DNA from: Synechococcales cyanobacterium S06
GTDB taxonomy: Bacteria; Cyanobacteriota; Cyanobacteriia; Cyanobacteriales; JAABRE01
Length of the DNA: 64,000 bases
Assembly: GCA_011391125.1 (NCBI GenBank)
Contig: JAABRE010000004.1
Coordinates: forward strand, 26,921 to 90,920
Direction: 5' to 3'
The notes beneath the pieces are model-generated. The model saw only the letters and a list, made by a program, of their open reading frames with translations, had not been told where the DNA came from and did not search any database. The position numbers and the translations under genes are program-made. This document shows, one piece after another, positions 1 through 64,000 of this stretch (positions are counted from its first letter, which is position 1; each line of letters starts with the position of its first letter).

Positions 1-48
1 GGTGGGCAATTAATTGAGCTTTTTTGTGATTGCTTAAATATTGTTTAA

Positions 49-336
49 TTGACCCTCACCCCCAACCCCTCTCCCGAAGGGTGAGGGGAGTCGGACTCCC
101 CCCTCTCTCTGAGAGAGAGGGGGGTTGGGGGGGTGAGGGTTTCATTGACCCTCACCCCCAACCCCTCTCCCGAAGGGTGAGGGGAGTCGGATGGGGGGTG
201 AGGGTTTCATTGGCCCTCACCCCCAACCCCTCTCCCGAAGGGTGAGGGGAGTCGGATGGGGGGTGAGGGTTTCATTGACCCTCACCCCCAACCACTCTCC
301 CGAAGGGTGAGGGGAGTCGGATGGGGGGTGAGGGGG
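49..336. repeat. Tandem array of G/C-rich palindromic elements. Type A is CCCTCACCCCCAACCCCTCTCCCGAAGGGTGAGGGGAGTCGG plus a GGTGAGGG tail. The first unit also carries the type B palindrome CCCCCCTCTCTCTGAGAGAGAGGGGGG.
   Basis: Read directly. CATTG(A/G)CCCTCACC restarts at 143, 208 and 273, a 65-bp period. The first composite unit is longer (49-144). The array is far more G/C-rich than the flanking AT-rich DNA. Confidence 0.9.
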
Positions 337-365
337 TAAATAACAATTAATTGTTATTTATTTTT

Positions 366-3300
366 TCAAAAATTTAGGTTTCTAAACGCATTTAAAGCAG
401 CTTGTTTCACCCCATCAGAAACGATGGGAAATGTGGTTAAAATGTGGCTAAATTCGGTTTCAGTTAACCCATATAATTTGGCACAGATTCCGTCAATTTC
501 GGCCCGAATTTTTGCCCTTTCTGACTCCCCCCTCTCTCTCAGAGAGAGGGGGGTTGGGGGGGTGAGGGAAGCAGCTAAATCTTCATATTCTGGACTTGTA
601 CAAATTAATTTGGCTGCCCTTTCTACTATTTCTTGAAAGTAAGGATCACCTTCTGTTAATCTTGGCACAGGAAGTTGATAAATATAAAACATATTAACGT
701 TAGTTGTGACTTTTTGACGCAAGGTAAAATCGACGATAAAACTATTAAGAATACCTTGTAAATAAAGCAATTCTAAACTCGATATTTGCTTAACTTCTGA
801 TAATACTAACAGGGAATTTCCACAGAAGATATTTTTAGGTAATATAGATGCAATTAATGTTTTTTCATTGGTATTACTTGCGATCGCTCTTATTCCCAAT
901 CTATAACATTGGTAATCTAAAATTTGGCCATTGTCAACTCCTTTTTTGCCTAATATTTTTTGTCTTCCTTCTTCTTCATCAATCCAATATTTAGGAGCAG
1001 CAAAATTATGGGTAAATTGATGAATCATTTTCCCTTCATAGAGAGGTAATCTTCCTTTTCCTGACTCAGTTTTAAACAATTTACTATCATTAGTCATGTC
1101 AAATTCACGAGTTAATTTTAAATTCCATTTCCCCTCAATTTGTGCTCCTAAAAGGGGAAACTGACTCATTTTTTGCGCTATTTCTATGTCTAACTCCGAC
1201 TTAAATTCCATTACTGAGAGAGAATCAGGAGACAATTTCTTGATTAAATCTAGGGAAATATTCAGGGTATTTTCATCAGGAAAACTAGCTAATTCTGACA
1301 CATCATGACGCATAAATTTAGCGGGAAAAGATTGAGTAACATATTCCCCTCCCCCTGTGGGAGAGGGGTTAGGGGTGAGGGCATATTCCCCTCCCCCTGT
1401 GGGAGAGGGGTTAGGGGTGAGGGCATTTTCAAAAGTTAACACCACAAATTTAAACCTACTATCCACACCTTCAAAAATAGCTTTCCTATTTTCAAAACAG
1501 AATAAACCCGTGATTTTGGTCTGGGAAAATAACATTTCTCGCAGTTGTTTTGTACCTAAATCCGTATAAATTCCGCTAGGGATGACTATACCACACTCGC
1601 CATTTTTTGCCAGTAAATTAACACATTGCTCCACAAATAACTTATATAAATTAATATCAGTGCCTTGTTTTTTACCATTTACCACTGATATTTGATTGCG
1701 GTATTGTTCCGCATTGCGATAATATAAACTAACGTGGGGATAATTACTTTGATATTCCTGCCAAGCTGCGGCGATTTCTGGATTTTCGAGTAACTTTTGC
1801 TGCTGTTTTTCAAAAGTCTTAATATCCATCTTATTTTTAGTAACTAAATCGCTATATTCGGCGAAAAATTCCTTAGCTTGGGGTTTAAAAATTTCCCAAG
1901 GTGGATTAGTTAAAATAATGTCAAAACCGCCTTTTTTCCCGATGATTTCATCAAAATGATAACCCCAATGGAAAGGTTTTAAATTTTCCATGTCTTTGAG
2001 GTTTAATAAACGTTTTTTTGCCTTACCTTTTAGTTGTGTTTCCTCATATTTAATGCCTAAGTTTTGACTAAATTCATCTAACAAAATTTGGTTAAGTTTA
2101 CTGATAGATTCTTGGTTAACTTGTTCGATGTGTTGACGTAACATTTGCAGTCGATCTTCCTGCTCTGTGCCTTCAATTGTTTCCGCTTTAAATGCGTGTT
2201 GTTTATATAATTGAATGCTCTTGTTTTTTTCTTTTAATATTCTTTGATATTCGGAAGCCGCCAACATCGGCAACAAACTCCCTTGTCCATTTGCCCTCAC
2301 CCCCAGCCCCTCTCCCACAGGGTAATTTGCCCTCACCCCCAACCCCTCTCCCACAGGGTGAGGGGAGTCGGATGGGGGGGTGAGGGTTTCATTAGGGTGA
2401 GGGGAGTCGGATGGGGGGGTGAGGGTCTGATTTGCCCCCAACCCTTCTCCCACGGGTGAGGGGAGTAAAGTTTCAAAGGAATTACCATCAATTTTAGTTA
2501 AACCGATTAAGGAATTACCGGCCATAATGTTAAAATCAATGTTAGGTAAAGGTTCTAAATCTGCCACTTTTTCGGCACTAGCAACTAAGCTTAAAAATAA
2601 CCTTAATTTGGCGATTTCCGTGGCTTCTTCCATGATATCTACACCGTATAAATTGTCAGTAATTACCCGTTTTTTTATGTAGTATTCTAAGGATGGATGC
2701 TGGTTTTTAATATTAGTTAGTCGGGTTTTATTCGCTTCATCGCCGTGGTGTTCAATCCAGTTAAAAACCTCGGTATAAATGTTAATTAAATGTTGCAAAG
2801 CAGCCACTAAAAACGCGCCACTTCCACAAGCTGGATCGAGAATTGTCAAATTAGGCAAGATTTCATCTAATAATTGATTTGCCCTCACCCCCAGCCCCTC
2901 TCCCGAAGGGTGATTTGCCCTCACCCCCAGCCCCTCTCCCACAGGGAGATTTGCCCTCACCCCCAGCCCCTCTCCCACAGGGTGATTTGCCCTCACCCCC
3001 AGCCCCTCTCCCACAGGGTGAGGGGAGTCGGACTCCCCCCTCTCTCTGAGAGAGAGGGGGGTTGGGGGGGTGAGGGCGGAAATATATTTATTAATGGTTT
3101 TTTCGCACAAATAATTAGTTATTTCTGGTTTGGTGTAGTATGCGCCAAAGGCTTTTTGGTTAATATACTTCTCAAAAATATACCCTAAAACATCGGGGTT
3201 AATTTCGTTATCTTTACCCGTGGGAGTGTCGTTTAAGTGCCAAGTATAGCTAGAGAATAGACGAAATATTGCTTTAAATGCAGAGTTGGCGATATTTATT

Positions 3301-4145
3301 TTGTTATATTTTAGCTCCATTTTATGGGGTAAAAATAAGCCACCGTTTAGATATTTAATGTTACCAACTAGGGCAATTGTTTCGGGTTTTCTGGCTTTTT
3401 CTGGCTTGGCGATCGCCTCAAACCAAAGGGTTTTCAAAAATTCATAAAAGTTAGCTTCGTTTTGCTTTAATTTGTCTTGTAAATAGTCGGTATTTCCGTT
3501 ATCTAAAAAGCCTTTTTTCTGGAGAAAATAGAGAAACATTAGACGATTGAGGATTACGGAAGCATACCAGTTTTTATCTTTTTCGTTGTCAATTCCCGTG
3601 ATAAAAATGACAAATTTTTTATGCTCTTGTTGGAATTCCTCGAAGAATTTTTTAGTGATTTTTTCGATGTCAAATGCTTTTTTGACCTTCGATGTTACCT
3701 GTAATAAAGTTAAGTGGTCTTCTTCGGCAAAGTCGATATAAATTTGCTCTAATTTTTGTAGCAATAATTCCCCAGTTTGTTTAATATTAAAGTTAGTTTC
3801 TCTGTTTTTTGAGGTTTTGTCACTTTCCTTATTTTGCCATTGCCAAATTTGCTTTTCTGAGGAGTTATCGGCATAAATGACAATATTTTCAAAGGAATGA
3901 CTACTAATTTCTGAGGCCAGATATTTGCGGGTTTTACTGTCAGGAAATATGCCATTTTCTGAGGTGCAATGATAAACGGTTAAACCTCTTTTTTGCGCTA
4001 CTGCTGTTAGATTGTAGCAATTATCATTATGTTTAATAACAAGGGAATCACTGTTAGGATTATCCCAACCTAATTCTTCAATAAACAGGGATTCAAAGTC
4101 GAACTTTTTCAGGTAATTTAAGGCATTTTGACGATTAATTTTCAT
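366..4145 (-). CDS. Eco57I/TaqI-like N6-adenine DNA methyltransferase with a C-terminal specificity region (methyltransferase 1). It carries four blocks of in-frame repeat insertions.
   Basis: Motif I is ILDPACGSGAFLV and motif IV is ILTNPPWEIFKP. It also has NIMAGNSLIG and a C-terminal LQGILNSFIVDFTLRQ...YIYQLPVP region typical of TaqI/Eco57I-type specificity domains. The N-terminus reads LFIEELGWD. The 1259-aa ORF is uninterrupted. Confidence 0.85.
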   Translation of the reverse strand: MKINRQNALNYLKKFDFESLFIEELGWDNPNSDSLVIKHNDNCYNLTAVAQKRGLTVYHCTSENGIFPDSKTRKYLASEISSHSFENIVIYADNSSEKQIWQWQNKESDKTSKNRETNFNIKQTGELLLQKLEQIYIDFAEEDHLTLLQVTSKVKKAFDIEKITKKFFEEFQQEHKKFVIFITGIDNEKDKNWYASVILNRLMFLYFLQKKGFLDNGNTDYLQDKLKQNEANFYEFLKTLWFEAIAKPEKARKPETIALVGNIKYLNGGLFLPHKMELKYNKINIANSAFKAIFRLFSSYTWHLNDTPTGKDNEINPDVLGYIFEKYINQKAFGAYYTKPEITNYLCEKTINKYISALTPPTPLSLRERGESDSPHPVGEGLGVRANHPVGEGLGVRANLPVGEGLGVRANHPSGEGLGVRANQLLDEILPNLTILDPACGSGAFLVAALQHLINIYTEVFNWIEHHGDEANKTRLTNIKNQHPSLEYYIKKRVITDNLYGVDIMEEATEIAKLRLFLSLVASAEKVADLEPLPNIDFNIMAGNSLIGLTKIDGNSFETLLPSPVGEGLGANQTLTPPSDSPHPNETLTPPSDSPHPVGEGLGVRANYPVGEGLGVRANGQGSLLPMLAASEYQRILKEKNKSIQLYKQHAFKAETIEGTEQEDRLQMLRQHIEQVNQESISKLNQILLDEFSQNLGIKYEETQLKGKAKKRLLNLKDMENLKPFHWGYHFDEIIGKKGGFDIILTNPPWEIFKPQAKEFFAEYSDLVTKNKMDIKTFEKQQQKLLENPEIAAAWQEYQSNYPHVSLYYRNAEQYRNQISVVNGKKQGTDINLYKLFVEQCVNLLAKNGECGIVIPSGIYTDLGTKQLREMLFSQTKITGLFCFENRKAIFEGVDSRFKFVVLTFENALTPNPSPTGGGEYALTPNPSPTGGGEYVTQSFPAKFMRHDVSELASFPDENTLNISLDLIKKLSPDSLSVMEFKSELDIEIAQKMSQFPLLGAQIEGKWNLKLTREFDMTNDSKLFKTESGKGRLPLYEGKMIHQFTHNFAAPKYWIDEEEGRQKILGKKGVDNGQILDYQCYRLGIRAIASNTNEKTLIASILPKNIFCGNSLLVLSEVKQISSLELLYLQGILNSFIVDFTLRQKVTTNVNMFYIYQLPVPRLTEGDPYFQEIVERAAKLICTSPEYEDLAASLTPPTPLSLRERGESERAKIRAEIDGICAKLYGLTETEFSHILTTFPIVSDGVKQAALNAFRNLNF
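523..568. repeat. Type B palindromic element inside the methyltransferase 1 CDS
   Basis: Sequence is GACTCCCCCCTCTCTCTCAGAGAGAGGGGGGTTGGGGGGGTGAGGG. It is translated in frame as LTPPTPLSLRERGES. Confidence 0.85.
1341..1424. repeat. Two tandem 42-bp type A-variant elements inside the methyltransferase 1 CDS
   Basis: ATATTCCCCTCCCCCTGTGGGAGAGGGGTTAGGGGTGAGGGC occurs twice, starting at 1341 and 1383. It is translated as ALTPNPSPTGGGEY twice. Confidence 0.9.
2289..2465. repeat. Cluster of type A elements and fragments (36-bp and 39-bp periods) inside the methyltransferase 1 CDS
   Basis: GCCCTCACCCCCA(G/A)CCCCTCTCCCACAGGGT starts at 2293 and 2329. GGGTGAGGGGAGTCGGATGGGGGGGTGAGGGT occurs twice with a 39-bp period. 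The translation is PVGEGLGVRAN-type repeats. Confidence 0.85.
2877..3077. repeat. Four tandem 36-bp type A units followed by one type B palindrome, inside the methyltransferase 1 CDS just upstream of motif I
   Basis: GCCCTCACCC starts at 2881, 2917, 2953 and 2989, an exact 36-bp period. CCCCCCTCTCTCTGAGAGAGAGGGGGG follows. The translation is HPVGEGLGVRAN four times, then SLRERG. Confidence 0.9.
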
Positions 4146-4156
4146 GGTTTTTGTTC

Positions 4157-4534
4157 TTATTTTTTGAGATAATCATTAGCAAAATTAAAGAATTCTTCGG
4201 CTTTAGCTATTTGTATTTTAACTTGTGATGCTTCAATAATATTAATATCACCATAGTCACCTAAATGGCGTAAATCTTGGGCTTGTTTTAAGTATTGATG
4301 ATATTTTCTGGGTACTAAATCTGTTTTAGCAAATTCACGACCAAAAGCAGAAATTACAGCAGAATGTTTAGAAAAGCCAAGGTTTTTACTAGCTAAAAAA
4401 GCCGATGCTAGATAAAACATTGTATAGTAAGCTCTGGCTACGGCAAAATCAGGATAACCTCCTTCTAGTAACAATTTTGATGCAGCTAAACTTTGTTGAG
4501 CTTTAATAATTAGATGTTCTATATCTTCATTCAT
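4157..4534 (-). CDS. HEPN domain protein, the putative toxin of an MNT-HEPN pair
   Basis: 125 aa with AQDLRHLGDYGD, a HEPN-type R...Y motif near the C-terminal third. It overlaps the upstream MNT gene by 4 nt (ATGA). Confidence 0.7.
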   Translation of the reverse strand: MNEDIEHLIIKAQQSLAASKLLLEGGYPDFAVARAYYTMFYLASAFLASKNLGFSKHSAVISAFGREFAKTDLVPRKYHQYLKQAQDLRHLGDYGDINIIEASQVKIQIAKAEEFFNFANDYLKK

Positions 4535-4857
4535 AATAAGATTCCATCTTTTTTGATATTTTTTATTAGTGGTTTATTCTCTTGGTTAAGTTTTGATTCT
4601 GAGAGATAAAAACAATTAATTAAAGCCTCATATTTTAAACACATTTCACTGATTAAATAGCTATTTTTCGTTATTTCTTCCACGGGGTTAACGTCATCTT
4701 TTAATACTACTAATATATCAATATCAGAGTCTGGTTGAGCATCTCCTCTAGCCTGTGAACCAAACAAAATTAATTTGCTTAATCTTTCTTGATAAATTAA
4801 GTTAAACTCTTTTTTTACTTCTTCAGTAATAGATTTTATTGTTTGATTAGCTGTCAT
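4531..4857 (-). CDS. Minimal nucleotidyltransferase (MNT), the putative antitoxin of an MNT-HEPN pair
   Basis: LFGSQARGDAQPDSDIDILVV matches the GSxxRG...DxD nucleotidyltransferase signature. 108 aa. Confidence 0.8.
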   Translation of the reverse strand: MTANQTIKSITEEVKKEFNLIYQERLSKLILFGSQARGDAQPDSDIDILVVLKDDVNPVEEITKNSYLISEMCLKYEALINCFYLSESKLNQENKPLIKNIKKDGILL

Positions 4858-4878
4858 TTTTTTACCCCTTTTTATTTG

Positions 4879-7800
4879 TTAATTATTAATTGTAAATAAT
4901 CCCAATGAACAAATTATTTGTGCTTCTCTGAGTTCATCTTCTGGATTTATTATACAAAGTCCGTTGTTTTCTCGCAAGGTTATTACTATTTTTGCCAATT
5001 CTTCGTTGCTCAAATTTTTGCCACGTTGTTTGTTTAATCTGGCGATCGCAGTCTGTTTTAAGGGATAATTATAAATTTCTTCAACCGCTTGACAAAGATT
5101 TTCCCAGTCGTTACCCTGGGCTAAAATTGGCGTTTTTGTTTCAATCCATTGCAGGTAGTTTTTTAGTTGTTGGTAGGTCCTCGCTCTTGCGCCTTTAGCA
5201 TTGCCTAAACGCCCGCCGAGGCTTTTTTGCTGTTTTTGGATAAATTCAGACCCTAATGCCACTAATTCGTGGTGTTGGGGATGTTTTTGGATGGGGGATG
5301 CATCCCTCGCACAGGCTGCCAGCCGCAAAATCCGCGTTTGCGATTGGGTGACACTTTGGCCTTTTTCGTCTATCCACGCCAACGCGTCTGTACCTTCGGG
5401 TGTTCTCAAATACATCAATACCCCTTGGGGATCAATATCTGTGCCTTGATGATTACGGGTGCTATAGCTGACATTGGGTAGGTTTTCAATGATGGTTTTG
5501 AGGGAAGGATCAGATGCGATCGCATTTTGCCAAATTTGCCAAGCTTCGGAGATAAAATCCACTGACTGTTGGTCTTCTTCGTCTAAAATGCCAGATTTTT
5601 CGTGGTATAAATCGAGGATTAACTGAGGGGAAATGTCCTCAAAAAATACCTCGTCGGTGCCAACTACTTCGGCGTTTTGTTGGAGGCGATCGCTTAATCT
5701 ACCTCGTAAATTAATTAAGTTTTCGACTCCTTCTGCGGGTAAAAAGGAGTAACACAAAATTTCAGGAGCGTTTTGACCAATTCTATCAACTCTGCCCGCT
5801 CTTTGGATTAATCGAATAATTGCCCAAGGAAGATCATAGTTAACAATAATATGACAATCCTGTAAGTTTTGACCTTCACTTAAAACATCGGTGGCAATTA
5901 AAATTCTTAATTCATTTTCTGGGGCAATTTTAGCTTCTTTTTTGTTACTTTTAGGACTAAAACGAGCCGCTAATTCGGTGGGATTATTGCTGTTTCCTGT
6001 GACACTTTCCAGGTTAGCAATTCCTTGGTTTTCCAAGGCTTTTTTTAAGTAGTGAGTGGTGTCAGCAAATTGGGTAAAAATTAGGACTTTATCTTGGCAA
6101 TGTTGGCCTTTTAAAAGTTCACTTAAAGCTAACAATTTTTGGTCTTGTTTTTCCTCCCAATTGCCACAATCTTGCAAAAGATTAATTAAATTTTGGGCAT
6201 CTGCTCGTAAATCTTTGAATAAATTTTTAGTAAATAAATCACTCCTTAACCATTTAAAACGTTTGGGATATTTATTTGCGTAGATTTCATAGACTTTAGC
6301 CGCTTGTTTTTGGTACTCTTTTTCTGTCTTTAAAAGGCTGTTAGCTTCTAGGCTGCTTGTTTTATCGTCATTTTCTGAATTATCATCTTCCCAAGTTACA
6401 CTATTAATAGAATCGGTATCTTCATCATTATTAAGAGTATCTAAAAAGCCTAAATCCTGTGTACCAATGGGAATTTCTAAGTTATTTTTTAGGGCATAAA
6501 TGTAAATATAATTCCGTAAAATATGGCGCTCTAAGGATTGAATGAAAGCAAAGCCACTACTTTCTAATCGTTTAAATAAATTGGTGCGACAAAATCCCAT
6601 TAAACGACGACCTGCTCTTGATAAATTACTCAGTTGTTTCTGCTCAGCCTCGGTTAAATTTTTAGGTTTCTTTTCCACTTGATAATTTCCTAAACCATAG
6701 CGAGGTAATTTGAGATTATTAATAATATTAATTACCTCTTCTGAATATAATCTGCTGTAAATATCAGATTGAGGGTTTTTAACGGGAAATTTAATGGTTT
6801 TGGGAATCCGTAAAGGAAAATAAGACCGACTTCCATCGGGAAATTCTAAATAAATACGCCCAGTTAGGTCATCTTTTTTGGCGTAATTTTGTTTGATAAA
6901 ACTCCTAGTTCGTCTTACCATATAATGACTCATTAATTGTTGCCAATCTTCTGAATATTCGCTCTTTTCAAAGGCTGCAATTGACCGAATCTGAGTTTGA
7001 GGAAATTGTTGAATGAAACTTTTTTCTTGACGGCTTAAATACTGGATTAATGCGTCAGGTTTAATGCCTAAATCTTTGTCTTCTGGGATAAATAAACGTA
7101 GTTGTGCGGATAAATCTAAGTAGTTTTTATTATAGGGGGTTGCTGTTAGTAAGATACAACGACTATCACTTTCTTCAATGTATTGTTTAATTGCTGCATA
7201 ACGTTGTCCTTCTTTGTTTCTTAAATTATGACTTTCGTCGATTAATACTAATCTAAATCGAGCGGGAATATTGCCCAATTCTTTTGTTACCATACTGAAG
7301 GGAATTACTTTACCTCTTAATCCATATTCTGCGACATAATTTTCCCACATTAAGACTAAGTTTTTTGGACAAATAATTAAGGTGCTAAAACCGAAATCTT
7401 CTTCACAAATTCTTGCTATTGCTGTCCCTATCAATGTTTTCCCCAAACCTACTACATCTCCTACTATTACTCCCCCTCTTTTATTAACATGATTGGTGGC
7501 AATTTTTACTGCTAATTCTTGAAATTCAAATAGCTTAAATTCATCTGGTATCTGATATTGATTTAATCCGTCTCTTGCTTCTTGGGATAAATGATAGGCC
7601 ATTTTTAAATAGATATAATAGGGCGGAATTAGGTCTTCTCTAGCCCAACTTTCATCTATTATTGTGATTAATTCTTGGGAAATATCTAAGCAAAATTTAT
7701 CTGACCACATTTCGTTAAACCAATTTTGTAATTTGGCTGTAGCATCGTGTTCAAGCACGTCTATGTTTAATTCTCCCTGTTTTAAGAGGCCAGATAAGGT

Positions 7801-8289
7801 TAAATTACTACTTCCTAAAAAGGCTATCATTGGTAAATTGATTTGATGTTGGGGTATTAAATAAAGTTTACCATGCAAGGGATTTCTTAAATATAATTTA
7901 ACTACTAATTTTTTATTAAGCAATTGTTTTTTTAATTGTTGCAGATACAATTCATCCCGATTATTAGGACATCCTAATATTAATTGCCGACGAAATTCTT
8001 GGGCTACTTTTTTCTTAATTTTTTGAGCCTCATTTTGATCTATTTTGCGGTTTTCTTTTTCTAAACTTAGTGCCTTATATAGTTGATCTTTTTCCAGTTT
8101 TTGCATCCCAATTAATAACCGACAACAGTTATTTTCTCCCCCACTAAACTGCTCGATTTCTTCACTAATTAATTGCCATCCCCTTAAGTTAAAATAACCG
8201 ACACAAAAATCGGCGCTTTTGGCATTTTGTAAACTATGTTTTAGTGTCTCTAATAGCTGTTGGTTAATATTGTCAAAAATGCGTGGCAT
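4879..8289 (-). CDS. Fusion of an N-terminal PLD-family (HKD) nuclease domain with an SNF2/SF2 helicase
   Basis: HKD motif: LHGKLYLI...FLGSSNLTLSGL. Helicase motif I is GDVVGLGKTLIG, motif II is LIDESHNLRN and motif VI is QRAGRVDRIGQ. 1136 aa. The stop codon lies 21 bp from the MNT start. Confidence 0.85.
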   Translation of the reverse strand: MPRIFDNINQQLLETLKHSLQNAKSADFCVGYFNLRGWQLISEEIEQFSGGENNCCRLLIGMQKLEKDQLYKALSLEKENRKIDQNEAQKIKKKVAQEFRRQLILGCPNNRDELYLQQLKKQLLNKKLVVKLYLRNPLHGKLYLIPQHQINLPMIAFLGSSNLTLSGLLKQGELNIDVLEHDATAKLQNWFNEMWSDKFCLDISQELITIIDESWAREDLIPPYYIYLKMAYHLSQEARDGLNQYQIPDEFKLFEFQELAVKIATNHVNKRGGVIVGDVVGLGKTLIGTAIARICEEDFGFSTLIICPKNLVLMWENYVAEYGLRGKVIPFSMVTKELGNIPARFRLVLIDESHNLRNKEGQRYAAIKQYIEESDSRCILLTATPYNKNYLDLSAQLRLFIPEDKDLGIKPDALIQYLSRQEKSFIQQFPQTQIRSIAAFEKSEYSEDWQQLMSHYMVRRTRSFIKQNYAKKDDLTGRIYLEFPDGSRSYFPLRIPKTIKFPVKNPQSDIYSRLYSEEVINIINNLKLPRYGLGNYQVEKKPKNLTEAEQKQLSNLSRAGRRLMGFCRTNLFKRLESSGFAFIQSLERHILRNYIYIYALKNNLEIPIGTQDLGFLDTLNNDEDTDSINSVTWEDDNSENDDKTSSLEANSLLKTEKEYQKQAAKVYEIYANKYPKRFKWLRSDLFTKNLFKDLRADAQNLINLLQDCGNWEEKQDQKLLALSELLKGQHCQDKVLIFTQFADTTHYLKKALENQGIANLESVTGNSNNPTELAARFSPKSNKKEAKIAPENELRILIATDVLSEGQNLQDCHIIVNYDLPWAIIRLIQRAGRVDRIGQNAPEILCYSFLPAEGVENLINLRGRLSDRLQQNAEVVGTDEVFFEDISPQLILDLYHEKSGILDEEDQQSVDFISEAWQIWQNAIASDPSLKTIIENLPNVSYSTRNHQGTDIDPQGVLMYLRTPEGTDALAWIDEKGQSVTQSQTRILRLAACARDASPIQKHPQHHELVALGSEFIQKQQKSLGGRLGNAKGARARTYQQLKNYLQWIETKTPILAQGNDWENLCQAVEEIYNYPLKQTAIARLNKQRGKNLSNEELAKIVITLRENNGLCIINPEDELREAQIICSLGLFTINN

Positions 8290-8320
8290 AATCTATTTTT
8301 CTCTTCTTAAATTATAGTAA

Positions 8321-8378
8321 GGTGGGCAATTCTCAAGAAATTATCCTTTTAAAATTAATTTGCTTAAATTGCCCACTC
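8321..8378. repeat. Small hairpin element with GGTGGGCAATT / AATTGCCCAC termini
   Basis: Terminal inverted repeats read directly. Related copies lie at 1-50, 59221-59264 and inside a CDS at 45098-45235. It sits between the lgt stop and the helicase start. Confidence 0.7.
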
Positions 8379-8425
8379 TAACTATATTAGCGCTAAAGGG
8401 CAACAAAGAGCGCTGGCATTTTTGT

Positions 8426-9241
8426 TTATTTTGCCAAAGGCTTGTTCAGCACATACAACCAAAATAAGCCGAAAATGCCAAGGGCGATCGCCCCTAAGCT
8501 GACCATTTGTGCCATTTTTACGGGTCCGAACATCAAACTATCGGTGCGTAAAGCTTCAATCCAAACTCGGCCGCAACTATAAGCAATTAAATAAACAAAA
8601 GTTAGGGTGCCAATTTTTAACTTATTTGTATTCTTTAATCCCCAAAAAAATAAGCCAATTAATAAGGCAAAAACTCCTAAATTCCAGATAGATTCATACA
8701 AAAAAGTCGGATGAAAATACTGCTCATTAATGTAGGCTAAAGGGCGATTCATCGGCGGAATATATAACTTCCAAGGGAGATTTGTGGGAGCTCCAAATGC
8801 TTCTGAATTGAAAAAGTTTCCCCAACGACCAATTGCTTGCCCTAATATTAATCCTGGTGTCATTAAATCTGCCAATTCCCAAAAAGAAATCCGATTTAAA
8901 CGCGCAAAAATTAAGCCCGCTAAACTGCCACCAATAAGCGCTCCATGGATTGCAATTCCACCTTTCCAAATGGCTATAATATCCTGTGGATGTTGAGCAT
9001 AACTTTGCCATTCAAAGGCAACATAATAAATTCTAGCACCAAGAATAGCCGCAATTACTGCCCAAATGATAAAATCAGCAATTAAGTTTGGATCGAAATT
9101 TCGACGTTGGGCTAAATTTTGCGCTAAAGTCAGACCAATTAATAAGGCTGATGCAATCAATAAACCATACCAACGTATTTGGATTAATCCTAAATCTAAC
9201 AAAATCGGACCAGGAGATTGAAATTGAAAAGCGATAATCAT
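8426..9241 (-). CDS. lgt: Prolipoprotein diacylglyceryl transferase
   Basis: Polytopic membrane protein with [13 protein letters not shown] and the IRWYGLL Lgt signatures. 271 aa. Confidence 0.9.
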
Positions 9242-9246
9242 GTCTT

Positions 9247-9274
9247 AGTTACCAGTTACCAGTTGTCAGTTATT
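9247..9274. repeat. Heptanucleotide tandem repeat (AGTTACC-type, 4 units) abutting the lgt start codon
   Basis: AGTTACC AGTTACC AGTTGTC AGTTATT, read directly. Confidence 0.8.
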
Positions 9275-9377
9275 AATGATTATAGTCAACCACTAAAGTT
9301 AAATTTCATTAAATTATTACCTTTTTTACTCTAATTTGCGATAAAAATAGTTATGTAAAAAAAGAACATGATTGATA

Positions 9378-9698
9378 ATGGCTAAATATTTTTTAATCGA
9401 GTCGCGAAGTCCCTTTGATTCTCCTGAAGTTAACAACAATTATCAGTTGGCTTTAGATTTAGCTAATGGTGGTAATCAGGTAACATTATTTTTGGTGGAA
9501 AATGGCGTTTTTGTTGCTAGGAAAACGGCACAAACTGAAAGTTTAGATAAGTTAACCAATCTAACTTTGTTAGCTGACGATTTCTCCTTGCGCGAAAGGG
9601 GAATTTCTACCGATGAAATCAAAAATAATATTAAAGTTGTTGAGATTAGCTCTGTTGTAGAAGCGATGGCAACAGGGACAAAAACTATGTGGTTATAG
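9378..9698 (+). CDS. DsrE/DsrF-like sulfur-relay family protein
   Basis: MAKYFLIESRSPFDS...VTLFLVENGV resembles the DsrE/TusD fold family. It is first of three adjacent small paralogous genes. I prefer the ATG at 9378 over the TTG at 9372. Confidence 0.5.
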   Translation: MAKYFLIESRSPFDSPEVNNNYQLALDLANGGNQVTLFLVENGVFVARKTAQTESLDKLTNLTLLADDFSLRERGISTDEIKNNIKVVEISSVVEAMATGTKTMWL

Positions 9699-9713
9699 GG
9701 AGATATAAATTTA

Positions 9714-10121
9714 ATGAGCGATACTACTTTAACTTTTTTAATTATGGATGCTCCTTTTGAACAAGCGCGCACAACTACCGCTTTTAGAATGATGGAAGCG
9801 GCTTTAGAAAAGGGCTACAATGTCAATGTTTTTGCCTATGAAGGGGGCGTTTCTCTCTCTTTTGCTTTACAACAACCCCACGCAAATGCGGTCCATGGGC
9901 GCACTTTTGAGGAGGAACAACACCCTTTGACTAGGGAATGGATTGCCGCTTTGCATAAAAAAGCTCAAGAAAAAGGGCTTGTTTTTGATTGGGTCAATTG
10001 TGGACTTTGTGTGGATGAACGCGGGGTCAATGAGGCCATTGACGGTTGTCGTCGCGGTGGACCACGGGATTTCTTAGGGTGGGCTAATCAATCTAATAGT
10101 TTGGTAATTGGTACAAGATAG
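9714..10121 (+). CDS. DsrE-like sulfur-relay family protein
   Basis: LTFLIMDAPFEQ...NVNVFAYEGGV, with a Cys-containing NCGLCVDERG segment reminiscent of the DsrE/TusD active-site region. Confidence 0.55.
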   Translation: MSDTTLTFLIMDAPFEQARTTTAFRMMEAALEKGYNVNVFAYEGGVSLSFALQQPHANAVHGRTFEEEQHPLTREWIAALHKKAQEKGLVFDWVNCGLCVDERGVNEAIDGCRRGGPRDFLGWANQSNSLVIGTR

Positions 10122-10131
10122 GAGAACATTG

Positions 10132-10512
10132 ATGAAAGCTTTACAAATTATACAGTCTGGCTATCGTTGTACTATTGAAGAACAAGACGATCCAGTTATC
10201 TGGTTTATTCAAGTTTTGAAAACTGCTGAAGGTGAGGTGGATATTGTTCTTAGAGGCAATGCTGTTAATTATGCAGTCATTAGTCAAGATGCTTCGGGTT
10301 TGAGTTTTGGTACTTGGACACAAACTCAACCCAGTAAGATGGATCAAGATTTACAACAGGCTATTGATCAGGGTATCACTGTTTATGCGATCGCTGAAGA
10401 TATAGCCATTAGAGGTATTCCCGAAAGTAAATTATTAACTGGAATTAAGCAAATTTCTCGCTTAGAATTTGCCAATTTATTTAATAATTATGACCAAGTT
10501 TGGACTTGGTAA
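10132..10512 (+). CDS. DsrH/DsrF-like small protein, third member of the putative sulfur-relay trio
   Basis: The ATG at 10132 is preceded by AGGAGA. Size and position match a TusB/DsrH-like third subunit. No strong motif was seen. Confidence 0.4.
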   Translation: MKALQIIQSGYRCTIEEQDDPVIWFIQVLKTAEGEVDIVLRGNAVNYAVISQDASGLSFGTWTQTQPSKMDQDLQQAIDQGITVYAIAEDIAIRGIPESKLLTGIKQISRLEFANLFNNYDQVWTW

Positions 10513-10600
10513 TTAACAATTAATAATTGACAATCATCGTTGTTGCGCTTTAGGTCTATCTGCTTGAAGGGCAACAACGGGATATTTTTAAAATCGTTAA

Positions 10601-10799
10601 TTAGGGTTTACGGAAAAAAGCTGACAGCTATGTAGATCAATACTTTCAAGTTGGTGGGACTTGAATTAAGGGCAAGGATTTCAACAAATAATCGTAAAAA
10701 ACCTTACATTTACGGGGATTAATCAAGATTTTTGCTCCTCAAAAGACCCGGTCAAACTATCAACTCGCCCTCACCAGCCCTTTATTCAGCAAACCCTAA
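10601..10799. mobile_element. MITE-like element with TTAGGGTTT / AAACCCTAA termini
   Basis: The left end is TTAGGGTTTACGG and the right end is CAGCAAACCCTAA. Its first ~132 bp recur at 14799-14930 with high identity. No ORF is present. Confidence 0.65.
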
Positions 10800-10802
10800 T
10801 TA

Positions 10803-12287
10803 TTAAATGTCTAATAGGTTATATTTTTCCTGAAAAGATAATAGTTTTATCCTCGCTTCTCCGGCGTTATCTGCTAAATCTGCAAACTCGACAAAGCGTT
10901 TTAATTCCTTTTTTAAAAGGTTTTTTTCTATTTGCCAAGTATCGCGATCTAATTCCGGCGGCATAACAATCATATCAAATAAAGTGGCTCTATTTTTATC
11001 AGGATGGGGGCGTAAAATTCGCCCGCGACGCTGGATAAATTGCCGAGGATTTCCTGTGCTGGCTAAAATTACGGCATTTTTAATGGCAGGAATATCAATT
11101 CCTTCATCTAAACAGCGAATTGCGACTAAACCTTGTAAGTCTCCATTTTCAAATTGTATCCTCATATTTTCCCGCTCATTTAAGTTAGTTTCTGCGGTAT
11201 AAATATTAACTCGATAGCCCAATTCTTTCCCTAAAATACGGGTAACTTCTGTTATTTGACGTTTATATGCAGTATCTTCTCCTGCTACATTTCCATCACC
11301 ACAATAAAATAAGGTATGGGAGGTGTTTAACCTAGTTTCCATTAACTCTTTTAAGACTTCTAATTTATTATGTGCCGCTCCAATTAAACGCGCTCTTTTC
11401 ATTAATAATGAGGTTAAATTATCGTTATTTTCTAATTTAGTTGACTTATTTAATGCCCAACCAATTTTCTGGGTTAATTTGGCATAATTGTAACTTTCTC
11501 CTTGGGTTAAATTTACCAGTATGGGATAATATAAATAATGGACTAATGCGCCTTTATTGATAGCATCAGCTAGGGTAAATTCTGGTTGCAAAATATCACC
11601 AAAATACTGGAATAAATTATCTGTACCTTCTTCGTCAAAATACCTTTCTGGTGTCGCGGATAGGGCTAATCTTAAGCCAATATTGCGGGGTAAACTTGCT
11701 TCTAAACGAGGTGAACCTAAGTTGTGTGCTTCGTCACCAATGATTAAACTTTTCGCCGGAAAAAACTTTAATTGGGATTGAAAACTGTCACTAATTAAGG
11801 TGGAATTGGTGGTAATTACTGTTAAAAATTTCTGCTGATTACTGCGAATATTATACAATTGTGTCGATAAATTATCATGCCAATTATTAACATTTTCAAA
11901 GGCTAAAATCGCTTGTAAATTAAATTTTTCGCATTCTCTCCCCCACTGGGTAACTAAATGGCGAAAGGGACAAATTATAAGCAGGACTTTTAATTCAATT
12001 TGCTGGTAAAGTTCGGAAGCGATGGCCAATCCAATGATAGTTTTACCACTGCCGGTGGCCATTTTTAAGGTGCCTCTACCTTTGTTTTTCAACCAATTTA
12101 CCACCGCAGTTTTTTGATAATCTCGAAGTTGAATATTCGCCGGAATTTGGGGATAATTTTCCTTTTTTGTGTGATAAAAGACCTGGTTTTCAGATACTTT
12201 TAAAACAGTCTTAGATTTAAGATATTCTTGGGCTATTTTGTCCCAATTAATATCTAAATTTTCCTCGGTTTTATTAAGAAAATACAT
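10803..12287 (-). CDS. Superfamily 2 DEAD/DEAH-box helicase (ResIII/SSL2-like)
   Basis: Motif I is MATGSGKT, motif II is IGDEAHNLG, followed by SATPER, and motif VI is QRRGRILR. Confidence 0.8.
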   Translation of the reverse strand: MYFLNKTEENLDINWDKIAQEYLKSKTVLKVSENQVFYHTKKENYPQIPANIQLRDYQKTAVVNWLKNKGRGTLKMATGSGKTIIGLAIASELYQQIELKVLLIICPFRHLVTQWGRECEKFNLQAILAFENVNNWHDNLSTQLYNIRSNQQKFLTVITTNSTLISDSFQSQLKFFPAKSLIIGDEAHNLGSPRLEASLPRNIGLRLALSATPERYFDEEGTDNLFQYFGDILQPEFTLADAINKGALVHYLYYPILVNLTQGESYNYAKLTQKIGWALNKSTKLENNDNLTSLLMKRARLIGAAHNKLEVLKELMETRLNTSHTLFYCGDGNVAGEDTAYKRQITEVTRILGKELGYRVNIYTAETNLNERENMRIQFENGDLQGLVAIRCLDEGIDIPAIKNAVILASTGNPRQFIQRRGRILRPHPDKNRATLFDMIVMPPELDRDTWQIEKNLLKKELKRFVEFADLADNAGEARIKLLSFQEKYNLLDI

Positions 12288-12353
12288 AATCTCAAATAAT
12301 TAAAATATCCTAAATTTTTAGGATAACAAAAAATAAAAGCGATGAGACCAGAA

Positions 12354-13643
12354 TTAATTGATTGCGAGAGGAGCAAAGACAGTTAAACTGTCAGGAATAC
12401 ATTTAATTTCTATGGGAGTTGTGCCAATAATTTCCCCATCTATAACCACTTTTTGCGGTGGATTTGTGCTTACTTTGATTTTTTCAGTACGTAAACAAAT
12501 TAAATCTTCTCTATTAGTGGGAGTTTTGACTAAAGCGGAAGTAAAAAGACTCGCGAGGGCTTGAATTGCCTGTAATGGTGTTTTACTGGTAGCGATGGTA
12601 ATGTCTAATAAACCATCATTGAAGTTCACATCACCTGAACCTTGAGCTAAAACCGAGGTTGGTGGAGCTGCATTAGCGATAGTAATACCATTAGTCTGCA
12701 TTTTAGTAACTTTAGAATCAATTTCGATGGTGGTTTCAAATAATTCTTGTTCCTGAATTTGCTGAAAGCCTGCAAATATATAAGCAAGAATACCTAAACG
12801 ATTTTTCATTTCTCGGTCAGCTTTGTCGATGGTTTCTGCGCCAAAACCGATACCGGCAATTAATAACATGGAAATATCATTACAAAGGGCTGTATCAACA
12901 ACTTTTGTTGCCCCCCTACGAATAGTCTCACAAGCTCCTTGAATCTGAGTAGGAATACCTAAAGCCACAGAAAAAGAATTAGCTGTACCTCTGGGGATAA
13001 TTCCGAGAGGAATTTTCGTGCCAATGACAGATCTGGCAACTTCCGAAACTGTACCATCTCCACCGGAAGCAATAATAAAATTATCTTCTTGTTGAGCTGA
13101 AGTTTGGATTTGGGCGATAATTTTTTCGACTTGGCTAGTGACACTAAGATCAGCACGAGTAAAGATCACATTCAGGTGAATATCTGGCTGAAGAAAATTT
13201 CTAATTAAATCCAGTTCTTGATCAGGATTACCTTGGCCGGCCACGGGATTAAAGATTAAATGGCCAATTCTAGTTTTACCTAATAAATGAATAATAGCAA
13301 ATGCGGTGGCTAAATTAGTTGCCAAGGGTACATTATAAACCTCACAAATGCGCAATAAAGCCTTAATATCAGGTTCGTGGGGTTGAGCATATAAGGGATC
13401 AATCAAAAAAATAACGGCGGTAATTTCGCCCTTAACGATTTGAGCTGCAATTTGTGTATCTCCTCCGAATGGTCCAGAGGCCATTTTTTCCACTTCTAAA
13501 CCGGTTTCCTGTTCGATTTTTTGCCCTGTTGTACCAGTAGCAATCAGATGATAACGGGAAAAAATAGAAATGTATTGTTTCACAAAATTAACAAGATCAT
13601 TTTTCTTGTTATCATGGGCAATTAAAGCTATATTTGTTGGCAT
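12354..13643 (-). CDS. Fusion of methylglyoxal synthase-like and diacylglycerol/lipid kinase (YegS-like) domains
   Basis: The N-terminal ~125 aa read IALIAHDNKKNDLV...LIATGTTG...PHEPD (MGS-like). The C-terminal part has ASGGDGTVSEV and IIPRGTANSF (DAGK catalytic domain). Confidence 0.75.
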   Translation of the reverse strand: MPTNIALIAHDNKKNDLVNFVKQYISIFSRYHLIATGTTGQKIEQETGLEVEKMASGPFGGDTQIAAQIVKGEITAVIFLIDPLYAQPHEPDIKALLRICEVYNVPLATNLATAFAIIHLLGKTRIGHLIFNPVAGQGNPDQELDLIRNFLQPDIHLNVIFTRADLSVTSQVEKIIAQIQTSAQQEDNFIIASGGDGTVSEVARSVIGTKIPLGIIPRGTANSFSVALGIPTQIQGACETIRRGATKVVDTALCNDISMLLIAGIGFGAETIDKADREMKNRLGILAYIFAGFQQIQEQELFETTIEIDSKVTKMQTNGITIANAAPPTSVLAQGSGDVNFNDGLLDITIATSKTPLQAIQALASLFTSALVKTPTNREDLICLRTEKIKVSTNPPQKVVIDGEIIGTTPIEIKCIPDSLTVFAPLAIN

Positions 13644-13697
13644 TTTAGTTCTTAATTATTAATTATTTTCAATTATATTGTAGATGGAGATAAATAT

Positions 13698-14570
13698 CTA
13701 ACAGATTGATCTTCTTTTGATCAGAGAGTTTAGGTCAATCTTACCTATTTCTAAAAGGGTCGATATTTTTAGGGATACTTGAGTAAGATTAAATTTTTGT
13801 TGTAAATTGGTTTCTATTATTTGGGGCGAAAATGTGGGTTTAACTAATAAATTTACGGTGAGAATATTTTGGTTTAATTCTAAGTTTTCAATCTGGATAA
13901 TCTCAGGTAAATTCCTTAAATATGTTTCAATATCTGTTTTTTTATCTAATAATTTATGACAACTTTTGATAATTAAAGGAATAGCAGTTAAACCAATTAA
14001 AATTGCCACAAATAAACTAATAATAGTATCAGCCCAATAAAAGTTAAATAACCAGATAGATAAAGCCGCTATAATTACCCCAATTGAGCTAATTATATCT
14101 CCAATAATATGTAAAAAAGCCCCTTGTAAATTGAGATCATTTTGACTATCTTTATGCAAGATAAAAGCATTAATTCCATTAATAATTAAACCTAATAAAG
14201 CGGTAATTAACATGGGAAAACTGACTATTTCCGTAGGAGGATGTTGTAAATGTTTGCTCCCTTCCCAAATAATTAAACCTCCCATAGTAAACAATCCTAA
14301 CCCATTAATTAAAGCAGCTACTATTTCAATTTTACTATTAATAAAAACTCTTTTACTAGCCATCCAACTAGCTAACACAGCCAAAATTAAGGCCAAACTA
14401 TCAGAAATTGTATGACCAGATTCCGCTTTTAAAGCTAAACTATGGGTAGATAAAGCTACCATAAATTCCACTACAGAAAATCCACTAATTAAAATTAAAG
14501 TAGTCAATAAAAGCCGAATTTTGGGGTTTTGATGGGTTTGATAACAGTTGGTATTTTGACAATCTAACAT
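13698..14570 (-). CDS. Cation diffusion facilitator family transporter (CzcD-like)
   Basis: Six predicted TM segments with HTISDSLALI and HIIGDIISSIGV metal-site motifs. Confidence 0.8.
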   Translation of the reverse strand: MLDCQNTNCYQTHQNPKIRLLLTTLILISGFSVVEFMVALSTHSLALKAESGHTISDSLALILAVLASWMASKRVFINSKIEIVAALINGLGLFTMGGLIIWEGSKHLQHPPTEIVSFPMLITALLGLIINGINAFILHKDSQNDLNLQGAFLHIIGDIISSIGVIIAALSIWLFNFYWADTIISLFVAILIGLTAIPLIIKSCHKLLDKKTDIETYLRNLPEIIQIENLELNQNILTVNLLVKPTFSPQIIETNLQQKFNLTQVSLKISTLLEIGKIDLNSLIKRRSIC

Positions 14571-14715
14571 TAAGGATACTTAAATAATTTTTACTTTCAA
14601 AAGTGTGCTAATTTGTATTATCATTATTATAAATCAAAAATAAACGGCTCTCTCAACATCTTGTGGAATAATCTATATTATATTACAAATACTGTAGGGG
14701 TGAACGGCCGTATTT

Positions 14716-14750
14716 CAGTTATCAGTTATCAGTTATCAGTTATCAGTTAA
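14716..14750. repeat. Heptanucleotide tandem repeat CAGTTAT x4 plus CAGTTAA
   Basis: Read directly. Confidence 0.9.
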
Positions 14751-14798
14751 CAACTTTTAAGTCAGTGAGTTAATAGTTATTCTCCTCTTACTTCTTAC

Positions 14799-14930
14799 TT
14801 AGGGTTTACTGAAAAAAGCTAACAGCCATGTAGATCAACATTTTCAAGTTAGTTGGACTTGAATTAAGTGCAAGGATTTCAACAAATAATAGTAAAAAAC
14901 CTTACATTTACGGGGATTAATCAAGATTTT
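14799..14930. repeat. Second copy of the left ~132 bp of the TTAGGGTTT element
   Basis: Aligns by eye to 10601-10733 with few mismatches, for example ...CTTGAATTAAG(G/T)GCAAGGATTTCAACAAATAAT.... Confidence 0.8.
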
Positions 14931-15065
14931 GGCGTTGCATGACTCTGAGATGAAATTGTAGGGGCAATCCCTTGTGGTTGCCCCCGAAACGCTGATAGGG
15001 TAGGGACAAGCCCTACCCCTACATTGAAAATAAATATCAAATCATCTTGCATAGGTGCAACGCCA
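14931..15065. repeat. Inverted-repeat-bounded insert (GGCGTTGCA ... TGCAACGCC) with internal G/C hairpins
   Basis: The 9-bp terminal inverted repeat is perfect. Internal hairpins are GTAGGGGCAATCCCTTGTGGTTGCCCCC and GGGTAGGGACAAGCCCTACCC. It sits where the 14799 copy diverges from the 10601 copy. Confidence 0.6.
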
Positions 15066-15106
15066 AACCTATTACCTAATTACCATTATTGGCGATTTGT
15101 CTATTG

Positions 15107-17542
15107 CTACAACCAATTGCCAATAATAGTAAAAGGAGACCAAACACCGGGGTGATTATAATTGGAGTCTTTAATCATTTTAATTTGCGCTTGTCTTAAA
15201 GCTTCAGCTTTGGTAACTCCGGGTTTTTTCAACTGTGTGTAAAATTCTTCAATTAAAGGCACAGTAGCCTGATCATTAATATACCATAGCGTCGCCAAAG
15301 CCGAAGAAGCACCAGCGCGCACTGCAACCCCCGCAATTCCCAATGTTGATCTATCGTCCCCGGCTGCCGTTTGACACGCACTCATGGTTAATAATTCCAC
15401 AGGTGCAGAGGTTGGCCGTGACCTCAAGATGTTGTCTAGTTCACTAATGCTAATATTTTGATCAAATCCCACTAAAAAGGTATTTTCACCATCAACGCCA
15501 AATTTACCATGGGTGGCTATATGAACAATGGGGTAAGTTTTGCGGCTTATTTGTTCTTCAAAGTTGCTTAAGGTGAAGTCTTGGTTGATTAATTCTTGGC
15601 TCGGTAAAATATTGGCGATCGCTTTCAACTCGGCTGCGACATTATTCAAAGGTGCAAAAGGTGGTTTAGCGACGGTTAAACCAACGGCCAAAACTTCCAA
15701 TTTGTCTTTATTTAAGAATTTCCCGGTGGTAAGACTCAAACTAGGGGTAGTCGCCAAGGGATATTTTTCGATTAAAAACTCATTACCGTCAGAAAGTGCC
15801 GCAAAGGAAATATTCCTCAAAATACCGTCATTAATTATTAACAGGGTATTCGGGTTAATCTTGGCTAATTCTGCTTCCATGGGGCGAATGAGCAAGTCAT
15901 AAAATTTGCGAGTAAGGGGAATATACTGCTCCGTGGCGCGATATTCTTGAAAATAGCGCAATTGAGTGACTTCTTTTTCGATTTCCTGTTTAGTTAAAGC
16001 TACCCGATAATTTTTCATGTCACCATTAGGGGCACGTAAAATCATTTCCAGATAGTCATCTAAGATGACAGAATAGATTACCGCAGTGTTACTTTGTTGT
16101 AAAATCTGTTCGACGGAAATTGTTTGATCTACCTCTACACATTCATCGCCAAAAAAGTTTTCTAACTCCGCTAATTTGAGTAATTCCAAAGTATCAATAA
16201 CTTGTTTTAAATTATTATTACTAGGAGAAATTGCCTGTTTTTCTAATAATAAACTAACTAATTGACGATAAACCGGTTCGACTTGCTCCCGAAAATCAAA
16301 CTGCACATCTTGATTAACCGCAACTAAATCACCGCGAATATTTTGTAAAGAGGCGATCGCCTGCTGATAAGATAGAATAGCCTTTTCTGTATTTTGAGTA
16401 GCCTTAAAAATACGGCCAGCTTGCCATTGCCAACGATAAAGACTATCAAAAGCATTCACACTTTGGGCCATAAATTGAGCTTGTTGGGTTAATTCCGTTG
16501 CTTTGTTATAATTTTTTTGTTCCTCATAAAATTTTCCTAAACTCCCGATGGCAAAAGATTCTGTGCGTTTATCTTGTAAATTTTTAGCGATAGTTACCGC
16601 AGTTTCAAGGGAGTTTAAATTTTCTTGAGCATCTAACTTATCCGAAATATTAATTAAAGCATAAACCTGACGATAAGAAGGCGCTAAAGATAAAATTTCA
16701 CCTTTAACTCTTGACCAATTACTAACAGTTTTACCATTAAGTTTATCCTGTAAATGATATAAATTCATTAACCCTTTAATCGACTCAAAACCGACTCCAG
16801 TTTCAGCACTTTCCACAAATAAAATTTTAGCTTGCTTTAAATCTTCATCGGCAGTTTGGCGAAAATTTTTCGCCAATATTTCATCACCTTCTTTAACAGC
16901 AGAATCGGCTAAAGTAGCAGCACGAAAACCACTATTAACATAGACATTACCTAAATTATTTAAAGTAGTAGCAATGTAATCATAATTATTAGATTGACGG
17001 GCTAAATTTAACGCTAATTCTAAGGTTTTTTTCCCTTGTTCAAAATCACCCAACGCAGCTTGACCATTTCCTAAAATTCCCGCAGCAGCCATTAAAGTCG
17101 GCCTATCTTGATTAGTTTGCGCCATTTTCAGCCCTTCTTCTGAGAGACTAATCGCTTTTCTATGTTGTCCTAAATTAGCATAAGTTTGCGCTTGTTCTGT
17201 TAAAATAGCCGCTATATTGCCCTGATTTTCACTACGATAAATTTTCAAAGTTTCATCCCAAGAAGTAATCGCCAAATCCAGTTTTCCCCCTTGTTGATAT
17301 GCCAAAGCTAAATTATTATAAATAGTAGCTTTGTCCATGGAATTGGTAATTTGTGGTAACACGGCTTGCCAAAGGGCGATCGCCTCTGATATATTACCTT
17401 TTTGATAGGCTTCAATTCCCTGTTGAGTTATTTGATTATTTGTCGTGGCTCCGACAACTTGAGAATTAGCAAAACCCACGGAAATTAGAGTTACTAAAAA
17501 TAAACCACTACCGAGTAATTTTGGCGCATTTAATTGAAACAT
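15107..17542 (-). CDS. Secreted TPR-repeat protein with a C-terminal CHAT (caspase-like) protease domain
   Basis: N-terminal signal-like segment, multiple TPR-like repeats (ALAYQQGGKLDLAI and similar), and a C-terminal HIATHGKF ... MSACQTAAGD His/Cys dyad context. Confidence 0.75.
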   Translation of the reverse strand: MFQLNAPKLLGSGLFLVTLISVGFANSQVVGATTNNQITQQGIEAYQKGNISEAIALWQAVLPQITNSMDKATIYNNLALAYQQGGKLDLAITSWDETLKIYRSENQGNIAAILTEQAQTYANLGQHRKAISLSEEGLKMAQTNQDRPTLMAAAGILGNGQAALGDFEQGKKTLELALNLARQSNNYDYIATTLNNLGNVYVNSGFRAATLADSAVKEGDEILAKNFRQTADEDLKQAKILFVESAETGVGFESIKGLMNLYHLQDKLNGKTVSNWSRVKGEILSLAPSYRQVYALINISDKLDAQENLNSLETAVTIAKNLQDKRTESFAIGSLGKFYEEQKNYNKATELTQQAQFMAQSVNAFDSLYRWQWQAGRIFKATQNTEKAILSYQQAIASLQNIRGDLVAVNQDVQFDFREQVEPVYRQLVSLLLEKQAISPSNNNLKQVIDTLELLKLAELENFFGDECVEVDQTISVEQILQQSNTAVIYSVILDDYLEMILRAPNGDMKNYRVALTKQEIEKEVTQLRYFQEYRATEQYIPLTRKFYDLLIRPMEAELAKINPNTLLIINDGILRNISFAALSDGNEFLIEKYPLATTPSLSLTTGKFLNKDKLEVLAVGLTVAKPPFAPLNNVAAELKAIANILPSQELINQDFTLSNFEEQISRKTYPIVHIATHGKFGVDGENTFLVGFDQNISISELDNILRSRPTSAPVELLTMSACQTAAGDDRSTLGIAGVAVRAGASSALATLWYINDQATVPLIEEFYTQLKKPGVTKAEALRQAQIKMIKDSNYNHPGVWSPFTIIGNWL

Positions 17543-17877
17543 AACTGTATATAAAATAAACGTAAATCTGATGTATATTTTAATATAAACTCAGGGCAAT
17601 TAACAATTAATAATTACGGATTATTAAGACCCGATTTTTCCTTTTAGGTCACTTACTTGACAAATTATCGCTTTTGTGCATTACCCGTAAATTAAGAAAA
17701 AAGAGGAAAAAATTAAGGCCTAGACTAAAGATTAAAATGAGTTTCAGGAGTTTATTAACCGAGGTATTTTCATCAGTTTTATCCTGACTGTTTGAGGTAG
17801 GTTGGCGAGAATATTTGGTTTTTTTACTAATCCTTAAATTTTCAGAAATCCGATTCCTAGAAATCGAATTTCTACCA

Positions 17878-19791
17878 CTAAATTTTCAATAATCCTTCAG
17901 GATTAACTGATAGTAATTCTCGTTTTTGTAGGCCTTCTTGACGTAAAATTTGATTGGTGGCTAATAAACCACTACTAACCGCTCTTTCCATCAAACCACA
18001 AGGAAACGGCATTTTTACCCAATCACCTGCAAAAATTAAATTAGAAATTTCCGATTGACTTTCAGGCCGAGAATTGTAACTATTAGGAGGAAAACCAGAA
18101 AAGTTTTTCTGATTAACTAATTCTTTGTGTAAAATATTCGCCTTTTTCAAACTTGGTACAATCTCATATAATTCGTTTTCAAAGGTAGTTAATAAACTTT
18201 CTTGGGTGGGAAATTCCTTTTCTTTATAACAATAGGCGTGTAATTCTACTACACTTCCACCGGTCTTTTTATTCCATTCAATAAACTGATTTTGAATGCG
18301 ATGATAGAGGGTAATACTATCAGTTAAAGCGTAACCTGAGAGGGAAGTAAACCAACTTTGTTCCCACTCAAAATCTTGATCAAACCAGAAACGACCCACG
18401 GCAAAAGGATCAGAAAGGGCTAATTGTGTTATTTTATCGTTTAAATCGGGGTTAATTTCTCCAGTCATCAAACTAAATAAATGCTTGACTCCGGGGACAT
18501 CTGTGGCCATTACATAATAATCAGCTTTAATTGTTTCGGGACTATTTGCTTTTAAATGATCGGATTTTGCCAATAATTGGACTTGATTACTGTTAGTTTG
18601 AGTGACTTTATATTGTGGTAAATCTCGTTTTGCTGGTCCTGATATTACCTTACCATTACTATCATAAATTGCTCCATGACAAGGACACAAAAATTTACCA
18701 TCAGCTTGTTTTGCAACAGTACAACCTTGATGGGTACAAGTTAAAGAAACTGCATTTTCTCCTTGGTTATCTGTGAGAAAAACTCGATCGCCTGCTCCAT
18801 AAAAATGGTCAGTTTCTGTCGATAATAAAGCATTTTTATCGACCCAAAAAGGAACATTAGCTTGGTTATTTCCCGTAAAATAACTAACAGAATTGATTTT
18901 GTTATTAGTACAATTTATTTCTGAGACGTTAGCTTCTGTAATGATTGTACCACCGTTATTTGTGATATATTCAGCGATGGGATTAACTAAACTTGTGCCC
19001 ATATCATCCACCGTACCATTAAAAGCCAACCCTTCCGGATTACCAAAAAAATAAAAGTGGAAAAACTGTAATAATTCCCCTAAACTCAACACATCAGGAG
19101 CATTTAAACTAGACTTAGCAAAAGGCAAAAAATATAAATCATATAAACCTTGGGGAAACTGATCTTTCACCCACTCAGTTAAACTAAGATGGTCATATTG
19201 CTGATAAGTTTTCTCCATTTTAAAACCAGTAATGGCGTGAAAAACTTCCAAATGTTTAAACTTAGTTAAATTAATTCCCCAACGGAGACGATTGGGAGAG
19301 GCGATCGCCAAATCAACGATATTCCAAGGAAAAGCAGTATTACTAGGTTTAAAAACTTCGGGTTGATAATTATCACGAAAAACCACCGAATAAAATTCCA
19401 AAGACTTAAAATTATTAGTAATATTTAATTCAGAAACAATGCTTTTCAAATTGTAATACTGGGGAAAAAAACCGTGAAAACCATGTTCCATTTTAAAGGT
19501 ATCTTCCCCAACCTGAATTTCCCAACTGGCAATTTTTCCACCCAATTGGGGGGATTTTTCCAGCAAAGTAACTTGAAAACCTCGTTTTTGCAATTCGTAG
19601 GCCGAGGCCAAACCAGCCAATCCACCACCAATTACCACCACGGATTTAGGAGAATCGACAAAACGGGGCAAATCTAAGGTATTTTTTTCATAGACAGTCG
19701 GTTGTGGTTTACTAAACCTAGAATAACCAATCACCCCCGAAACACCAGCCACACCAATCAATTTTAAAGCATCACGTCGAGAAAGCATCAT
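17878..19791 (-). CDS. Tat-signal FAD-dependent oxidoreductase (amine-oxidase/desaturase-like) with an embedded Rieske [2Fe-2S] domain
   Basis: Twin-arginine leader: MMLSRRDALKLIG. FAD fold: VVVIGGGLAGLASAYEL...LLEKSPQLGGK. Rieske motifs: CTHQGC and CPCHGAIYD. Confidence 0.75.
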   Translation of the reverse strand: MMLSRRDALKLIGVAGVSGVIGYSRFSKPQPTVYEKNTLDLPRFVDSPKSVVVIGGGLAGLASAYELQKRGFQVTLLEKSPQLGGKIASWEIQVGEDTFKMEHGFHGFFPQYYNLKSIVSELNITNNFKSLEFYSVVFRDNYQPEVFKPSNTAFPWNIVDLAIASPNRLRWGINLTKFKHLEVFHAITGFKMEKTYQQYDHLSLTEWVKDQFPQGLYDLYFLPFAKSSLNAPDVLSLGELLQFFHFYFFGNPEGLAFNGTVDDMGTSLVNPIAEYITNNGGTIITEANVSEINCTNNKINSVSYFTGNNQANVPFWVDKNALLSTETDHFYGAGDRVFLTDNQGENAVSLTCTHQGCTVAKQADGKFLCPCHGAIYDSNGKVISGPAKRDLPQYKVTQTNSNQVQLLAKSDHLKANSPETIKADYYVMATDVPGVKHLFSLMTGEINPDLNDKITQLALSDPFAVGRFWFDQDFEWEQSWFTSLSGYALTDSITLYHRIQNQFIEWNKKTGGSVVELHAYCYKEKEFPTQESLLTTFENELYEIVPSLKKANILHKELVNQKNFSGFPPNSYNSRPESQSEISNLIFAGDWVKMPFPCGLMERAVSSGLLATNQILRQEGLQKRELLSVNPEGLLKI

Positions 19792-19793
19792 AA

Positions 19794-19828
19794 GTTAATA
19801 GTTAATAGTTAATAGTTAATAGTTGAGA
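19794..19828. repeat. Heptanucleotide tandem repeat GTTAATA x4 plus a variant, directly upstream of the 17878-19791 start codon
   Basis: Read directly. Confidence 0.9.
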
Positions 19829-19829
19829 G

Positions 19830-20215
19830 TTATTGGTTTGGTTTAAGGTTATTTTTGGTGTTTTTGATAATACGGGTAAGGAGTTTTAGAAGTTCGACTA
19901 TATCTGTTTTGATTGATTGATATTGCTTGGTAGTCAGGTATTTGGTGTCATGAAGTAAATCAAGCCAATAGTCGGTTTCGTTGGCTTCTTTGAGAAAGAT
20001 TGCCAGTTTATGAATAAAGTCAGCTCGACTTTCTCCTTGTTGAGCTTCTCTAACTAATGCACCAATAGCAGTGCCAGATCTTAGTATTTGTTTAGACATG
20101 ATATACTCTTTTTTTCCTCACATAAATATTGATAAAGTTTGACGATTCTAATTGCAAAAGCATAAGATTTATTTCTAAGGGGAGAGGAATCATCGGATGA
20201 GTAATGGTTGTTCAC
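19830..20215 (-). pseudogene. Four-helix-bundle protein (23S rRNA intervening-sequence protein family) with a frameshift in an A7 tract
   Basis: The annotated 89-aa ORF (19830-20099) begins mid-family at SKQILRSGTAIGA. The missing N-terminus LRNKSYAFAIRIVKLYQYLCEEKK is encoded immediately upstream in another frame (20215-20108). The two frames meet at the T7/A7 run 20109-20115, and one extra A would fuse them. Confidence 0.65.
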
Positions 20216-20232
20216 TATTTTTACCCCTTATT

Positions 20233-20288
20233 AACTGTCAACTGTCAACTATCAACTGTCAACTGTCAACTATCAACTGTCAACTATT
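20233..20288. repeat. Heptanucleotide tandem repeat AACTGTC/AACTATC x8, overlapping the prmA stop codon
   Basis: Read directly. Confidence 0.9.
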
Positions 20289-21198
20289 ATTGTCTTCGGA
20301 CATTAAGACAACACCAATCTTCTTGTTTCCAAAGCAGACCAACAGTCCAACCATGGGCTTCAAGAACATCTGTGACACCCTTTGCTTGATCTAATAAGAT
20401 ACCACTAAAAATACCCCAAGTTGTTGGTTTTGCCAATTCAGTTATTTGCGGAATTAAATCAATAATTACTTCCGCTAAAATATTGCAGATAATACCATCA
20501 ACTTTGCCCTGGGTCATTTCCGCTAAAGTCTCGATACTGCCTTCTTTAATCATGAGAATCTGCTCATCAATGTCATTTAAGTCTCTATTTTCGCAAGAAG
20601 CTTTAGCGGCGAGAGGATCATTATCCACCCCATAAACCTGTTTTACCCCAAATTTAGCGGCGGCGATCGCCAGAATTCCTGATCCACAACCGATATCAAC
20701 AATTTTCAAGTTTTCGGTTTCCACATCACTTAAACGCATTTCCAGGGATTCTAAACATAACTGAGTGGTTGCGTGTTCTCCTGTACCAAACGCAACTCCT
20801 GGGTCTAATTTTAAAATAAGCCGTTTTTCATCATCGGGAGGCTCGATCCAAGCTGGATAAATAATCATGGTATCACCAACCTCCTTGGGTTGCCAATGTT
20901 TTTTCCAGTTAGTTGACCAATCTTCCTCATCCATCAAATGCCATTGAACCATGGGTTGGACAATTTGATCAGGACTTCCCTGAGCAAAACAATAAGCATC
21001 TTGCTTGACCCAAAGAGCCAAAGCCGCCAAATCTAACAAATGAGCCGATTTTTGCGGAATATAAGCTTTAACCAAACAAGATTGATTTTTAATTTCAACC
21101 GCCGTCCCTTGACAACCGAATTTTTCTAACCTTGCGAATATCAATTCTTCTAAACTTGGATCACAGAGTATCCCAATTTCCCACCAATTATTAGACAT
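20287..21198 (-). CDS. prmA: Ribosomal protein L11 methyltransferase
   Basis: PrmA-like N-terminal domain, then the SAM motif VDIGCGSGILAIAAAKFG. 303 aa. Confidence 0.85.
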   Translation of the reverse strand: MSNNWWEIGILCDPSLEELIFARLEKFGCQGTAVEIKNQSCLVKAYIPQKSAHLLDLAALALWVKQDAYCFAQGSPDQIVQPMVQWHLMDEEDWSTNWKKHWQPKEVGDTMIIYPAWIEPPDDEKRLILKLDPGVAFGTGEHATTQLCLESLEMRLSDVETENLKIVDIGCGSGILAIAAAKFGVKQVYGVDNDPLAAKASCENRDLNDIDEQILMIKEGSIETLAEMTQGKVDGIICNILAEVIIDLIPQITELAKPTTWGIFSGILLDQAKGVTDVLEAHGWTVGLLWKQEDWCCLNVRRQ

Positions 21199-21450
21199 AA
21201 AATTAAATTATGAATTATGAATTATGAATAGTTGCTTTAGCTAACAGCTAAGTTGTGACTTATTTAATTTGGTAATTTTAGCGGGCAAGATGCCCGCTCC
21301 ACAAAGTTTATAATCTGAAAGTAAAGAAATCTCGCGCTTAACTGTTTTTAACCGATAAGTCCGCTTTTCTGGTCAATTTATTCACCTATTAGACCTCTTG
21401 GGAAACTAAGAATAAAATCAATTTTCCTCTCATAAGCGTCAATTTCTTTA

Positions 21451-21481
21451 CCTATTACCTATTACCTATTACCTATTACCT
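21451..21481. repeat. Heptanucleotide tandem repeat CCTATTA x4
   Basis: Read directly. It lies downstream of the serA stop. Confidence 0.9.
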
Positions 21482-21522
21482 GACTTGGTGCAAGAAGTCT
21501 ATTACTTCTTACCTATTACATA

Positions 21523-23103
21523 CTAAAGACTAACGGTATAAGCGTCGCGAATGCCGTCAATTTTCTTAATTTCCGAGATAATACCTTCGGGTAAAGGATC
21601 ATCAATACTTAAGACCATGACTGCATCACCTCTGACAATTTTACGGCCAACCTGCATACTGGCAATATTGACGTTAAAACTGCCCAATAAAGAGCCAATT
21701 TTACCGATAATACCGGGGACATCTCGGTGTAAGGTAAAGAGCATATGATTGCTAGGAGGTACGTTAATGGGGAAACCATCTAAACTGGTAATTCTGATTT
21801 CTCCGCCTTCTAATAATGCTCCCGTGACGGAATGTTCGCCCAAAGAACCAACCGACTGCACAAATAATGAGCCGGAATAATCATGGGTAGAAGTATCCCT
21901 GGTTTCAATCACCCGAATCCCTCTTTCTTTAGCTTCAATGGAAGCATTAACATAGTTGACCCTTTCACGCAAAGCCGGTGAAAGTAACCCTTTAATGGCT
22001 GCTACGACAATGGGTTGACTTTGATTGGTGGCTAAATCACCTTGTAAAGTCACGTTTAAAGACTCAATTCTACCGCCGGCTAACTGACCAACCAAATTAC
22101 CCAAAGTTTCGGCCAACTGTAAATAAGGGCGTAATTTTTCCATTACTTCGGGATTTAATCCGGGGATATTCACCGCTGACCTAGCCGGTAAACCCAACAG
22201 CACATCCCTAATTTGCTCGGCCACATCAATGGCCACATTTACCTGAGCTTCCGCAGTGGAAGCACCTAAATGGGGGGTTAAAATTACATTCGGACCTAAA
22301 TCTCGTAAAGGGGACTCGCCTAAAGGTTCACTGCTAAACACATCCAAAGCTGCTCCACCAATTTGACCATTTTTGATCGCTTCAGCCAAGGCGTTTTCAT
22401 CAATAATACCGCCCCTAGCACAGTTGATAATTTTCGCTGTTGGTTTCATTTTCGCCAACACATCAGCATTAATCAAGTTAGCAGTTTCCTTGGTTTTGGG
22501 AATATGGAGAGTGATATAATCAGCTTCACTGAATAAATAATCTAAATCCACCAAGGTGCAGCTCATTTGATCTGCTCTTTCCTTGGAAATAAAAGGATCA
22601 TAAGCTAATAACTTCATCCCCATTGCTCTAGCTACCGTAGCAACATGGGAGCCAATTTTTCCTAAACCAATTACCCCTAAAGTTTTTTTATAAACTTCTG
22701 CTCCCATAAATTTATTACGCTCCCATTTTGACGCTTTTACAGAAGCATTCGCGTCGGGAATATAACGCGATAATGATAACATCATAGCGAGGGCGTGTTC
22801 AGCTGCGGCAATGGTGTTACCTTCGGGAGAATTTACTACCACAATACCTTGACGGGTGGCTGCTGCAACGTCGATGTTATCCACGCCAACTCCGGCGCGT
22901 CCAATAATTTTAAGTTGAGTACCAGCTTCAATTACTTCCTTGGTTACTCTAGTCGCTGAACGTAGCATTAATGCGTCATATTGGGGGATAACCTGTACTA
23001 ATTCTTCGGGAGTTAACTTAGTATTTACGTCAACCTCCGCCACTTGACGGAGAATTTCGACACCTTGAGGATCAATGGAGTCGGATACCAAAACTTTTGC
23101 CAT
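21523..23103 (-). CDS. serA: D-3-phosphoglycerate dehydrogenase, long form with ASB and ACT domains
   Basis: NAD motif GVIGLGKIGSHVA. It has the catalytic-domain architecture and a C-terminal ACT-like segment (LFTLHRDVPGIIGKIGSLLG). 526 aa. Confidence 0.9.
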   Translation of the reverse strand: MAKVLVSDSIDPQGVEILRQVAEVDVNTKLTPEELVQVIPQYDALMLRSATRVTKEVIEAGTQLKIIGRAGVGVDNIDVAAATRQGIVVVNSPEGNTIAAAEHALAMMLSLSRYIPDANASVKASKWERNKFMGAEVYKKTLGVIGLGKIGSHVATVARAMGMKLLAYDPFISKERADQMSCTLVDLDYLFSEADYITLHIPKTKETANLINADVLAKMKPTAKIINCARGGIIDENALAEAIKNGQIGGAALDVFSSEPLGESPLRDLGPNVILTPHLGASTAEAQVNVAIDVAEQIRDVLLGLPARSAVNIPGLNPEVMEKLRPYLQLAETLGNLVGQLAGGRIESLNVTLQGDLATNQSQPIVVAAIKGLLSPALRERVNYVNASIEAKERGIRVIETRDTSTHDYSGSLFVQSVGSLGEHSVTGALLEGGEIRITSLDGFPINVPPSNHMLFTLHRDVPGIIGKIGSLLGSFNVNIASMQVGRKIVRGDAVMVLSIDDPLPEGIISEIKKIDGIRDAYTVSL

Positions 23104-23265
23104 AATTGTTACACGCCTTAAATGATTTATTGTAATTATCTTAGGAAATTACGATCTTATCAATGATCTGATTTTTTTGATCACGCAAAGACGCTAAGGC
23201 GCAAAGGTTTTTTATTCATTATTGATTTGCTGTCTAAATAATCGTAATTTAAGTTTTTTTTGTTT

Positions 23266-24384
23266 ATGAAATATACCTTGGTTTTTTTAGAAGTTTTTGC
23301 TCAAGAAGGTGGCATTCAGTCTTATGTTAAGGATATTTTGACTGCTTTTTTGCAAATTGCAGATTCAGAACACTGTCAAATTGATGTGTTTTTGTTGCGT
23401 GATAAATTAGATTGTGAGAATCCTTTAGATACTGGTTTAATTAAGTTTCACTATCTTTTTAGTAAGGATATTTTGCAGTCAAGATATAATTTAGTAATAA
23501 ATTTATTTGCCCATTTATTAACACAAAAAACTGATTACCTTTTTTGTGGACATATAAATTTAGCCCCTTTAATTAATCTTTATAGTAAGTTATTTCACAT
23601 TCCTTATACTGTTTTAACCTACGGTAAGGAAGTTTGGGAAACTCTACCCAACTCGAAGATAAAAGCTTTGCAAGAAGCAGACCAAGTTTGGACTATTAGT
23701 CGTTATAGTGGCGATCGCCTTTGTGCCTCTAATCAAGTTTCCCCCGAAAAAGTAAAAATTCTTCCCTGTGTCGTCGAGGGGACTATTTTTACTCCAGGAG
23801 AGAAACCACCGGAATTACTAGAAAAATATGGCTTATCCGATGCTAAAGTATTAATGACGGTGGCCAGATTATGGTCCGGTGATATTTATAAGGGAGTAGA
23901 TGTAACCATCCGTGCTTTACCCCAGATTTTAGCAGTATTTCCCCAAGTTAAATATTTGGTCATTGGTAGAGGAGACGATCAGCCTCGTTTGGCACAATTA
24001 GCCAAGGAACTGGGAGTAGAAAACCAAGTAATTTTTGCGGGATTTGTTCCCACAGAAGAATTAGTAAATCATTATCGCGTCGCTGATGCTTATATCATGC
24101 CATCACAGGAAGGATTTGGTATTGTATATTTAGAGGCCCTGTCTTGTGGTATTCCCGTATTGGCAGGAAATTCAGATGGATCAGCTGATCCTTTACAAGA
24201 TGGACGTTTAGGTTGGCAAATTCCTCATCGAGATGTGCATCAAGTGGCCTTAGCTTGTATAAATATATTAGAAGGCCGTGATCCTAGATGTAATGGGCAA
24301 TGGCTAAGACAAGAAACATTGGCTAAATTTGGTCGAGAAAATTTAATAAACCATTTAAAAATATTATTAGAAAACCTTAATTAG
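23266..24384 (+). CDS. Glycosyltransferase family 4 (GT-B, RfaG-like)
   Basis: The C-terminal half reads YRVADAYIMPSQEGFGIVYLEALSCGIPVLA, the E-x7-E-type region. I prefer the ATG at 23266 over the upstream TTG. Confidence 0.75.
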   Translation: MKYTLVFLEVFAQEGGIQSYVKDILTAFLQIADSEHCQIDVFLLRDKLDCENPLDTGLIKFHYLFSKDILQSRYNLVINLFAHLLTQKTDYLFCGHINLAPLINLYSKLFHIPYTVLTYGKEVWETLPNSKIKALQEADQVWTISRYSGDRLCASNQVSPEKVKILPCVVEGTIFTPGEKPPELLEKYGLSDAKVLMTVARLWSGDIYKGVDVTIRALPQILAVFPQVKYLVIGRGDDQPRLAQLAKELGVENQVIFAGFVPTEELVNHYRVADAYIMPSQEGFGIVYLEALSCGIPVLAGNSDGSADPLQDGRLGWQIPHRDVHQVALACINILEGRDPRCNGQWLRQETLAKFGRENLINHLKILLENLN

Positions 24385-24413
24385 GGTTTATTAAACAACT
24401 CAAAAGGAGGAGA

Positions 24414-24448
24414 GTTGATAGTTGACAGTTAATAGTTGACAGTTAATA
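24414..24448. repeat. Heptanucleotide tandem repeat GTTGA(T/C)A / GTTAATA x5
   Basis: Read directly. It lies within a ~210-bp segment bounded by TTAGGGTTTAT (24383) and TAAATCCTAA (24587). Confidence 0.8.
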
Positions 24449-24730
24449 GTTTTACGGATTAGATTAAATATAAAAGATTTTTGAAAAAAGAGCAAAAATA
24501 TCCTTTTATCTATAAACCCTTGTACTTAAAATAGCTAAAAAAAAGGCCAAAAACTTTTTATAATAAGCATTTTATTCTGGTTCAGTAAATCCTAATTAGT
24601 GTTTAGTTAATTGTAGGATAGCAATGTCAAGATCAATTATAACTGACTAAGAAGCTGGAAAATAAATGGCCATCTACTTTCTTTTTTTTAACAGTTCACT
24701 TATATTTAGAAGAACAAAAGGGAAAATGCT

Positions 24731-25093
24731 GTGAATGATAACTTGAAAATGTTACGTTATAATTACTCAGGTTTAGGTTGTTGGTTAACCTTAGCTTTGC
24801 TAGTATTCTTATTAGGTTCAGTCGGTTTGGGTTGGGTTTTTAAAGGTTTTTTAGCCATAATTTTCCTCATCCCCCTCATTTTAATTGCTGGTTTATTTGG
24901 CGTAAATTGGTGGGTAAAACGTAATTTAGTGGAGGATAAATGTCCTGTTTGTAGTTATGAATTGACAGGAATTAATGGGGTAGAATTGAGATGTCCAAAT
25001 TGTGGTGAACAAATTGAGGTGAAAAATAATCACTTTAATCGTACCACACCTCCGGGAATCATTGATATAGAAGCAACGGAAATTAACGAATAA
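24731..25093 (+). CDS. Small membrane protein with a C-terminal C4 zinc ribbon
   Basis: Two hydrophobic helices followed by CPVC...x14...CPNC. 120 aa. Confidence 0.5.
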   Translation: MNDNLKMLRYNYSGLGCWLTLALLVFLLGSVGLGWVFKGFLAIIFLIPLILIAGLFGVNWWVKRNLVEDKCPVCSYELTGINGVELRCPNCGEQIEVKNNHFNRTTPPGIIDIEATEINE

Positions 25094-25103
25094 TATTATC
25101 ATT

Positions 25104-25358
25104 ATGGAAAACTGGAAAGACAAATTAAACGAAATTAAAGAAACCGAATTAGCAAACTGGTTAACTCCTGCTAAAACTTGGTTTCAAGAATTACCACCCC
25201 AAGGTAAATTGGCCGTAGGAATGGGAGGAGTAATTGTTGGTTTATCTTTATTAAATACTTTTCTCAGACTTGTTTCCTCCCTCTTTAGTATCGGCTTTTT
25301 AGTATTAGGAATCTATCTATTTTATCGCTTTTTTATTGCCCCGAAAACCAGAGAATAA
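25104..25358 (+). CDS. Small hypothetical membrane protein
   Basis: 84 aa with two hydrophobic segments. It starts 11 bp after the preceding gene. Confidence 0.45.
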   Translation: MENWKDKLNEIKETELANWLTPAKTWFQELPPQGKLAVGMGGVIVGLSLLNTFLRLVSSLFSIGFLVLGIYLFYRFFIAPKTRE

Positions 25359-25430
25359 ATAATATTTGATCATTGAAAGTTCGGTTTTGAAAACTACATC
25401 TTACTTCCTACTTCTTACTTTTTACTTCTT

Positions 25431-27608
25431 ATGAATAGTCCACAAACTAAAAATGGGAATAATCTCTCATCAAAACATTATCAGGGTAAGCGTCATCGTA
25501 TTACTAAAAATTTACTCCCTCGACGTTCTCTTGCTTTTTTGTTTGAAATTTCAATATTGGCTACGAGTTCCTTAGTTCCCTTGACCATCGGTGCGATCGC
25601 CAATTCCACCGATTCCACTCAAAAAGTGCCATTAAATTCCATTTTAGCCCAAACTGAGGACAAAATTGGCTCTGTTTTTGCCTTAGAAAAGCGAGAACCC
25701 CTAGATCAACAAGTAGCTCCCCTAACTAATATCTTCTGGTGGGTTGCTTTAATTACACCGGTTGGCTTAAGCGGTTGGCAACTGTTTCTCTTGGCGACAA
25801 CCGGCCAAACTACCCCCAAACGTTGGTTCGGAGTTCGAGTCGTCACCGGAAATGGCCAAACTCCGGGGTTGACTAGAGTCATGGTACGAGAAATCCTCGG
25901 TCGTTGGGGTATTCCTCTAGGTACAGCTTATTTAATTTGGCGTTTTGGGGGAGCTTTTCCTAGTTTGCCAATTTTTGCTGGTTTGAGCGGTTTAATCTTA
26001 TTGGCCGAAGGGGGGATGATTTTTTTAGGCGATAAAAAAAGACCGTTTCATGATCAAATCGCAAACACTTTTATTATTGATGGTAAACAACCTTTAATTA
26101 ATAATAATTATATTTACCAACATCAAACTATTAATCTTCCTTTAAATGGTCAAAATCATAATCTGGATTCCCCTCAAGAAAACCAGTTACAAACAATTCT
26201 TCTTACTACTAGAATTGAGAAGGGAATTAATCTTTGGGAATGGATGAAAACCCATCCCGGTACTACTTTATTAATCTTTACCTCCACAGGAATGCTCTCG
26301 GTTTTAGCTACTTTTGTCGGCACACAAATTTATATCCAAAGTCAAGCTAATTTTCGCGATTCCAAACAACAAAATAATCAGGTTTTTTTGACTTTAGTTA
26401 AACAATTAAGTACCACTAATTCCCATTCTTTAGTCGAAAGACGCGCTGCAATTTTAGCCTTGGCTAGATTAGAAGATCCTCGCTCCGGCCAAATGTTAGT
26501 CGATTTATTAGGCCAAGAAAATGATCCCGCTTTAATTGAAACAATTCAACAAGCTATTGTCAGTAACGGGGTGGAAAGTTTAGCACCCCTACGACGACTT
26601 AATCAATCCCTCTCCAACGACATTAAATCCTTGGCCGATTCTACCAGTGAAGGAGAAATTATCGCTTTGCGTCTTAGGGCAACTAAAAGGGCGATCGCCA
26701 AATTACTAACCATCAACAGTGGAAATTTAGGGCAAACCAGCTTGCATCGTACCAATTTAGGTCAAGTAAGTCGGGGAAGTGCCCAATTTACCTTAGTTTT
26801 AGACCAAGTTGACCTATCAGGCATGAATTTTCGTTCCGCCCTGTTAAATAAGGCAAGTTTCCGCAACAGTAGTTTTTATAATGCAGGTTTAGACAACCGT
26901 CCAGGGACTTTTGACGATTTAAGCTCAGATTTAAGCGGCGCAAATTTACAGGAAGCTGATTTAAGCGGCGCATTTTTGCCGAAAATTAATCTTAATCTAG
27001 GGAATTTAGTCCGAGCTAATTTGAATAAGGCTAATTTAAGCGAAGCTAATTTAACGGGAAGTAACCTAAGTAGTGCGCTAATTATTAATAGTAATTTAGA
27101 AAAAGCTAATTTACAAAATGCCAGTTTAACCGGTTCAAATTTAAGCGAAAGTAACTTAAATTCGGTTAATTTACACCAAGCAAATTTAGGCAATTTACAA
27201 GCTTTTGGTACTAATTTTACTGGGGCAAATCTGAGCGGTGCTAGTTTAGAAAGTGCCAATTTATCCGCAGCTAATTTAACTAATGTTAACCTCCAAAATA
27301 GCAATTTAACTAACAGTAATTTAACAGAATCTAATCTAACCAATGCACAATTACAAAACGCTAAACTCAGCTACAGTAACCTTAGTATGGCTGATTTAAG
27401 AGGAGCTAATCTTAACGGAGCAGATTTTAGAGGCGTAATTTTTGCCCGCTCAGAAAATACGAATACTTCTCAATTTGTCCAAGCTCCTCCGGTTGCAGAA
27501 TCGATTACAAAACTTGAAGGAGTCGATTTTTCTAAGGTTAAAAACTTGGATTCTAGTCAGATTGCAACAATTTGTCAAGCTGGCGCAATTCATCCGAATT
27601 GTAATTAA
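25431..27608 (+). CDS. RDD-domain membrane protein fused to HEAT-like and pentapeptide repeats
   Basis: N-terminal RDD-like TM region (PKRWFGVRVV), a HEAT-like RRAAILALARLEDPRS segment, and a long A(N/D)LSx pentapeptide array at the C-terminus. Confidence 0.7.
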   Translation: MNSPQTKNGNNLSSKHYQGKRHRITKNLLPRRSLAFLFEISILATSSLVPLTIGAIANSTDSTQKVPLNSILAQTEDKIGSVFALEKREPLDQQVAPLTNIFWWVALITPVGLSGWQLFLLATTGQTTPKRWFGVRVVTGNGQTPGLTRVMVREILGRWGIPLGTAYLIWRFGGAFPSLPIFAGLSGLILLAEGGMIFLGDKKRPFHDQIANTFIIDGKQPLINNNYIYQHQTINLPLNGQNHNLDSPQENQLQTILLTTRIEKGINLWEWMKTHPGTTLLIFTSTGMLSVLATFVGTQIYIQSQANFRDSKQQNNQVFLTLVKQLSTTNSHSLVERRAAILALARLEDPRSGQMLVDLLGQENDPALIETIQQAIVSNGVESLAPLRRLNQSLSNDIKSLADSTSEGEIIALRLRATKRAIAKLLTINSGNLGQTSLHRTNLGQVSRGSAQFTLVLDQVDLSGMNFRSALLNKASFRNSSFYNAGLDNRPGTFDDLSSDLSGANLQEADLSGAFLPKINLNLGNLVRANLNKANLSEANLTGSNLSSALIINSNLEKANLQNASLTGSNLSESNLNSVNLHQANLGNLQAFGTNFTGANLSGASLESANLSAANLTNVNLQNSNLTNSNLTESNLTNAQLQNAKLSYSNLSMADLRGANLNGADFRGVIFARSENTNTSQFVQAPPVAESITKLEGVDFSKVKNLDSSQIATICQAGAIHPNCN

Positions 27609-27624
27609 TAATTTTTGTTATTTG

Positions 27625-27792
27625 GTTTGTAGTTGCGCTTTAGCGCTATAAACATATTTGTATCAATTTATACAGATTTTAAAGCAGGAATATGTATCTA
27701 AGATAGCGCTAAAGCGCAACAACGAACTTTTGGGGAGAATATGTAGCCAAGATAGCGCTAAAGCGCAACAACGAACTTTTGGAGAGAAGAAT
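27625..27792. repeat. Composite repeat block upstream of methyltransferase 2. It has an inverted pair GTTGCGCTTTAGCGCTAT / ATAGCGCTAAAGCGCAAC, the ATTTATACAGATTTT...GAATATGTAT motif, and a 49-bp direct duplication.
   Basis: GAATATGTA(TC/GC)...AAGATAGCGCTAAAGCGCAACAACGAACTTTTGG(G/A)GAGA occurs twice (about 27690-27738 and 27739-27787). The motif recurs at 29711-29775 and 31153-31200. Confidence 0.85.
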
Positions 27793-29607
27793 ATGGATAT
27801 TAATCAGTATCTTGAAAGTTTACAAGTTAATCTGAAAAAAGGCAGTGAAAGGAGTCATTATCCAGCTTTAAAAATGCTGATTGATGGGGGAATGATGGGG
27901 ATTAATGCGATTATTGAAGAAACCAAGAATCAAGCAGGTATTCCCGATTTTACGGTGAGAAAAAATGAGGTTTTGTTAGGGTATATTGAGGCAAAAAAAA
28001 TCGGGGAAAATTTAGCTAAAATTGAAAAAACGGAGCAAATTCAACGTTATTTAGATTCAGCAATTGGTCAAAATTTTATCTTAACTAATTATCTGGAATT
28101 TCGCTGGTATATTGATGGCAAACATCAGTTAACCACGGAAATTGGGACAATAAAACAAGATCAAATTATTATTAGTAATAACCTCGAAAAAACCGCCGAA
28201 TTGTTAACGTTTTTTCTGAATTATCAAGGGGAAATAATTAATAATCCCTCGGATTTAGCCCAACAAATGGCACGTTATACAAAAACGATAAAATATTCAA
28301 TTCAAGAAGCTTTAAGCAGCGAAACCGAGGAATTAAGCCAACTTAAAACCTTATTTCAAGAATTATTAATCCCTGATTTAGATAATAATAATTTTGCGGA
28401 TATGTATGCTCAAACCATTGCTTATGGATTTTTTACTGCTAGAGTTGGCCATGCCCAAAATCCGAGTCAATACCCCTTTAATCGACAAACTGCTAGTTAT
28501 TATATCACCGATAGAATACCGTTTTTAAAAGGTTTATTTACTACGGTGATTGCCACAGAATCAGCCACTAAAATTTGTTGGACAATTGATATTTTAGTGG
28601 AACTTTTGGCTAAAATTGATATGGGAAATATCCTCGAAAATTTCGGGCAAAAAACTAGACAATCTGATCCTGTTGTTCATTTTTACGAGACATTTTTAGC
28701 AAATTACGAAGCTTCTTTAAGGAAAAATAGGGGTGTGTATTATACCCCTGAGCCTGTTGTTGCTTTTATTGTACGAGCAGTAAACCAAATATTAGAAAAG
28801 CGTTTTAACCTAGAATTAGGGTTAGGAAATAAGCAGGTGACCATACTTGATCCTGCAACTGGAACTGGTACTTTTTTATATCAAGTAATTAAACAAATTT
28901 ACCAAAATTTAGAGGAATATGGATTGGCAAAAAATTGGGATAAATATGTTAAGGAATCTAATTTATTAAACCGTTTATATGGTTTTGAATTATTAATGAC
29001 TCCCTACACCATTGCCCACTTAAAAATAGGATTATTATTAGAAAATTTAGGTTATCAATTTCAAAATAAAGAAAGGTTAGGAATTTATTTAACCAACGCA
29101 TTAGATAAAGGTGTTAAGAAATCTGACTTAATTTTAGGGAAATATCTCTCAGAAGAAGCCAACCAATCTGCAGCAATTAAAACAGATAAACCGGTATTAG
29201 TGGTAATAGGAAATCCACCCTATTCTGGGGAGTCTGCTAATAAAAATAATCCTTGGATTGAAGCATTAGTTAAGGATTATTATTTAGTTGATGGTGTCTC
29301 TTTAAACGAAAAAAATCCTAAATGGTTACAGGATGACTACGTTAAATTTATTCGTTTTGGGCAATGGCGAATTGAACAAACTGGTTACGGAATCCTAGCT
29401 TTTGTAACCAATCATGGTTATTTGGATAACCCAACTTTTCGGGGAATGCGTCAGAATTTAGCGCAAACTTTCGACGAAATTCATATTATTGATTTACATG
29501 GAAATGCCAAGAAAAAAGAGGTTTCACCCGATGGAAAACCAGATAAAAATGTGTTTGATATTCAGCAAGGAGTAAGTATTGCTATTATGGTAAAATTTCC
29601 CAAGTAA
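27793..29607 (+). CDS. Type IIG/ISP-like restriction-modification enzyme (methyltransferase 2), N-terminal fragment with PD-ExK nuclease-like and gamma-class N6-adenine methyltransferase domains
   Basis: PD-ExK-like nuclease motif: IPDFTV...GYIEAKK. Motif I is LDPATGTGTFLYQ and motif IV is VIGNPPYSGES. The ATG at 27793 is preceded by GGAGAG. The ORF stops just after GVSIAIMVKFPK. Confidence 0.8.
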   Translation: MDINQYLESLQVNLKKGSERSHYPALKMLIDGGMMGINAIIEETKNQAGIPDFTVRKNEVLLGYIEAKKIGENLAKIEKTEQIQRYLDSAIGQNFILTNYLEFRWYIDGKHQLTTEIGTIKQDQIIISNNLEKTAELLTFFLNYQGEIINNPSDLAQQMARYTKTIKYSIQEALSSETEELSQLKTLFQELLIPDLDNNNFADMYAQTIAYGFFTARVGHAQNPSQYPFNRQTASYYITDRIPFLKGLFTTVIATESATKICWTIDILVELLAKIDMGNILENFGQKTRQSDPVVHFYETFLANYEASLRKNRGVYYTPEPVVAFIVRAVNQILEKRFNLELGLGNKQVTILDPATGTGTFLYQVIKQIYQNLEEYGLAKNWDKYVKESNLLNRLYGFELLMTPYTIAHLKIGLLLENLGYQFQNKERLGIYLTNALDKGVKKSDLILGKYLSEEANQSAAIKTDKPVLVVIGNPPYSGESANKNNPWIEALVKDYYLVDGVSLNEKNPKWLQDDYVKFIRFGQWRIEQTGYGILAFVTNHGYLDNPTFRGMRQNLAQTFDEIHIIDLHGNAKKKEVSPDGKPDKNVFDIQQGVSIAIMVKFPK

Positions 29608-29786
29608 AAAGTTTCTAGATTTAGTAAAGTGTGTCACATAAATAGCTCCATATAATAATATTAAATTATTTGTGTGACGCACCCTAGACAGTTGTCTAAA
29701 TAATTATTTAGTATTAAATTATACAGATTTTTAGGCAAGAATATGTATTTAAGATAGCGCTAAAGCGCAACAAGTAACCAAAAAAG
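29608..29786. mobile_element. Inserted non-coding element of about 180 bp that splits methyltransferase 2
   Basis: It contains the hairpin GTGTGTCACATAAAT...ATTTGTGTGACGCAC and a copy of AAATTATACAGATTTTTAGGCAAGAATATGTATTTAAGATAGCGCTAAAGCGCAACAA. The flanking ORFs are in different frames. Confidence 0.75.
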
Positions 29787-31079
29787 ATGGCAAAAATATA
29801 TCATTTTGATTTGTATGGAAGTCGTCAAGATAAATATGATTTTCTTGACGCAAATAATATGGATACAATTGAATGGCAAGAAATTAAACCTCAGTCTCCT
29901 TTTTATCTATTTATTCCCCAAAATACTGATTTATTAGGCGAGTATGATTTTGGTTGGAAAATAACAGAAATTATGCCGATTAATTCGGTGGGAATTGTCA
30001 CCGCGCGAGATTCTTTAACGATTCATTGGAGTCAAGAATCAGTGGAAAAAACGGTTAAGGATTTTGTTAATTTACTAGAAGAAGAAGCGAGAAATAAGTA
30101 TGATTTAGGTAAAGATTCACGGGATTGGAAAGTAGATTTTGCTCAAGAGGATTTACGTCAAAGTGGTTTAAAAAAAGAGTTAATTGTACCGATTTTATAT
30201 CGCCCTTTTGACATAAGATACACTTATTATACAGGAAAATCAAGGGGTTTTCTTTGTATGCCTAGAAATGAAGTAATGAGAAATATATTAGGTAGGGAAA
30301 ATTTAGGATTAATAACAGTTAGACAAGTTGCAGAAGGGATTTTTAATCACAGTTTTGTTACTACAAATATTATTGAAAGTAGAATTACTGTTAGTAATAA
30401 AGGTATAGGTTTTATTTTTCCCCTTTATATTTACCCGAATACAGAAAATGAGCAGTCCAATTTATTTGAGCAAAAAAAGGCGAATTTTTCGGCTGAATTT
30501 TTAACAGCAATTAAGGAAAAAGTAGGGTATCTTCCCACACCTGAAAACATTTTTTATTACATTTATGCAATATTTCATTCCCCTAGTTATCGTCAAAGAT
30601 ACGCAGAATTTTTAAAGATAGATTTCCCCAGAATACCATTAACAAATAATGAGAAATTATTTCAAAAGTTAAGCGAAATTGGAGAAAAATTGGTTAATTT
30701 ACATTTGATGAAAATAAGCCCTCACCCCCCTTCCCCCCTCTCCCACAGGGGGAGGGGGGAATCTCTACCTCAGAATAAAGTAAGTTTTCATAGTGAAGGA
30801 GATAATTTAGTAAGTCAGGTTAAATATGATGCTAAAAAAGAGAGAATTTATCTCAATAAAGAAAGTTATTTTGCTAATATTTCTGAGGAGGTTTGGCAAT
30901 TTCAAATCGGTGGTTATCAAGTTTTAGATAAGTGGTTAAAATCCCGAAAAAAAGCCAATCGTGAGTTAACTTATGAAGACATTATTCACTATCAAAAAAT
31001 CGTAGTTATCTTACAGGAAACCATTAGATTAATGTCAGAAATAGAGCAAAATCTCGACTTCGGTCAGAGCTTTGCGTGA
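29787..31079 (+). CDS. Type IIG/ISP-like enzyme (methyltransferase 2), C-terminal fragment carrying the specificity domain
   Basis: IYAIFHSPSYRQRYAEFLKIDFPRIPLT and EVWQFQIGGYQVLDKWLKSR are hallmarks of the type ISP-like C-terminal domain as I remember it. It continues the fragment ending at 29607. Confidence 0.8.
   Translation: MAKIYHFDLYGSRQDKYDFLDANNMDTIEWQEIKPQSPFYLFIPQNTDLLGEYDFGWKITEIMPINSVGIVTARDSLTIHWSQESVEKTVKDFVNLLEEEARNKYDLGKDSRDWKVDFAQEDLRQSGLKKELIVPILYRPFDIRYTYYTGKSRGFLCMPRNEVMRNILGRENLGLITVRQVAEGIFNHSFVTTNIIESRITVSNKGIGFIFPLYIYPNTENEQSNLFEQKKANFSAEFLTAIKEKVGYLPTPENIFYYIYAIFHSPSYRQRYAEFLKIDFPRIPLTNNEKLFQKLSEIGEKLVNLHLMKISPHPPSPLSHRGRGESLPQNKVSFHSEGDNLVSQVKYDAKKERIYLNKESYFANISEEVWQFQIGGYQVLDKWLKSRKKANRELTYEDIIHYQKIVVILQETIRLMSEIEQNLDFGQSFA
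30719..30762. repeat. Type A-variant palindromic element in frame in the methyltransferase 2 C-terminal fragment
   Basis: GCCCTCACCCCCCTTCCCCCCTCTCCCACAGGGGGAGGGGGGAATC, translated as SPHPPSPLSHRGRGES. Confidence 0.85.
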
Positions 31080-31084
31080 TCAAA

Positions 31085-31316
31085 CCTAGGACTTTCCAGA
31101 CACGCAAATCAACCCCCTTTGCGCCTTCGCGTCTTTGCGTGAGACTTCCCAAATGTATTCAATTATACAGATTTTTTAATAAGAATATGCGTTTAAAGAA
31201 TGTCAATGTCGGGTGCGTTAATCCTATTTTAATGCACTAAATAAAAGGGTGCGTTAATGCTATTTTAATGCACTAAATAAAAGGGTGCGTTACGCTGTCG
31301 CTAACACACCCTACTT
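31085..31316. repeat. Composite repeat block between the convergent methyltransferase 2 and tubulin-like genes
   Basis: It holds three repeat families. The first is CACGCAAA...CCCCCTTTGCGCCTTCGCGTCTTTGCGTGAG. The second is the third copy of AATTATACAGATTTTTTAATAAGAATATG. The third is a tandem pair of ~41-bp units, GGGTGCGTTAAT(C/G)CTATTTTAATGCACTAAATAAAA, plus a GGGTGCGTTACGC...TAACACACCC hairpin. Confidence 0.85.
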
Positions 31317-34300
31317 TTAGGCTAATTTAGTGCCGCAACTACTACAAAAGTTGTTACTAATCGGGTTTTCTGCTCCACAATTGGGACAGAATTTAACAGC
31401 AGATTCTGTTTTTTCGGCTGGTTTTTCTGTCGGTTTTTCGGCTGGTTTTTCTGTTATATTTACCCCTGTATTTAAACGATATTTTTCAATTATTTCTAAG
31501 ATAATTGTTGCTTCTCTTTTATATTCTGGAGCATCTTTTCCACCCTGTTTTTCTAATTCTAAGGCGCGATTTTCTAAGTATTTTCTCAGTTTTAAGTATA
31601 ACTGTTGTTTTTGCGCATCTGTTTCTGCTTTTTCGATAACTTGGTTAACCTGAGTTTCGATTTTATTCTTATCACTTTGACAAGCTTTTATTTGTAAGAC
31701 TTGAACTGCATCTTCCCAACTAGAAGCGATGTCAATATTTTCACTTCCAATCGCAGTTTGTTGGGTATAACGAATCATTTTTTCTTTGGTTTTTTTGTTT
31801 TCTTCTTGACGCAATACCTCGAAAGCTCTTGCTTTTACTACTAAGGTAAAAATCTTCTCATCTTCGGGGAAAATATCCCAAAATGGCGGCTCTTTTTGAA
31901 GGTGTACAGGAATGGGTAAATCCCGATTTTCGCCTTTTTGTTGGGCGCGTTTAGCGATAATAAATTCCCCTTTCCAATCTTGATAATGTCCCCGTAATTC
32001 CTGCATTCCATCAATACAACGCAGGGAAAAACCGCCGATTTCCTGCACAAATACGATGCGATGATCTTCTAAGTTTCCTAATGGTTTAATATCATCATCT
32101 TTACTGATAAATTCCTTAATTTTGGGGATTAATTTTTGTGCCGCAGGATCACTGGTATTCCGACCACCAATTAAGGCAACATTGGTATTTAAAGCCGGAG
32201 TAAAACCAGCATCTTTAGCGTTTAAAATGGCTTTATTTAACACAATTAATGGAGTCGATTTTTGATACGCAAGGCGAATGTTATTTACAATATCGGCCTC
32301 GTTTGTATAAGTTTTGAATAGGCGATCGCAGGCCGATAATTCTGTTTTTAACTTACTATTTTCGGGAGCAGTTTCGATGACTTTTTTAGTGCGATTAAAG
32401 ATAATTTCTCGCAAATCTTCTTCTTGAACATCGGGAATGGCTGTGACATCAAAAAGTCGCATTATTTCATTACTGGTGCGAGTTTCTTTCCAAAAAGGAC
32501 TTGCTTTTTCTAAAATATCCCCCGACATTGTGCTACAAATTACATCTTTTCCTGTGTCAAATTGACTCTTATTACTAATAGTTCCACCTGCTAATCTTTC
32601 GATTAAATCTTGATACAAACTATTTAATTCTTTGCGTTCATAAAGTTTAATGCCGTTTATTTCCAAACTATCAGCACTATCCGCTTGTCTGTCAGCTTGC
32701 TCTTTAAAGAAATCACGACTATTAATTAATCTTTGTTTCCAACGATTATAACGGGTTTCTAAGGCGTTTAAAGCCTCTTGTAAACGTTCAATAACTTCTA
32801 AACCAACTGCTCTGAGTTTCCTCTGAATTGTAGCACCAAACCAGCCTTCTAAACCCTGTAAAGCCACATTACAATACTGCTCCATTTTCTCCTGTTTAGA
32901 AATACCAAATTTGTCTTTAAATTCGTTAATTTCTGTTAGTGCAGCTTCATATTGTCGCTGACGATTAGTCTCATTTGCTCCCCATAATTTATCCTGTTCT
33001 CTTCTGAATTTTTCGTAAGCATCATCAAACACTTGACGGACAGTAACCAGAAAAGCATCGGCAAATTTGGGGCCTTTGGTTCGATCTTCTAAAATTTTAT
33101 AGAACTCTTCTTCTAAAGCTTTTTTACCCCTCAGAATTGCCGCATCCCGATTGTTATAAATTACCTTAAAATAATCGCCATGAACTCGCTCATCAGGACT
33201 TAATTCTCGGAAATGATCCTGACGATAATTATCGACTTTTGGCTTTAAATAACTATCAACAAAAGAGAGAATTTTGCCCTTTTCTGAACCCAACATATTA
33301 ACGCCCTGTTGAGTACATTGTAAGAAATTGTCCTTATTAATTTCATCGCGAATACTATTAATCCATTCTGCAACTATTTGTAAATAAGGACGGTCGGCTG
33401 CAGCTCCTAAATCTGCTAATAATTCCATCTCAGTTAAGCGCATTTTCTTAAGAGTCTCACCCCGCACTAATTCTAACATTTGGGGCGGTAAAATTGCCGA
33501 ATCATTTAACCACCATTGCACCATGTCAGTAGCTAAACGATTACTTAAACAGGCTCTAATTTGATAAATAGGTATCTCAATTGTAGATAACCCAAAACTC
33601 ATAAACTGTTTTGAATAGCCTCGTCCCCCCGGATCAGCTTGAGCCCAAGAAGCCTTAATATTATCGCGAATTGAGCGTTTGTGTGCCGCAAATTCCGAGG
33701 TCATATCAAGGAAAATATTTTGGGCAATCATCTCCCGAATCTCGCCTAATTTAAAGCTTCTTTCTCCGTTTTGTGTACCCACTAAATAGGTAAAATCAAA
33801 GGGTGGTAAAGAATTATTAATTTCATCAGTCAAACTGTTAGTAAATTGCTGATTATATTGAGTGCGATAATCAGAAAAATAACTTAATTCCATCATCGCT
33901 GCGTAACCATTTGCTAACACCCGATCGCCCACACTAATATTAGCAAAAGCTTGGGGAGTGGGAACAATTGCAGTTACCAAAGAACTACTTGCTGTTTTCA
34001 ACCAGTTGCGCATACAATAGCCTAAATCTATTAACATTCCGCTACCTGTACCACCGGATAAAGAACCAGTAACAAACACATTAACTGCGTTTCCACTAAC
34101 TTTAATTCCGTAGCGATCTAACATAAAGTTTTCATGGCCCTTAACCCGATTAAGCGCATCGGAAAACTTACTTTCAATCTCCTTATAATTACAGAAAAAA
34201 GCGAAACGGCCACAGGCGCGAATTTGTCCGGCTCCTGCTTCTAAAGAAGTAATATTTCGCTCTAATTCGGTGGGAAACCAACTCTCAAGCCAAGGATAAT

Positions 34301-34571
34301 TATCCATATTATTAAGAATCTCTTGGACCTGTCTTCCACTTACCCGCGCCCAAAATTTTTCATTATCCTTAAAAGGTGTTCCCGAAGACTCAGGATTGGT
34401 AATTTTATAGCCTTGATCTGTGTCAATTACTAAAAAACTAAGAATGGGAAAATTCGCTAAACTTCCGTAAGTTTCCTCGACTAAACGACGTATTCTAGCT
34501 AATATTTCTGTACCTGTTCCTCCGATTCCAACTAATACCGTAGGAATCATACTTTTTTCTTCGACGGCCAT
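31317..34571 (-). CDS. Giant tubulin/FtsZ-like GTPase (~1085 aa) with a long helical region, a PAEK/PTEK linker and a C-terminal zinc ribbon
   Basis: T1-like VLVGIGGTGTE at the N-terminus and the tubulin signature-like GSLSGGTGSGM about 160 aa later. The C-terminus reads EKPAEKPTEKPAEK then CPNCGAENPISNNFCSSCG. I prefer the ATG at 34571 (AGGAG 7 nt upstream) over the ORF-track start at 34619. Confidence 0.7.
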   Translation of the reverse strand: MAVEEKSMIPTVLVGIGGTGTEILARIRRLVEETYGSLANFPILSFLVIDTDQGYKITNPESSGTPFKDNEKFWARVSGRQVQEILNNMDNYPWLESWFPTELERNITSLEAGAGQIRACGRFAFFCNYKEIESKFSDALNRVKGHENFMLDRYGIKVSGNAVNVFVTGSLSGGTGSGMLIDLGYCMRNWLKTASSSLVTAIVPTPQAFANISVGDRVLANGYAAMMELSYFSDYRTQYNQQFTNSLTDEINNSLPPFDFTYLVGTQNGERSFKLGEIREMIAQNIFLDMTSEFAAHKRSIRDNIKASWAQADPGGRGYSKQFMSFGLSTIEIPIYQIRACLSNRLATDMVQWWLNDSAILPPQMLELVRGETLKKMRLTEMELLADLGAAADRPYLQIVAEWINSIRDEINKDNFLQCTQQGVNMLGSEKGKILSFVDSYLKPKVDNYRQDHFRELSPDERVHGDYFKVIYNNRDAAILRGKKALEEEFYKILEDRTKGPKFADAFLVTVRQVFDDAYEKFRREQDKLWGANETNRQRQYEAALTEINEFKDKFGISKQEKMEQYCNVALQGLEGWFGATIQRKLRAVGLEVIERLQEALNALETRYNRWKQRLINSRDFFKEQADRQADSADSLEINGIKLYERKELNSLYQDLIERLAGGTISNKSQFDTGKDVICSTMSGDILEKASPFWKETRTSNEIMRLFDVTAIPDVQEEDLREIIFNRTKKVIETAPENSKLKTELSACDRLFKTYTNEADIVNNIRLAYQKSTPLIVLNKAILNAKDAGFTPALNTNVALIGGRNTSDPAAQKLIPKIKEFISKDDDIKPLGNLEDHRIVFVQEIGGFSLRCIDGMQELRGHYQDWKGEFIIAKRAQQKGENRDLPIPVHLQKEPPFWDIFPEDEKIFTLVVKARAFEVLRQEENKKTKEKMIRYTQQTAIGSENIDIASSWEDAVQVLQIKACQSDKNKIETQVNQVIEKAETDAQKQQLYLKLRKYLENRALELEKQGGKDAPEYKREATIILEIIEKYRLNTGVNITEKPAEKPTEKPAEKTESAVKFCPNCGAENPISNNFCSSCGTKLA

Positions 34572-34655
34572 TTTTTTACTCCTATTTAATTGTTTTGATT
34601 TTATCACGCAAAGAGGCAAAGGCGCAAAGGGGGTTTTCGGTTTGTTTACTAGATT

Positions 34656-35564
34656 TTAACAAGTTTTTATAAATGGTAAACTTAGGTTAAATATTTGGTA
34701 AATTCTCCATAAAATTCCGGGGGTTGCCGCAGTCCAAAATAAAGCGTTACATAATGCTAATCTCCCGGCTAAATTAAATGGCATTCTGAATAATCCTTGA
34801 AATAGCCATCGATCTAATGGCATAATTAATGTGTACATAAAAGCGATCCAAGCTAATCCTAACCAGAATAAAGTCCAACGCCAATTATTATTAAAACTGT
34901 CAAAAAAGTCCTTGGTAAATAATGTTTCTAAGTTATTTATATCCGCCGAAATATATTTTCCTCCTGTGGTAAAAGTAGCCGCTTGAATAATGGGCGCATT
35001 TGCTCCTATTACTATAGCATTAATACTAACTTTTTTGCTAATAGCTTGAGTTATTACTTCGGGAGAAATCATGGCTTCTCCATCTGTTACTAATAATAAT
35101 TCTCGACATCTTTCGGTAATTTTTGCTAAGGAGTTTGTACCTTCATTTATGGCTAAATCAAGGTTTGTTCCCCCACCAATAATATTAACTAATTCTGGTT
35201 TAATTGCGTTATTTAATTGTTGGAAAATAGCTTGACTATCACTACTAAAACTATTAGTTAAGGGTTGTATTCCACTCGCAAAACCAAACACTTGAATCTC
35301 GTTAGGTTGTTTTAAAATATCGGTGTTATTTTTGTTTAAATATGCTTGTACTGCGGTTATTTCTTGACTCATAATTGACCCCGGAGCATTGAATTGATTA
35401 GTATAAGTGCTACTACTCATGTCAATGGCGATCGCCACAGCAACGGATGGCCTACCAAAACCAAATAACCAAAATAAAAGGGCAATTGTTAGGAATAAAC
35501 CGAGAAACATTAAGGGAATTTGAAATAAGGGATATAACCAGAAACCCCGACGATAATTAGTCAT
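34656..35564 (-). CDS. Membrane-anchored von Willebrand factor A (vWA) domain protein
   Basis: N-terminal TM region, MIDAS motif AIDMSSSTY (DxSxS), LLVTDGEA, and about three C-terminal TM helices. It starts 6 bp after the GNAT toxin stop. Confidence 0.75.
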   Translation of the reverse strand: MTNYRRGFWLYPLFQIPLMFLGLFLTIALLFWLFGFGRPSVAVAIAIDMSSSTYTNQFNAPGSIMSQEITAVQAYLNKNNTDILKQPNEIQVFGFASGIQPLTNSFSSDSQAIFQQLNNAIKPELVNIIGGGTNLDLAINEGTNSLAKITERCRELLLVTDGEAMISPEVITQAISKKVSINAIVIGANAPIIQAATFTTGGKYISADINNLETLFTKDFFDSFNNNWRWTLFWLGLAWIAFMYTLIMPLDRWLFQGLFRMPFNLAGRLALCNALFWTAATPGILWRIYQIFNLSLPFIKTC

Positions 35565-35570
35565 ATTAGC

Positions 35571-36092
35571 TCAATTATTTTTTGGTTTAAACATTTTAAC
35601 AATTGTACTCATCGGTAAATAAAGTTGGTAAGGATTACTAGGAAAAGAAACAAATTGATGATATTCATAAAAAGCCTTAGCTTTATCCTTTTTAGCATCA
35701 ACAATTACTGCCATAGAAGCAATTTCATTGTTTAAATTACGTTGTAAACTATCCAATAATAAAAAACTACCCAAACCTTGACCTTGATATTTTTTTGATA
35801 CTGCTAATCTTCCTAATAAAGTAGCTGGAATTAAAGGATATTTAGGTAATTTTTGAGTAATTTTAGTGGGTAATTGCTCTAATTTAATGGCTGTTGCTGC
35901 TAAGGTATAATATCCAGCTATTTCCTTGTTATTCTTATTTTCTAAAACAAAAACCGTAGTTAAAAATCGCTTTAGATCTTGATTTGCTTGTTGGCTTAAA
36001 TACCGATTTAATGATTCAATTCCACAATCAAAATCTAAGCGATTATGTATTACTGATAGTGGTTCAATCACATAATTAAAATTAGGTCTCAT
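35571..36092 (-). CDS. GNAT-family acetyltransferase toxin (TacT/AtaT-like)
   Basis: FDCGIESLNRYL...IPATLLGRLAVSKKYQGQGLGSFLL...AKAFYEYHQF. It overlaps the upstream DUF1778-like gene by 11 nt. Confidence 0.8.
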   Translation of the reverse strand: MRPNFNYVIEPLSVIHNRLDFDCGIESLNRYLSQQANQDLKRFLTTVFVLENKNNKEIAGYYTLAATAIKLEQLPTKITQKLPKYPLIPATLLGRLAVSKKYQGQGLGSFLLLDSLQRNLNNEIASMAVIVDAKKDKAKAFYEYHQFVSFPSNPYQLYLPMSTIVKMFKPKNN

Positions 36093-36402
36093 TTTGTTCC
36101 ATTTCCTGTTGATAAAGTTGAGCCAATTTCAGCATTCTCTGATTAGGTGGAATCGGATTTATTAAAGATTCTGCTAAGGCTTGACTATCTTGTAAATTTA
36201 AGTTGATAATCTGATATTTTTCCATAATTTGATGTGCTTTTTCCTCTGCACTTCTGATCACAAAATCAGTAATAGTTATTCCTTCTAAATTGGCAGCCGA
36301 TTGTAATAATTCTTTTTCTTCGGGGGATAAACTAGCTTCTAAAAGCTCCTGTTTACTATTTTTTGTAAGCGGGTATATTAATGATTGTTCCATGGATTTC
36401 AC
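36082..36402 (-). CDS. DUF1778/RHH-type antitoxin (TacA-like) for the GNAT toxin
   Basis: 106 aa with ITITDFVIRSAEEKAHQIME, typical of DUF1778 antitoxins. It is paired with the GNAT toxin. Confidence 0.7.
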   Translation of the reverse strand: MKSMEQSLIYPLTKNSKQELLEASLSPEEKELLQSAANLEGITITDFVIRSAEEKAHQIMEKYQIINLNLQDSQALAESLINPIPPNQRMLKLAQLYQQEMEQNET

Positions 36403-36505
36403 CTACTAATAATTATCTTTTGATAATACATTTTACTACACTTTTAAAATCTTAAATCGTAAACTCCCCCTCATCTCAAAAGAGAGAGGGATGAGGGAAG
36501 TAAAA

Positions 36506-38110
36506 TTACTGCAATGAATCAAACTGAAAATTTGAGCCCGGAGGTCCATTTTTTCCTTCAACTGCTTGCACTAATGGTACTTCATTGAAAATATTAAAAC
36601 TGGTGGTATTTCCACTAATCATCATACCCTGATTTAACAAAGTAGAAACACCATTTCTAGTGGGATTTTGACTAACTGCATCTGTTAATGCTTTAGTGGC
36701 ATCAAATGCTGTAGCAGTACGCCAACTAACCCTTCCTTTCCAGCTTGTAACGGCATCTTTGGCGAAGGGATCATTGGGTTTAAAACTCCATGGTACAGCC
36801 AATGTAATCCCTTTAATACTATTACCTCCCTGCACTAATAAATCAGGATTGTATAATTCATCGCCACCGATAATTGTCGCTTTATTACTGTTAGCTTGGG
36901 CAATTTTTATCGCCTCAGAAACTTTATTTTTACTCAAAGCTAACATAATCGTATTAGCTCCTGTCGCGCTATTTAATTCGGTAATTGGGTCACTATTACT
37001 AACATCAATTTCCTTAATTAATTTGCCATTAACAGTGGGAATTGCTGCCACTAATTCCTGTTTTAATTGCATACTATAGGGACTATCAGAATTATAAAAT
37101 ACTACCACTGCTGGACTCGCATTTTGTTTTTGTGCATAACCCAATAAAGTTTTACTTACTCCCTGTAAATAATTCCCTAATAACTCATTTTGTTTTTGAT
37201 CAATGGGAATTGTTTGTAATTTTCCATCGCTAGTAATACTGGTAGTTAAGGGTGATAAAGCGACTAAATCAGTACCCTTATATGTTCTTAAAGCTTGCTG
37301 ACTTCCGGGATCAATACCATAACCTACTACTCCTAAAATAGCCGGTGAATTTATTAAATCCTGCGCTATGGAAGCCGCTTTTAAGACATCACTATTATTC
37401 GCAATTACTACTTCTAAAAGTTGCCCCGAAGCCGAAGGAACTTTATTAAATTCCTCTTGTTGACTCGCCACGCCTCGCAAAATTTCCTTCGCAGAATCGG
37501 GATTATTACTAATAGGAGCAACCACGGCAATTGTTAACGGATTACCCGCTTTTCTTGCTTTTGCATTATTAAGATAAATCTTACTTTCGGGATCATTGGG
37601 GTCATTAGCAACGGCTTGTTGATAGGAGGCGATCGCACCATCCCAATTTTCTTGACTAAAAGCACTAGCTGCCGTCTGTTTAGTGGAATTTGCGTCTAAC
37701 AAAATCTTTTCACCCTGACTGATTAATTGTGCATTACTAGCCTGATTACTCAAGAAAACCCCCACATTGCCAGAATTACTATTGACAGGGGGATTGGTGG
37801 TATTAGTCGTATTCGGGGAATTGCTGGCGGTTGGTTCTTCACCGGGTTTGGACAGCATTCTTACCCCTGTAAAAATCAAGCCACCTAAAACCAAAATTGC
37901 TGCGGCAATCACGCCAATTTTGACTAATTGGGAATTATCCGCCGCAGAAGTCGAAGATGTCGGCTTACCTTTTTCCATAGCTTCTTTGGGCAAGCCACAA
38001 ACAGCACAATCTGAGCCAAAATTTTCGTAGGGTTCATGGGCACCGGTACAATTAGGGTAGTCTTTTCCGTCTTTGGGGTTTCCGTCACATAGCCAAGATT
38101 GTAAAGCCAT
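36506..38110 (-). CDS. Membrane-anchored protein with a Cys-rich zinc-ribbon-like N-terminus, one TM segment, a TPR-like segment and a periplasmic binding protein (type 1, Leu/Ile/Val-binding-like) domain
   Basis: N-terminal CDGNPKDGKDYPNC...CAVCG, TM segment VIAAAILVLGGLIF, YQQAVANDPNDPESKIYLNNA, then a long PBP-like region (TIAVVAPIS...). Confidence 0.55.
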   Translation of the reverse strand: MALQSWLCDGNPKDGKDYPNCTGAHEPYENFGSDCAVCGLPKEAMEKGKPTSSTSAADNSQLVKIGVIAAAILVLGGLIFTGVRMLSKPGEEPTASNSPNTTNTTNPPVNSNSGNVGVFLSNQASNAQLISQGEKILLDANSTKQTAASAFSQENWDGAIASYQQAVANDPNDPESKIYLNNAKARKAGNPLTIAVVAPISNNPDSAKEILRGVASQQEEFNKVPSASGQLLEVVIANNSDVLKAASIAQDLINSPAILGVVGYGIDPGSQQALRTYKGTDLVALSPLTTSITSDGKLQTIPIDQKQNELLGNYLQGVSKTLLGYAQKQNASPAVVVFYNSDSPYSMQLKQELVAAIPTVNGKLIKEIDVSNSDPITELNSATGANTIMLALSKNKVSEAIKIAQANSNKATIIGGDELYNPDLLVQGGNSIKGITLAVPWSFKPNDPFAKDAVTSWKGRVSWRTATAFDATKALTDAVSQNPTRNGVSTLLNQGMMISGNTTSFNIFNEVPLVQAVEGKNGPPGSNFQFDSLQ

Positions 38111-38181
38111 AATTTTTTCCTTTGGTATTCAATACACTTTTAAATAATATTCTGACATTGATTGTAAAATATGCAATCTAA

Positions 38182-38793
38182 CTACCTAAAATTTGCCAAA
38201 TTACTTATCAAATTTTCACTATTACTAAAATAATTAATGTTTAATCTATTAAATTCAGCTTTAACTTCTGAGGTGTTAAATTGTTGAGTATTAGCACTGA
38301 AAAATAACTTTTCTAAGTCCTGATTTTTGGCAGCATGATTAAGAATAGATTGCAAAATTAAATTATCCCTAATTTCCTTATCTTTTTTCAAAAGTGGATT
38401 AGTTAAAGTAGTTTTTATTTCACCAGATTGAGGAATAATCCAGTTAACTTTAGTTTCCAAAAGAGAAACGGTATCAATAAATTTAGATTGAAAATTATTA
38501 AAAAGTTCCCCATAAGCTAACCTAGATTTTTTAAGAAAAGCTACAGTATTTAAGGACATTGATAGATTAACTTTACGTTGAGCTTCATTTATTTCAATGC
38601 TTAAAGATTGCAAAAACTGTTTTTGTCTTTTTTTCTCGTTTTCTAAAGCTATCATGATTTCTAAATAACAAATACTAGGCATAAATAAAGCAACTTGCTC
38701 AGGAAAATTATTTAGTAAAAAATCACTCTGAGTATCTCTACCTGTAGCGATACCCAGAATAAAATTAGTTTCAGTGTATAAAATTACAGTCAT
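38182..38793 (-). CDS. Hypothetical protein, possibly a PIN-like nuclease fold with a coiled-coil insertion
   Basis: The N-terminal strand VILYTETNFILGIA resembles PIN beta1, with E in place of the usual D. Later acidic positions occur at CYLEIM and DNLILQSIL, and LFFSANTQQF is also present. Weak; by eye only. Confidence 0.3.
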   Translation of the reverse strand: MTVILYTETNFILGIATGRDTQSDFLLNNFPEQVALFMPSICYLEIMIALENEKKRQKQFLQSLSIEINEAQRKVNLSMSLNTVAFLKKSRLAYGELFNNFQSKFIDTVSLLETKVNWIIPQSGEIKTTLTNPLLKKDKEIRDNLILQSILNHAAKNQDLEKLFFSANTQQFNTSEVKAEFNRLNINYFSNSENLISNLANFR

Positions 38794-38795
38794 AA

Positions 38796-39251
38796 TTAAT
38801 AATTGATCTCCGTAGAACCATTCTTTAATCTCTCAAGTAATCCTGTATTTTTTAGCTCAAAAATAGCAGGAGGATTAGGCATTTTACTTTGATAAGCTAA
38901 GTCATTTAACCAAGCTTCTGTTAATGCTTTTAAATAAGTGGGTAAAATTAGTTTATCTCTAAATTTAGAATCATAAACTTCTAAAATATCGGGAGTTTTT
39001 AAAGTAATTAAGGGGGTTTGTTGATCCCAATGATAAAGCTCAATATTGTCCAAATTAACTAACATAAAATAAGGAAATTTTCCCTGAGTTTTCATTAAAC
39101 AATCGGCAATTTCTTCCCAAACTAAAGGATGAATTTGGCTAGAACGTACATCAACCAAGAGAATCGGATTTTCTTCTTGATCTTTAGCTATAATATCGGT
39201 ACGATATAACAGTGTGGTAATTTCTGGAGAAAGTAATTTTTCTAATTGCAT
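38796..39251 (-). CDS. Hypothetical small protein, possibly with a PD-(D/E)xK-like core
   Basis: 151 aa. TDIIAKD...ILLVDVRS loosely resembles a D...(D/E)xK/R nuclease core. Its stop lies 2 nt from the downstream gene's start. Confidence 0.25.
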   Translation of the reverse strand: MQLEKLLSPEITTLLYRTDIIAKDQEENPILLVDVRSSQIHPLVWEEIADCLMKTQGKFPYFMLVNLDNIELYHWDQQTPLITLKTPDILEVYDSKFRDKLILPTYLKALTEAWLNDLAYQSKMPNPPAIFELKNTGLLERLKNGSTEINY

Positions 39252-39326
39252 AATTTTTGCCCATTTATTTACTGAATTTAATTATAACATGGGTTTGTTG
39301 TTGCGTTTTAGGGTTAAAATTAATTG

Positions 39327-40070
39327 TTAATTGCTAATTGGCCAGCCCAATTTTGTTGGTTGTTGATAGATTTTTTTCAAAGTATTAATATCCCTTTCAG
39401 AAATAGGAGGAGTGTCTCTAACTTGAGAAAAATATAAGGCATCGTTGGGATTTTGGCTATGTCCCCAAATACCAAAAGCATGACCTAATTCATGGAGAAT
39501 TGCAGATAAAGTCGAGTCATCAGCTAAATTGGGACTAACTGTAATGGTCATTTTATGTAATAGCAATTGAGGCTGATCTTTACTAAGATAAAATGTATAT
39601 TTAGTCTCAGCAGTGGTAGCAGGAGGAAAGTCAAATAAACCCGTTTCAGAGTTAAATTTTGGTTTCAAAGGAGGAGCATTTCTTTTAATAAAAATATCAG
39701 CTAAATCCTCAGTTTCAACTTCAGTTATGGGTAAATATTGCGCCCATTCTGTAACACCTTTTCTCATGATTTCTAACCAGTGTAAAAAACGACGATTACT
39801 AGCAATAGAAACATCGGTTTCCGTAGGTTTTTCCAGATAAACTTTCAGGGGAAAATGAGTCCAAATTAAATAACCTACCGGAGAAGTTTTAATCTCAGAA
39901 AAATAATCTTCCTTGTCAATTGGGTTTAAACTTGCCAAAAATATGGGTAAAGGATGGGTTTTTAATTCCGGTAAAGAAGACTGAGAATTAACTATAGATA
40001 AATTACCAAAAACCAAGAATAAACAAGTAAAAATGGCTAAAATAAAATAACCTAAATTTTTCAATTTCAT
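39327..40070 (-). CDS. Secreted zinc metalloprotease (matrixin/M10-like)
   Basis: Signal-like N-terminus and the HELGHAFGIWGH zinc-binding motif. Confidence 0.75.
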   Translation of the reverse strand: MKLKNLGYFILAIFTCLFLVFGNLSIVNSQSSLPELKTHPLPIFLASLNPIDKEDYFSEIKTSPVGYLIWTHFPLKVYLEKPTETDVSIASNRRFLHWLEIMRKGVTEWAQYLPITEVETEDLADIFIKRNAPPLKPKFNSETGLFDFPPATTAETKYTFYLSKDQPQLLLHKMTITVSPNLADDSTLSAILHELGHAFGIWGHSQNPNDALYFSQVRDTPPISERDINTLKKIYQQPTKLGWPISN

Positions 40071-40108
40071 AAAAGAAAAGCCATTTCAGTTATCAATTAT
40101 CAGTTATC

Positions 40109-40210
40109 TATAGCAGTCCTAGGTTCGTTGTGTAGAGACTGGCACGGCAACGTCTCTACAGTAAGGGTTTGGTGAAAACAATTTTTTACAACTAATTTAG
40201 GATCGCTATA
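40109..40210. mobile_element. MITE-like element of about 102 bp with TATAGC(A/G)(G/A)TCCTA termini and an internal GTAGAGAC...GTCTCTAC hairpin
   Basis: The left end is TATAGCAGTCCTA. The reverse complement of the right end is TATAGCGATCCTA. The internal hairpin lies at 40132-40159. Confidence 0.65.
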
Positions 40211-40243
40211 GCAATAAGTTATCGCTGTCTAAATCTTAAATCT

Positions 40244-40292
40244 AACTGATAACTGTTAACTGATAACTGTTAACTGATAACTGATAACTGTT
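40244..40292. repeat. Heptanucleotide tandem repeat AACTGAT/AACTGTT x7, running into the secG stop codon
   Basis: Read directly. Confidence 0.9.
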
Positions 40293-40524
40293 AATTGCTA
40301 AGCCAACCAGCACTTAAAACGATGGTTAAACCGATAAAAATAATACTTAAAGTCCAAGTAATGCGGTTTAAAGTTTGTTCGGCACTTTTACTGCTAGTAA
40401 ACAATTGAGCTTGGCCACCAATACCGCCTAAACCGTCTCCTTTTGGACTATGAAGTAACACTAATATTACTAAAAAAAGAGCGGACAAAGCCCAAATAAT
40501 CTGCACAAATTGATCAATTTTCAT
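40291..40524 (-). CDS. secG: Preprotein translocase subunit SecG
   Basis: 77 aa, two TM segments, and LLHSPKGDGLGGIGG, the typical SecG loop. Confidence 0.85.
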   Translation of the reverse strand: MKIDQFVQIIWALSALFLVILVLLHSPKGDGLGGIGGQAQLFTSSKSAEQTLNRITWTLSIIFIGLTIVLSAGWLSN

Positions 40525-40557
40525 ACTTAAGTTAAAAATCCACTAATGGTTAACAAT

Positions 40558-42156
40558 TTACACGGTCAAACTAACAGGAGTTCGAGTTTGTTTTAGTTCC
40601 ACTTCTAAAGGTTGAATCAAAGATTTACCTTTCATCTCTTCCGGTTGAGGTAACTGCAAAATTTCGAGGATTGTTGGGGCAACATCCGCCAAACAGCCAT
40701 TTTCCCTTAATTTCACATCACCACCATGACCCGCAATTTTCCGTTGTTCTCCTTCCACCAGAATAAACGGAACGGGGTTCGTTGTATGTGCCGTCCAAGG
40801 GTTGCCTTCTTCATCTGCCATGTATTCCGCATTACCATGATCCGCTGTAATTAACACCGTACCACCTGCTTTACTAACCGAATCCAACAAACGGCCCAAA
40901 CATCGATCCACGGTTTCAATGGCCATGACCGCTGCTTCCATATTTCCTGTATGCCCAACCATGTCGGGATTAGCATAATTGATCACAATTAAGGAGTAAA
41001 TCTCCTTATTAATACCGCGACAAGCGACATCTGTCACCGCTTCCGCTGACATGGCCGGAGCGCGATCGTAAGTGGAAACCATGGGGCTTTGAATCATCTC
41101 CCGATCTTCCCCCGGGTAAGGTTGCTCTAAACCACCATTGAAAAAGTAAGTCACATGGGGATATTTTTCCGTTTCCGCAGTTCTAAGTTGCTTTAAACCA
41201 TGATTAGCGATAACTTCACCCAAAAGATTCGTTAAAACTTGAGGCTCAAAAGCAACCTGAGCGGGAATTGTCGGATCATATTGGGTGAAAGTTACCAAGT
41301 CTAAAGGTTCAATCTTGGTTCGCTCGAACCCATTAAAATTATCGCTCACAAGGGCATAACAAAGCTGCCTAGACCGGTCAGGACGAAAATTATAGAAAAT
41401 CACTCCATCGCCAGCTTCAATCGCACCTGGTGCAATTCTGATCGGGTTAATAAACTCATCAGTAATTTCTTCAGCATAACGGGCTTGCAAAATTTCCCCA
41501 ACAGTACGGCCATCACCTGGACCATCTTGGGTCATCACGTCGTAGGCTAATTGCACCCTGTCCCAACGGCGATCGCGATCCATGGCAAAATAACGACCAC
41601 TAAGAGTTACAATTTTACCAACACCGATCGCCTCAATATAGCCTTGAATATGAGCTAGGGCATGAATCCCCTCATGGGGGTTAGTATCGCGACCATCCGT
41701 AATCGCGTGAATGCAGACCGACGACACCGACTGACTTTTAGCTAATTGCAATAAACCCTCTAAATGGCTTAAATGAGAATGTACCCCACCCTCAGAACAT
41801 AAACCAATTAAATGTAACTTTCCTCCACGGGAATTGACCTTTTGACAAATTTCCACTAGAGCCGGATTTTGCAAGATCGAACCGTCTTCCACTGCGTCGC
41901 TAATGCGCACTAACTCCTGTGGTACAATGCGACCAGCCCCTAAATTGAGATGGCCCACCTCAGAATTCCCCATTTGTCCATTGGGTAAGCCAACAGCTTT
42001 CCCCGAAGTATTAATTAAAGTATGGGGATAAACTGTCCATAAACTATCCATTACAGGTGTATTTGCGGTAGAAATAGCGTTAGCTTTGGTCGATTCCCGA
42101 TAACCCCAGCCATCTAGTATAACTAGGACTACTGGTGATATAGGTTCTTCTCTCAT
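40558..42156 (-). CDS. gpmI: 2,3-bisphosphoglycerate-independent phosphoglycerate mutase
   Basis: VLVILDGWG, GNSEVGHLNLGAGR and ADHGNAE signatures. 532 aa. Confidence 0.95.
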   Translation of the reverse strand: MREEPISPVVLVILDGWGYRESTKANAISTANTPVMDSLWTVYPHTLINTSGKAVGLPNGQMGNSEVGHLNLGAGRIVPQELVRISDAVEDGSILQNPALVEICQKVNSRGGKLHLIGLCSEGGVHSHLSHLEGLLQLAKSQSVSSVCIHAITDGRDTNPHEGIHALAHIQGYIEAIGVGKIVTLSGRYFAMDRDRRWDRVQLAYDVMTQDGPGDGRTVGEILQARYAEEITDEFINPIRIAPGAIEAGDGVIFYNFRPDRSRQLCYALVSDNFNGFERTKIEPLDLVTFTQYDPTIPAQVAFEPQVLTNLLGEVIANHGLKQLRTAETEKYPHVTYFFNGGLEQPYPGEDREMIQSPMVSTYDRAPAMSAEAVTDVACRGINKEIYSLIVINYANPDMVGHTGNMEAAVMAIETVDRCLGRLLDSVSKAGGTVLITADHGNAEYMADEEGNPWTAHTTNPVPFILVEGEQRKIAGHGGDVKLRENGCLADVAPTILEILQLPQPEEMKGKSLIQPLEVELKQTRTPVSLTV

Positions 42157-42249
42157 AAGTATTTTCCTATTAAGTTATTTTTGATGTCCATTGATGATAA
42201 CATTTATTGATATTTGATTATGATTGTCTGCATTTTTAAGATCTTTTTT

Positions 42250-42377
42250 TTACGCTTCGAGGACAAAGGCGCTAAGGGGTTGATCTGTTGGCTGTTTAGT
42301 TCTGGGTTTCTTTCTCACGCAAAGGCGCTAAGGCGCAAAGGGGTTGATCTGTGGGCTGTTTAGGCCTCGGTTTCTTT
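42250..42377. repeat. Tandem 64-bp duplication containing the CGC(A/T)...AAGGCGCTAAGG...GGGGTTGATCTGT repeat. The second copy includes the last codons and the stop of methyltransferase 3.
   Basis: GGGGTTGATCTGT occurs at 42276 and 42340, and GCTGTTTAG at 42291 and 42355. Related CACGCAAAG...GCGCAAAGG copies lie at 23183-23215, 31095-31140 and 34592-34632. Confidence 0.8.
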
Positions 42378-44312
42378 GATTTCTATTTTTTTTATGATTT
42401 TTACGGTTTCGACACTGACTGTTGTTACTCTCATTAATAAGTCGATCGCCTGTTCTTTGTAGTCAGCAAAATGATAGTTATTAAATTTTTCGGCGATCGT
42501 TTGATCCTTGGGTTTTTTCTCTTTATATTGGTCTAATATCCACTCAATTGCACTACGATTTCCTAATTGATATTCCCACGCAATATTCGGGACATTTTCT
42601 AAGGTTGTCACCTCATCAATTAATATTTGACCTTTGGTTTTATCTGCTTTTAATTTGGGTTTTATAACCCCCCAACCCCCCTTGGAAAGGGTGGCTTTTT
42701 GTTTCCCCCCTTGAAAGGGGGGGTTGGGGGGGGTAAGATCAATTCTCTTTAATTGATAAGGTGTAATACTCTCATAATTTAGGTGTAATTCCATTAATTG
42801 TTTACCCCATTTTACCCACTGATAAAAGTCTTCATAAAAGGGTATTCTTGGGAAATCTCGCTTTAAATTTAACTCATATTTTTCCCGATATTTAGGGTTA
42901 TGTAAAACTGCATAAATATAATGAAATATGTCGAGTTTAGTGATTTCCCTCTCCCCCAACTTTTCTCCATTGGCGAAATTAGCCCTCACCCCCAACCCCT
43001 CTCCCACAGGGTGAGGGGAGCTAGAATTGTCTGAAAGTCTTCTCCCCCCTCTCTCTGAGAGAGAGGGGGGGTGGGGGGGTGAGGGTTGATAATAATCCCT
43101 AAACTGCTGTAATCCCCAATCGGTAATATTTTCCTGTTTATTTCCCTCTTCATCATAAGTATATAAGGGTAAACATTGACTATCACCTGTAAAATGATAA
43201 TCCATAATTATATTTGATACCAAACAGTAAAAAGGTTGATTAACGCTTTTTTCGGCTAGACAAATAACAAGATTATCTTTTTGTAGATCTTTCCCAAATA
43301 TATCATAGTGATTAAATGTCAATCTATCAGATAAACTCTTGTCACTATAGTAATTTTTCTTAACAAAAGGTCGATAATAAAGATTAACAATTAAATTAGA
43401 ATCAAATTTTAATTGGTTAAAATTTGATAAATTTTTCTTTAAAGTTTCACTCCATTTAATTTCATAATTAACAAAGTTATTTATATTAGATAGATTATTT
43501 TGTTTAGATCTATCAATATCCTGGTTATAAATTTTAATAAAATATTTAATTTTTTCTACTAATTGCCATAAATCATAATCATAAACCCAATCATCTCGAT
43601 TTGATTTTACTGCACTTGTATAAAGTTTAAAAATTGCTTTTTGTTTATCTACTTTTTTCGCTAATTTTGTTTCCTTATTTGCTAAAGGTAATAAACTATC
43701 AAAATCATTATCTGCTGCTAAATTAATCCAATTATTATTTTGATCAGGTTGTATATGTTCAAAATGAATTTGCTCAAACTTATGACTTGCTAAAAATTGT
43801 AACTTTTCTTGACCACTATTTAAGTTTGTTAAAGAATTATAAAATATTTGACATTTTTCCCTCACCCCCAACCCCTCACCCTCTGGGAGAGGGGAGTCGG
43901 ATTTTTTCACAAAAAATAAAATAGCAACCCCTACCATAATATTAAAAACGTTTCCTGTGGTATCTCCTGCGCGAATATTTCCTCCTAAATCTATCACATA
44001 AATATAATCAAATTCATCCTGAACAACCTTCCTAAAACCGTCAAAAGTACGCGCATTTATAAAGGAATTATTTGTTATAAATGCGATAATTCCCTTATCA
44101 CTAATGCGATCACTTGCCCATCTTAAAAAACGAGCATACATATCATAAACTTTCGTTTTTTGAGCGGTACTTTCTTTGATATAAGTATCTTTAATTCGCT
44201 TATCTATGGCAGGATATTCCCTATTTTTGTTGTTATCATTTTCGTTTTGTTGGTTAGCATTGTAGGGAGGATTACCAATAATTACTGATATTTTACGGTC
44301 ATTTTGTCGCAC
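42360..44312 (-). CDS. Type IIG/ISP-like enzyme (methyltransferase 3), distal part with methyltransferase motif IV and the specificity domain. It is separated from the proximal part by a single in-frame TGA.
   Basis: Motif IV is VIIGNPPYNANQ. IYAVLHNPKYREKYELNLKRDFPRIPF and IAWEYQLGNRSAIEWILDQYK are also present. The apparent GTG start at 44312 is in the same frame as the upstream ORF. Confidence 0.8.
   Translation of the reverse strand: MRQNDRKISVIIGNPPYNANQQNENDNNKNREYPAIDKRIKDTYIKESTAQKTKVYDMYARFLRWASDRISDKGIIAFITNNSFINARTFDGFRKVVQDEFDYIYVIDLGGNIRAGDTTGNVFNIMVGVAILFFVKKSDSPLPEGEGLGVREKCQIFYNSLTNLNSGQEKLQFLASHKFEQIHFEHIQPDQNNNWINLAADNDFDSLLPLANKETKLAKKVDKQKAIFKLYTSAVKSNRDDWVYDYDLWQLVEKIKYFIKIYNQDIDRSKQNNLSNINNFVNYEIKWSETLKKNLSNFNQLKFDSNLIVNLYYRPFVKKNYYSDKSLSDRLTFNHYDIFGKDLQKDNLVICLAEKSVNQPFYCLVSNIIMDYHFTGDSQCLPLYTYDEEGNKQENITDWGLQQFRDYYQPSPPHPPSLSERGGRRLSDNSSSPHPVGEGLGVRANFANGEKLGEREITKLDIFHYIYAVLHNPKYREKYELNLKRDFPRIPFYEDFYQWVKWGKQLMELHLNYESITPYQLKRIDLTPPNPPFQGGKQKATLSKGGWGVIKPKLKADKTKGQILIDEVTTLENVPNIAWEYQLGNRSAIEWILDQYKEKKPKDQTIAEKFNNYHFADYKEQAIDLLMRVTTVSVETVKIIKKIEIKETEA
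42667..42736. repeat. Type C elements (CCCCCC-TTGAAA-GGGGGG type hairpins) in frame in methyltransferase 3
   Basis: AACCCCCCAACCCCCCTTGGAAAGGGTGG...CCCCCCTTGAAAGGGGGGGTTGGGGGGGG, translated as TPPNPPFQGGKQKATLSKGGWG. Confidence 0.85.
42982..43086. repeat. Type A plus type B elements in frame in methyltransferase 3
   Basis: GCCCTCACCCCCAACCCCTCTCCCACAGGGTGAGGGGAGC ... CCCCCCTCTCTCTGAGAGAGAGGGGGGGTGGGGGGGTGAGGG, translated as PSPPHPPSLSERGG...SSSPHPVGEGLGVRAN. Confidence 0.9.
43859..43901. repeat. Type A-variant element in frame in methyltransferase 3
   Basis: CCCTCACCCCCAACCCCTCACCCTCTGGGAGAGGGGAGTCGGA, translated as SDSPLPEGEGLGVRE. Confidence 0.85.
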
Positions 44313-44352
44313 CCCCCCTAACCCCCCCTTTCAAGGGGGGGAAGGGGGGGTC
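44310..44352. repeat. Type C element that supplies the in-frame TGA splitting methyltransferase 3
   Basis: CACCCCCCCTAACCCCCCCTTTCAAGGGGGGGAAGGGGGGGTC. On the minus strand the reading is ...ETPPSPP-TGA-KGGLGG-V(GTG)RQND. Confidence 0.9.
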
Positions 44353-45755
44353 TCCCTCGTCATTGAAAATATATCAAACTGTGTTTCAGAAAAACTGCTA
44401 TTATCTAAGGTGTCAACTAAACACATATTATTAAATAATTCATATTCCCCCATTAGCTGTTGATAAGTGTATTCAATATTAAGATTAGCGATGTAATAGG
44501 GCAATATTGAAACTTCATTGCAATGGATTTCATTGAGATATTTATACTTTAATTGATGACTTGGTAAATATCCTAATAAAGCCGTAATAAAAGTACCAGT
44601 TCCCGTAGCTGGGTCTAGGATTTCAACTCCTCGATCTCCTAACAATTTATTAAAGTGTTTATGTAACAAATAATCGGTACTTTCCACCATGAAATTAACG
44701 ATTTCATTAGAAGTATAAACGATACCGAGGCGATCGGCTGCTAAGGGATTATAAGCTTTGTAAAATTCCTCATAAACCTTCTTTAAAAACTGCTGTTTTT
44801 CATTGTGATCACTCAAATTTGCCGCAGTTCTAATAATCACAGAATAGTAATTATCAATCTTCTTAAATGTATTCTTTTTAAGATTACCTGTAAAAAAAGT
44901 TTCGATGACTTTATGTAACGATTTGGCAATGTTATTTTCCCGGTGAAATTCTCCCTCATTAAAAATATTGATAAATATATCTTCAGTTAAAATATGCTGA
45001 ATGATCATCTCCCGAATATCATCACTATTAATATTAGGATTAATGGATTCTTGACAGAGTTTTAAAAAGGCGTTAAATTCCTGTTTAAATGCGGTTAGGT
45101 GGGCTGTTTCTAAATGATTAGAAACAAGATAATTATCTGGTCCAGAAACTGTAAATTGTTGTTTAAATTCGGGTTGGTGGGCTGTTTCTAAATGATTAGA
45201 AACAAGATAATTATCTGGTCCCGAAACTGCCCACCCTACCAGGGGATTAAGCAGATTTCTCAGGGTATCTAAAATGGTGGGCAAATCTTCCTTAAAAGAG
45301 GCGATCGCTTGTCTAAAATCCTTAACTTCCGGCCGTTGATAATCGAAAAATTGGGTAATAATTTTATGTAATTGGTCTGAATTTTTAACATTTACTCGAC
45401 TAACTTCTTGACCACCTTGGATTAAAATTGCTGTCTCGGAATTTTCAAATAAAATATTATCATTGGGATAACCTTCCTTAAATTTTTTCTCAATTTCCTG
45501 CTCTAAATTATCCTTAATATCTTTACTTTCCCAATATCCCCAATCCAAACCTAAGTCATCTTTAACTATTCCATCCGGTCTTTTTCTACTTTTATCTAAA
45601 GTTAATTCCGCAACTACAGTAAAATTACGACTAGAACAATAATTATTTAACAGATTGAAAAAAGCTATTTTAATAGACTGTTCATTTTTGCTACCACCAC
45701 GTCTAATAAAGTCATCTAATTGTTTATAATACTGATTAATTAATAAATAAGACAT
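44331..45755 (-). CDS. Type IIG/ISP-like enzyme (methyltransferase 3), proximal part with a PD-ExK nuclease-like N-terminus and methyltransferase motif I
   Basis: RPDGIVKD...GYWESKD is PD-ExK-like. YTSNEIVNFMV is also present, and motif I is LDPATGTGTFITALLGY. It ends at a TGA inside a repeat element. Confidence 0.8.
   Translation of the reverse strand: MSYLLINQYYKQLDDFIRRGGSKNEQSIKIAFFNLLNNYCSSRNFTVVAELTLDKSRKRPDGIVKDDLGLDWGYWESKDIKDNLEQEIEKKFKEGYPNDNILFENSETAILIQGGQEVSRVNVKNSDQLHKIITQFFDYQRPEVKDFRQAIASFKEDLPTILDTLRNLLNPLVGWAVSGPDNYLVSNHLETAHQPEFKQQFTVSGPDNYLVSNHLETAHLTAFKQEFNAFLKLCQESINPNINSDDIREMIIQHILTEDIFINIFNEGEFHRENNIAKSLHKVIETFFTGNLKKNTFKKIDNYYSVIIRTAANLSDHNEKQQFLKKVYEEFYKAYNPLAADRLGIVYTSNEIVNFMVESTDYLLHKHFNKLLGDRGVEILDPATGTGTFITALLGYLPSHQLKYKYLNEIHCNEVSILPYYIANLNIEYTYQQLMGEYELFNNMCLVDTLDNSSFSETQFDIFSMTRETPPSPP
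45098..45235. repeat. Tandem (78-bp period) copies of a ~60-bp hairpin element with GGTGGGC(T/A)GTTTC ... GAAACTGCCCACC termini, in frame in methyltransferase 3
   Basis: GGTGGGCTGTTTCTAAATGATTAGAAACAAGATAATTATCTGGTCC starts at 45098 and 45176. The protein shows VSGPDNYLVSNHLETAH twice. Confidence 0.9.
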
Positions 45756-45859
45756 TTTTAGTAAGACAAATAGGTTAACTTGTTTATATTAGCATACTAA
45801 GTTATTTACAAGAATGTTATAATCATTGCTTGTCTTTTATTTTTATTTTTAAAGAAATC

Positions 45860-47203
45860 ATGACGACTAAATCTCGCAATTATCATATTCAAACGTTTGG
45901 CTGTCAGATGAATAAGGCCGATTCTGAACGGATGGCCGGTATTTTAGAAAATATGGGTTTTCAATGGTCTGAAGATCCGAATAATGCTGACCTGATTCTC
46001 TATAATACCTGCACGATTCGGGATTTAGCGGAACAAAAAGTCTATTCCTATTTGGGTCGTCAAGCCAAAAGAAAACAGAAACAACCCGACTTAACTTTAA
46101 TTGTGGCTGGTTGTGTAGCTCAACAGGAAGGGGAGCAGTTGTTACGTCGCGTTCCTGAGTTAGACTTGGTTATGGGTCCTCAATATGCTAATCGTTTGGA
46201 GGACCTTTTGGAGCAGGTTTTTGCGGGGAGTCAAGTTGTTGCGACTGATCCAGTGCAGATTTTTGAGGATATTACCAAACCCCGTCGTGACAGTGAAGTT
46301 ACTGCTTGGGTTAATGTGATTTATGGTTGCAATGAACGTTGTACTTACTGTGTTGTTCCTTCGGTTCGCGGTGTGGAACAATCCCGCACTCCTGACGCGA
46401 TTAAAGCGGAAATGATTGAATTGGGTAAGCAAGGTTATAAGGAAATTACTCTGTTAGGGCAGAATATTGACGCTTACGGCCGTGATTTGCCGGGGGTTAC
46501 AGAAACTGGCCGTCATTTACACACTTTGACGGATTTGCTTTACCATGTCCACGATAGTGAAGGTGTGGAAAGGATTAGGTTTGCGACTTCCCATCCTCGT
46601 TATTTTACCGAAAGATTGATTACAGCTTGTCACGATTTACCCAAGGTTTGTGAACATTTTCATATTCCTTTTCAGTCGGGGGATAATGACATTTTGAAGG
46701 AGATGAAACGGGGTTACACGATTGAAAAATATCGCAGTATTATTGACAAAATTCGTAATTGTATGCCGGATGCTTCTATTACTGCCGATGCGATCGTTGG
46801 TTTTCCGGGCGAAACTGAGGCCCAGTTTGAAAATACTTTAAAAGTAGTCGAAGATATTGGTTTTGACCTCTTGAATACTGCGGCTTATTCCCCTCGTCCT
46901 GGTACTCCTGCCTCCGTCTGGGATAATCAATTGAGTGAGGAAGTCAAGGGCGATCGCCTACAAAGATTAAATCATCTGGTTTCCCAGAAAGCCATGGAAC
47001 GCTCCCAACGTTATTTAGGCCGTGTTGAGGAGGTGTTAGTGGAGCAGGTTAATGGTAAAGATACCACCCAAGTTATGGGAAGAACAAATGGCAATCGGTT
47101 AACATTTTTTGCCGGTGATATTGACAATTTAAAAGGAAAAATAGTCAAGGTAAAAATTAATGAGATTCGGGCCTTTAGTTTAACAGGGGAAATGGTTAAT
47201 TAA
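45860..47203 (+). CDS. miaB: tRNA-2-methylthio-N6-dimethylallyladenosine synthase (radical SAM methylthiotransferase)
   Basis: [16 protein letters not shown], the radical SAM motif [13 protein letters not shown], and a C-terminal TRAM-like domain. I prefer the ATG at 45860. Confidence 0.9.
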
Positions 47204-47215
47204 TAGTTATTCCCA

Positions 47216-47254
47216 GGGGGTTAATTAATAAATTAACCCCCTATTTTTTATTTT
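47216..47254 (+). terminator. Rho-independent terminator candidate downstream of miaB
   Basis: GGGGGTTAATTAATAAATTAACCCCC stem-loop followed by TATTTTTTATTTT. It overlaps the 3' end of the convergent acyltransferase gene. Confidence 0.6.
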
Positions 47255-48291
47255 AACCATTGATTAACTACTGGTTGTAATTTGATTTCAGTTAGATAGG
47301 ATAACCCGATAATTAAAAATAATTTAACAAAAAGAGCTAAAAAATCTGGCAAATAATTGCTTAAATTTAATTGCATTAATATGGGATAATGAAAAATATA
47401 AAGTCCATAAGAAATAGGAGCAATCAAAGCAAAAAAATCCGTAAATTTGTCAAAAAATGAGATTTTAATATTTATTTGAGTGTAAATAAGACCGATGATT
47501 ACATATAATAAACTAACAAAAAAGTGCCTAAATACTAGGAAAGGATAGTAGCCAAATTTCAGTTCATTTGCAGATAAAACAGGAATAAACATTAAAGTTG
47601 ACATAAACAAAAGACAAAAGATCAAATGTTTAGTATTGTTAAAGGTAAATTTTTCTTGAGTAAGAAATATTTTCCCTAATTCCACACCACACCACCAGAT
47701 GACATAATAAGAACAAATCAGAGCAATTTGATTGGGATAGCTTAAATATATTAAGCCATTAAGACCTGAAAAAGCGGTGATTATATAAACTGAATACTTA
47801 TGATTTAATAACAGTTTATAACAAGGAAAAAACATAATATAAAACCACCATTCATAAGATAAACTCCATAAAGGATAATTTTTCAGAAAAGTATTAAACC
47901 AAGTTCCTGGTTTAAATTGAGCTAAATCTTGCAACATGAAAATATTACCAAAAATTTCACGAACCGAGAAATTATCTGCTAAATTTCCATTATAACAAAA
48001 AACCAATATTGAAATAATTAGAGCAAGAGAAAAAGGAAAATAAATTCTTCTAAATCTTTTGATAAAGTAAGGTTTAAAAGTTAGATTTTCTGTGTTTTTA
48101 ACCGACCAATATATAACAAAACCACTCAGAATAAAAAACAACATTACGGCTTCTTGACCAAAGGAAAAGAAGATTTTTTTTATACTTTCGGGAATAAATT
48201 TTAGGGGAGTTATCCAATGATAGAAAACAACGTAAAAGGCTGCAAATCCTCTGATAATATCAAGATTTTTTAAATGATTTGTTTCTGTCAT
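47248..48291 (-). CDS. Acyltransferase family 3 membrane protein (O-acyltransferase)
   Basis: NLDIIRGFAAFYVVFYHW N-terminal motif and about 10 hydrophobic segments. Confidence 0.75.
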   Translation of the reverse strand: MTETNHLKNLDIIRGFAAFYVVFYHWITPLKFIPESIKKIFFSFGQEAVMLFFILSGFVIYWSVKNTENLTFKPYFIKRFRRIYFPFSLALIISILVFCYNGNLADNFSVREIFGNIFMLQDLAQFKPGTWFNTFLKNYPLWSLSYEWWFYIMFFPCYKLLLNHKYSVYIITAFSGLNGLIYLSYPNQIALICSYYVIWWCGVELGKIFLTQEKFTFNNTKHLIFCLLFMSTLMFIPVLSANELKFGYYPFLVFRHFFVSLLYVIIGLIYTQINIKISFFDKFTDFFALIAPISYGLYIFHYPILMQLNLSNYLPDFLALFVKLFLIIGLSYLTEIKLQPVVNQWLK

Positions 48292-48425
48292 AATAGGAAA
48301 TTTCGATTAAAATAGGTTATTATAAACCATTTTTATGGATAAAATATAGAGGAATTTTTAGATTTTTTTATTGAGGAGCGATCTCCCCTTAATTTCATCA
48401 AGTACGATCGCCCTTAATGTTACAG

Positions 48426-49208
48426 TTATAGCTCAGAATCCGGCAAATTAAGGCCCGATTCCTGTAATAATTGTCGCAATTTAACCAATTCTAACTCAGC
48501 ATTATCAGCGCGTTGGCGTTCTTGTTCAGTACGTTGTTTTTCCTGCTGAATTAGTTCAGAACCCCAATAAAGCAACTTTCCTTGTTGATCCCACCATCTT
48601 AACCAAGAGGCGTTCTGGCCAAGTCGTTGACCTTGCCAAACCCCGAGGTATAAATGGAGACATTCAAAGTAAAATCGGCCGTTTTCGTCTAAGGGTTGGA
48701 TTTGGTAATTTCCCTCGGAATTTAACTGACGAACTTCCAAAAAGCCATAATTCGGCTCAAAAATGACATAAATTGGTACTTGCAGAATTTTCTCATAAAA
48801 CCACATTTTTCCAAATGGAGGGTGTGGTCTAACGGAATATTCACCTCCGTCGGTGTCGGATAAAAATTCCATCACCACGGCGGGAATTTCTCCTTCCCGG
48901 TGAGGAGTGTAACTGCGACGAATTGTACCGATGTCGGTGGGTGTAACATTTGATACCAAGTACCAATCAGGAGCTTTGACTACGGTTTTCCCATCAATAT
49001 TGCTGCTTAAGGCTATATTAGTAGCAATCATCATGGTAGCTGTGATTAATCCAGCTAAATCTAAAGCTTCGGTTAAAGCAGCGGCCAACAACGGTTGAAT
49101 TATACTTTCCACAGGATCATCTGGTAAAATAAAATCTTCAGGTAGCAATTCCCAAACAACATGGGGTTGAGAAGGAGGGGACATTTTTCGTTCTTGAAAT
49201 TGAACCAT
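48426..49208 (-). CDS. Uma2-family (DUF820) PD-(D/E)xK endonuclease-like protein with a C-terminal coiled coil
   Basis: APDWYLV...VVMEFLSD core, LRWWDQQGKLL, then a charged coiled coil (EKQRTEQERQRADNAELE). Confidence 0.75.
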   Translation of the reverse strand: MVQFQERKMSPPSQPHVVWELLPEDFILPDDPVESIIQPLLAAALTEALDLAGLITATMMIATNIALSSNIDGKTVVKAPDWYLVSNVTPTDIGTIRRSYTPHREGEIPAVVMEFLSDTDGGEYSVRPHPPFGKMWFYEKILQVPIYVIFEPNYGFLEVRQLNSEGNYQIQPLDENGRFYFECLHLYLGVWQGQRLGQNASWLRWWDQQGKLLYWGSELIQQEKQRTEQERQRADNAELELVKLRQLLQESGLNLPDSEL

Positions 49209-49305
49209 ATTTAATTAGGAGAATTAATTTTATTTCTCATTAATTATTATCGTGACAAGTATGGTAACAAATGTAGTGGTAATTTATGAATTACCACTAC
49301 ATTTG

Positions 49306-50103
49306 TTACTTGAATATTCCTTGTTCTTGTAATACTTGATTAACCCAATCTTTATTTTCTTGAGATAAAGAAGGAATTAAATCTTGAGCATAATCTATTC
49401 TATAATCAAAGCCAGCGCGCTCATAAATTTCATTTATTAATTCTCCTAAATCTAACCAAGGTTCTTGATCTTCTGGTAGTAAAGGAACAGGAAAAATAGG
49501 TAAAGAATCTTGGAGATTAAAAGCGTATAGATCAGCTTGAGGACGACAATATTGACGACTAATTAATATTTGATAATCTGTCTTTAAATTCTCAGTTAGA
49601 ATGGTCATTTGTTGCCATCCTCGTAGCAAATCAATTTCCACTAAGTTAGTTAAACTTGCTAAAATATTTTGACGTTTTTTCAGATACTTTTCTCTTCCCT
49701 CACCTAAACGTTTATTAACTGGAGACAAGATTTCAATGGCCGTTACCACTTGACGATTTGCGATTTCTCTTACTTCTAAATAATTTTGTTTAATTTTTGT
49801 TGGTACGGGTATATTAACAGTAATAGGTTGAGTTTTTGGCGGAGCAATTGCTACTGAAGAAGTCTGATAATTACTAATTTTGGCTTGACCTTTAACCGTA
49901 ACATCGGGAATTCCTACTAAGAAAAAATTGTCTTCATTACTAATATTAATTTCATAAATTCTTTGCTCGATCGCCACTTCATATTTAGGACGAATATGAG
50001 GCATTAAAAAATCGGCTATAGCAACAATTAAACGGCTATGAACTTCGGCCCAAAATGTGGGCAATTCTAAATAAGGATTCATTCCTGGAAATGGTGAAGG
50101 CAT
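49306..50103 (-). CDS. DUF4058 family protein
   Basis: MPSPFPGMNPYLE...WAEVHSRLI N-terminus, which I remember as typical of DUF4058. Confidence 0.65.
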   Translation of the reverse strand: MPSPFPGMNPYLELPTFWAEVHSRLIVAIADFLMPHIRPKYEVAIEQRIYEINISNEDNFFLVGIPDVTVKGQAKISNYQTSSVAIAPPKTQPITVNIPVPTKIKQNYLEVREIANRQVVTAIEILSPVNKRLGEGREKYLKKRQNILASLTNLVEIDLLRGWQQMTILTENLKTDYQILISRQYCRPQADLYAFNLQDSLPIFPVPLLPEDQEPWLDLGELINEIYERAGFDYRIDYAQDLIPSLSQENKDWVNQVLQEQGIFK

Positions 50104-50195
50104 AATTTAATCTTTAAATAAGATAATTGGTAATATTATAGCATTTTTATAAAAATTAGTTATAATAACAATACTAAATTGAATTTGGTTTAATT

Positions 50196-51077
50196 ATGAC
50201 TACAGAAATACTCAGCAAAAATCAGTCTATTCCGGGAAATTTTTGGCAATGGAAAGGCCATAATATTTATTATGTAAAAGCGGGGAATAATCACCCGACT
50301 AAACCACCTTTATTATTAATACATGGTTTTGGAGCTTCCACGGATCATTGGCGCAAAAATATTGCTCAATTACAGGATACTTTTGAGGTTTGGGCGATCG
50401 ATTTATTAGGATTTGGTAGATCTGCTAAACCAAATATACCCTATAGTGGCGATTTATGGCAGGAACAATTAGCGGATTTTATCACAGAAGTGATCGGGAA
50501 ACCGACAGTTTTAGCGGGAAATTCTTTAGGTGGTTATGCTAGTTTATGTGTGGGTGCAAAACATCATAATTTAGTCGCTGGGTTAATTTTATTAAATAGT
50601 GCTGGTCCTTTTTCCGACCAGAAAACTGTTAAACCAAGTCTAATTGGTAAGGTGACAAAAGCGATTTTATTACAACCTTGGGCCAGTTATTTATTATTCC
50701 AATATACCCGCAGAAAATCGGTTATTAGAAAGACTTTAGAAAAGGTTTATTTAGATAAAAATGCAGTTACTGACCAGTTAGTTGAAGATATTTATCGGCC
50801 TTCCTGTGACCAAGGAGCAGCGGAAGTTTTTGCTTCGGTTTTTAAGACACCCCAAGGAGAAAAAATAGACATTCTTTTAAACCAGTTAAAATGTCCTTTA
50901 TTAATGTTATGGGGTGAAGGTGATCCGTGGATAAATGCGCGGGAAAAAGGGCAAAAATTCCGCCAATATTATCCCAATTTAACCGAATTTTACCTAAAAG
51001 CTGGTCATTGTCCCCACGATGAAATCCCCACCGAAGTTAACAATTTAATTAGTGATTGGGTGTTAACAATTAAGTAA
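50196..51077 (+). CDS. Alpha/beta-fold hydrolase
   Basis: LLLIHGFGAS, nucleophile elbow GNSLGG, and C-terminal GHCPHDE. Confidence 0.8.
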   Translation: MTTEILSKNQSIPGNFWQWKGHNIYYVKAGNNHPTKPPLLLIHGFGASTDHWRKNIAQLQDTFEVWAIDLLGFGRSAKPNIPYSGDLWQEQLADFITEVIGKPTVLAGNSLGGYASLCVGAKHHNLVAGLILLNSAGPFSDQKTVKPSLIGKVTKAILLQPWASYLLFQYTRRKSVIRKTLEKVYLDKNAVTDQLVEDIYRPSCDQGAAEVFASVFKTPQGEKIDILLNQLKCPLLMLWGEGDPWINAREKGQKFRQYYPNLTEFYLKAGHCPHDEIPTEVNNLISDWVLTIK

Positions 51078-51135
51078 GTTTATTGTTGCGTTTCCGCCGT
51101 ATTGCTTGTTTTAAACAACCATAATTTGTCATTAT

Positions 51136-52764
51136 TTACCAACTAACTTTACCTTGTAATTTTTCGATTAATTTAGGTCCGATTCCTGATACTCTTTTGT
51201 CCAAGTCTTCTAAAGAAGTGAAAGATTGTTCTTGACGAGCTTTGATTATCTTATCTGCTAAACTTGGACCAATATTGGGTAAACTTTCTAATTCGGTTTT
51301 TGTTGCTAAATTAAGATTAATTATTTTTGAGCTATTTCTGTTAGTTATTCTGTTATTTGTAGCGATACATTTAACTTTATCTCCTGCTATTTTTTTCTGG
51401 ATTGATGTTGGTATTCCTAAAATTGCATTACTAAATAAATTCTCAAATTCTCGATGATAATGGGCAGCAATAATTTGGTTTTCAATAACTAATAAAGTTT
51501 CATCATTGAGATAATTTGCAGCATCTGACCAATTATGTGAACCAGTAATCACGGTTTCGTCGTCGATTACTCCGAATTTGTGATGCAATAAATCTCCTTC
51601 TGGTAAGTTAGGAATACCAACATTTTGTATCGGTTTTTCCCACGGTTTATTATTCTTTTCATAGTTACATTTATTACTAAGTGCAACTCCTAACATATCT
51701 AATCCTTCACTATAATAACGATAAGCAAAACTAGGGTCAATTAATGTTCTAATTTCTGTTCCTAAATCATGACGTTTTTCTAGGGTATTTACTAATGTTT
51801 GTTCTGTGAATACAAATAAGGCTAAATCCACTGATTTATTCGCTTTATTTAAGTTTGTATTTATTAATCCATTACTGGTAAAGATTAAAGGAGTATCTTT
51901 TTTAAAGGGTGAAAATTGGACGGTAATTTTAGTTTTTTCTAAGGTCATTGTAACAGGTTCTCTTAAAGGTTTTTTATCACTAAATAAACTATCTGGTTTA
52001 TTTTCCGGTCCATCTCCCCACATTAAATTAAATTCTTCACTAAATATTTGGGCAATTTGGGGACTATTAATTCTCAATAAATTATTCGCATTTCCGCGAC
52101 TTTCTGGAGCTAATAAATCTCCATGAATATCACTGGTAGTAAAATTGGGTGAACCAGTTAACACCATTTTATTATCAATTATCATGAATTTATGGTGCAT
52201 TAAACCACTACCTTTTGAACCATCGGCGGTATCATCAATTAAGGGAATTTTGGCATTTCTTAACATAATTATTGCGTCTCTTTGATTGGTTTCTGTTTCG
52301 CTAATTTTGCCATCATTATTAACATCTAATAATGCTTTTAATTCTTGATAACGGGTTTGAGTTCGATCGCTTTTTTCTCCATAATTCTGATTAGTTAATT
52401 CCCCATAAGAACTATTATATTGATTCTCTAAAATTATCCTAACTTGAAGCCCTTTTTGTTGTTGTTCAATTAAAGCTTTAGCTACATTAGGCAATCTCAA
52501 TTCTTGGACTGCAACATCAATAGTTTTGTGAGCGGAATAAATAGCATCAATTAAAATTTGTTCGAGATTATCTCCAGGCCTTTTTATGTTACGATAGGGG
52601 TCAGTATAGTCAGCATTTTTAGCTAAATTATGGTTAAAATATACTTGAATCTGATCATCTTGTTTCAGAGGTTTGAATCTTTTTAAATTAGGTGTATTAT
52701 TGGCACAAGAAGTTAAAAATAAGACAAAAACAAGGGAAAAAATAGATAAAGGTAGTGATTTCAT
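51136..52764 (-). CDS. Lipoprotein with two PLD/HKD motifs (Nuc-like), an EF-hand-like loop and a C-terminal ComEA-type helix-hairpin-helix DNA-binding domain
   Basis: Lipobox FLTSC. HKD motifs: HHKFMIIDNKMVLTGSPNFT and HHKFGVIDDETVITGSHNWS. EF-hand-like loop: DVNNDGKISETE. C-terminus: INLNLATKTELESLPNIGPSLADKII. Confidence 0.8.
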   Translation of the reverse strand: MKSLPLSIFSLVFVLFLTSCANNTPNLKRFKPLKQDDQIQVYFNHNLAKNADYTDPYRNIKRPGDNLEQILIDAIYSAHKTIDVAVQELRLPNVAKALIEQQQKGLQVRIILENQYNSSYGELTNQNYGEKSDRTQTRYQELKALLDVNNDGKISETETNQRDAIIMLRNAKIPLIDDTADGSKGSGLMHHKFMIIDNKMVLTGSPNFTTSDIHGDLLAPESRGNANNLLRINSPQIAQIFSEEFNLMWGDGPENKPDSLFSDKKPLREPVTMTLEKTKITVQFSPFKKDTPLIFTSNGLINTNLNKANKSVDLALFVFTEQTLVNTLEKRHDLGTEIRTLIDPSFAYRYYSEGLDMLGVALSNKCNYEKNNKPWEKPIQNVGIPNLPEGDLLHHKFGVIDDETVITGSHNWSDAANYLNDETLLVIENQIIAAHYHREFENLFSNAILGIPTSIQKKIAGDKVKCIATNNRITNRNSSKIINLNLATKTELESLPNIGPSLADKIIKARQEQSFTSLEDLDKRVSGIGPKLIEKLQGKVSW

Positions 52765-53464
52765 GGCACAATTACAAGCATTAATTTTTGATGTGGATGG
52801 GACTTTAGCTGAAACCGAAAAAGATGGTCACAGAATTGCTTTTAATCAAGCTTTTAAACAAGCTAATTTAAGTTGGGAATGGGATGTAAATTTATACGGA
52901 AAACTATTAAAAGTTGCCGGAGGAAAAGAGCGGATTAAATATTACTTAGATAATTTCATTGATTTTACACCTCCTGATCATTTAGATCAATTGATCCCTC
53001 GTTTACACTCGATTAAAAATCAATTCTATCAAAATTTATTAGTCAATGCAACTATTCCCTTACGGCCAGGGGTAGAAAATTTAATTATTGAAGCACATAA
53101 CCAAGGAATCCGACTGGCGATCGCCACGACCAGCGCTTTAGCCAACGCCATGGCATTATTAGACAATACTTTGGTTTCGTCTTATTTTGAAATAATAGCA
53201 GCAGGGGACATAGTAGAGAAGAAAAAACCTGCGCCAGACATTTATAATTATGTAATAGAAAAAATGGATTTAGCGGCGGAAAATTGTTTAGTAATAGAAG
53301 ACTCAGAACAGGGTTGTAGAGCGGCAACCAGGGCTGGTTTACCAACAATAATTACCGTAAATGATTACACCAAAAATGACAATTTTGAAAGTGCTTTATT
53401 AGTATTAAATAGTTTAGAAAAGATTGGTTTAGAAGAGTTAAAAAAAGTCTGTAGGGTGGGTTAA
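52763..53464 (+). CDS. cbbY: HAD-superfamily phosphatase, CbbY-like
   Basis: ALIFDVDGTLAETEKDGHRIAFNQAF...GGKERIKYYL closely matches the CbbY N-terminus as I remember it. The ATG at 52763 overlaps the divergent PLD gene's start codon. Confidence 0.8.
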   Translation: MAQLQALIFDVDGTLAETEKDGHRIAFNQAFKQANLSWEWDVNLYGKLLKVAGGKERIKYYLDNFIDFTPPDHLDQLIPRLHSIKNQFYQNLLVNATIPLRPGVENLIIEAHNQGIRLAIATTSALANAMALLDNTLVSSYFEIIAAGDIVEKKKPAPDIYNYVIEKMDLAAENCLVIEDSEQGCRAATRAGLPTIITVNDYTKNDNFESALLVLNSLEKIGLEELKKVCRVG

Positions 53465-53512
53465 TGACAAATGTAACGCACCCTACCATAACCTTGCGTG
53501 TTTCTTTGCGGA

Positions 53513-53555
53513 GCCCCCCCTTTTTTAAGGGGGGGGAAGGGGGGGTGCGTGAGAT
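53513..53555. repeat. Type C G/C-homopolymer hairpin between the convergent cbbY and trpE genes
   Basis: GAGCCCCCCCCTTTTTTAAGGGGGGGGAAGGGGGGGTGCGTGAG. Confidence 0.85.
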
Positions 53556-53564
53556 AAAACACAA

Positions 53565-55094
53565 CTATTTCAAACAGCGAATGGCCTCCAAAAGGCCTCT
53601 TGCTTTATTGAGGGTTTCCTGATACTCATTTTCGGGGATGGAATCCGCAACTAAACCAGCGCCAGCTTGTACAGAAACCTCAAGTTGAGTGGGCCGGGGT
53701 TGTACAATCATGGTCCTAATGGTGATGGCGCTATTCAATTGGCCTTCAAAGTCATAGTAGCCGTAAACCCCGGAATATGGACCCCTGCGACAGGGTTCAA
53801 GTTCCTGTATTATCTCCATAGCGCGGATTTTGGGCGCTCCACTGACTGTTCCGGCGGGAAAACAAGCTTTGAGTAAATCCCAAGCGGTTTTATCTGGTGC
53901 TAATTCGCCAACCACGTTGGAAACGATGTGCATCACGTGGGAATAACGCTCAATTACCATCAATTCATCGACTTTGACGCTTCCTTTGACGCAAACCCGC
54001 CCTAAATCGTTACGTCCTAAATCAACCAACATGACGTGTTCGGCTATTTCTTTGGGGTCTTCTAATAAATCTAGGGCCAAACGTTGATCTTCGGCGCTGG
54101 TTTTACCCCTTGGTCTAGTTCCGGCGATGGGTCTTACGGTGGCCTTGATTTGACCGTTTTCGGTTTTTTCGGCTTTGACCATGACTTCGGGTGATGAACC
54201 GATGATTTGCCAATCACCAAAGTTATAATAAGCCATGTAGGGTGAGGGGTTGACTACCCTTAAGGAGCGATACAGGTCAAAGGGGTGTCCACTGTAACAA
54301 GTGGATAACCGTTGGGAAATAACGACTTGAAAAATATCCCCGGCTTTGATGTATTCTTTGGCTTTTAGCACATTATCGCAAAATTTGTCTTGATCGGTGT
54401 TACTTTGATATTCTAATTCGGTTTTTTCTTGTTCTTTTGTTGCAATAGACACCCATTCTAAGGGTTTTGCTTGCACTGGGGCGGGTAATTGCAGTTTTAA
54501 TACTAACTTCGTGACTTGATCGCAGGCGATTTGATATGCTTCCTCTAAACTGGTGTCGGGGTTCTGTAAATCAGCGTAGGCGATCGCCCAAATTTTCCGT
54601 TGTACCTGATCAAAAATCATCAAGTTGTCAATTTGCATCCACACGCCATCGGGTAAATCGGCTTCGGTGGCGGGATGAATCGGTACTCTAGGCTCGATCC
54701 AGTTAATCAATTCATAACCCCAAAAGCCAAATAAACCGCCAATTCCCGAGGGTAACTGGGGCAATTTAACGGGGTGAATTTTGTTTAAACAATTGTCAAG
54801 TATCTCAAAAGGATTGCCGTTAAATTCGACAATAGTGCCATCCCGATGGGTTTGAGTGGTGATTTCGCCCCTAGCTTCCAAAGTCCACACGGGATCGCAA
54901 CCTAATAAACTGTAGCGGCCGACTTTCTCACCACCTTCGACGGATTCGAGGAGAAAATTGTAACGACTATCACCACAAACCTTATACCAAGCGGAAACAG
55001 GGGTTTCTAAATCGGCGATCCATTCTTTATAGACAGGAATAAAATTACCCTGTTTAGCGAGTACGCAAAACTGCTCAAAATCAGGAAAAATCAT
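53565..55094 (-). CDS. trpE: Anthranilate synthase component I
   Basis: LLESVEGGEKVGRYS, GAGLVADSIPENEYQET and SGAPKIRAMEII signatures. 509 aa. Confidence 0.9.
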   Translation of the reverse strand: MIFPDFEQFCVLAKQGNFIPVYKEWIADLETPVSAWYKVCGDSRYNFLLESVEGGEKVGRYSLLGCDPVWTLEARGEITTQTHRDGTIVEFNGNPFEILDNCLNKIHPVKLPQLPSGIGGLFGFWGYELINWIEPRVPIHPATEADLPDGVWMQIDNLMIFDQVQRKIWAIAYADLQNPDTSLEEAYQIACDQVTKLVLKLQLPAPVQAKPLEWVSIATKEQEKTELEYQSNTDQDKFCDNVLKAKEYIKAGDIFQVVISQRLSTCYSGHPFDLYRSLRVVNPSPYMAYYNFGDWQIIGSSPEVMVKAEKTENGQIKATVRPIAGTRPRGKTSAEDQRLALDLLEDPKEIAEHVMLVDLGRNDLGRVCVKGSVKVDELMVIERYSHVMHIVSNVVGELAPDKTAWDLLKACFPAGTVSGAPKIRAMEIIQELEPCRRGPYSGVYGYYDFEGQLNSAITIRTMIVQPRPTQLEVSVQAGAGLVADSIPENEYQETLNKARGLLEAIRCLK

Positions 55095-55253
55095 AATAGT
55101 TAATAAGTAATAGTTATTAGTGAATAATTAATAATGATTATTTGCTATGGATAATTAATAATTAAACTTTTTTTCAATTAACAATTAACAATTAATTGGT
55201 AAAATCAATAAGGAAAATTTTACCCGCAATTGTCAATTGTTAATTGTTAGAAG

Positions 55254-55685
55254 TTAGACTTCGTAAGGAGCTTTACCAGAAAACTTCAGAGTTGCGGGCT
55301 CTGGGTTTTTGCCAATATTGCGATCAACTTTGCCGTTGAAAGTACGACCTTCATTTACTTTTTCAGGGAATACTCCATCAGCAGGGTGAAGAAATTGGGT
55401 TTCACCACTGGGATAAATGCGGTAGATTTTGTAATCTTGAATTTTGGGTTTAAATTTGGTTCTTAATTGAGTACCCAAAGCTAAACACTGCTCTTTACGA
55501 GCAAAATAAAGTAGGTTTTCGCCAGCGTTCATGACCGCTGCGCCACCAGTAGGCATTTCAAATACTTGTTCAGTTTTGCTGCTCCAAGTGATGGCGTATT
55601 TTTCTTCCCTGTCAGCTTTGCTCAACAAACCGCCGGTACTACCTCCAAATTGAGGCATTTTTCCAGTAAGCTTAATCTCTGTCAT
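55254..55685 (-). CDS. psaD: Photosystem I reaction centre subunit II
   Basis: [24 protein letters not shown] and YRIYPSGE...[16 protein letters not shown] match PsaD. 143 aa. Confidence 0.95.
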
Positions 55686-55837
55686 AATTAAACGTCTCTC
55701 AAAAAATATATTTAGAGAATATTCTCAGTAAAGCTTATTTTAACTTCACTTTCGCTATATTATACTGACGTTTCCTTTTAATCTTATTTAACTGTTACGA
55801 TCTGTAACACTTTGTTATATTTTCCTTGTTACTTATT

Positions 55838-57766
55838 TCAACCACTAAAAATGGGGATGGTGAAATGAAATTCGCTGCCTTTGTTTTTTCCTTCTGATTG
55901 AGCCCAAATTTGTCCCCCCCATCCTTTGACAATTTGCCGACAGATAGCTAATCCTAATCCAGTTCCCCCGACACTGCGACGTAATGATCCTTCTTCTTGG
56001 TAAAAGCGATCAAAAATTGTCTCTAAGCTGTTGGTTTCAATGCCCCTTCCCGTGTCGGCTATGGTTACTTCTAAGCTGGAGCGACCTTTGGTGTTAACTT
56101 TGATGGTAATTTGCCCTTTTTCGTTGCTAAATTTACAAGCGTTATCCAATAATTTCGCCAAAACTTCCACTAACCATTCTCCATCCGCTTTGACGAGGGG
56201 TAAGTCGGGGGAAATAGGAGCGGTTATTTGGGGTAATTTTTGCGATCGAAAATGTGCTTTTACGTTACTGATCGCTAATTCGACGCATTCTTGCAGGGAT
56301 AAGGCTTCAATATTCCATTCAATCCTACCACTTTCGAGTTGGGAGAGGGTGAGAAAATCTTGCACCAGTTTGCGCATCCTTTCCGCGTCTATCAGGGCTG
56401 TATTTAGCATGATTTGACGTAATTCTAGGGGCATATCCGGCTCGCTTGCGAGACTTTCTAAGCATACTTGAATGGTGGAAAGGGGAGTGCGCAATTCGTG
56501 GCCGGTTATGGCTACTAGGTTAGAACGAGTGCGATCTAAGGCCGCTAGTTGTTCGTTTAAATCCTCTAAATTGGCGTAGGATTCCGCTTGAATTAAGGCG
56601 ACTCCGATTTGGGTGGCGATCGCATCCACGAGGGCAATATCCTCACTTTGCCATGGTTCGGGAATCGGTTCACAATGGTGTAATTCCACCATTCCGAGTA
56701 CTTTTCCTTGGTAAAGTACCGGAACTAAGAGCCAAGATGAAATTGAACAGCTAGACACTAAATTTTCAATGGCTTTGATGGAAATGCGGTGATCACTGAA
56801 AGTATTATCAATGCTAATGGATTCCCGTAATTCTAACATCTGTTGAAATAAAGGATTATCTTGTAAAGGCCATTTTTTTCCTTTCAAAGATTTAATACCG
56901 GGGGTTAAGAATTCATGGTTAATGGTGGCGACAGCGTCATTTTCATGGCAACGATAAACAACGCAACGACAAACTCCTAAACCTTCCCCTAATTTTTGCA
57001 CTGCTAATTGCATAATTTCATCAGGATCTAAGGACCGTCTAATGGTCATGGTCAGATCATTAATTAAACGTTCTTTATGCTCCTTAATTGCCAGATTTCG
57101 ATTAGCTTTCATGAGCTTATATTGACTAGCTTGAAGGTAGTTTAAAAGCCTTTGCACAAAAGGATCGGATTCGGTGGTAATTAAATTTTTCTTGTTACGT
57201 TTTAGTTGCCAACCTAGCAGTAATTTTCGTCCTTGGGCAATTTTTGTTTCTAATTCTGGTCGATATTTTAAGACCCTTTTTAACAAGATATCCGCTGCTT
57301 TGTAGCTAACTTGGCGATCGAATGTCCAAATTCCTTCAAAACGCCGATTGTTATCAATGACATCATAATTTGGGCTTAAAGGATGGCCAATTTTTTCGCG
57401 ACAAATCAAACAACTGGCATATTGTTCTCCAATTACCACTAAGTGCCATTCTTGACTTAAACTATCTTCAGAGTTGAAAGCTATGGTTTCATAAACCTCC
57501 GAAGCATTTTTAAATTCCGTTTCGGGAGCAGCTAAAATATAAACTTGATCGCTTTTTTGGGCAATACGATTATAGCGGTGCGCTTCTTGGCGATAAAAAC
57601 GTTCTTGCTGAAAACTAGCAATAATCAAGGGTTGAAAACTGCCGGCCAAAACTTGATCTTCCATGGCATGGGACAAAGCCGTTAATGACGACTTAAAATA
57701 CATTTGTGGCCGCCAATTCGGTAATATTTTTAGTAATTCGTCTAAAACAGAAATATTAATACTCAT
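55838..57766 (-). CDS. Sensor histidine kinase with an N-terminal sensory region, then GAF, HisKA and HATPase domains
   Basis: H-box ITGHELRTPLSTI. N/G boxes LLDNACKF and DTGRGI...GTGLGLAICRQIV. A GAF-like central region is present. I prefer the ATG at 57766 over the TTG at 57787. Confidence 0.8.
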   Translation of the reverse strand: MSINISVLDELLKILPNWRPQMYFKSSLTALSHAMEDQVLAGSFQPLIIASFQQERFYRQEAHRYNRIAQKSDQVYILAAPETEFKNASEVYETIAFNSEDSLSQEWHLVVIGEQYASCLICREKIGHPLSPNYDVIDNNRRFEGIWTFDRQVSYKAADILLKRVLKYRPELETKIAQGRKLLLGWQLKRNKKNLITTESDPFVQRLLNYLQASQYKLMKANRNLAIKEHKERLINDLTMTIRRSLDPDEIMQLAVQKLGEGLGVCRCVVYRCHENDAVATINHEFLTPGIKSLKGKKWPLQDNPLFQQMLELRESISIDNTFSDHRISIKAIENLVSSCSISSWLLVPVLYQGKVLGMVELHHCEPIPEPWQSEDIALVDAIATQIGVALIQAESYANLEDLNEQLAALDRTRSNLVAITGHELRTPLSTIQVCLESLASEPDMPLELRQIMLNTALIDAERMRKLVQDFLTLSQLESGRIEWNIEALSLQECVELAISNVKAHFRSQKLPQITAPISPDLPLVKADGEWLVEVLAKLLDNACKFSNEKGQITIKVNTKGRSSLEVTIADTGRGIETNSLETIFDRFYQEEGSLRRSVGGTGLGLAICRQIVKGWGGQIWAQSEGKNKGSEFHFTIPIFSG

Positions 57767-57887
57767 TGATGGCGACAATCTCTGCAAATAATGACATTTT
57801 AATAATTACTTTTGATCATAAACTTATTTATTCTCTAATTTCTTATATTTAAGAAATGTAAACTTATTAATTCTTGGTTTAGAAAAT

Positions 57888-59216
57888 ATGCTAACTGAAA
57901 AATCCCCGTCAAATTATCCCCTACCTCCTGGTAGTTTCGGGCTACCTTTAATAGGGGAAACCCTGAGTTTTCTGACCGATCGCCAGTTTCAAAAAAAGAG
58001 GTTAAACAAGTATGGAAACACCTTTAAAACTAACCTATTTGGTAATTCAACGGTGGTGATGATCGGAAGTGAAGCCAACACTTTTTTATTCAAAAATGAG
58101 AATAAATATGTGCGGGCGGCTTGGCCAAAAAGTACAAGAGAGCTGCTCGGACCTGGTTCTTTATCAGTACAACAAGGCAACATTCACACTGAGCGGCGAA
58201 AATTATTATATCAGGCTTTTCAACCGCGAGCTTTAGAAAGTTATATTCCCACCATGACAAATATTACTAATAAATATTTAACAAAGTGGGAAAAAGAGCA
58301 TACTTTAACTTGGTATCCTGAGTTAAGAAATTATACTTTTGATATTGCGAGTAGTTTATTTGTTGGTGATGAAAAAGGTTCAGAAACTACTTTAGGAACA
58401 CTTTTTGAAAGTTGGGTTAGTGGTTTATTTAGCCTGCCAATTAATTTACCTTGGACTACTTTTGGGAAAGCGAAAAAAGCCCGGGAAAATTTACTTAAAT
58501 ATATCGAAAAAATTATTGTCGAAAGACAAAAATCTACTGACTTTGGTGAGGATACTTTAGGATTACTTTTACAAGCAAAAGATGAGGAGGGAAATAGCCT
58601 TAGTTTAGCGGAATTAAAGGACCAAATACTTACCTTATTATTTGCTGGTCACGAAACTTTAACTTCGGGAATAACTTCCTTTTGTCTGTTAACCTCTCAA
58701 CACCCCGAAGTCAAGGAAAAAATGCGTCAAGAACAGGAAAAATTGGGCATTTCTAATCCTTTTACCCTGGAAAATTTAAAGCAAATGACCTATCTTGACC
58801 AAGTTCTCAAGGAGGTGTTACGTTTTATTCCTCCGGTGACAGGAGGTTTTCGCGAAGTGATAGAAACCTTTGAGTTTAATGGTTATTTAATACCCCAAGG
58901 TTGGACAGTTCAATATAATATTAAACAGAGTCATTATGACGCTGCAATTTATCAAAATCCCGAACAATTTGACCCAGATCGCTTTAGTCCAGAAAGGGAA
59001 GAAGATAAGCAAAAAAGTTTTAGTTATCTTCCTTTTGGAGGCGGTTTAAGGGAATGTATCGGCAAGGAATTTGCGCGGTTAGAAATGAAAATTTTTGCGG
59101 CTATGTTAGTGGGTAATTATGATTGGGAATTATTACCAGATCAAAACCTTGAAATGAAAGTTATTCCCACACCAATTCCCCAAGATGGTTTAAAAGTTAA
59201 GTTCCTTCGTCGTTAA
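57888..59216 (+). CDS. Cytochrome P450, CYP120-like
   Basis: Heme-binding FGGGLRECIGKEFA, I-helix LLFAGHETLTS, and N-terminal PPGSFGLPLIGETLSFL. It is co-linear with Synechocystis CYP120A1 as I remember that sequence. Confidence 0.85.
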   Translation: MLTEKSPSNYPLPPGSFGLPLIGETLSFLTDRQFQKKRLNKYGNTFKTNLFGNSTVVMIGSEANTFLFKNENKYVRAAWPKSTRELLGPGSLSVQQGNIHTERRKLLYQAFQPRALESYIPTMTNITNKYLTKWEKEHTLTWYPELRNYTFDIASSLFVGDEKGSETTLGTLFESWVSGLFSLPINLPWTTFGKAKKARENLLKYIEKIIVERQKSTDFGEDTLGLLLQAKDEEGNSLSLAELKDQILTLLFAGHETLTSGITSFCLLTSQHPEVKEKMRQEQEKLGISNPFTLENLKQMTYLDQVLKEVLRFIPPVTGGFREVIETFEFNGYLIPQGWTVQYNIKQSHYDAAIYQNPEQFDPDRFSPEREEDKQKSFSYLPFGGGLRECIGKEFARLEMKIFAAMLVGNYDWELLPDQNLEMKVIPTPIPQDGLKVKFLRR

Positions 59217-59220
59217 AAAA

Positions 59221-59264
59221 GGTGGGCAATTAAAGATAATTAATAAGTTAAAATAATTGCCTAC
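59221..59264. repeat. Hairpin element GGTGGGCAATTA ... TAATTGCCTAC between convergent genes
   Basis: Terminal inverted repeat read directly. Same family as 8321-8378. Confidence 0.7.
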
Positions 59265-59268
59265 TAAT

Positions 59269-60012
59269 TTATTCTGGTTCAACTCCTAATGATCTCAATT
59301 GTGCCGCTAATTTTTGAGCTTTCTTTTCTGCTTCAGAGGCGCGATTTTCTGCTTCAGAGGCGCGATTTTCTGCTTCAGAGGCACGATTTTCTGCTTCAGA
59401 GGCTTTTTCATCTCCACTTAAGAGAATGTTACCATGGCGATCGCACCAACGTAACCAAATATCATTTCTACCTTCAAATTCCCCTGACCAAAGAGTTAAA
59501 CCTAAACCCACTTGTTCTAACCAAGTTTCTTGGGTTTCAAAATACTTACTTCCCTTGATTTCAAAAATGCGCAATCTGGATTCCCCTAAATGTTGAGCCG
59601 GATCATAAACTATATAATAACTAACCCGCATTCGTTGATAAATTTTTAATTTCTCGCCTAATTCTTCGCCGATTTTATTAGAAACAATTTCGATCGCCAC
59701 TTCGGGTACTTTACCAAACTCCCAAACCAAATAACAACGATGGGCTTTTTCCCACCAATTTTCTGGAGTTGTCACGTCTAAACTGACAAAAACATCAGGC
59801 ACAACGGGAGGCATTCCAATATTATGATAAATACCCACATTCGCAGCTGCTAAAAATAACTCTGTTGGTTTTGCACTATACAAAACGCTGGTTAACAAAC
59901 GTTGATGCTTTTCTGAACAAAAGTTATCCACCGGTGTGTCATCCTCCGTGATTAAATTACTAATATCAGGTTCTAAAATGGGAGTTACTTCTTTAGTCAA
60001 TTGTTGAACCAT
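59269..60012 (-). CDS. Uma2-family (DUF820) endonuclease-like protein with a repeat-expanded C-terminal tail
   Basis: VPDVFVSLDV...VAIEIVS core, LRWCDRHGNILL, then ASEAENR three times. Confidence 0.75.
   Translation of the reverse strand: MVQQLTKEVTPILEPDISNLITEDDTPVDNFCSEKHQRLLTSVLYSAKPTELFLAAANVGIYHNIGMPPVVPDVFVSLDVTTPENWWEKAHRCYLVWEFGKVPEVAIEIVSNKIGEELGEKLKIYQRMRVSYYIVYDPAQHLGESRLRIFEIKGSKYFETQETWLEQVGLGLTLWSGEFEGRNDIWLRWCDRHGNILLSGDEKASEAENRASEAENRASEAENRASEAEKKAQKLAAQLRSLGVEPE
59329..59408. repeat. 21-bp tandem repeat (about 3.7 units) inside the Uma2 CDS
   Basis: TCTGCTTCAGAGGC(G/A)CGATTT repeated, encoding (ASEAENR)n on the minus strand. Confidence 0.9.
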
Positions 60013-60177
60013 AGTTTTACCCTAATTATTTGAGATGTTTATCTTATTTTAACTTAAATATTATTGGCAACTTGTAAAATCAATTTATGAATAAGAGGGG
60101 AGGAAAGTCCCGCTTTTCTGGTCATTAATATAGTAGGGAGATCAAATGTTAAAATGTTTCCCACCTTACAGCGATCA

Positions 60178-61278
60178 TTATTGCAATTCTTTAAACTTAT
60201 TGTGAGCATTTTTAAGTAAATCTTGTGCTTGAGAATAAACGGTTGTACCCGCTTCCACCTGTTTTAAATCATTAATAATACTTTGCAATTCTGCTTTAGT
60301 TTTATTAACATTTAAGTCTTGGGGATTACTCGGAGTAGAAGCAATTAAACTGTCTATTTTCCTTTGTGTTTCTTGAAAAATTTGAGTAGATTTGTCCTCA
60401 TTTTCTTTCCTAATTTCGATGGTTGCTAAATTACCTTGATAATTCGCCAATAAAGTTTGTGCTTCTAAATAGCCAATATTATTCTGAGGTATTTGCTCAA
60501 CTTTGCTAATGGCTTCTTGCCATAAATTTTGGCATTTTTCCCAGAAATTTACCTTATAGGGCGGATTTTCGCACATTTTCACCGCTTGAATGGCAAATTG
60601 TTGCGCTACACTAATCATGGTGTTGGTTTGTTGGGTATCCGAAACAACGCCGACCACTTCCTGAAAGTCTCTCTGATATGCTACCAATTTAGTTTGAGCC
60701 TGTTTTCCAGCAAAGGTTTCTTGGGGAATTTGACTTATTTGATCTAGTCCCGTTTGCCATGAATTAACGATGGTTTTTTGCGTTGCTGGATCAGTCGCTG
60801 CTGGATAGGCTTGTTGAGACTGTTGTATCGTAGCTTCAGCTTTGTCTAATTCCGTCAAGGCGTTTTGTTCCTGAAAAACCTTCGCTTCCATGCGACCAAT
60901 TTTACGGCGTGCTGCTTCAAATTCGTCGATGGTAAACTGCCAACTACACGAAAAAAAACTACAGACTTTTTGGGGCTCGTAGCCTAAAAACCATACTGGG
61001 AGTGCGTTTAAGTTTTCTTTGGCTAATTGTGTTTTTTCAGCACCGAGTTGAATATCAGCGTTGCTCGTAGCTTGAATAATTAACTGGTCGGATTGCTCAA
61101 CGTTGGCGATCGCCTCCCGGTAGTTATAATCCATGCTCAGGTAACTCGGTAATAGCAGAATCGGTGCAACTTTGGCCACCGGCCGACGAATCATGGGGTA
61201 AGGTAAATTTACTAGCCAAATTAAGCCTGCTGTGCCTAAAATGGTGATCATTCCGAAGCCAAATAATTTGAGTTTCAT
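60178..61278 (-). CDS. Hypothetical membrane-anchored, largely helical protein
   Basis: 366-aa ORF with an N-terminal TM segment (ITILGTAGLIWLV). The rest is Q/A/E-rich and helical. No recognisable catalytic motif. Confidence 0.5.
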   Translation of the reverse strand: MKLKLFGFGMITILGTAGLIWLVNLPYPMIRRPVAKVAPILLLPSYLSMDYNYREAIANVEQSDQLIIQATSNADIQLGAEKTQLAKENLNALPVWFLGYEPQKVCSFFSCSWQFTIDEFEAARRKIGRMEAKVFQEQNALTELDKAEATIQQSQQAYPAATDPATQKTIVNSWQTGLDQISQIPQETFAGKQAQTKLVAYQRDFQEVVGVVSDTQQTNTMISVAQQFAIQAVKMCENPPYKVNFWEKCQNLWQEAISKVEQIPQNNIGYLEAQTLLANYQGNLATIEIRKENEDKSTQIFQETQRKIDSLIASTPSNPQDLNVNKTKAELQSIINDLKQVEAGTTVYSQAQDLLKNAHNKFKELQ

Positions 61279-61388
61279 AAGTTAAAATATAATTGATCTT
61301 TAAGTGATTATAACAGGTTGCTGTCAACAAGTCAGAAATCCGAAGATTTCGAATTTCTCAGATCAAAAATTAGTTAAAAAAGTTAGTT

Positions 61389-62363
61389 ATGAATTATATT
61401 TACAAACCATCTTGGCAGATTTCCGAAAATGAAGTAACTTCCGAAAGTGTTTATTTTGGCCGTCGTAATTTCCTGAAAAGTTTAATCGGAATTGGTCTTA
61501 CTTCTAGTTTATTACCTTTAACAGGTTGTCAAAAATCTGCCTCGGAAACTGCTTTAGAAAATACCATAAATTCGCCGAAATTAATGGCAATTACTAACCC
61601 TAAATTTGCACAAGTAGATCGCCCTATAACGGAGGAATTATTAGCGGCCAAATATAACAATTTTTATGAATTTGGCGGTACTAAAAATATCTGGTTAAAG
61701 TCGCAAAAATTACCTTTAGATAACTGGAAAATTGAGGTAACTGGTTTAGTTAAAAAACCTCGTATTTATGACTTAGATACTATCAAAAAAGAGTTTGAAT
61801 TAGAGGAGAGAATTTATCGTTTTCGCTGTGTAGAAGCTTGGTCTATGGTGTTACCTTGGTTGGGTTTTCCCATGAAAAAATTACTGGCAGCAGTTGAACC
61901 AACTTCCGAGGCTAAATATGTCCGTTTTACTTCGTTTTATGATCCCCAAATTACCACTGGTCCTGGGATACATTTAGGAGAACTTCCTTGGCCTTATACT
62001 GAGGGTTTAAGAATAGAAGAAATGGCGAATGAATTGGCATTTTTGGCGATCGGAATTTATGGTCATGAATTACCAAAACAACACGGTGCACCTTTACGGA
62101 TGGTTCTTCCTTGGAAATACGGTTTTAAGGGGGCAAAATCCATTGTGAAAATCGAATTTTTAGCGACTCAACCAGCTACTTATTGGAACACAATTAACGC
62201 CTCTGAATACGATTTTGAAGCAAATGTTAACCCGACCAAACCCCATCCCCGTTGGTCACAAGCTACGGAAAAATTTATTAGTAATGGTCCCAATATAAGC
62301 TGGCAAATTAAGGAAACTTTACCTTACAACGGTTATGGTGACTATGTAGCTAGTTTATATTAA
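61389..62363 (+). CDS. msrP: Protein-methionine-sulfoxide reductase catalytic subunit (YedY/MsrP, molybdopterin-dependent)
   Basis: Tat-like RRNFLKSL, YNNFYEFG, RFRCVEAWSMVLPW and GAPLRMVLPWKYGFKGAKSIV. Confidence 0.85.
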   Translation: MNYIYKPSWQISENEVTSESVYFGRRNFLKSLIGIGLTSSLLPLTGCQKSASETALENTINSPKLMAITNPKFAQVDRPITEELLAAKYNNFYEFGGTKNIWLKSQKLPLDNWKIEVTGLVKKPRIYDLDTIKKEFELEERIYRFRCVEAWSMVLPWLGFPMKKLLAAVEPTSEAKYVRFTSFYDPQITTGPGIHLGELPWPYTEGLRIEEMANELAFLAIGIYGHELPKQHGAPLRMVLPWKYGFKGAKSIVKIEFLATQPATYWNTINASEYDFEANVNPTKPHPRWSQATEKFISNGPNISWQIKETLPYNGYGDYVASLY

Positions 62364-62414
62364 ATATTTTTGGCAACCAAAATAACTTATGGGGTAGTGG
62401 ATTTAACTATTAGA

Positions 62415-63425
62415 TTAATTGTTAATTGCTACTCTATTTCTACCCGTATCTTTAGCTTTATATAAGGCTTCATCTGCTTTTTTTATTAACTCTTTAGGGC
62501 TGGAATTAACATCAGGAATACAAGAAGCTATTCCCAAACTAATACTAACATAATCACTGACACGGGAAGCTTGATGTATTATTTTTAAAGAAGCAATTTT
62601 TTGGCGTATATTTTCGGCCACCATAAAAGCACCTTTACTATCCGTATTTGGCAAAATTACCGCCATTTCTTCACCACCATAACGAGCTGCTAAATCCGCA
62701 GCTCGTTTAGCTTGATTACTAATAACATTAGCGATTTTTTCTAAACATTGATCACCCGCTTGATGACCATAAGTATCATTATAAAATTTAAAAAAATCAA
62801 TATCACAAAGTATTAAAGAAAGGGGTTGTTCTTGTCGGGCCATTACTCCCCATTGTTGATATAAATATTCGTCAAAACGTCGTCTATTTGATAACTGAGT
62901 CAAGGAATCAATATTAACTAATCTTTTTAATTCATGATTAGCTATTTCTAATTGTTGATACAAACGAGTTTGAGCTAATAAACGTCTAACTCTTTGCTTT
63001 AAAACTGCCCAATGAATGGGTTTGGTAACATAATCAGTAGCACCGACATTAAAGGCTTTATTAACAGATTCTTCATCGTCTAAACCAGTAATCATCAAAA
63101 TTGGTAATTTATCAATGGAAGCAAGAATTTTATCGCTTTCATGGGTTTTATTATAATCATTAAAAATGGAGTTTTTAGCTGAGAGTTTTTTTAATTCTTG
63201 ACAACAAGTAAAACCATCCATAACGGGCATTTGTGCATCTAAAAGAACCAAATCCGGCGGATTTTTGAGATAACTTTCGAGACATTCTAAACCATTGGTC
63301 ACTTGTGTGACTTGATAGCCTTCTTTTTCCATAACTTTTGCGATTAAAGTTCTGATCACTTTATCATCATCAACCACTAAAATAGAAGGATGTTGTTGTT
63401 TCCAATCAAGATAATTCATTTTCAA
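62415..63425 (-). CDS. Response regulator receiver domain fused to a GGDEF diguanylate cyclase domain
   Basis: REC domain: ILVVDDD...LVLLDAQMPVMDG. GGDEF domain: RAADLAARYGGEEMAVIL, with an I-site RxxD present and the active-site variant GGEEM. Confidence 0.85.
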   Translation of the reverse strand: MKMNYLDWKQQHPSILVVDDDKVIRTLIAKVMEKEGYQVTQVTNGLECLESYLKNPPDLVLLDAQMPVMDGFTCCQELKKLSAKNSIFNDYNKTHESDKILASIDKLPILMITGLDDEESVNKAFNVGATDYVTKPIHWAVLKQRVRRLLAQTRLYQQLEIANHELKRLVNIDSLTQLSNRRRFDEYLYQQWGVMARQEQPLSLILCDIDFFKFYNDTYGHQAGDQCLEKIANVISNQAKRAADLAARYGGEEMAVILPNTDSKGAFMVAENIRQKIASLKIIHQASRVSDYVSISLGIASCIPDVNSSPKELIKKADEALYKAKDTGRNRVAINN

Positions 63426-63567
63426 TATTTTGTTTTTCCTGTTGTAATTTAATTATCACCTTTTGATGTTCTTTTGTTAATTAAGAAATAAAAGCCGAAG
63501 TCGGTGGCTGATTTTGTTTGGTCAGAAACTCCTCTTGATGAGCAATTTCCGAATCATCGGTCATGTA

Positions 63568-63599
63568 AATTAACAATTAACAATTAACAATTAACAATT
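63568..63599. repeat. Heptanucleotide tandem repeat AATTAAC x4
   Basis: Read directly. Confidence 0.9.
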
Positions 63600-64000
63600 T
63601 CCTCCTCAAGAGGAGGGGAGACTTGAAAAGAAGAATCAGAATAATTCTTTTTTCTCAACTAATTGGGGAGGTTTCCCTTTTTTTGGTAAAAATTCTGACT
63701 ATTTTAGGGTCAGAAGAAAGGATAATGCAGCGATTATATTTATTTCCACACTGTTAATTTAAGTACGTCTATTAAAGAAGTATTTGCCGACAAAGTAACC
63801 GGATTTTTAGCCCGTATTTTGTCAAGATTGGGAGCAGAAAATATGGTCATTTTAGTTATTACTTGTTAGTTAATTCAGTAGAAACCTATTCTAATAAGTC
63901 CTTGACCAAAAAGCCGCAGATTTTGTGGTTTCCTCCTCTTTTAAGAGGAAAAATAGAAGAATATTATTCATTCTACTGACTTCATTTCGTGTAGGAGTTA

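Follow-up and report, generated by a model that had tools for sequence, protein, structure and literature searches.

The four-gene locus at 366-8289 of the window, that is, the whole 64,000-nucleotide stretch of cyanobacterial DNA analysed here, probably encodes a two-component, ATP-dependent restriction-modification-like (R-M-like) defence system with a toxin-antitoxin (TA) pair as a passenger. The methyltransferase (MT) would provide specificity and self-marking, and the helicase-nuclease (HEL) would act as a generic motor-nuclease. The core consists of two genes, HEL and MT, which are almost obligately adjacent. The original prediction also read the locus as R-M-like; the linked HEL/MT pair supports this part of it, while its view of MNT-HEPN as an integral component is not supported.

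The ORF list agrees with four tightly packed genes on the minus strand (Table 1). HEL and MNT are 21 bp apart (4858-4878), MNT and HEPN overlap by 4 nt (4531-4534), HEPN and MT are 11 bp apart (4146-4156), and the HEL and MT ORFs are separated by 734 bp. These are real genes and not chance ORFs, since the ORFs are long, the domain matches are strong and a public protein collection holds exact copies of both HEL and MT. Every motif that had been quoted before is found in the HEL and MT translations. Neighbours of the locus in the window are lgt and DsrE/DsrH genes (Pfam).

Table 1. Genes and predicted domains of the locus, with window coordinates.
Feature	Position	Strand	Length	Description	Evidence
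HEL	4879..8289	-	1136 aa	PLD(HKD)-Snf2 helicase-nuclease; predicted restriction subunit	ORF, Pfam
HEL residues 91-202	7684..8019	-		Single PLD/HKD nuclease domain	H139, K141, GSSNLT 159-164
HEL residues 255-838	5776..7527	-		Snf2-type ATPase core with long helical insert	GLGKT, DESH, QRAGRVDRIGQ; Pfam, structure match
HEL residues 905-1136	4882..5577	-		Conserved C-terminal domain without family assignment	Homologue conservation
MNT	4531..4857	-	108 aa	Minimal nucleotidyltransferase, predicted antitoxin; passenger cargo	ORF, Pfam, PADLOC
HEPN	4157..4534	-	125 aa	PF05168 type, predicted toxin; passenger cargo	ORF, Pfam
MT	366..4145	-	1259 aa	MmeI/Eco57I-like gamma-class N6-adenine methyltransferase with specificity region; predicted modification and target-recognition subunit	Pfam, PADLOC, translation
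MT residues 1-135	3741..4145	-		Family-specific N-terminal alpha/beta domain, non-catalytic; proposed HEL docking/activation module
MT residues 140-355	3081..3728	-		Helical spacer (DUF7814 / MmeI_hel); ends in near-invariant NPDVLGYIFEKYINQK..GAYYT block
MT residues 426-905	1431..2870	-		Methyltransferase core	Motif I DPACGSGAFLV 2805-2837; motif IV NPPW 1896-1907
MT residues 940-1259	369..1328	-		C-terminal specificity region	Weak TaqI_C 0.016; TIGR02987 part match
Repeat family	1340..3074			In-frame GC-rich 23-nt repeats invading the MT ORF; tandem arrays 1340-1430, 2289-2359, 2875-3021 and flanking copies

Linkage of the helicase and methyltransferase genes elsewhere had been set in advance as the test of the proposal, and it was found by a wide margin. 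Among 80 metagenome loci surveyed by MT, 72 are informative and HEL is present in 71 of these; with HEL as the anchor, MT adjoins it in 10/10 viral-contig loci from IMG/VR and in 5/5 informative genome loci. HEL lies directly upstream of MT on the same strand in 67 of the 80 MT-anchored loci, and the gap is at most 200 bp in 49 of the 67 (median ~27 bp). Four MT-anchored loci have other arrangements, and at one locus with ample upstream sequence HEL is not found upstream. Adjacency is near-obligate, with gaps of 3-36 bp, and further pairs occur in Runella, on the Rhodococcus plasmid pR8C1, in Nodularia, in a stromatolite metagenome and on Synechocystis pSYSX. The present locus belongs to the same family, as its PLD-Snf2 gene adjoins a methylase with the family-specific N-terminal half. 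No third conserved gene is seen in about 80 related loci. The pair is found in defence and mobile contexts (52 plasmid records, (pro)viral contigs and neighbours such as CBASS, GmrSD and TA genes), and TA genes are also found just outside it. An earlier study came across it in passing (PMC9881135, Table 3).

MNT and HEPN match the Pfam families NTP_transf_2 (1.8e-12) and HEPN (8e-17), respectively, both above their cut-offs. MNT carries the GSQARGDAQPDSDID motif, which has the GSx(n)DxD form of type VII systems, and it precedes HEPN with the 4-nt overlap in the manner of a type VII TA dyad. The NCBIfam model for MntA (NF047752) gives 36.8 bits as compared to a cut-off of 60. HEPN reads RHLGDY instead of the canonical Rx4-6H, with no H at +5 to +7; PF05168-type HEPNs often depart from this motif (PMC3710099, Table 1). 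It is documented that TA and HEPN genes can be nested in R-M operons (PMC3710099), and a toxin module inside a restriction operon is what our locus shares with PrrC in EcoPrrI and with such HEPN genes. Insertion of defence genes into a Snf2-nuclease operon has also been reported, at the hmaABC insertion hotspot (PMC11232893). The difference is that at HEL-MT loci the cargo is interchangeable between loci.

MNT-HEPN had been described as an unusual, integral part of a four-gene system, and it is unlikely that the locus works this way. In such an integrated system the R-M proteins would silence MNT-HEPN, which would be released for abortive infection as a second line of defence against phages that block restriction, like PrrC in EcoPrrI. 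The genes are so closely spaced that terminators would not fit between them, which agrees with this scheme; clusters of PF05168 HEPN genes with R-M operons are known, for which a PrrC-like model was put forward (PMC3710099), and PADLOC lists MNT as defence candidate PDC-S09 (9.5e-41). The slot between HEL and MT also draws toxin or Abi genes repeatedly, being occupied in 18 of the 67 metagenome loci and in most cyanobacterial loci. However, it is empty in the other 49 and in close HEL relatives (66-67% identity), and other loci have quite different cargoes in place of the MNT-HEPN pair: PIN, PemK, zeta toxin, AbiE, DUF29, YhcG, Uma2, DUF3800 and others. These families are mutually unrelated, and therefore no specific protein contact can be conserved. 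The TA genes outside the pair and the non-canonical HEPN motif speak against integration as well. We regard MNT-HEPN as a separately acquired type VII-like TA cassette that appears to have landed in the slot, where it is probably co-transcribed, and not as a core part. Most likely it serves for addiction, or works as an abortive-infection module in its own right; a link to the R-M proteins at the level of regulation is conceivable.

HEL is, as had been proposed, an HKD nuclease motif fused to a SNF2-type motor. The translation contains HGKLYLI (139-145), GSSNLT (159-164), GLGKT (281-285), DESH (351-354) and QRAGRVDRIGQ (829-839), and the Pfam matches are PLDc_2 (3.7e-9), RE_NgoFVII (3e-7), SNF2-rel_dom (1.1e-12), ResIII (4e-8) and Helicase_C (2.2e-16). 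H139, K141 and S160-T164 are invariant in an 81-sequence alignment, as are the HKD, Walker A, DESH and motif VI residues in general. The best PDB matches of the AF2 model are the Swi2/Snf2 ATPases SWR1, SRCAP, RapA and CSB (E ~1e-14). There is one HxK...GSSN motif per chain, and HEL combines a single HKD nuclease half-site with a Snf2 double-strand DNA translocase. Residues 905-1136 gave no Pfam match at E up to 10; this C-terminal domain has invariant residues and is kept end to end in homologues, in which tblastn alignments extend to residue 1131 at least. No variable recognition domain is present in HEL according to the 81-homologue alignment and the comparison of the two MT classes described below. 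The best PADLOC model for HEL is C3a139 'HKD+Snf2', which comes from a survey of genes neighbouring type III CRISPR cassettes (PMC6546367) and stems neither from DISARM nor from Gao_RL.

In MT, motif I (DPACGSGAFLV, 437-447) is followed by motif IV (NPPW, 747-750) and then by the C-terminal specificity region, which is the gamma-class order. Pfam assigns Eco57I (1e-22; 81.4 bits, cut-off 25.3) and MmeI_Mtase (1.3e-10; 41.4 bits, cut-off 27), while MmeI_hel (1.2e-4; 23.3 bits) stays under its cut-off of 27; the MmeI structure 5hr4 is a weak profile match. Calling the specificity region TaqI/Eco57I-like, as was done originally, goes too far, since TaqI_C gives only a weak match (0.016); TIGR02987 (Alw26I family) matches residues 958-1255 with 133.8 bits as compared to a cut-off of 353.5. 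There are two MT classes which have residues 1-550 in common and, as seen in the Slr6050-class relatives, unrelated C-terminal halves, and the HEL partners of both classes are equally similar (54.5% and 54.7% identity). Judged from these comparisons, the C-terminal half of MT is exchangeable and HEL uniform, and MT has the only sequence-specificity module of the pair as well as the adenine-N6 methyltransferase. The MT of the window contains about 180 extra residues derived from repeats, and its activity is not guaranteed for this reason.

A useful point of reference is Synechocystis sp. PCC 6803 plasmid pSYSX, where a member of the family consists of the helicase, VapBC and slr6050 (M.Ssp6803IV). 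Its HEL is 57% identical over the full length, the N-terminal half of its MT is 39% identical, and the gene order is the same with a TA pair in the slot. The pSYSX locus differs in being plasmid-borne, in having DUF2281 and PIN genes in place of MNT-HEPN, and in the C-terminal half of the methylase, which is unrelated; specificity is therefore different. Slr6050 has been tentatively assigned the asymmetric site GA(m6)AGGC, its knockout never segregates, and the enzyme has been reported as 'essential' and handled as an orphan methylase; the helicase goes unmentioned (PMC6105098). That this methylase could not be deleted agrees with its having an active restriction partner. A HEL that depends on MT for targeting, in the manner of types I and III, should however do no harm once MT is lost completely; the failure to segregate would then require partial loss in a polyploid cell, or action of HEL independent of MT, and this counts against the two-component reading.

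A somewhat smaller chance than that of the integrated system is left for MT being a self-sufficient type IIG/IIL enzyme of the MmeI or Cj0031 kind, in which the N-terminal domain does the cutting; HEL would then be an accessory, or an independent defence gene that travels with MT. MT does have the layout of these enzymes, with helical spacer, methyltransferase and C-terminal specificity region, and the Pfam MmeI_hel and MmeI_Mtase matches fit it. In the PADLOC models derived from REBASE, MT falls under the type IIG restriction-and-modification enzymes (REase_MTase_IIG PDLC03628, 9.3e-133), and this match takes in residues 1-355. The modelled N-terminal domain has an alpha-beta-beta-beta-alpha-beta order (residues 1-100 mostly at pLDDT >90, AF2), and a weak HSDR_N similarity has been reported for Slr6050 (PMC6105098). 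Cj0031, a solitary relative that PMC9881135 cites, restricts phages by itself, with effects of 5- to 1000-fold (PMC4889913). We count both the PADLOC assignment and Cj0031 against the two-component reading. However, the only invariant residues in MT 1-135 are L12, F21, L25, W27, P68, W101, W103 and K131, and no conserved acidic, histidine or D...ExK-type residue is present in this region among 29-118 homologues, in agreement with the earlier statement that MT has no recognisable nuclease. The domain has no consistent Pfam family, and no nuclease family was matched even at E up to 1. Clustering at 50% identity gives 907 clusters with this domain, and only two of the 150 matches listed have it elsewhere than at the N-terminus; a fused HEL-MT form is absent from the best 150 matches to this domain and from every locus. 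Near-obligate adjacency to HEL at 3-36 bp is not expected for an accessory gene, and MmeI and Cj0031 need no helicase-nuclease. Moreover, an internal deletion of a fused enzyme would kill both activities and should segregate, which the slr6050 knockout does not do.

It is very improbable that a named system, in reduced or variant form, accounts for the locus, be it class 1 DISARM (DrmD, DrmMI and DrmC) or the BREX-related type 2 system MANTIS/Gao_RL (MtsA-MtsB-MtsC-MtsD). Class 1 DISARM also has a Snf2 helicase (DrmD), a PLD protein (DrmC) and a large adenine methylase (DrmMI), and PADLOC/NCBIfam give partial matches to DrmD (9e-32; 142 bits) and DrmMI (3e-26). These scores are far under the family cut-offs (DrmD NF038317, 142.1 bits vs 610), PLD and Snf2 are fused in HEL, and the core genes are missing from the locus, as noted before: DrmA/DrmB (DUF1998) are found neither in the window, the view of which ends at base 1, nor as a conserved third gene in about 80 related loci. 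MtsD of MANTIS has the same architecture as HEL, an N-terminal HKD/PLD nuclease fused to a Swi2/Snf2-type SF2 ATPase, the two being compared by architecture only. In MANTIS asymmetric sites are hemimethylated and a PLD dimer makes one active site (bioRxiv 10.64898/2026.09.23.753747; PMC12839542), which we infer for HEL-MT as well. On the other hand, neither the window nor the about 80 related loci have the DUF499 AAA+ loader (MtsA) or the DUF3780 protein (MtsB), and MT resembles MmeI/Eco57I, having its specificity region at the C-terminus and an N-terminal domain of its own, and is not a DUF1156-type methylase with a nested TRD (no Pfam match to DUF1156). The origin of the C3a139 model also points away from both systems. 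BREX itself was rejected (PglX NF033452, 53.4 bits vs a cut-off of 500; no PglZ or BrxC nearby), and so was type III R-M: MT has the gamma-class order and not that of a beta-class Mod, and the nuclease of HEL is an N-terminal PLD and not the C-terminal PD-(D/E)XK of Res.

In the original prediction the locus was likened to a split type ISP enzyme, which is fair as a functional analogy. LlaGI and LlaBIII also combine a nuclease, an SF2 dsDNA translocase, a gamma-class adenine methylase and a TRD. In HEL-MT these activities are divided between two polypeptides, the nuclease is PLD/HKD and not an Mrr-type PD-(D/E)XK, and the motor is of the Snf2 family; PDB searches returned no sequence match to type ISP structures. 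Type ISP enzymes are known to use hemimethylation and motor-driven convergence ahead of cleavage (PMC7049714); both are presumed for HEL-MT.

There is hardly any chance that HEL is a modification-dependent type IV enzyme functionally unrelated to MT, or that the pair serves epigenetic regulation or repair and not defence: SauUSI is indeed a PLD nuclease with an SF2 motor (cited in bioRxiv 10.64898/2026.09.23.753747) and M.Ssp6803IV passes for an 'essential' orphan methylase (PMC6105098), but a type IV enzyme beside an active methylase would defeat itself if both had the same specificity, a variable recognition domain is absent from HEL, and the pair is found in defence and mobile contexts.

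For the two-component system we propose the following mechanism. MT would bind a short asymmetric site and methylate one strand, thereby marking self DNA. At an unmethylated site HEL would be recruited or licensed by MT, the contact being made through the conserved non-catalytic N-terminal half of MT and/or the conserved C-terminal domain of HEL. Hydrolysis of ATP by HEL would drive translocation along DNA. Two HEL chains would then meet, whether by dimerisation or through collision between sites, and the single PLD active site built by them would cut the double strand. Two chains would have to meet because there is one HKD motif per chain. With hemimethylation as the mark, HEL-MT should prefer pairs of unmodified sites in inverted orientation, similarly to type III, type ISP and MANTIS. 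Active sites built by PLD dimers and motor-nucleases of the SauUSI/MtsD type provide precedents (bioRxiv 10.64898/2026.09.23.753747, sections 16-17).

Since the TA pair between HEL and MT is an interchangeable passenger, the locus is not a new kind of system. It is a widespread, little-studied variant of R-M.

The genes for the PLD(HKD)-Snf2 helicase-nuclease (HEL) and for the MmeI/Eco57I-like gamma-class N6-adenine methyltransferase with its C-terminal specificity region (MT) are also linked elsewhere. A metagenome scan anchored on the conserved N-terminal half of MT gave 80 loci. In 67 of them a full-length HEL homologue (~45–60% identity) lies directly upstream of MT on the same strand, with a gap of at most 200 bp in 49 of the 67 (median ~27 bp) and an insert of 236–2092 bp in the other 18. 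Four loci show other arrangements, either MT followed by HEL or convergent genes. One locus has 10 kb upstream of MT without HEL, but its contig stops 363 bp past MT. Four loci with less than 260 bp upstream of MT are uninformative, and four more carry 0.8–1.35 kb without a HEL fragment, so that an insert and true absence are indistinguishable. The main refutation named in the original prediction, a lack of linkage elsewhere, clearly does not hold: HEL was found in 71 of the 72 clearly informative metagenome loci (71 of 76 at worst), and in HEL-anchored searches MT pairs with HEL in all five informative genome loci and in all ten informative IMG/VR loci (gaps 3–36 bp). The pair is also present in Runella rosea, Nodularia, a stromatolite metagenome, Westiellopsis (with a frameshifted MT) and on a Rhodococcus plasmid, where the genes overlap by 4 nt; the pair occurs in 52 plasmid records. 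The family is spread over Cyanobacteria, Bacteroidota and Actinomycetota, plasmids and predicted (pro)viral contigs. Homologues are annotated from Verrucomicrobiota, Nitrospirota, Acidobacteriota and Desulfuromonadales, and a distant relative (28% identity), one of the five genome loci, is from Poribacteria. On the basis of this linkage across related loci HEL-MT is a two-gene core module, helicase-coupled and R-M-like, and to this extent the original prediction stands.

Two loci deserve separate mention. In Westiellopsis prolifica the same HEL-MT locus is found on two contigs of one assembly (L094 and L095), with MT broken into two reading frames near residues 364/371, the mark of a pseudogene or of an error in sequencing. 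A Thermococcus profundus plasmid (L092, 1–10342) has an archaeal HEL-like gene with 29–30% identity over residues 4–879, preceded by an AbiEii toxin gene and with a large DNA methyltransferase ~4 kb upstream. Here the HEL-MT arrangement may have a remote archaeal counterpart.

In the window, ORF calls and translations returned the four minus-strand genes, their spacing (21 bp, a 4-nt overlap and 11 bp by ORF coordinates) and their motifs just as predicted (see table). Pfam matches are PLDc_2/RE_NgoFVII, SNF2-rel_dom/ResIII and Helicase_C for HEL, NTP_transf_2 for MNT, HEPN for HEPN, and Eco57I, MmeI_Mtase, MmeI_hel and DUF7814 for MT, together with a weak TaqI_C match (E 0.016). Upstream of HEL there is a housekeeping context with lgt and DsrE/DsrH genes (Pfam). 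Only 365 bp are present past the MT end, so that one flank of the locus falls outside the window. Promoter and terminator counts over the operon region in sequence scans equal chance expectation; the scans are therefore neutral on a single transcript. The best sigma-70-like match of the region (5068–5095, minus strand, 11 of 12 positions) falls within the 3' end of HEL, ~190 bp ahead of MNT, and could be a promoter of the MNT-HEPN cassette itself. The best HEL homologues are from Nostocales (65–67% identity), which together with the type of repeat described below points to a cyanobacterial source.

Genes and repeats of the window locus, the pSYSX locus of Synechocystis 6803, and contents of the HEL-MT inter-gene space (slot) in related loci
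Locus	Feature	Coordinates	Strand	Details
Window	HEL	4879-8289	minus	ORF, 1136 aa
Window	MNT	4531-4857	minus	ORF, 108 aa
Window	HEPN	4157-4534	minus	ORF, 125 aa
Window	MT	366-4145	minus	ORF, 1259 aa
Window	23-nt repeat arrays, overall stretch	53-3074
Window	23-nt repeat array	128-334		non-coding, downstream of MT
Window	23-nt repeat array	1340-1430
Window	23-nt repeat array	2289-2359
Window	23-nt repeat array	2875-3021
Synechocystis 6803 pSYSX (L090)	helicase	43696-47151
Synechocystis 6803 pSYSX (L090)	slot			DUF2281-like antitoxin-like gene + PIN toxin (VapBC-like)
Synechocystis 6803 pSYSX (L090)	slr6050	47827-51129
Metagenome loci (various)	slot			PIN; DUF29 + PIN; zeta toxin; AbiEi/AbiEii; DUF433; DUF3800; Uma2; Bro-N
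Dolichospermum	slot			lone MNT (order MT, MNT, HEL)
Prochloron and Geminocystis	slot			PemK/MazF
Trichothermofontia	slot			DUF29 x2 + PIN; two MNT-HepT pairs after MT
Runella	slot			YhcG/DUF1016

The predicted antitoxin/toxin pair MNT-HEPN does not belong to this core. The original prediction took the four genes as one system; the slot is empty in 49 of the 67 metagenome loci with HEL upstream and also in close relatives of the window HEL (66–67% identity), and filled slots differ between loci. In the window MNT the GSx(n)DxD motif is intact and the protein matches the PADLOC candidate PDC-S09, and the HEPN protein is of the PF05168 type with RHLGDY instead of the canonical Rx4-6H motif. HEPN and other toxin genes nested in R-M operons are already documented, with a PrrC-like 'second line' model put forward to explain them (PMC3710099), which removes the claim of an unusual architecture; an insertion hotspot is likewise on record within a Snf2-nuclease defence operon (PMC11232893). 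Because the slot contents vary or are absent and nesting of toxins is documented, the embedded pair is real and neither unusual nor integral: the recurrent slot takes many cargoes, of which MNT-HEPN is one. We consider unlikely the wider joint reading that the slot is a privileged dock for swappable toxin or Abi modules (MNT-HEPN, PIN, PemK, zeta, AbiE, YhcG and others) and that MT has in its dead-nuclease-like N-terminal half a universal adaptor with which any specificity half drives one generic PLD-Snf2 motor. If the slot part of it were true, co-transcription from the restriction operon promoter would tie toxin dosage to the R-M state, and the cassette would form an immune unit of two modular layers in which restriction acts first and suicide follows, much as for PrrC with EcoPrrI except that the second layers would be swappable.

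To look for a third core gene, all flanking ORFs of the related loci with 80 aa or more were clustered, and no conserved gene was found among these upstream of the pair. Downstream of MT there are only optional neighbours, an ABC-type ATPase (AAA_15/AAA_21) in 14 of 46 loci, a DprA-like gene in eight loci and DUF4276 in six, and these may be accessory or back-up effectors. Examples of downstream neighbours are found at 14634–16277 in L089, 5520–6185 in L026 and 13295–13954 in L076. A separate search for a conserved small gene just upstream of HEL gave sporadic regulators only: an XRE-HTH gene (82 aa; precomputed Pfam matches) directly upstream in three Nostocales loci (L094–L096), and RHH/CopG-like genes, judged by eye, in a stromatolite locus (L097/L098, 80 aa) and in Synechocystis (67 aa). 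Such genes, 7–36 bp upstream of HEL in some relatives and absent from the window, recall R-M controller proteins and the MtsR protein of MANTIS. No DrmA/DrmB, DUF499, DUF3780, PglZ or BrxC partner was found in the window or in related loci. The Runella rosea locus (L009, 5573–15778) is a compact defence island with HEL, YhcG/DUF1016, MT called as ORFs of 518 and 860 aa, with an SLFN/AlbA_2 match in the latter, and a GmrSD type IV enzyme. In Nodularia (L096, 14352–17000) HEL-MT is followed directly by a CBASS-like pair (DncV-like NTase and HNH-SAVED) and an EVE-domain gene.

In an alignment of 81 HEL sequences H139, K141 and S160–T164 of the HKD motif, G281–T285 (Walker A), D351–H354 (DESH) and motif VI are invariant. 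The AlphaFold model of HEL (mean pLDDT 74) has its best PDB matches in the Swi2/Snf2 ATPases SWR1, SRCAP, RapA and CSB (E ~1e-14). The C-terminal 230 residues are conserved across homologues and have no family match in Pfam. PLD nucleases form a single active site from two HKD motifs. This two-motif site is illustrated by the dimers of BfiI, SauUSI and MtsD (bioRxiv 10.64898/2026.09.23.753747). Since the motif search finds one HKD motif per HEL chain and a PLD site needs two, two HEL chains must cooperate. In the model libraries scanned the methylase alone is named, as a type IIG enzyme, and there is no named system for HEL. The best PADLOC model for HEL is C3a139 'HKD+Snf2', a cluster near type III CRISPR cassettes in an accessory-gene survey (PMC6546367); in view of this origin of the name, its identification as the Gao_RL/MANTIS helicase was rejected.

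Residues 1–135 of MT have a confident alpha/beta fold in the AlphaFold model. This N-terminal domain defines the family (907 clusters at 50% identity) and begins within about 30 residues of the N-terminus in 148 of the 150 matches listed, none of which is long enough for a HEL fusion. One representative protein, P0382 (1050 aa), matches the domain in four separate stretches, e.g. residues 627–719, which suggests a protein made of repeats of it. L12, F21, L25, W27, P68, W101, W103 and K131 are invariant; there is no conserved acidic or histidine residue in homologue alignments and no consistent Pfam family for residues 1–135. We take the domain to be a module that is non-catalytic and perhaps descended from a nuclease fold, in agreement with the predicted lack of a nuclease domain in MT. 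On this reading the REBASE-style label 'type IIG R-M' assigned to MT by PADLOC is doubtful. A single-sequence search of MT against PDB gave no match and a profile search only a marginal one to MmeI (E 0.017).

There are at least two classes of MT, that of the window and that of Slr6050, with residues 1–550 in common and unrelated C-terminal halves. The HEL partners of both classes are equally similar (54.5% vs 54.7% mean identity). Unrelated MT halves next to equally similar HELs place specificity in MT and make HEL interchangeable, which argues that MT directs HEL and HEL itself reads no sequence. The loci compared with the window were L045, L057, L065, L076, L082, L096, L097 and L099–L109. 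The closest HEL relatives of the window (65–67% identity) pair with the other MT class, and this implies that whole specificity halves are swapped. Hypervariability of the target recognition region within window-class MTs was rejected: the C-terminal region is just moderately less conserved, and the clear signal is wholesale replacement of halves between classes.

The MT ORF of the window is ~130–190 aa longer than many homologues, and it carries invading copies of a GC-rich 23-nt repeat, CCCTCACCCCCAACCCCTCTCCC. Twelve of the 14 copies in the window are at 53–3012, eight of them inside MT, where they encode VGEGLGVRAN, ALTPNPSPTGGGEY and related peptides; these inserts are not present in homologues. 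The tandem units inside MT are 36, 36 and 42 bp, and the non-coding array has a 65-bp period. That the coding arrays are all multiples of three suggests selection for frame, and the MT gene is probably still in use. The repeat resembles the small mobile repeats of cyanobacterial genomes, reportedly described by Elhai et al. in 2008. The remaining two copies (42983–43005 and 43859–43881) are inside an ORF at 42360–44312 (minus strand, 650 aa).

From the observed domain content, conservation and linkage we infer a mechanism of four steps, and the linkage would also point to an interaction of HEL with MT. MT would bind a short asymmetric site and methylate one strand. At unmodified sites it would recruit or license HEL, which would then translocate along double-stranded DNA in an ATP-driven way. 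Two HEL chains would finally assemble one PLD site and cut. Inverted unmodified sites would be expected to be preferred, as in type III, type ISP and MANTIS. MNT-HEPN would be co-transcribed cargo acting as an addiction or independent Abi module.

The family member on pSYSX (43696–51129), followed by a ThiF/E2/multiubiquitin cluster and an HTH + ImmA/IrrE metallopeptidase pair, has been studied on its methylase side. Slr6050 was named M.Ssp6803IV and tentatively assigned the asymmetric motif GA(m6)AGGC (Hagemann et al., PMC6105098). The knockout of slr6050 never segregated and the gene was called essential; weak HSDR_N similarity of the protein was noted and the adjoining helicase goes unmentioned (PMC6105098). 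No mention of slr6047 was found in the papers searched. That the methylase cannot be lost would be expected if a cognate restriction activity is present, and supports such an activity indirectly; slr6050 may be 'essential' because M.Ssp6803IV shields the genome from the adjoining PLD-Snf2 nuclease. If targeting by HEL strictly requires MT, partial segregation in the polyploid cell has to be the stage at which lethality arises.

Among known systems, MANTIS/Gao_RL (BR type 2) has the closest effector architecture, its MtsD being likewise an HKD-Snf2 fusion, but it needs a DUF499 AAA+ loader, a DUF3780 protein and a DUF1156-type methylase, none of which is present here (PMC12839542; bioRxiv 2026.09.23.753747). 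Type ISP enzymes have the same set of activities, but in a single chain and with an Mrr-type nuclease. Matches to class 1 DISARM are partial and far under the cut-offs (DrmD 142 bits vs a cut-off of 610). Comparative genomics has recorded HKD-SWI2/SNF2 fusions in R-M contexts since 2006, according to the passage of PMC3417536 that cites this work. The pair had already turned up in passing in Table 3 of PMC9881135, where one locus has DUF1016 in front. We found no functional study of the HEL-MT pair as a system in the literature.

HEL-MT is thereby recognised as a widespread minimal two-gene helicase-coupled R-M-like module with a recurrent cargo slot, and MNT-HEPN changes from an 'integral component' to one cargo of many. 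As a simpler counterpart to MANTIS, DISARM and BREX, the pair offers a way to study how a methylase hands over unmodified sites to a motor-nuclease. The pSYSX locus provides a clear test in Synechocystis and a concrete explanation for the unexplained slr6050 result in a model organism.

Follow-up and report, generated by a model that had tools for sequence, protein, structure and literature searches.

In-frame BoxC/TM-type repeats in the linkers of a predicted type IIG-like DNA methyltransferase and their probable relation to DUF559 cassettes

Four repeat blocks in a predicted defence methyltransferase gene

How does a gene remain translatable with four blocks of G/C-rich palindromic repeats, 508–510 nt together, inside it? 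The question is raised by an ORF at 366..4145 (minus strand) of the window, i.e., the whole 64-kb stretch of DNA that was analysed. This ORF runs uninterrupted from ATG to stop (1259 aa), and, as the initial annotation had it, none of the blocks brings a stop or a frameshift. Pfam matches (Eco57I, 1e-22; MmeI_Mtase, 1e-10; DUF7814), the PADLOC model REase_MTase_IIG (9e-133) and orthologues identify the product as a predicted Eco57I/MmeI-like (type IIG-like) N6-adenine DNA methyltransferase, and its catalytic motifs are all intact in the orthologue alignment. Together with a PLD (HKD) nuclease–SNF2 helicase of 1136 aa (4879..8289, minus; Pfam, PADLOC HKD+Snf2) it forms a two-gene defence cassette, with synteny of the two genes kept in three other loci. 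Between the two defence genes lies a HEPN (4157–4534) and nucleotidyltransferase (4531–4857) pair (4157..4857, minus), in a slot that is filled by other toxin-antitoxin pairs in relatives. The host genome is that of a low-GC, HIP1-rich cyanobacterium.

All four blocks lie within this minus-strand gene. Site 1 (2877..3077, aa 357–423, 201 nt) is a little N-terminal of motif I, replaces about 18 native residues and consists, in gene sense, of a C2 block, a nested CT/AG palindrome, a spacer, one full TM unit and three partial TM units with a 36-nt period. Site 2 (2289..2465, aa 561–619, 177 nt) holds four full or partial TM-type units, all with the G-rich strand sense, where orthologues have about 5 native residues. 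Site 3 (1341..1424, aa 908–935, 84 nt) is made of two 42-nt units, where orthologues read GNQ. Site 4 (523..570, aa 1192–1208, 48 nt; 523–568, or 523–570 by orthologue alignment) joins a C2 block to a family-B palindrome and swaps the conserved native segment EVGLGSHxNGVTDE for one of near-equal length. The initial annotation was right that these sites are built from the elements of a nearby intergenic array (49–336), with which they share stretches of 37–92 nt at 86–100% identity or complementarity, and that both orientations occur, the G-rich strand being sense at sites 1 and 2 and the C-rich strand at site 3. Translation likewise gives the Pro/Gly-rich peptides in tandem that it had described: H/LPV/SGEGLGVRAN four times with a period of 36 nt, stopping 14 aa short of motif I (LDPACGSG), and ALTPNPSPTGGGEY twice with a period of 42 nt. 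PLSLRERGES also occurs twice in the methyltransferase.

One of the linkers concerned joins the YYTP helix to motif I; the others lie past the NSLIGL segment, past the VLTFEN strand and in a C-terminal helix–helix loop. That the blocks are insertions holds in so far as they lack a counterpart in most orthologues, but sites 1, 2 and 4 replace native linker residues, and stripped of its blocks the protein has 1088 aa against about 1133–1145 aa in element-free orthologues. A simple insertion model gives no account of this replacement. Mapping of the insertion points on an AlphaFold model placed all four in coil between helices or strands (pLDDT 22–39); because overall model quality is low (mean pLDDT 52.9, pTM 0.44), it lends weak structural support to a location in surface loops. 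The repeat-derived Pro/Gly/Ser-rich linkers are probably disordered.

The repeats in the window and beyond

Shuffles predict 0.29 occurrences of the core 9-mers CCCTCNCCC/GGGNGAGGG in the window; the actual count is 54. In each repeat unit a C-block and a loop precede the first G-block, which a 3-nt linker separates from the second; a fourth, complementary C-block is often present as well. The intergenic array downstream of the methyltransferase (49..336) comprises four units with a period of about 65 nt, each [C2 C1 G1]-AGTCGGA-[G2], and unit 1 holds a nested family-B palindrome. This second element, a perfect 27-nt palindrome (CCCCCCTCTCTCTSAGAGAGAGGGGGG), is found at 3035..3061, with further copies at 98–124 and 527–553 (I21, I22, I24). 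Folding of five units as single-strand DNA bears out the palindromic character ascribed to the elements in four of them, with energies between −22 and −37 kcal/mol (z between −3.5 and −6.2 against shuffles), among them the array hairpin (−22 kcal/mol, z = −3.7); the tandem pair of site 3 was no different from shuffles (−18.9 kcal/mol, z = −1.4).

By sequence and layout the elements are the already described BoxC/PIT/TM intrastrand-triplex repeats and not a new family. TMECO of E. coli reads CCCTCTCCC-TGT-GGGAGAGGG-CCG-GGGTGAGGG and the element of the window CCCCTCACCC-TGT-GGGAGAGGGG-CTG-GGGGTGAGGG, an exact 23-mer of which is present at more than 120 loci in many phyla. Earlier accounts of such elements are those of Bergler (1992) and Hoyne and Maher (2000), as cited by Holder et al. 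(2015; NAR 43:10126; PMC4666352). The TM motif is reported to be very abundant in cyanobacteria and to occur in more than 260 genomes (Holder et al., 2015; PMC4666352).

Within the 64-kb window the repeats are almost confined to three type IIG/ISP-like methyltransferase genes, a distribution that is new. The second such gene is split (27658–29607 and 29787–31079) and carries a TM-type element at 30715..30765 (plus), in frame as ISPHPPSPLSHRGRGESLP, in its Type_ISP_C domain. The third, type ISP-like (42360–44312, minus), has three in-frame blocks in its C-terminal part (42660..43901), i.e., family C at 42660–42735, TM plus family B at 42981–43090 and TM at 43858–43901. It is itself cut into ORFs 44331–45755 and 42360–44312 by a family-C four-block palindrome (C7-TAA-C7-TTTCAA-G7-AA-G7; 44308..44365, minus), the loop of which brings a TGA into frame ('TPPSPP*KGGLGGV'). 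A solo intergenic family-C element (C8-TTTTTTAA-G8-AA-G7; 53514..53546) shares the layout of C-block, G-block and G-block.

Beyond the window, inverted repeat copies enclose ORFs for DUF559, a predicted Vsr-like endonuclease, and such cassettes sit in frame mostly in predicted R-M genes of many phyla; both findings are new. The sample, 80 DUF559 loci picked by similarity to seeds that were already repeat-flanked, may inflate both the association and the R-M bias: TM 9-mers lie at most 200 nt from 58 of 74 metagenomic DUF559 genes, on both sides in 44 of the 74, at a density of 9.8 per kb near the gene vs. 0.12 per kb beyond 400 nt, and 13 of 20 long ORFs with an in-frame DUF559 are R-M genes. 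As to polarity, G1G2 precedes the gene and C2C1 follows it in 25 loci, with the reverse in 2; the median inner length is 375 nt. One cassette, in locus L199, occupies the exact counterpart of site 1, and in E. coli the DUF559 gene ycjD adjoins BoxC #9. The blocks of the window are probably ORF-less relatives of this cassette; as the 64-kb window holds no DUF559 ORF or remnant, the link consists in the common repeat sequence and insertion site.

Reading frame, selection and alternative explanations

The open frame is due to selection and not to a special coding design, since single units carry stops in 1–3 of the six frames (about two on average, i.e., about four stop-free), the array 49–336 carries them in all six, and a related element splits a methyltransferase by its TGA. 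Two alternatives had been offered, filtering for tolerated loops and elements adapted for readability. The former is favoured by the variable-linker sites, the coil models, the other repeat families found there, the stops in about two of six frames and the element that breaks another methyltransferase gene by its TGA. A point against the reading preferred below is that in a wider sample the repeats are chiefly intergenic and depleted in ORFs, 39% vs. 75% at random positions.

The reading that we prefer, with a probability of roughly 0.8, is that of a methyltransferase kept by selection, the linkers of which were colonised by BoxC/TM repeats that would be ORF-less relatives of DUF559 cassettes. 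Short G/C-rich BoxC/PIT/TM palindromes would have colonised four linkers that vary among orthologues and would be transcribed and translated with the methyltransferase as Pro/Gly/Ser-rich linkers. Tandem growth and shrinkage between repeated blocks may account for steps of 30, 36 and 42 nt in the gene and the 65-nt period outside. Only such steps would be seen in the gene because selection on the host would purge insertions, duplications and deletions that shift the frame or bring a TGA into it. Their probable relative is a compact cassette of inverted repeat copies around a DUF559 (Vsr-like PD-(D/E)xK endonuclease) ORF of about 375 nt, mainly in frame in R-M genes.

Could the Pro/Gly segments instead be ancestral low-complexity linkers, their likeness to intergenic DNA being secondary? 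All four sites are indeed length-variable among orthologues, several of which carry some insert. However, none of the four blocks is present in the aligned orthologues from Sphaerospermopsis, Dolichospermum, Microcystis, Nostoc and Nodularia, the native sequence at these sites is short and unrelated in most orthologues, and TM-type peptides occur in just 4 of the 120 closest homologues. The inserts of Geminocystis, Cyanobacterium sp., Leptothermofonsia-like and Dolichospermum-like orthologues at the same sites come from other repeat families or are reversed, and the block DNA matches both the intergenic copies and an element of cross-phylum occurrence. For practical purposes this origin is refuted by the alignment of orthologues together with the identity of the block DNA to non-coding copies, and it retains next to no probability. 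A decaying pseudogene, open by luck as stops are scarce in G/C-rich sequence, is also very improbable. Units are stop-free in most frames and the two other methyltransferase genes of the window are split, but in a relative of 92% nucleotide identity, L001, all four sites are occupied as well, and every indel between the two (30, 36, 42 nt and bigger multiples of 3) is in frame. Three of the four sites differ in copy number (site 3, for one, has three copies in L001 vs. two), the palindrome 3035..3061 is missing from L001 as a 30-nt indel, and site 4 there has an inner hairpin of another variant. Outside the blocks dN/dS is 0.11 (dS 0.19; 1011 codons), similar to 0.09 for the PLD–SNF2 partner, and as both strains bear blocks the methyltransferase is under selection with the repeats inside it, contrary to the dead gene that the initial annotation had allowed for. 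At least four independent blocks at about 2/9 each would stay open with a chance of about 0.002 under neutrality, as reckoned from the stops per frame; the complete catalytic motifs also speak against decay.

Two further possibilities would give the repeats a function. Repeat-length changes tune some type I HsdS subunits, and in-frame copy changes of 10–14 aa in inter-domain linkers might similarly tune or switch reach, specificity or activity, which would explain the concentration of the family in R-M genes. The in-frame copy-number differences between 92%-identical strains are consistent with this, as are the concentration of repeats and DUF559 cassettes in R-M genes, notably between the two target-recognition domains of HsdS, and the link of the motif to local instability and rearrangement (Holder et al., 2015; PMC4666352). 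Tuning is nevertheless unlikely: no functional difference between alleles is in evidence, repeats or cassettes are also hosted by MetRS, MnmE, MFS transporters, HisA/F, LipB and ThiC, where it would be senseless, one copy outright breaks a methyltransferase, and most orthologues work without repeats. There is scarcely any case for an on/off inversion switch of the methyltransferase between the opposite copies of site 3 and sites 1 and 2 (38–48 nt, 88–95% complementary). The inverted pairs (I2–I6) are spaced 900–1590 nt, and predicted targets of programmed inversion are enriched in Eco57I-type methylases and 'DUF559 domain-containing proteins' (PMC9881135); against this, no recombinase gene adjoins the locus, the two available sequences (window and L001) show the same ON arrangement, and a flip would wreck the catalytic domain instead of exchanging modules.

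Comparison with known systems

The colonising repeats resemble BoxC/TM in their order of C-block, short loop, G-block, 3-nt linker and G-block, their near-identical sequence, their multiple copies in single and tandem-inverted (palindromic) forms and, as regards rearrangement, the indels at every block between the window and L001. Their blocks are of 10 nt instead of 9 nt, some copies have a second palindrome nested in them, and the family also flanks DUF559 ORFs, other than in BoxC/TM as described. Where E. coli TM copies were mapped against neighbouring ORFs none was reported as intragenic and no mobility genes were found nearby (PMC4666352), whereas those of the window are intragenic and translated in frame.

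The parallel with Rickettsia palindromic elements (RPEs) drawn in the initial annotation is sound as an analogy and goes no further. In the account given in PMC10969869, RPEs (Ogata et al., 2000, Science; 2002, Genome Res) are of about 100–150 bp, Rickettsia-specific, with one conserved peptide per family, and have many unrelated housekeeping genes as hosts. Both are palindromic, intergenic as well as in frame in functional genes, add a peptide at tolerated positions and lack a transposase of their own. The units of the window, unlike RPEs, measure 36–65 nt, have another base composition, are cross-phylum, are translated in several frames and in either orientation, vary in tandem and concentrate in R-M genes.

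Small dispersed repeats of cyanobacteria were reportedly treated by Elhai et al. in Genome Res in 2008. Nezha and the Microcystis MITEs are other small cyanobacterial elements mentioned in PMC10969869. Common features are very short length, nesting in the hairpin of another element and occasional intragenic copies; by their descriptions those families are Nostocales- or Microcystis-specific and A/T-richer, which sets them apart. We know of no report of cross-phylum spread or of a tie to an endonuclease ORF for any of them.

I-Bth0305I is a Vsr-like/EDxHD homing endonuclease. Vsr and DUF559 belong to one PD-(D/E)xK group, with a homing endonuclease of a group I intron among its members (PMC3424549). 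As with homing endonucleases and inteins, a small endonuclease ORF, here of the Vsr/DUF559 group, lies inside host genes at positions that are conserved, sporadically across lineages, and has housekeeping hosts such as MetRS, LipB and ThiC. The DUF559 cassettes differ in lacking intron or intein splicing motifs, so that the mature host protein apparently retains the domain and its repeat-encoded flanks, and in that the predicted endonuclease, for which homing is putative, is bracketed by inverted G/C-rich repeats in the manner of a MITE or an IS element.

Repeat blocks in the host methyltransferase gene

Four blocks of BoxC/TM repeats are inserted at permissive linkers of a DNA methyltransferase that is under selection. 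The ORF, located at 366..4145 on the minus strand, runs uninterrupted from ATG to stop (1259 aa) and has Pfam matches to Eco57I (1e-22), MmeI_Mtase and DUF7814, as well as a match to the PADLOC type IIG enzyme-methyltransferase model (REase_MTase_IIG, 9e-133). Gamma-class N6-adenine methyltransferases are recognised by motif I, (D/E)PACGSG, upstream of motif IV, NPPW/Y, together with an Eco57I/MmeI_Mtase profile match, and the signature is present here as LDPACGSG (aa 436-443) and NPPW (aa 747-750), both invariant in the orthologue alignment. A domain search detected no nuclease domain in the polypeptide, the PLD nuclease being located on the adjacent SNF2 helicase gene, and a sequence search of solved structures gave no homologue. 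Membership of DISARM or BREX was rejected, as only partial, weak matches to DrmMI, DrmD and PglX were found and the other components are absent nearby. The window has a G+C content of 36% and contains 26 HIP1 sites; HIP1 density and the orthologues point to a cyanobacterial source.

As proposed in the initial annotation, the ORF stays open through all four blocks, and its translation contains the peptides listed there. Site 1 (2877-3077; aa 357-423; 201 nt) holds four GEGLGVRAN units with a 36-nt period that end 14 aa before motif I, site 2 (2289-2465; aa 561-619; 177 nt) four full or partial units, site 3 (1341-1424; aa 908-935; 84 nt) two 42-nt units in the opposite orientation, and site 4 (523-570; aa 1192-1208; 48 nt) one block plus a nested palindrome. 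The G/C-rich units are 36-65 nt long, and their translations, among them GEGLGVRA, LTPNPSP and PLSLRERG, represent three or more frames or orientations. Long stretches that are 86-100% identical or complementary bear out the claim that the coding sites and the intergenic array at 49-336 consist of the same palindromic elements. The window contains 54 occurrences of the core 9-mers CCCTCNCCC/GGGNGAGGG, for which shuffles predict 0.29. Strong hairpins were predicted for four of five folded units (-14 to -37 kcal/mol, z = -3.5 to -6.2; Watson-Crick DNA folds only), the fold of the tandem pair at site 3 being indistinct from shuffles (z = -1.4). Mapping on a predicted structure, also proposed initially, placed all four blocks in coil between helices or strands with pLDDT 22-39, in an AlphaFold model (residues 60-1259) of poor general quality (pLDDT 52.9).

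A search with the block-stripped protein returned thousands of homologues, the closest named ones being cyanobacterial proteins of 1116-1170 aa. Alignment identifies the blocks as insertions: all four are absent from the Sphaerospermopsis, Dolichospermum, Microcystis, Nostoc and Nodularia orthologues, and every block coincides with a length-variable segment of the family. Among the 120 closest homologues (the best 120 of thousands) BoxC/TM-type peptides were found in four, and peptides of a second G/C-rich palindrome family in another four. Native residues have been replaced by blocks at sites 1, 2 and 4; at the last of these the conserved EVGLGSHxNGVTDE is swapped for SLTPPTPLSLRERGES, which has nearly equal length, and the stripped protein comprises 1088 aa against about 1133-1145 aa in block-free orthologues. 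The same four sites hold different repeats, or BoxC/TM in the other orientation, in Geminocystis herdmanii, Cyanobacterium sp. T60, Leptothermofonsia-like and Dolichospermum-like proteins, and they are therefore considered permissive. In two Nostocales orthologues (P0008 and P0020) site 1 carries another in-frame tandem repeat with units near SASKIQEVEPLxEHSQSGDWERE, so that one permissive loop is used by unrelated cyanobacterial repeat families. The blocks could in principle have been ancestral linkers, and this was rejected because they are missing from most orthologues and match the intergenic copies at the DNA level.

A JGI metagenome contig (L001) carries a locus with 92% nucleotide identity to that of the window, the same gene order and all four sites filled; the presence of the same filled sites on an independent contig rejects an assembly artefact. 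Sites 1-3 differ between the two by in-frame indels and site 4 by its inner hairpin. One indel is a nested palindrome of 30 nt and another a 36-nt unit; a larger block has a length likewise divisible by three, and a 42-nt unit occurs twice in the window and three times in L001. The blocks vary, that is, by in-frame steps. The intergenic array is missing 3' of the methyltransferase gene in L001. With the blocks and one hypervariable stretch left out, dN/dS for the methyltransferase was 0.11 (dS 0.19), similar to the 0.09 of its helicase partner. This low ratio, measured against a relative that itself carries the blocks, indicates that the protein has been under purifying selection while holding repeats, and a dead gene or pseudogene was rejected on the same grounds.

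Two other variable regions were observed at the locus. A 76-codon stretch at 800-905 (aa about 1080-1150) has dS 1.1 and dN 0.45 against L001, far above the remainder of the gene; it varies across all orthologues and probably represents a target-recognition segment that has been swapped. The slot between the PLD-SNF2 helicase and methyltransferase genes holds a toxin-antitoxin set that differs in every genome compared, i.e., HEPN/MNT in the window (4157-4857), DUF29 plus HEPN/MNT in L001 (3798-4989), and, in two other retrieved loci, YoeB/YefM (L122, 5094-5679) and PIN, HicA, MNT and PIN_3 (L123, 3437-5992).

Identity and residence of the repeat

BoxC/PIT/TM is defined by a pyrimidine block CCCTCNCCC, a 3-7-nt loop, a purine block GGGAGAGGG, a 3-nt linker and a purine block GGGTGAGGG. 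The window unit, CCCCTCACCC-TGT-GGGAGAGGGG-CTG-GGGGTGAGGG, has this layout with blocks of 10 nt, not 9, and the E. coli TMECO type B reads CCCTCTCCC-TGT-GGGAGAGGG-CCG-GGGTGAGGG (Holder et al., 2015, PMC4666352). Judged by its sequence, the window element is the already described BoxC/PIT/TM intrastrand-triplex repeat. The TM motif forms an intrastrand DNA triplex in vitro (CD/NMR) and has been found in >260 genomes, those of Microcystis and other cyanobacteria being very rich in it. It marks loci rearranged between E. coli strains, mobility genes not being neighbouring, and intragenic copies are nowhere mentioned (Holder et al., 2015, PMC4666352). An exact scan with the 23-mer CCCTCACCCCYARCCCCTCTCCC, one genome per species, gave at least 120 loci, and the repeat is thus multi-copy and cross-phylum, the matches listed belonging to Chloroflexota, Planctomycetota, Proteobacteria, Acidobacteriota, Armatimonadota, Nitrospirota, Bacteroidota and Cyanobacteria. 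In almost all matches listed, a variable loop and then a purine block near GGGAGAGGGG come after the 23-mer. Both single copies and the tandem inverted form occur, the latter represented by four-block hairpins in the window (-22 to -37 kcal/mol, z = -3.7 to -6.2) and by perfect palindromic copies in two retrieved loci (L026, L027). An Rfam search with the element gave nothing at gathering score, only hairpin look-alikes (microRNA precursors, BjrC80). BLAST of the element against plasmid sequences gave no match, probably owing to low-complexity filtering, and of 172 candidates from an HMMER search of protein databases with the low-complexity repeat-encoded peptide none scored.

The core 9-mers form 11 clusters in the window: the intergenic array, eight clusters in three type IIG/ISP-like N6-methyltransferase genes, and two lone 9-mers in other genes. 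As these three genes make up 16% of the window, clustering of this degree has a binomial probability of about 1e-7 to 4e-6. In the cross-phylum sample the elements were depleted from, and not excluded from, long ORFs (39% vs 75% of random positions; 20% vs 65% at G+C <0.55). The in-frame hosts in this sample include four N6 DNA methyltransferases (MmeI-type, HsdM, ISP-type and one other) along with MetRS, MnmE, an MFS transporter (central loop), HisA/F, AcrB, a hydrolase and a radical-SAM protein.

The initial annotation had offered two explanations for the open frame: filtering for tolerated surface loops, or elements adapted to be readable in frame. Single units have stop codons in one to three of the six frames (mean about two), and the intergenic array, with a period of 65 nt, in all six; the tandem periods within the methyltransferase gene are 36 and 42 nt. 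In the third methyltransferase gene (42360-45755, minus strand, type ISP-like) the loop of a related four-block C7/G7 palindrome at 44308-44365 contributes an in-frame TGA ('TPPSPP*KGGLGGV') that divides it into ORFs 44331-45755 and 42360-44312, and BoxC/TM-type repeats can thus break genes. The stops in units and array, together with this TGA, indicate that the elements are not designed for reading in any frame. Of the two explanations, filtering is favoured over adaptation by these stops, the split gene and the permissive sites, and we take the view that only frame-compatible variants are kept, through selection on the host gene.

Some further observations concern these genes. A GTG, preceded by a G-run, lies 15 nt downstream of the TGA in the third methyltransferase and could permit re-initiation. 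The second methyltransferase (type IIG/ISP-like, plus strand) consists of ORFs 27658-29607 (N-terminal methyltransferase) and 29787-31079 (Type_ISP_C) in different frames, 180 nt apart across an A/T-rich, repeat-free gap, and may represent a pseudogene or an enzyme that is naturally in two parts. Adjoining it at 31317-34619 (minus strand) is a gene for a 1100-aa protein with an N-terminal Tubulin_2 (bacterial tubulin-like) domain and a C-terminal zinc ribbon. A second repeat family has homopolymer blocks (C7-8, loop TTxxAA, G7-8, AA, G7) in the C/G/G layout of TM and is translated as PPxPPLxKGG; it occurs in the window (42660-42735, 44308-44365, 53514-53546), in L122 (7246-7280, 9637-9672), in L123 (1228-1274, 1870-1909, 2773-2802, 7648-7681, 9369-9400) and, in frame, in the PLD-SNF2 helicase gene of G. 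herdmanii.

Association with DUF559 and a possible origin

To our knowledge, no origin or means of movement has been known for BoxC/PIT/TM since the 1990s. An in-frame DUF559 domain (Vsr-like PD-(D/E)xK endonuclease) was present in four of the first ten host ORFs, directly beside a repeat in three of the four, and in a betaproteobacterial MetRS it is flanked on both sides by inverted repeat copies. In the reverse direction, 80 metagenomic DUF559 loci (L124-L203) were picked without reference to the repeat, from seeds that may bias the sample, and 74 had usable flanks. Core 9-mers lay at most 200 nt from the DUF559 gene in 58 of the 74, on both sides in 44, at a density of 9.8 per kb near the gene vs 0.12 per kb more than 400 nt away. 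The polarity is fixed, with purine blocks G1-G2 upstream and pyrimidine blocks C2-C1 downstream in 25 loci vs 2 reversed. The downstream repeat begins at the final codons of the DUF559 ORF and the segment between the inverted repeats has a median length of 375 nt. Bracketed DUF559 ORFs were also found in L004, L044, L048, L092 and L121.

Among 20 long ORFs with in-frame DUF559, 13 were R-M genes: ten HsdS (L126, L127, L128, L129, L133, L143, L156, L157, L177, L178), with the domain between or beside the two recognition domains in nine and N-terminal in one, one HsdM (HsdM loci L195, L092), one HsdR (L168) and one Eco57I-like methyltransferase (L199). The other hosts were LipB/LplA (two; L132, L135) and, once each, MetRS (MetRS loci L004, L201), ThiC (L136), FtsJ (L130), HisA/F (L169) and an unknown host; L044 and L121 are further methyltransferase loci with in-frame DUF559. 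DUF559 occurs at the same place in MetRS twice, independently. The BoxC/TM family is accordingly cross-phylum and brackets DUF559 ORFs that reside in frame mostly in R-M genes. DUF559 proteins have also been listed beside Eco57I methylases among predicted inversion targets (PMC9881135).

In L199 the bracketed ORF lies between the YYTP helix and motif I, the exact equivalent of site 1, and the repeat-encoded peptides before motif I align with those of the window protein (BLASTP). In E. coli K-12, BoxC copy #9 is located 168 nt downstream of ycjD, a DUF559 gene whose own 3' end overlaps a repeat hairpin (NC_000913.3 1351204-1351760, L204). In tandem-inverted BoxC pairs (Table 1 of Holder et al., 2015, PMC4666352) the units are arranged as the two ends of a cassette would be if its ORF were taken out, and the window array junction, G1 - spacer - G2 - 9 nt - C2 - C1, shows this arrangement too.

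It is tempting to speculate, at a probability of about 0.45, that BoxC/PIT/TM repeats belong to a compact selfish cassette, as its terminal inverted repeats and as MITE-like derivatives of it that lack the ORF. The cassette would consist of [C1-G1-G2], a DUF559 ORF of ~375 nt and [C2-C1-G1], would be moved by the putative DUF559 enzyme and would insert in frame into permissive linkers of host genes, preferably those of R-M systems: type IIG/ISP methyltransferases, HsdM, HsdR, and HsdS in the stretch that separates its two target-recognition domains. Such genes are highly transferable and could have carried it across phyla, so that R-M residence would account for the distribution of the repeat, and the four window blocks may be footprints or non-autonomous, ORF-less copies of it. 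A MITE would share its terminal inverted repeats with an ORF-bearing parent and lack the ORF. The G1G2 and C2C1 ends of the cassette match the solo units; no DUF559 gene or parent copy is present in the 64-kb window, and no target-site duplication was identified. The association between repeat and DUF559 is explained equally well if the repeat is a putative preferred target site of the endonuclease and not the terminus of a cassette.

Significance and comparison with known repeats

The element itself is known already; that it resides in R-M genes as coding sequence and is linked to DUF559 seems not to have been described, and a search of the accessible literature gave no paper connecting DUF559 with BoxC. 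A repeat until now characterised in non-coding DNA, with function unknown, is predicted to be translated in cyanobacteria and has persisted inside a defence enzyme under purifying selection. The DUF559 association is quantitative and makes the origin of BoxC/TM testable. If it holds, it would explain the presence of one 23-mer from E. coli to Chloroflexota, the instability of BoxC/TM loci, and the odd Pro/Gly-rich inserts or extra endonuclease domain that R-M genes of many phyla carry. For annotation it matters that such inserts lengthen proteins, yield spurious 'hypothetical proteins' and split genes.

Motif loci of BoxC/PIT/TM are rearranged between close strains, and the window likewise differs from L001 by the indels at sites 1-3, the hairpin at site 4 and the absence of the array from L001. 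The E. coli copies are described as intergenic, a descriptive and not a defining feature, whereas 8 of the 11 window clusters lie inside ORFs. In-frame MITEs are known generally, with the Rickettsia palindromic elements (RPEs) as the extreme case (PMC10969869). The parallel to RPEs drawn in the initial annotation stands as far as in-frame tolerance is concerned, since the window blocks also reside in frame within a functional ORF without disrupting the gene. It does not extend to size or peptide, as RPEs are about 100-150 bp with one conserved peptide per family, whereas the window units are 36-65 nt and read in several frames. Compared by description, not by sequence, the blocks are an analogue of RPEs and not a member of them, and they provide a second, independent case of Rickettsia-type 'selfish DNA in genes', in free-living bacteria.

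Follow-up and report, generated by a model that had tools for sequence, protein, structure and literature searches.

Within the 64-kb window, by which we mean the whole stretch of DNA that was analysed, the locus comprises three minus-strand genes that encode a membrane protein with a solute-binding domain (gene 1), a membrane vWA protein (gene 2) and a large tubulin-like GTPase (gene 3). A toxin-antitoxin (TA) cassette stands between the first two, with restriction-modification (R-M) and PIN-domain genes nearby:

27658..29607 and 29787..31079, plus strand: split type IIG R-M gene, converging on the 3' end of gene 3
31317..34571, minus strand: gene 3, almost certainly an FtsZl1/Tubulin_2 family protein (PF13809)
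31323..31391, minus strand: C-terminal C4 zinc ribbon CPNCG-x9-CSSCG of gene 3 (PF13240, E 4.5e-8)
31401..31454, minus strand: disordered (P-A/T-E-K)n linker TEKPAEKPTEKPAEK of gene 3, aa 1040-1057, pLDDT < 50
31467..32654, minus strand: conserved, family-specific C-terminal alpha/beta region of gene 3, aa 640-1035
32667..33263, minus strand: long helical stalk of gene 3, aa 437-635, with single helices of ~50 and 77 residues
33492..34550, minus strand: predicted tubulin/FtsZ-fold GTPase region of gene 3, aa 8-360 (Foldseek, hhalign, motifs)
34572..34655: 84-bp spacer between genes 2 and 3, with one copy of a dispersed octamer element
34605..34635: this copy of the ~33-bp element of GCAAAGNN octamers
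34656..35564, minus strand: gene 2, membrane vWA protein of 302 aa (TM1, vWA domain with full MIDAS, TM2, TM3, terminal Cys)
35409..35423, minus strand: MIDAS DxSxS of gene 2 (D48-M-S-S-S52), from sequence and conservation
35571..36402, minus strand: TA cassette (GNAT and TacA/DUF1778), outside the putative module proper
35571..36092, minus strand: GNAT toxin gene (Pfam Acetyltransf_10/7), ending 6 bp before the vWA start
36082..36402, minus strand: TacA/DUF1778 antitoxin gene (Pfam TacA1, 77.5 bits)
36506..38110, minus strand: gene 1, 534 aa (N-terminal Cys/His zinc motif, TM, linker, TPR, solute-binding domain)
37985..38095, minus strand: N-terminal zinc-binding motif of gene 1, aa 6-42, conserved in ~35 related loci
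38182..38793: PIN_12 gene
42360..45755: second split type IIG/ISP gene

The sequence-only reading had described genes 2 and 3 as co-directional and separated by an 84-bp spacer that carries a dispersed repeat, and ORF calling and repeat counts bear this out. The repeat element consists of the octamers CACGCAAAG AGGCAAAG GCGCAAAG; CACGCAAAG has six copies in the window, where 0.25 would be expected, and the two-unit octamer pattern has eight, where 0.16 would be expected. No terminator-like site was found on the minus strand of the spacer. The product of gene 3, put by that reading at about 1085 aa from an ATG at 34571, comes to 1084 aa. The open frame runs further 5', as far as a TTG at 34619. 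Translation probably begins at the ATG, as orthologues start with MA(I/T)(V)EEKSM and a GGAG precedes this codon by 8 nt. The surroundings were also correctly identified, with the GNAT/TacA pair 6 bp upstream, the split type IIG genes and the PIN-type gene all recovered.

Gene 3 matches Tubulin_2 (PF13809) over the full profile with an E-value of 1.1e-109 and 367 bits (cut-off 27), and Tubulin_2 is the same family as FtsZl1 (PMC9871819), to which the product can be assigned with high confidence. Homologues number 429, the best 120 of which share 60-90% identity across 95-100% of the length, the named ones among these 120 all being cyanobacterial. Identity between cyanobacterial orders is 60-70% along the whole ~1100-aa protein, and the mean column identity is 72%. 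Identity is 66% to the protein of Gloeothece (Cyanothece) PCC 7424, 64% to that of Cyanothece 51142 and 60% to that of N. punctiforme pNPUN01, these counterparts having been matched by organism and protein length, not by accession.

A tubulin/FtsZ GTPase fold had been proposed for this large protein, and the profile match and the structural model both predict it. In the AF2 model (pLDDT 84.9, pTM 0.71) Foldseek retrieves CetZ2, tubulins, gamma-tubulin and OdinTubulin from the PDB with a probability of 1.00 over ~350-377 columns; the best of these is CetZ2 (4b45_A, E 8e-6, TM 0.49 relative to the target, 351 columns), and an alignment of ~350 columns is the entire length of the CetZ chains. The two motifs noted earlier are present, VLVGIGGTGTE at aa 12-22, which contains T1 (GIGGTG, aa 15-20), and GSLSGGTGSGM at aa 169-179, which contains T4 (GGTGSG, aa 173-178); T3 is GAGQIRACGR (aa 113-122), and the GTPase motif residues show little or no variation across 45 sequences. 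T3, T4 and S5 align with E. coli FtsZ in hhalign, and no sequence alignment of the T7 catalytic loop was obtained in this comparison. The T7 loop is required for polymerisation-coupled GTP hydrolysis. As had been stated, the protein is not the cell-division FtsZ.

Beyond the head, DSSP on the model places stalk helices at 466-495, 500-551 and 559-635 (pLDDT ~90). The alpha/beta region that follows has the strongly conserved motifs GGRNT, ERH, GGFSLRC and YQDWKG; modelled alone (~400 aa, pLDDT 71.7), it has no PDB match at E < 0.9. The linker before the ribbon is as had been read, and so is the C4 ribbon itself apart from its spacing, which is x9 and not x11. In some orthologues SHOCT (PF09851) or GYF_2 (PF14237) replaces the ribbon.

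Gene 2 has the 302 residues, N-terminal TM segment and MIDAS first ascribed to it, with two C-terminal TM segments by hydropathy in place of about three (TM1 ~aa 9-36, TM2 ~229-249, TM3 ~265-286). Its own Pfam match falls under the curated cut-off (VWA_3, 21.5 against 27 bits), and an orthologue clears it (VWA_2, 34 bits). The MIDAS-type motifs are AIDMSSS, with D48, S50 and S52, and LLVTDG, with D161; D48/S50/S52/T133/D161 are conserved to 99-100% in 119 homologues, C153 within the vWA domain is kept in all 119 and the terminal C302 in 118. In total, 262 homologues are 50-86% identical over the full length, and the named ones are cyanobacterial. The mean K+R count over the 119 homologues is 2.40 in the 8-residue N-tail and 2.08 in the conserved, Arg/Trp-rich TM2-TM3 loop, against ~1.05 beside the vWA domain and in the C-tail. 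Hydropathy and this charge count, used here in place of a dedicated predictor, favour a topology with the N-terminus inside and the vWA domain outside, in which C153 and the C-terminal Cys lie on the same predicted outer side.

Gene 1, overlooked by the sequence-only reading, is built from a zinc motif, one TM helix (aa 60-87 by hydropathy), a Pro/Thr/Asn-rich linker, TPR (a Pfam match) and a LivJ-like type-I periplasmic solute-binding domain. Residues 215-458 match the branched-chain amino-acid binding protein 3hut_A (E 3.4e-5), the Arthrospira orthologue matches the LivK-like NCBIfam NF011933 (E 5.8e-19), and the Gloeothece PCC 7424 orthologue is 51% identical. The zinc motif, W-x-C-D-G-x-P-K-D-G-K ... 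H-E-P-Y-E-N-x-G-x-D-C-x-x-C-G-L-P-K-E, has no match in NCBIfam. It is constant in ~35 related loci irrespective of the class of the solute-binding domain behind it, which alternates between LivJ-like and PstS-like, and such a swap is what would be expected of a sensor.

The pairing of the GTPase with a vWA protein had been put forward as undescribed, which it is not: it was described by comparative genomics in 2010, when Makarova and Koonin defined the FtsZl1 family (PMC2875224), and RefSeq names the orthologous genes "tubulin-like domain-containing protein" and "vWA domain-containing protein". The 2010 study gives the family architecture as a GTPase head, a coiled coil and an alpha-helical C-terminus, reports the vWA gene as the commonest operon partner, already remarks on the link to kinases, and doubts that the family forms filaments. 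Its Additional files 1 and 5 hold the cyanobacterial orthologues and the same gene pair, including Npun_AF097 (298 aa, vWA) with Npun_AF098 (1108 aa, FtsZl1), and the three-gene form in Arthrospira is in its Additional files. No experimental work on any member of the FtsZl1 module was found in the literature.

Adjacency across genomes supports the earlier idea of a system and extends it by a third partner. A vWA gene lies directly upstream of the GTPase gene in 28 of 46 dereplicated related loci, in the same order, on the same strand and with short spacers, and in 22 the vWA gene is itself preceded by a gene 1 homologue; five to six more loci have the gene 1 homologue directly upstream of the GTPase gene and no vWA gene. 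The order is the same in PCC 7424, in N. punctiforme pNPUN01 and in an Arthrospira/Trichodesmium clade of only 39% identity. Neither partner adjoins the GTPase gene in 10 of the 46, which take in an 86%-identical relative and all 16 contigs of a ~66%-identity cluster matching Microcystis orthologues. Judged from gene order, the vWA-GTPase pairing is real but not obligatory, and the three genes probably form a functional module. Ser/Thr kinase and FHA-ABC transporter genes repeatedly adjoin it. Neighbours of a mobile or conflict type occur at some loci, for example the TA and R-M genes of the window, transposases next to the module in two of the reference genomes, and CHAT-domain and caspase-family genes that precede it on pNPUN01, a conjugative plasmid of N. 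punctiforme.

The best explanation, which we consider somewhat better than even, is a cyanobacterial FtsZl1 (Pfam Tubulin_2)-vWA operon in which a sensor and anchor that spans the envelope is coupled to a cytoplasmic tubulin-like GTPase. A specific mechanism for the three genes can be offered only tentatively. The solute-binding domain of gene 1 and the vWA/MIDAS domain of gene 2 would be exposed to the periplasm, where they would bind a ligand or a component of the envelope, and the cytoplasmic zinc motif of gene 1 and Arg/Trp-rich TM2-TM3 loop of gene 2 would recruit or regulate the GTPase. The GTPase would bind GTP via its intact T1, T3 and T4 loops and assemble beneath the membrane by means of its tubulin-like head and its stalk, and the resulting assembly may act locally to organise or reshape membrane or envelope, with Ser/Thr kinase and FHA signalling controlling it in some genomes.

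It is doubtful that the GTPase works by itself or relies on partners from other loci, with the vWA and solute-binding genes being common neighbours of separate function, for example in nutrient uptake or adhesion. Standalone GTPase genes do exist, in the 16-contig cluster and the 86%-identical relative named above, and in Cyanothece 51142, tll1020 and glr0982. In one stromatolite metagenome, probably from a single organism, the vWA and GTPase genes are unlinked, each among housekeeping genes, and in PCC 7424 an ISL3 element cuts the vWA gene and leaves the GTPase gene intact. Against this stand the arrangement kept in 28 of 46 loci even at 39% identity, the vWA genes that accompany FtsZl1 in many other phyla (PMC2875224), and a vWA family whose named members are all cyanobacterial and whose conservation is similar to that of the GTPase. 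Moreover, three loci (L003, L004, L077) have lost the vWA domain and kept TM2-loop-TM3 beside the GTPase gene.

These same three loci, where the vWA domain is dispensable, weigh on a less probable alternative in which this domain is cytoplasmic and holds the GTPase directly at the membrane by way of a MIDAS metal coordinated to an acidic residue, with no direct part for the solute-binding protein. If so, the MIDAS could contact the GTPase directly, and its full conservation, the frequent use of vWA domains as metal-dependent protein-protein adaptors (PMC2875224) and the way in which the domain abuts the membrane on both sides without a linker would all fit; the charge distribution and the two invariant cysteines on the predicted outer side speak for the opposite orientation.

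Least likely is the defence-island system first suggested, an anti-phage or anti-plasmid device that detects invasion at the envelope through its vWA and solute-binding parts and whose GTPase polymerises and blocks infection or kills the cell. The TA pair, PIN_12 gene and two split type IIG genes adjoining the module suggest it, as do its place on pNPUN01, the swapping of both sensor and C-terminal domains, recurrent kinase, FHA and trypsin-like neighbours, variable genomic position and a patchy distribution (the 2010 list in PMC2875224 has no Synechococcus, Prochlorococcus or Synechocystis member). However, no PADLOC model matches the GTPase or vWA protein, matches among 143 proteins encoded next to 32 related loci are confined to generic domains (kinase, ABC ATPase, protease), and the family hardly occurs on plasmids (11 of 72,556 records) or in phages (one weak partial match). 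The sensors are of small-solute binding classes, and the identity of the GTPase appears unusually conservative for an immune protein. The locus is patchy and shifts in position; it is no universal syntenic core locus, an arrangement that would have refuted the defence idea, and this idea is therefore graded as unsupported, not as refuted. The R-M and PIN genes beside the module are incidental. In the closest relative, 90% identical, the flanks are psbEFLJ/ycf48 on one side and rsmB/rpsB/tsf/recG on the other, a setting of photosystem II, ribosomal and recG genes that is free of TA and R-M genes. The TA pair is an insertion that splits the module here, since in related loci a gap of ~20-90 bp separates gene 1 from the vWA gene and no TA pair intervenes.

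The vWA gene and the GTPase gene of the window form a pair of an already described kind, upstream of which a gene for a solute-binding protein (SBP) stands as a recurrent third partner. The elements of this three-gene module are arranged as follows.

31317..34571, reverse strand: GTPase gene (gene 3), 1084 aa with the ATG at 34571 taken as start; 84 bp after the vWA gene
31323-31391: C-terminal zinc ribbon of the GTPase
34656..35564, reverse strand: vWA gene (gene 2), 302 aa
35571..36402, reverse strand: GNAT/TacA toxin-antitoxin (TA) pair
36506..38110, reverse strand: SBP gene (gene 1), 534 aa

The GTPase matches the Pfam family Tubulin_2 (PF13809) with 367.4 bits (cut-off 27) and an E-value of 1.1e-109, residues 12-351 covering profile positions 1-355 of 356, and Pfam places Zn_Ribbon_1 at its C-terminal end. 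Tubulin_2 is the Pfam model of the 'FtsZ-like' proteins from Makarova & Koonin 2010 (PMC9871819). The definition of FtsZl1 covers proteins of ~1000-1100 aa in which an FtsZ-like GTPase domain at the N-terminus is followed by an extended coiled coil and then by a helical C-terminal domain; they are spread over most bacterial phyla and some archaea, with vertical inheritance within the cyanobacteria (PMC2875224). In most predicted FtsZl1 operons there is also a gene for a vWA protein, which in many cases is membrane-bound and has its MIDAS intact; further partners are OmpA-like proteins, a divergent GTPase and Ser/Thr kinases, and a membrane-remodelling machine was proposed in 2010 (PMC2875224). 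The supplementary tables of that paper include PCC7424_5168, cce_1067, MAE_54080, tll1020 and glr0982, the pair Npun_AF097 (298-aa vWA) and Npun_AF098 (1108-aa FtsZl1) of N. punctiforme, and an Arthrospira triplet of COG0683 (SBP), vWA and FtsZl1 that is absent from the paper's discussion; PCC7424_5168, cce_1067 and Npun_AF098 are in its Additional file 1 (PMC2875224). The window GTPase is 66% identical to the protein of Gloeothece (Cyanothece) PCC 7424, 64% to that of Cyanothece 51142 and 60% to that of N. punctiforme pNPUN01 (95-100% of the length); these homologues were assigned to the listed genes from the organism name and the protein length, with record coordinates as a further criterion for N. 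punctiforme, and not by accession. The N. punctiforme pair is entered in RefSeq as 'vWA domain-containing protein' and 'tubulin-like domain-containing protein'. The window protein thus shares with FtsZl1 the profile, the signature loops, the architecture, the orthology and the vWA operon. The pair is a member of the FtsZl1-vWA kind, and no new kind of system is added by the window. The sequence-only reading had correctly seen a vWA gene paired with a tubulin-like gene, both of which were found as described; as the family, its vWA partner and a cyanobacterial pair are already published and the genes already named, its claim that the pairing was undescribed is wrong.

A literature search found no experimental study of the function of any FtsZl1 member, and no biochemical data on GTP binding, GTP hydrolysis or self-assembly for any of them. 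The GTPase head alone finds 4,934 clusters (50% identity level, E <= 1e-3). FtsZl1/Tubulin_2 thus makes up a large branch within the tubulin superfamily.

The ATG at 34571 is the likely start of the GTPase gene because orthologues begin with MA(I/T)(V)EEKSM and GGAG stands 8 nt upstream. Tested for the FtsZl1 signature, GGGTG(S/T)G together with a T1 loop, the protein carries the GTP signature SGGTGSG at aa 172-178 and the T1 loop GIGGTG at aa 15-20, and the residues from G173 to G178 do not vary across 45 sequences of 33-70% identity. The T1, T3 and T4 loops are conserved; T3, T4 and S5 align with E. coli FtsZ in hhalign, and the alignment ends at S5, ahead of T7, so that the T7 loop is not placed. 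D234, which follows a predicted helix at 215-233, is nearly invariant and is a candidate for the acidic residue with which T7 catalyses polymerisation-coupled hydrolysis. The motifs first quoted for the protein are all present, the spacing within the zinc ribbon being x9 (CPNCG-x9-CSSCG) and not x11. Tubulin (PF00091), FtsZ_C and Tubulin_C have no match in the GTPase, where only Tubulin_2 and zinc-ribbon families were found at E <= 0.01, and a sequence search for relatives of solved structure returned none except chance zinc-ribbon matches.

An AlphaFold2 model of the full-length protein, computed from an alignment of 45 sequences (33-70% identity), is confident (pLDDT 84.9, pTM 0.71). It comprises a head (aa 8-360), a stretch of very long helices (aa 437-635, with helices of 50-77 residues at aa 466-635), a strongly conserved C-terminal region (aa 640-1035) and a disordered segment (aa 1040-1057); hydropathy finds no hydrophobic segments. 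Foldseek against the PDB retrieved CetZ2, CetZ1, alpha/beta-tubulins, gamma-tubulin and OdinTubulin with probability 1.00, in alignments of 350-377 columns (CetZ2: 351 columns against a 334-residue chain, TM 0.49 relative to the target; tubulins: ~360-377 columns). As these matches span the whole length of the CetZ chains, the model predicts that the head is a complete two-domain tubulin fold with GTPase and activation domains. The 2010 sequence analysis had traced nothing past helix H5, T6-H7 included (PMC2875224). The C-terminal 400 aa modelled alone reached a pLDDT of 71.7 and had no PDB match with E < 0.9. In orthologues that are 62-71% identical (P0005, P0047, P0087, P0095), the last ~25-60 residues are a C4 zinc ribbon or, swapped in its place, SHOCT (PF09851) or GYF_2 (PF14237); this suggests that the C-terminal end of the GTPase is an exchangeable adaptor module.

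Gene linkage was assessed in 86 related loci (6 genomic and 80 metagenomic), 46 of which were usable after dereplication at 90% identity. The vWA gene lies directly upstream of the GTPase gene on the same strand in 28 of the 46 loci, and in 22 of those 28 a homologue of the SBP gene is also found upstream of the vWA gene. The SBP homologue occurs without a vWA gene in 5-6 of the 46, the vWA protein is reduced to its C-terminal TM hairpin in two, and neither partner adjoins the GTPase gene in ten. The same gene order is seen in a ~39%-identical clade (Arthrospira/Limnospira, Trichodesmium), in Gloeothece PCC 7424 and on the N. punctiforme plasmid pNPUN01, where the three-gene module (locus L094, 132368-143897) consists of PstS-like SBP, vWA and tubulin-like genes. 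Transposases adjoin the module in two reference genomes: in Gloeothece citriformis PCC 7424 the vWA gene is cut short at ~residue 210 by an ISL3 transposase (L093, 4372-6198), and Cyanothece ATCC 51142 has a DDE transposase immediately upstream of a GTPase gene that stands alone (L092, 5973-6956). A promoter and terminator scan of the module performed no better than on shuffled sequence and is therefore uninformative on co-transcription.

The product of the SBP gene has near its N-terminus a conserved zinc motif (WxCDGxPKDGK...HEPYENxGxDCxxCGLPKE), which has no NCBIfam family match, followed by one TM helix (hydropathy), a low-complexity linker and a periplasmic solute-binding domain. This domain is LivJ-like with TPR in the window and PstS-like in other lineages. 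Beside the module in about a dozen loci (L009, L048, L057, L003/L004/L077, L024, L030, L066 and others) recur genes for a Ser/Thr protein kinase, for an ABC-2 type transporter (FHA-FHA-ABC), for a trypsin-like protease and for the circadian oscillating protein COP23; the window contains none of them. The kinase neighbours fit the kinase association reported in 2010, and the recurrence of Ser/Thr kinase and FHA-ABC genes suggests that the module is under phospho-regulation. One locus carries an unexpected label: L001, a MAG contig named 'Candidatus Gracilibacteria bacterium SU_1_2', encodes a 67%-identical GTPase orthologue with neighbours read from translations as TPR-CHAT-like and CHASE2-GGDEF-like and judged typical of cyanobacteria, and its Gracilibacteria label looks like a binning error.

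The vWA protein of the window scores 21.5 bits against VWA_3, below the cut-off of 27; its orthologue in L005 (55% identical) reaches 34 bits against VWA_2, above 27, and many homologues bear the precomputed annotation PF13519. The MIDAS residues D48, S50, S52, T133 and D161 are present and are 99-100% conserved in 119 homologues. The N-terminal membrane segment of the initial reading is borne out, and in place of its approximately three C-terminal helices hydropathy finds two. Averaged over the 119 homologues, K+R amount to 2.40 in the 8-residue N-tail and 2.08 in the TM2-TM3 loop, as against ~1.05 adjoining the vWA domain and in the C-tail. This distribution of positive charge favours a topology, predicted from sequence, with the N-terminus inside and the vWA domain and C-tail outside, in the periplasm. 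C153 within the vWA domain is found in all 119 homologues and C302, the very last residue, in 118 of them; with both on the same predicted outer side, a C153-C302 disulfide is possible.

With the vWA domain outside, its MIDAS would act in the periplasm next to the solute-binding domain, and contact with the cytoplasmic GTPase could be made only by the zinc motif in the gene 1 product and by a conserved loop, PLDRW...R, in that of gene 2. The loci in which the TM hairpin is kept and the vWA domain lost fit such an arrangement of periplasmic vWA domain and cytoplasmic loop. We propose an envelope-spanning sensor and anchor that would in this way recruit or regulate a tubulin-like, GTP-dependent assembly beneath the membrane; every step of the mechanism that goes further than domain content and gene linkage is inferred. 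In its strongest form, the three genes would be an envelope-spanning, ligand-gated cytoskeletal switch in which the periplasmic SBP and vWA/MIDAS domains signal via the zinc motif and TM hairpin to control GTP-dependent assembly. Such a switch would report an external ligand or the state of the envelope across the membrane, the type of SBP (LivJ-like or PstS-like) being swapped between lineages. This is a speculative proposal and, taken as a whole, rather unlikely to be correct. If true, the switch would be the first bacterial tubulin-fold polymer coupled directly to an extracytoplasmic receptor and would give the FtsZl1 family a concrete and testable role. The contributions of the window are a compact three-gene cyanobacterial version of the system with an obvious sensor, a recurrent SBP partner with a zinc motif, and the predictions of a periplasmic vWA domain and of a whole tubulin fold in the head, together with tractable or sequenced hosts in N. 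punctiforme pNPUN01, Gloeothece PCC 7424 and Arthrospira.

The module had been placed in a defence island on account of its neighbours. These are all found in the window: the GNAT/TacA pair, which ends 6 bp ahead of the vWA start, split type IIG R-M genes, one of which converges on the 3' end of the GTPase gene, and a PIN gene. Two housekeeping genes lie among them.

27658-31079, forward strand: split type IIG / type ISP-like R-M gene in two ORFs
38182-39251, reverse strand: PIN_12 domain protein (Pfam), 203 aa, behind a 151-aa protein without Pfam match
40558..42156: gpmI
42360-45755, reverse strand: split type IIG / type ISP-like R-M gene in two ORFs
45830..47203: MiaB-like radical-SAM gene

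In the inserted cassette, Pfam finds TacA1 with 77.5 bits and Acetyltransf_10 and Acetyltransf_7 with 33.5 and 32.2 bits, and the GNAT gene overlaps the upstream TacA/DUF1778 antitoxin gene by 11 bp, so that a TacA-TacT type (GNAT / DUF1778) pair is predicted. The pair fills a site at which other loci carry a spacer of ~20-90 bp and is therefore an insertion into the module. Both R-M genes look, from their reading frames, like pseudogenes or frameshifted genes; the one at 27658-31079 matches PADLOC PDLC03610 over model positions 2-495 and 658-1073 of 1096. The apparent defence context is explained by the TA insertion and these neighbouring R-M remnants.

That the module itself is a defence system is unsupported and improbable. 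In PADLOC-DB v2 the GTPase, vWA and gene 1 products have no model match at E <= 0.01, and among the module and its neighbours in the window only the R-M genes were matched. A consistent location beside defence genes was sought in the 143 flanking ORFs of 32 loci; all that PADLOC and Pfam returned were generic domains (kinase, ABC ATPase, protease), each in 5-7 proteins. The surroundings of the closest relatives are those of housekeeping genes: the 90%-identical relative has psbEFLJ/ycf48/rubredoxin on one side and rsmB/rpsB/tsf/recG on the other, the GTPase gene of an 86% relative lies among folK, Nudix and two-component genes, and a vWA orthologue, apparently from the same stromatolite metagenome as the latter, stands beside amt, uppS, cdaA and lysA. 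Across plasmids the GTPase is rare (11 of 72,556 records), and from phages it is essentially absent, with one weak partial match in tblastn and structural matches among viral proteins only to phage FtsZ/tubulin, over the head only. The GTPase is also conserved across orders at 60-70% identity over its whole length. Three points speak for defence: the family is patchy, the 2010 list having no member from Synechococcus, Prochlorococcus or Synechocystis; the genomic position of the module is variable; and on pNPUN01, a conjugative megaplasmid, CHAT-domain and caspase-family genes immediately precede the module on the same strand. The comparison corrects a tempting mis-filing of the module as a defence system.

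Compared with the FtsZl1-vWA operons (PMC2875224; PF13809), the window module shares the family, the ~1100-aa architecture and a vWA partner with intact MIDAS and TM segments, and differs in nothing essential; in the window a TA pair splits it. CetZ, FtsZ, tubulin and OdinTubulin have in common with the window GTPase the fold predicted for aa 8-360 (probability 1.0 in Foldseek) and the T1, T3 and T4 loops, at only 10-15% identity; the window GTPase has ~700 residues of stalk and C-terminal domain more than canonical tubulins and, unlike canonical FtsZ, is not at a division locus. TubZ and PhuZ, the plasmid and phage tubulins, are likewise divergent tubulin-fold GTPases outside cell division, but the window protein is chromosomal and three times larger, with membrane-protein partners and without a DNA-binding adaptor partner or centromere. 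A vWA protein is also combined with an NTPase in the Ter system (TerF/TerY vWA) and in MoxR-vWA pairs, and Ter-system vWA proteins have been proposed to build sub-membrane structures (PMC7824862). In the window the partner is a tubulin-fold GTPase and not an AAA+ MoxR, there are no Ter genes and no PADLOC match, and a periplasmic position is predicted for the vWA domain. Bacterial dynamin-like proteins also combine a large GTPase, a long helical stalk and a proposed action on membranes, a functional analogy only. Their fold is that of dynamin instead of tubulin, and the window GTPase is without a paddle or TM region.

Further elements lie around the module. The PIN_12 protein and its 151-aa companion, with gene 1 on one side and a predicted metallopeptidase-like protein on the other, are possibly a further TA-like pair. 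The forward-strand gene at 25431-27608 encodes a protein of 725 aa that has a membrane region at its N-terminus and a long series of pentapeptide repeats (ANLSGANL...) at its C-terminus. Weakly similar pentapeptide proteins occur near the module in L063, L065 and L068; this proximity is probably coincidental, because such proteins are abundant in cyanobacteria.

The spacer between the vWA and GTPase genes holds one copy of a dispersed octamer-repeat element. The sequence CACGCAAAG occurs 6 times in the window against 0.25 expected, and the two-unit pattern of the element has 8 matches against 0.16 expected, far above chance. An intergenic element of ~33 bp, consisting of three GCAAAGNN octamers followed by GGGGG(T), is present in four copies:

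23182-23206
31109-31141, just past the end of the R-M gene
34605-34635, in the vWA-GTPase spacer
42316-42340

The GCAAAGNN element is possibly a cyanobacterial short-repeat family. A separate 36-bp tandem repeat (31211-31292; 2.3 copies, 97% matches) lies 25 bp past the stop codon of the GTPase gene and does not occur elsewhere in the window. Each of its units holds an imperfect inverted repeat, GTGCGTTAA...TTAATGCAC, and the tandem repeat may act as a terminator or be a small mobile repeat.
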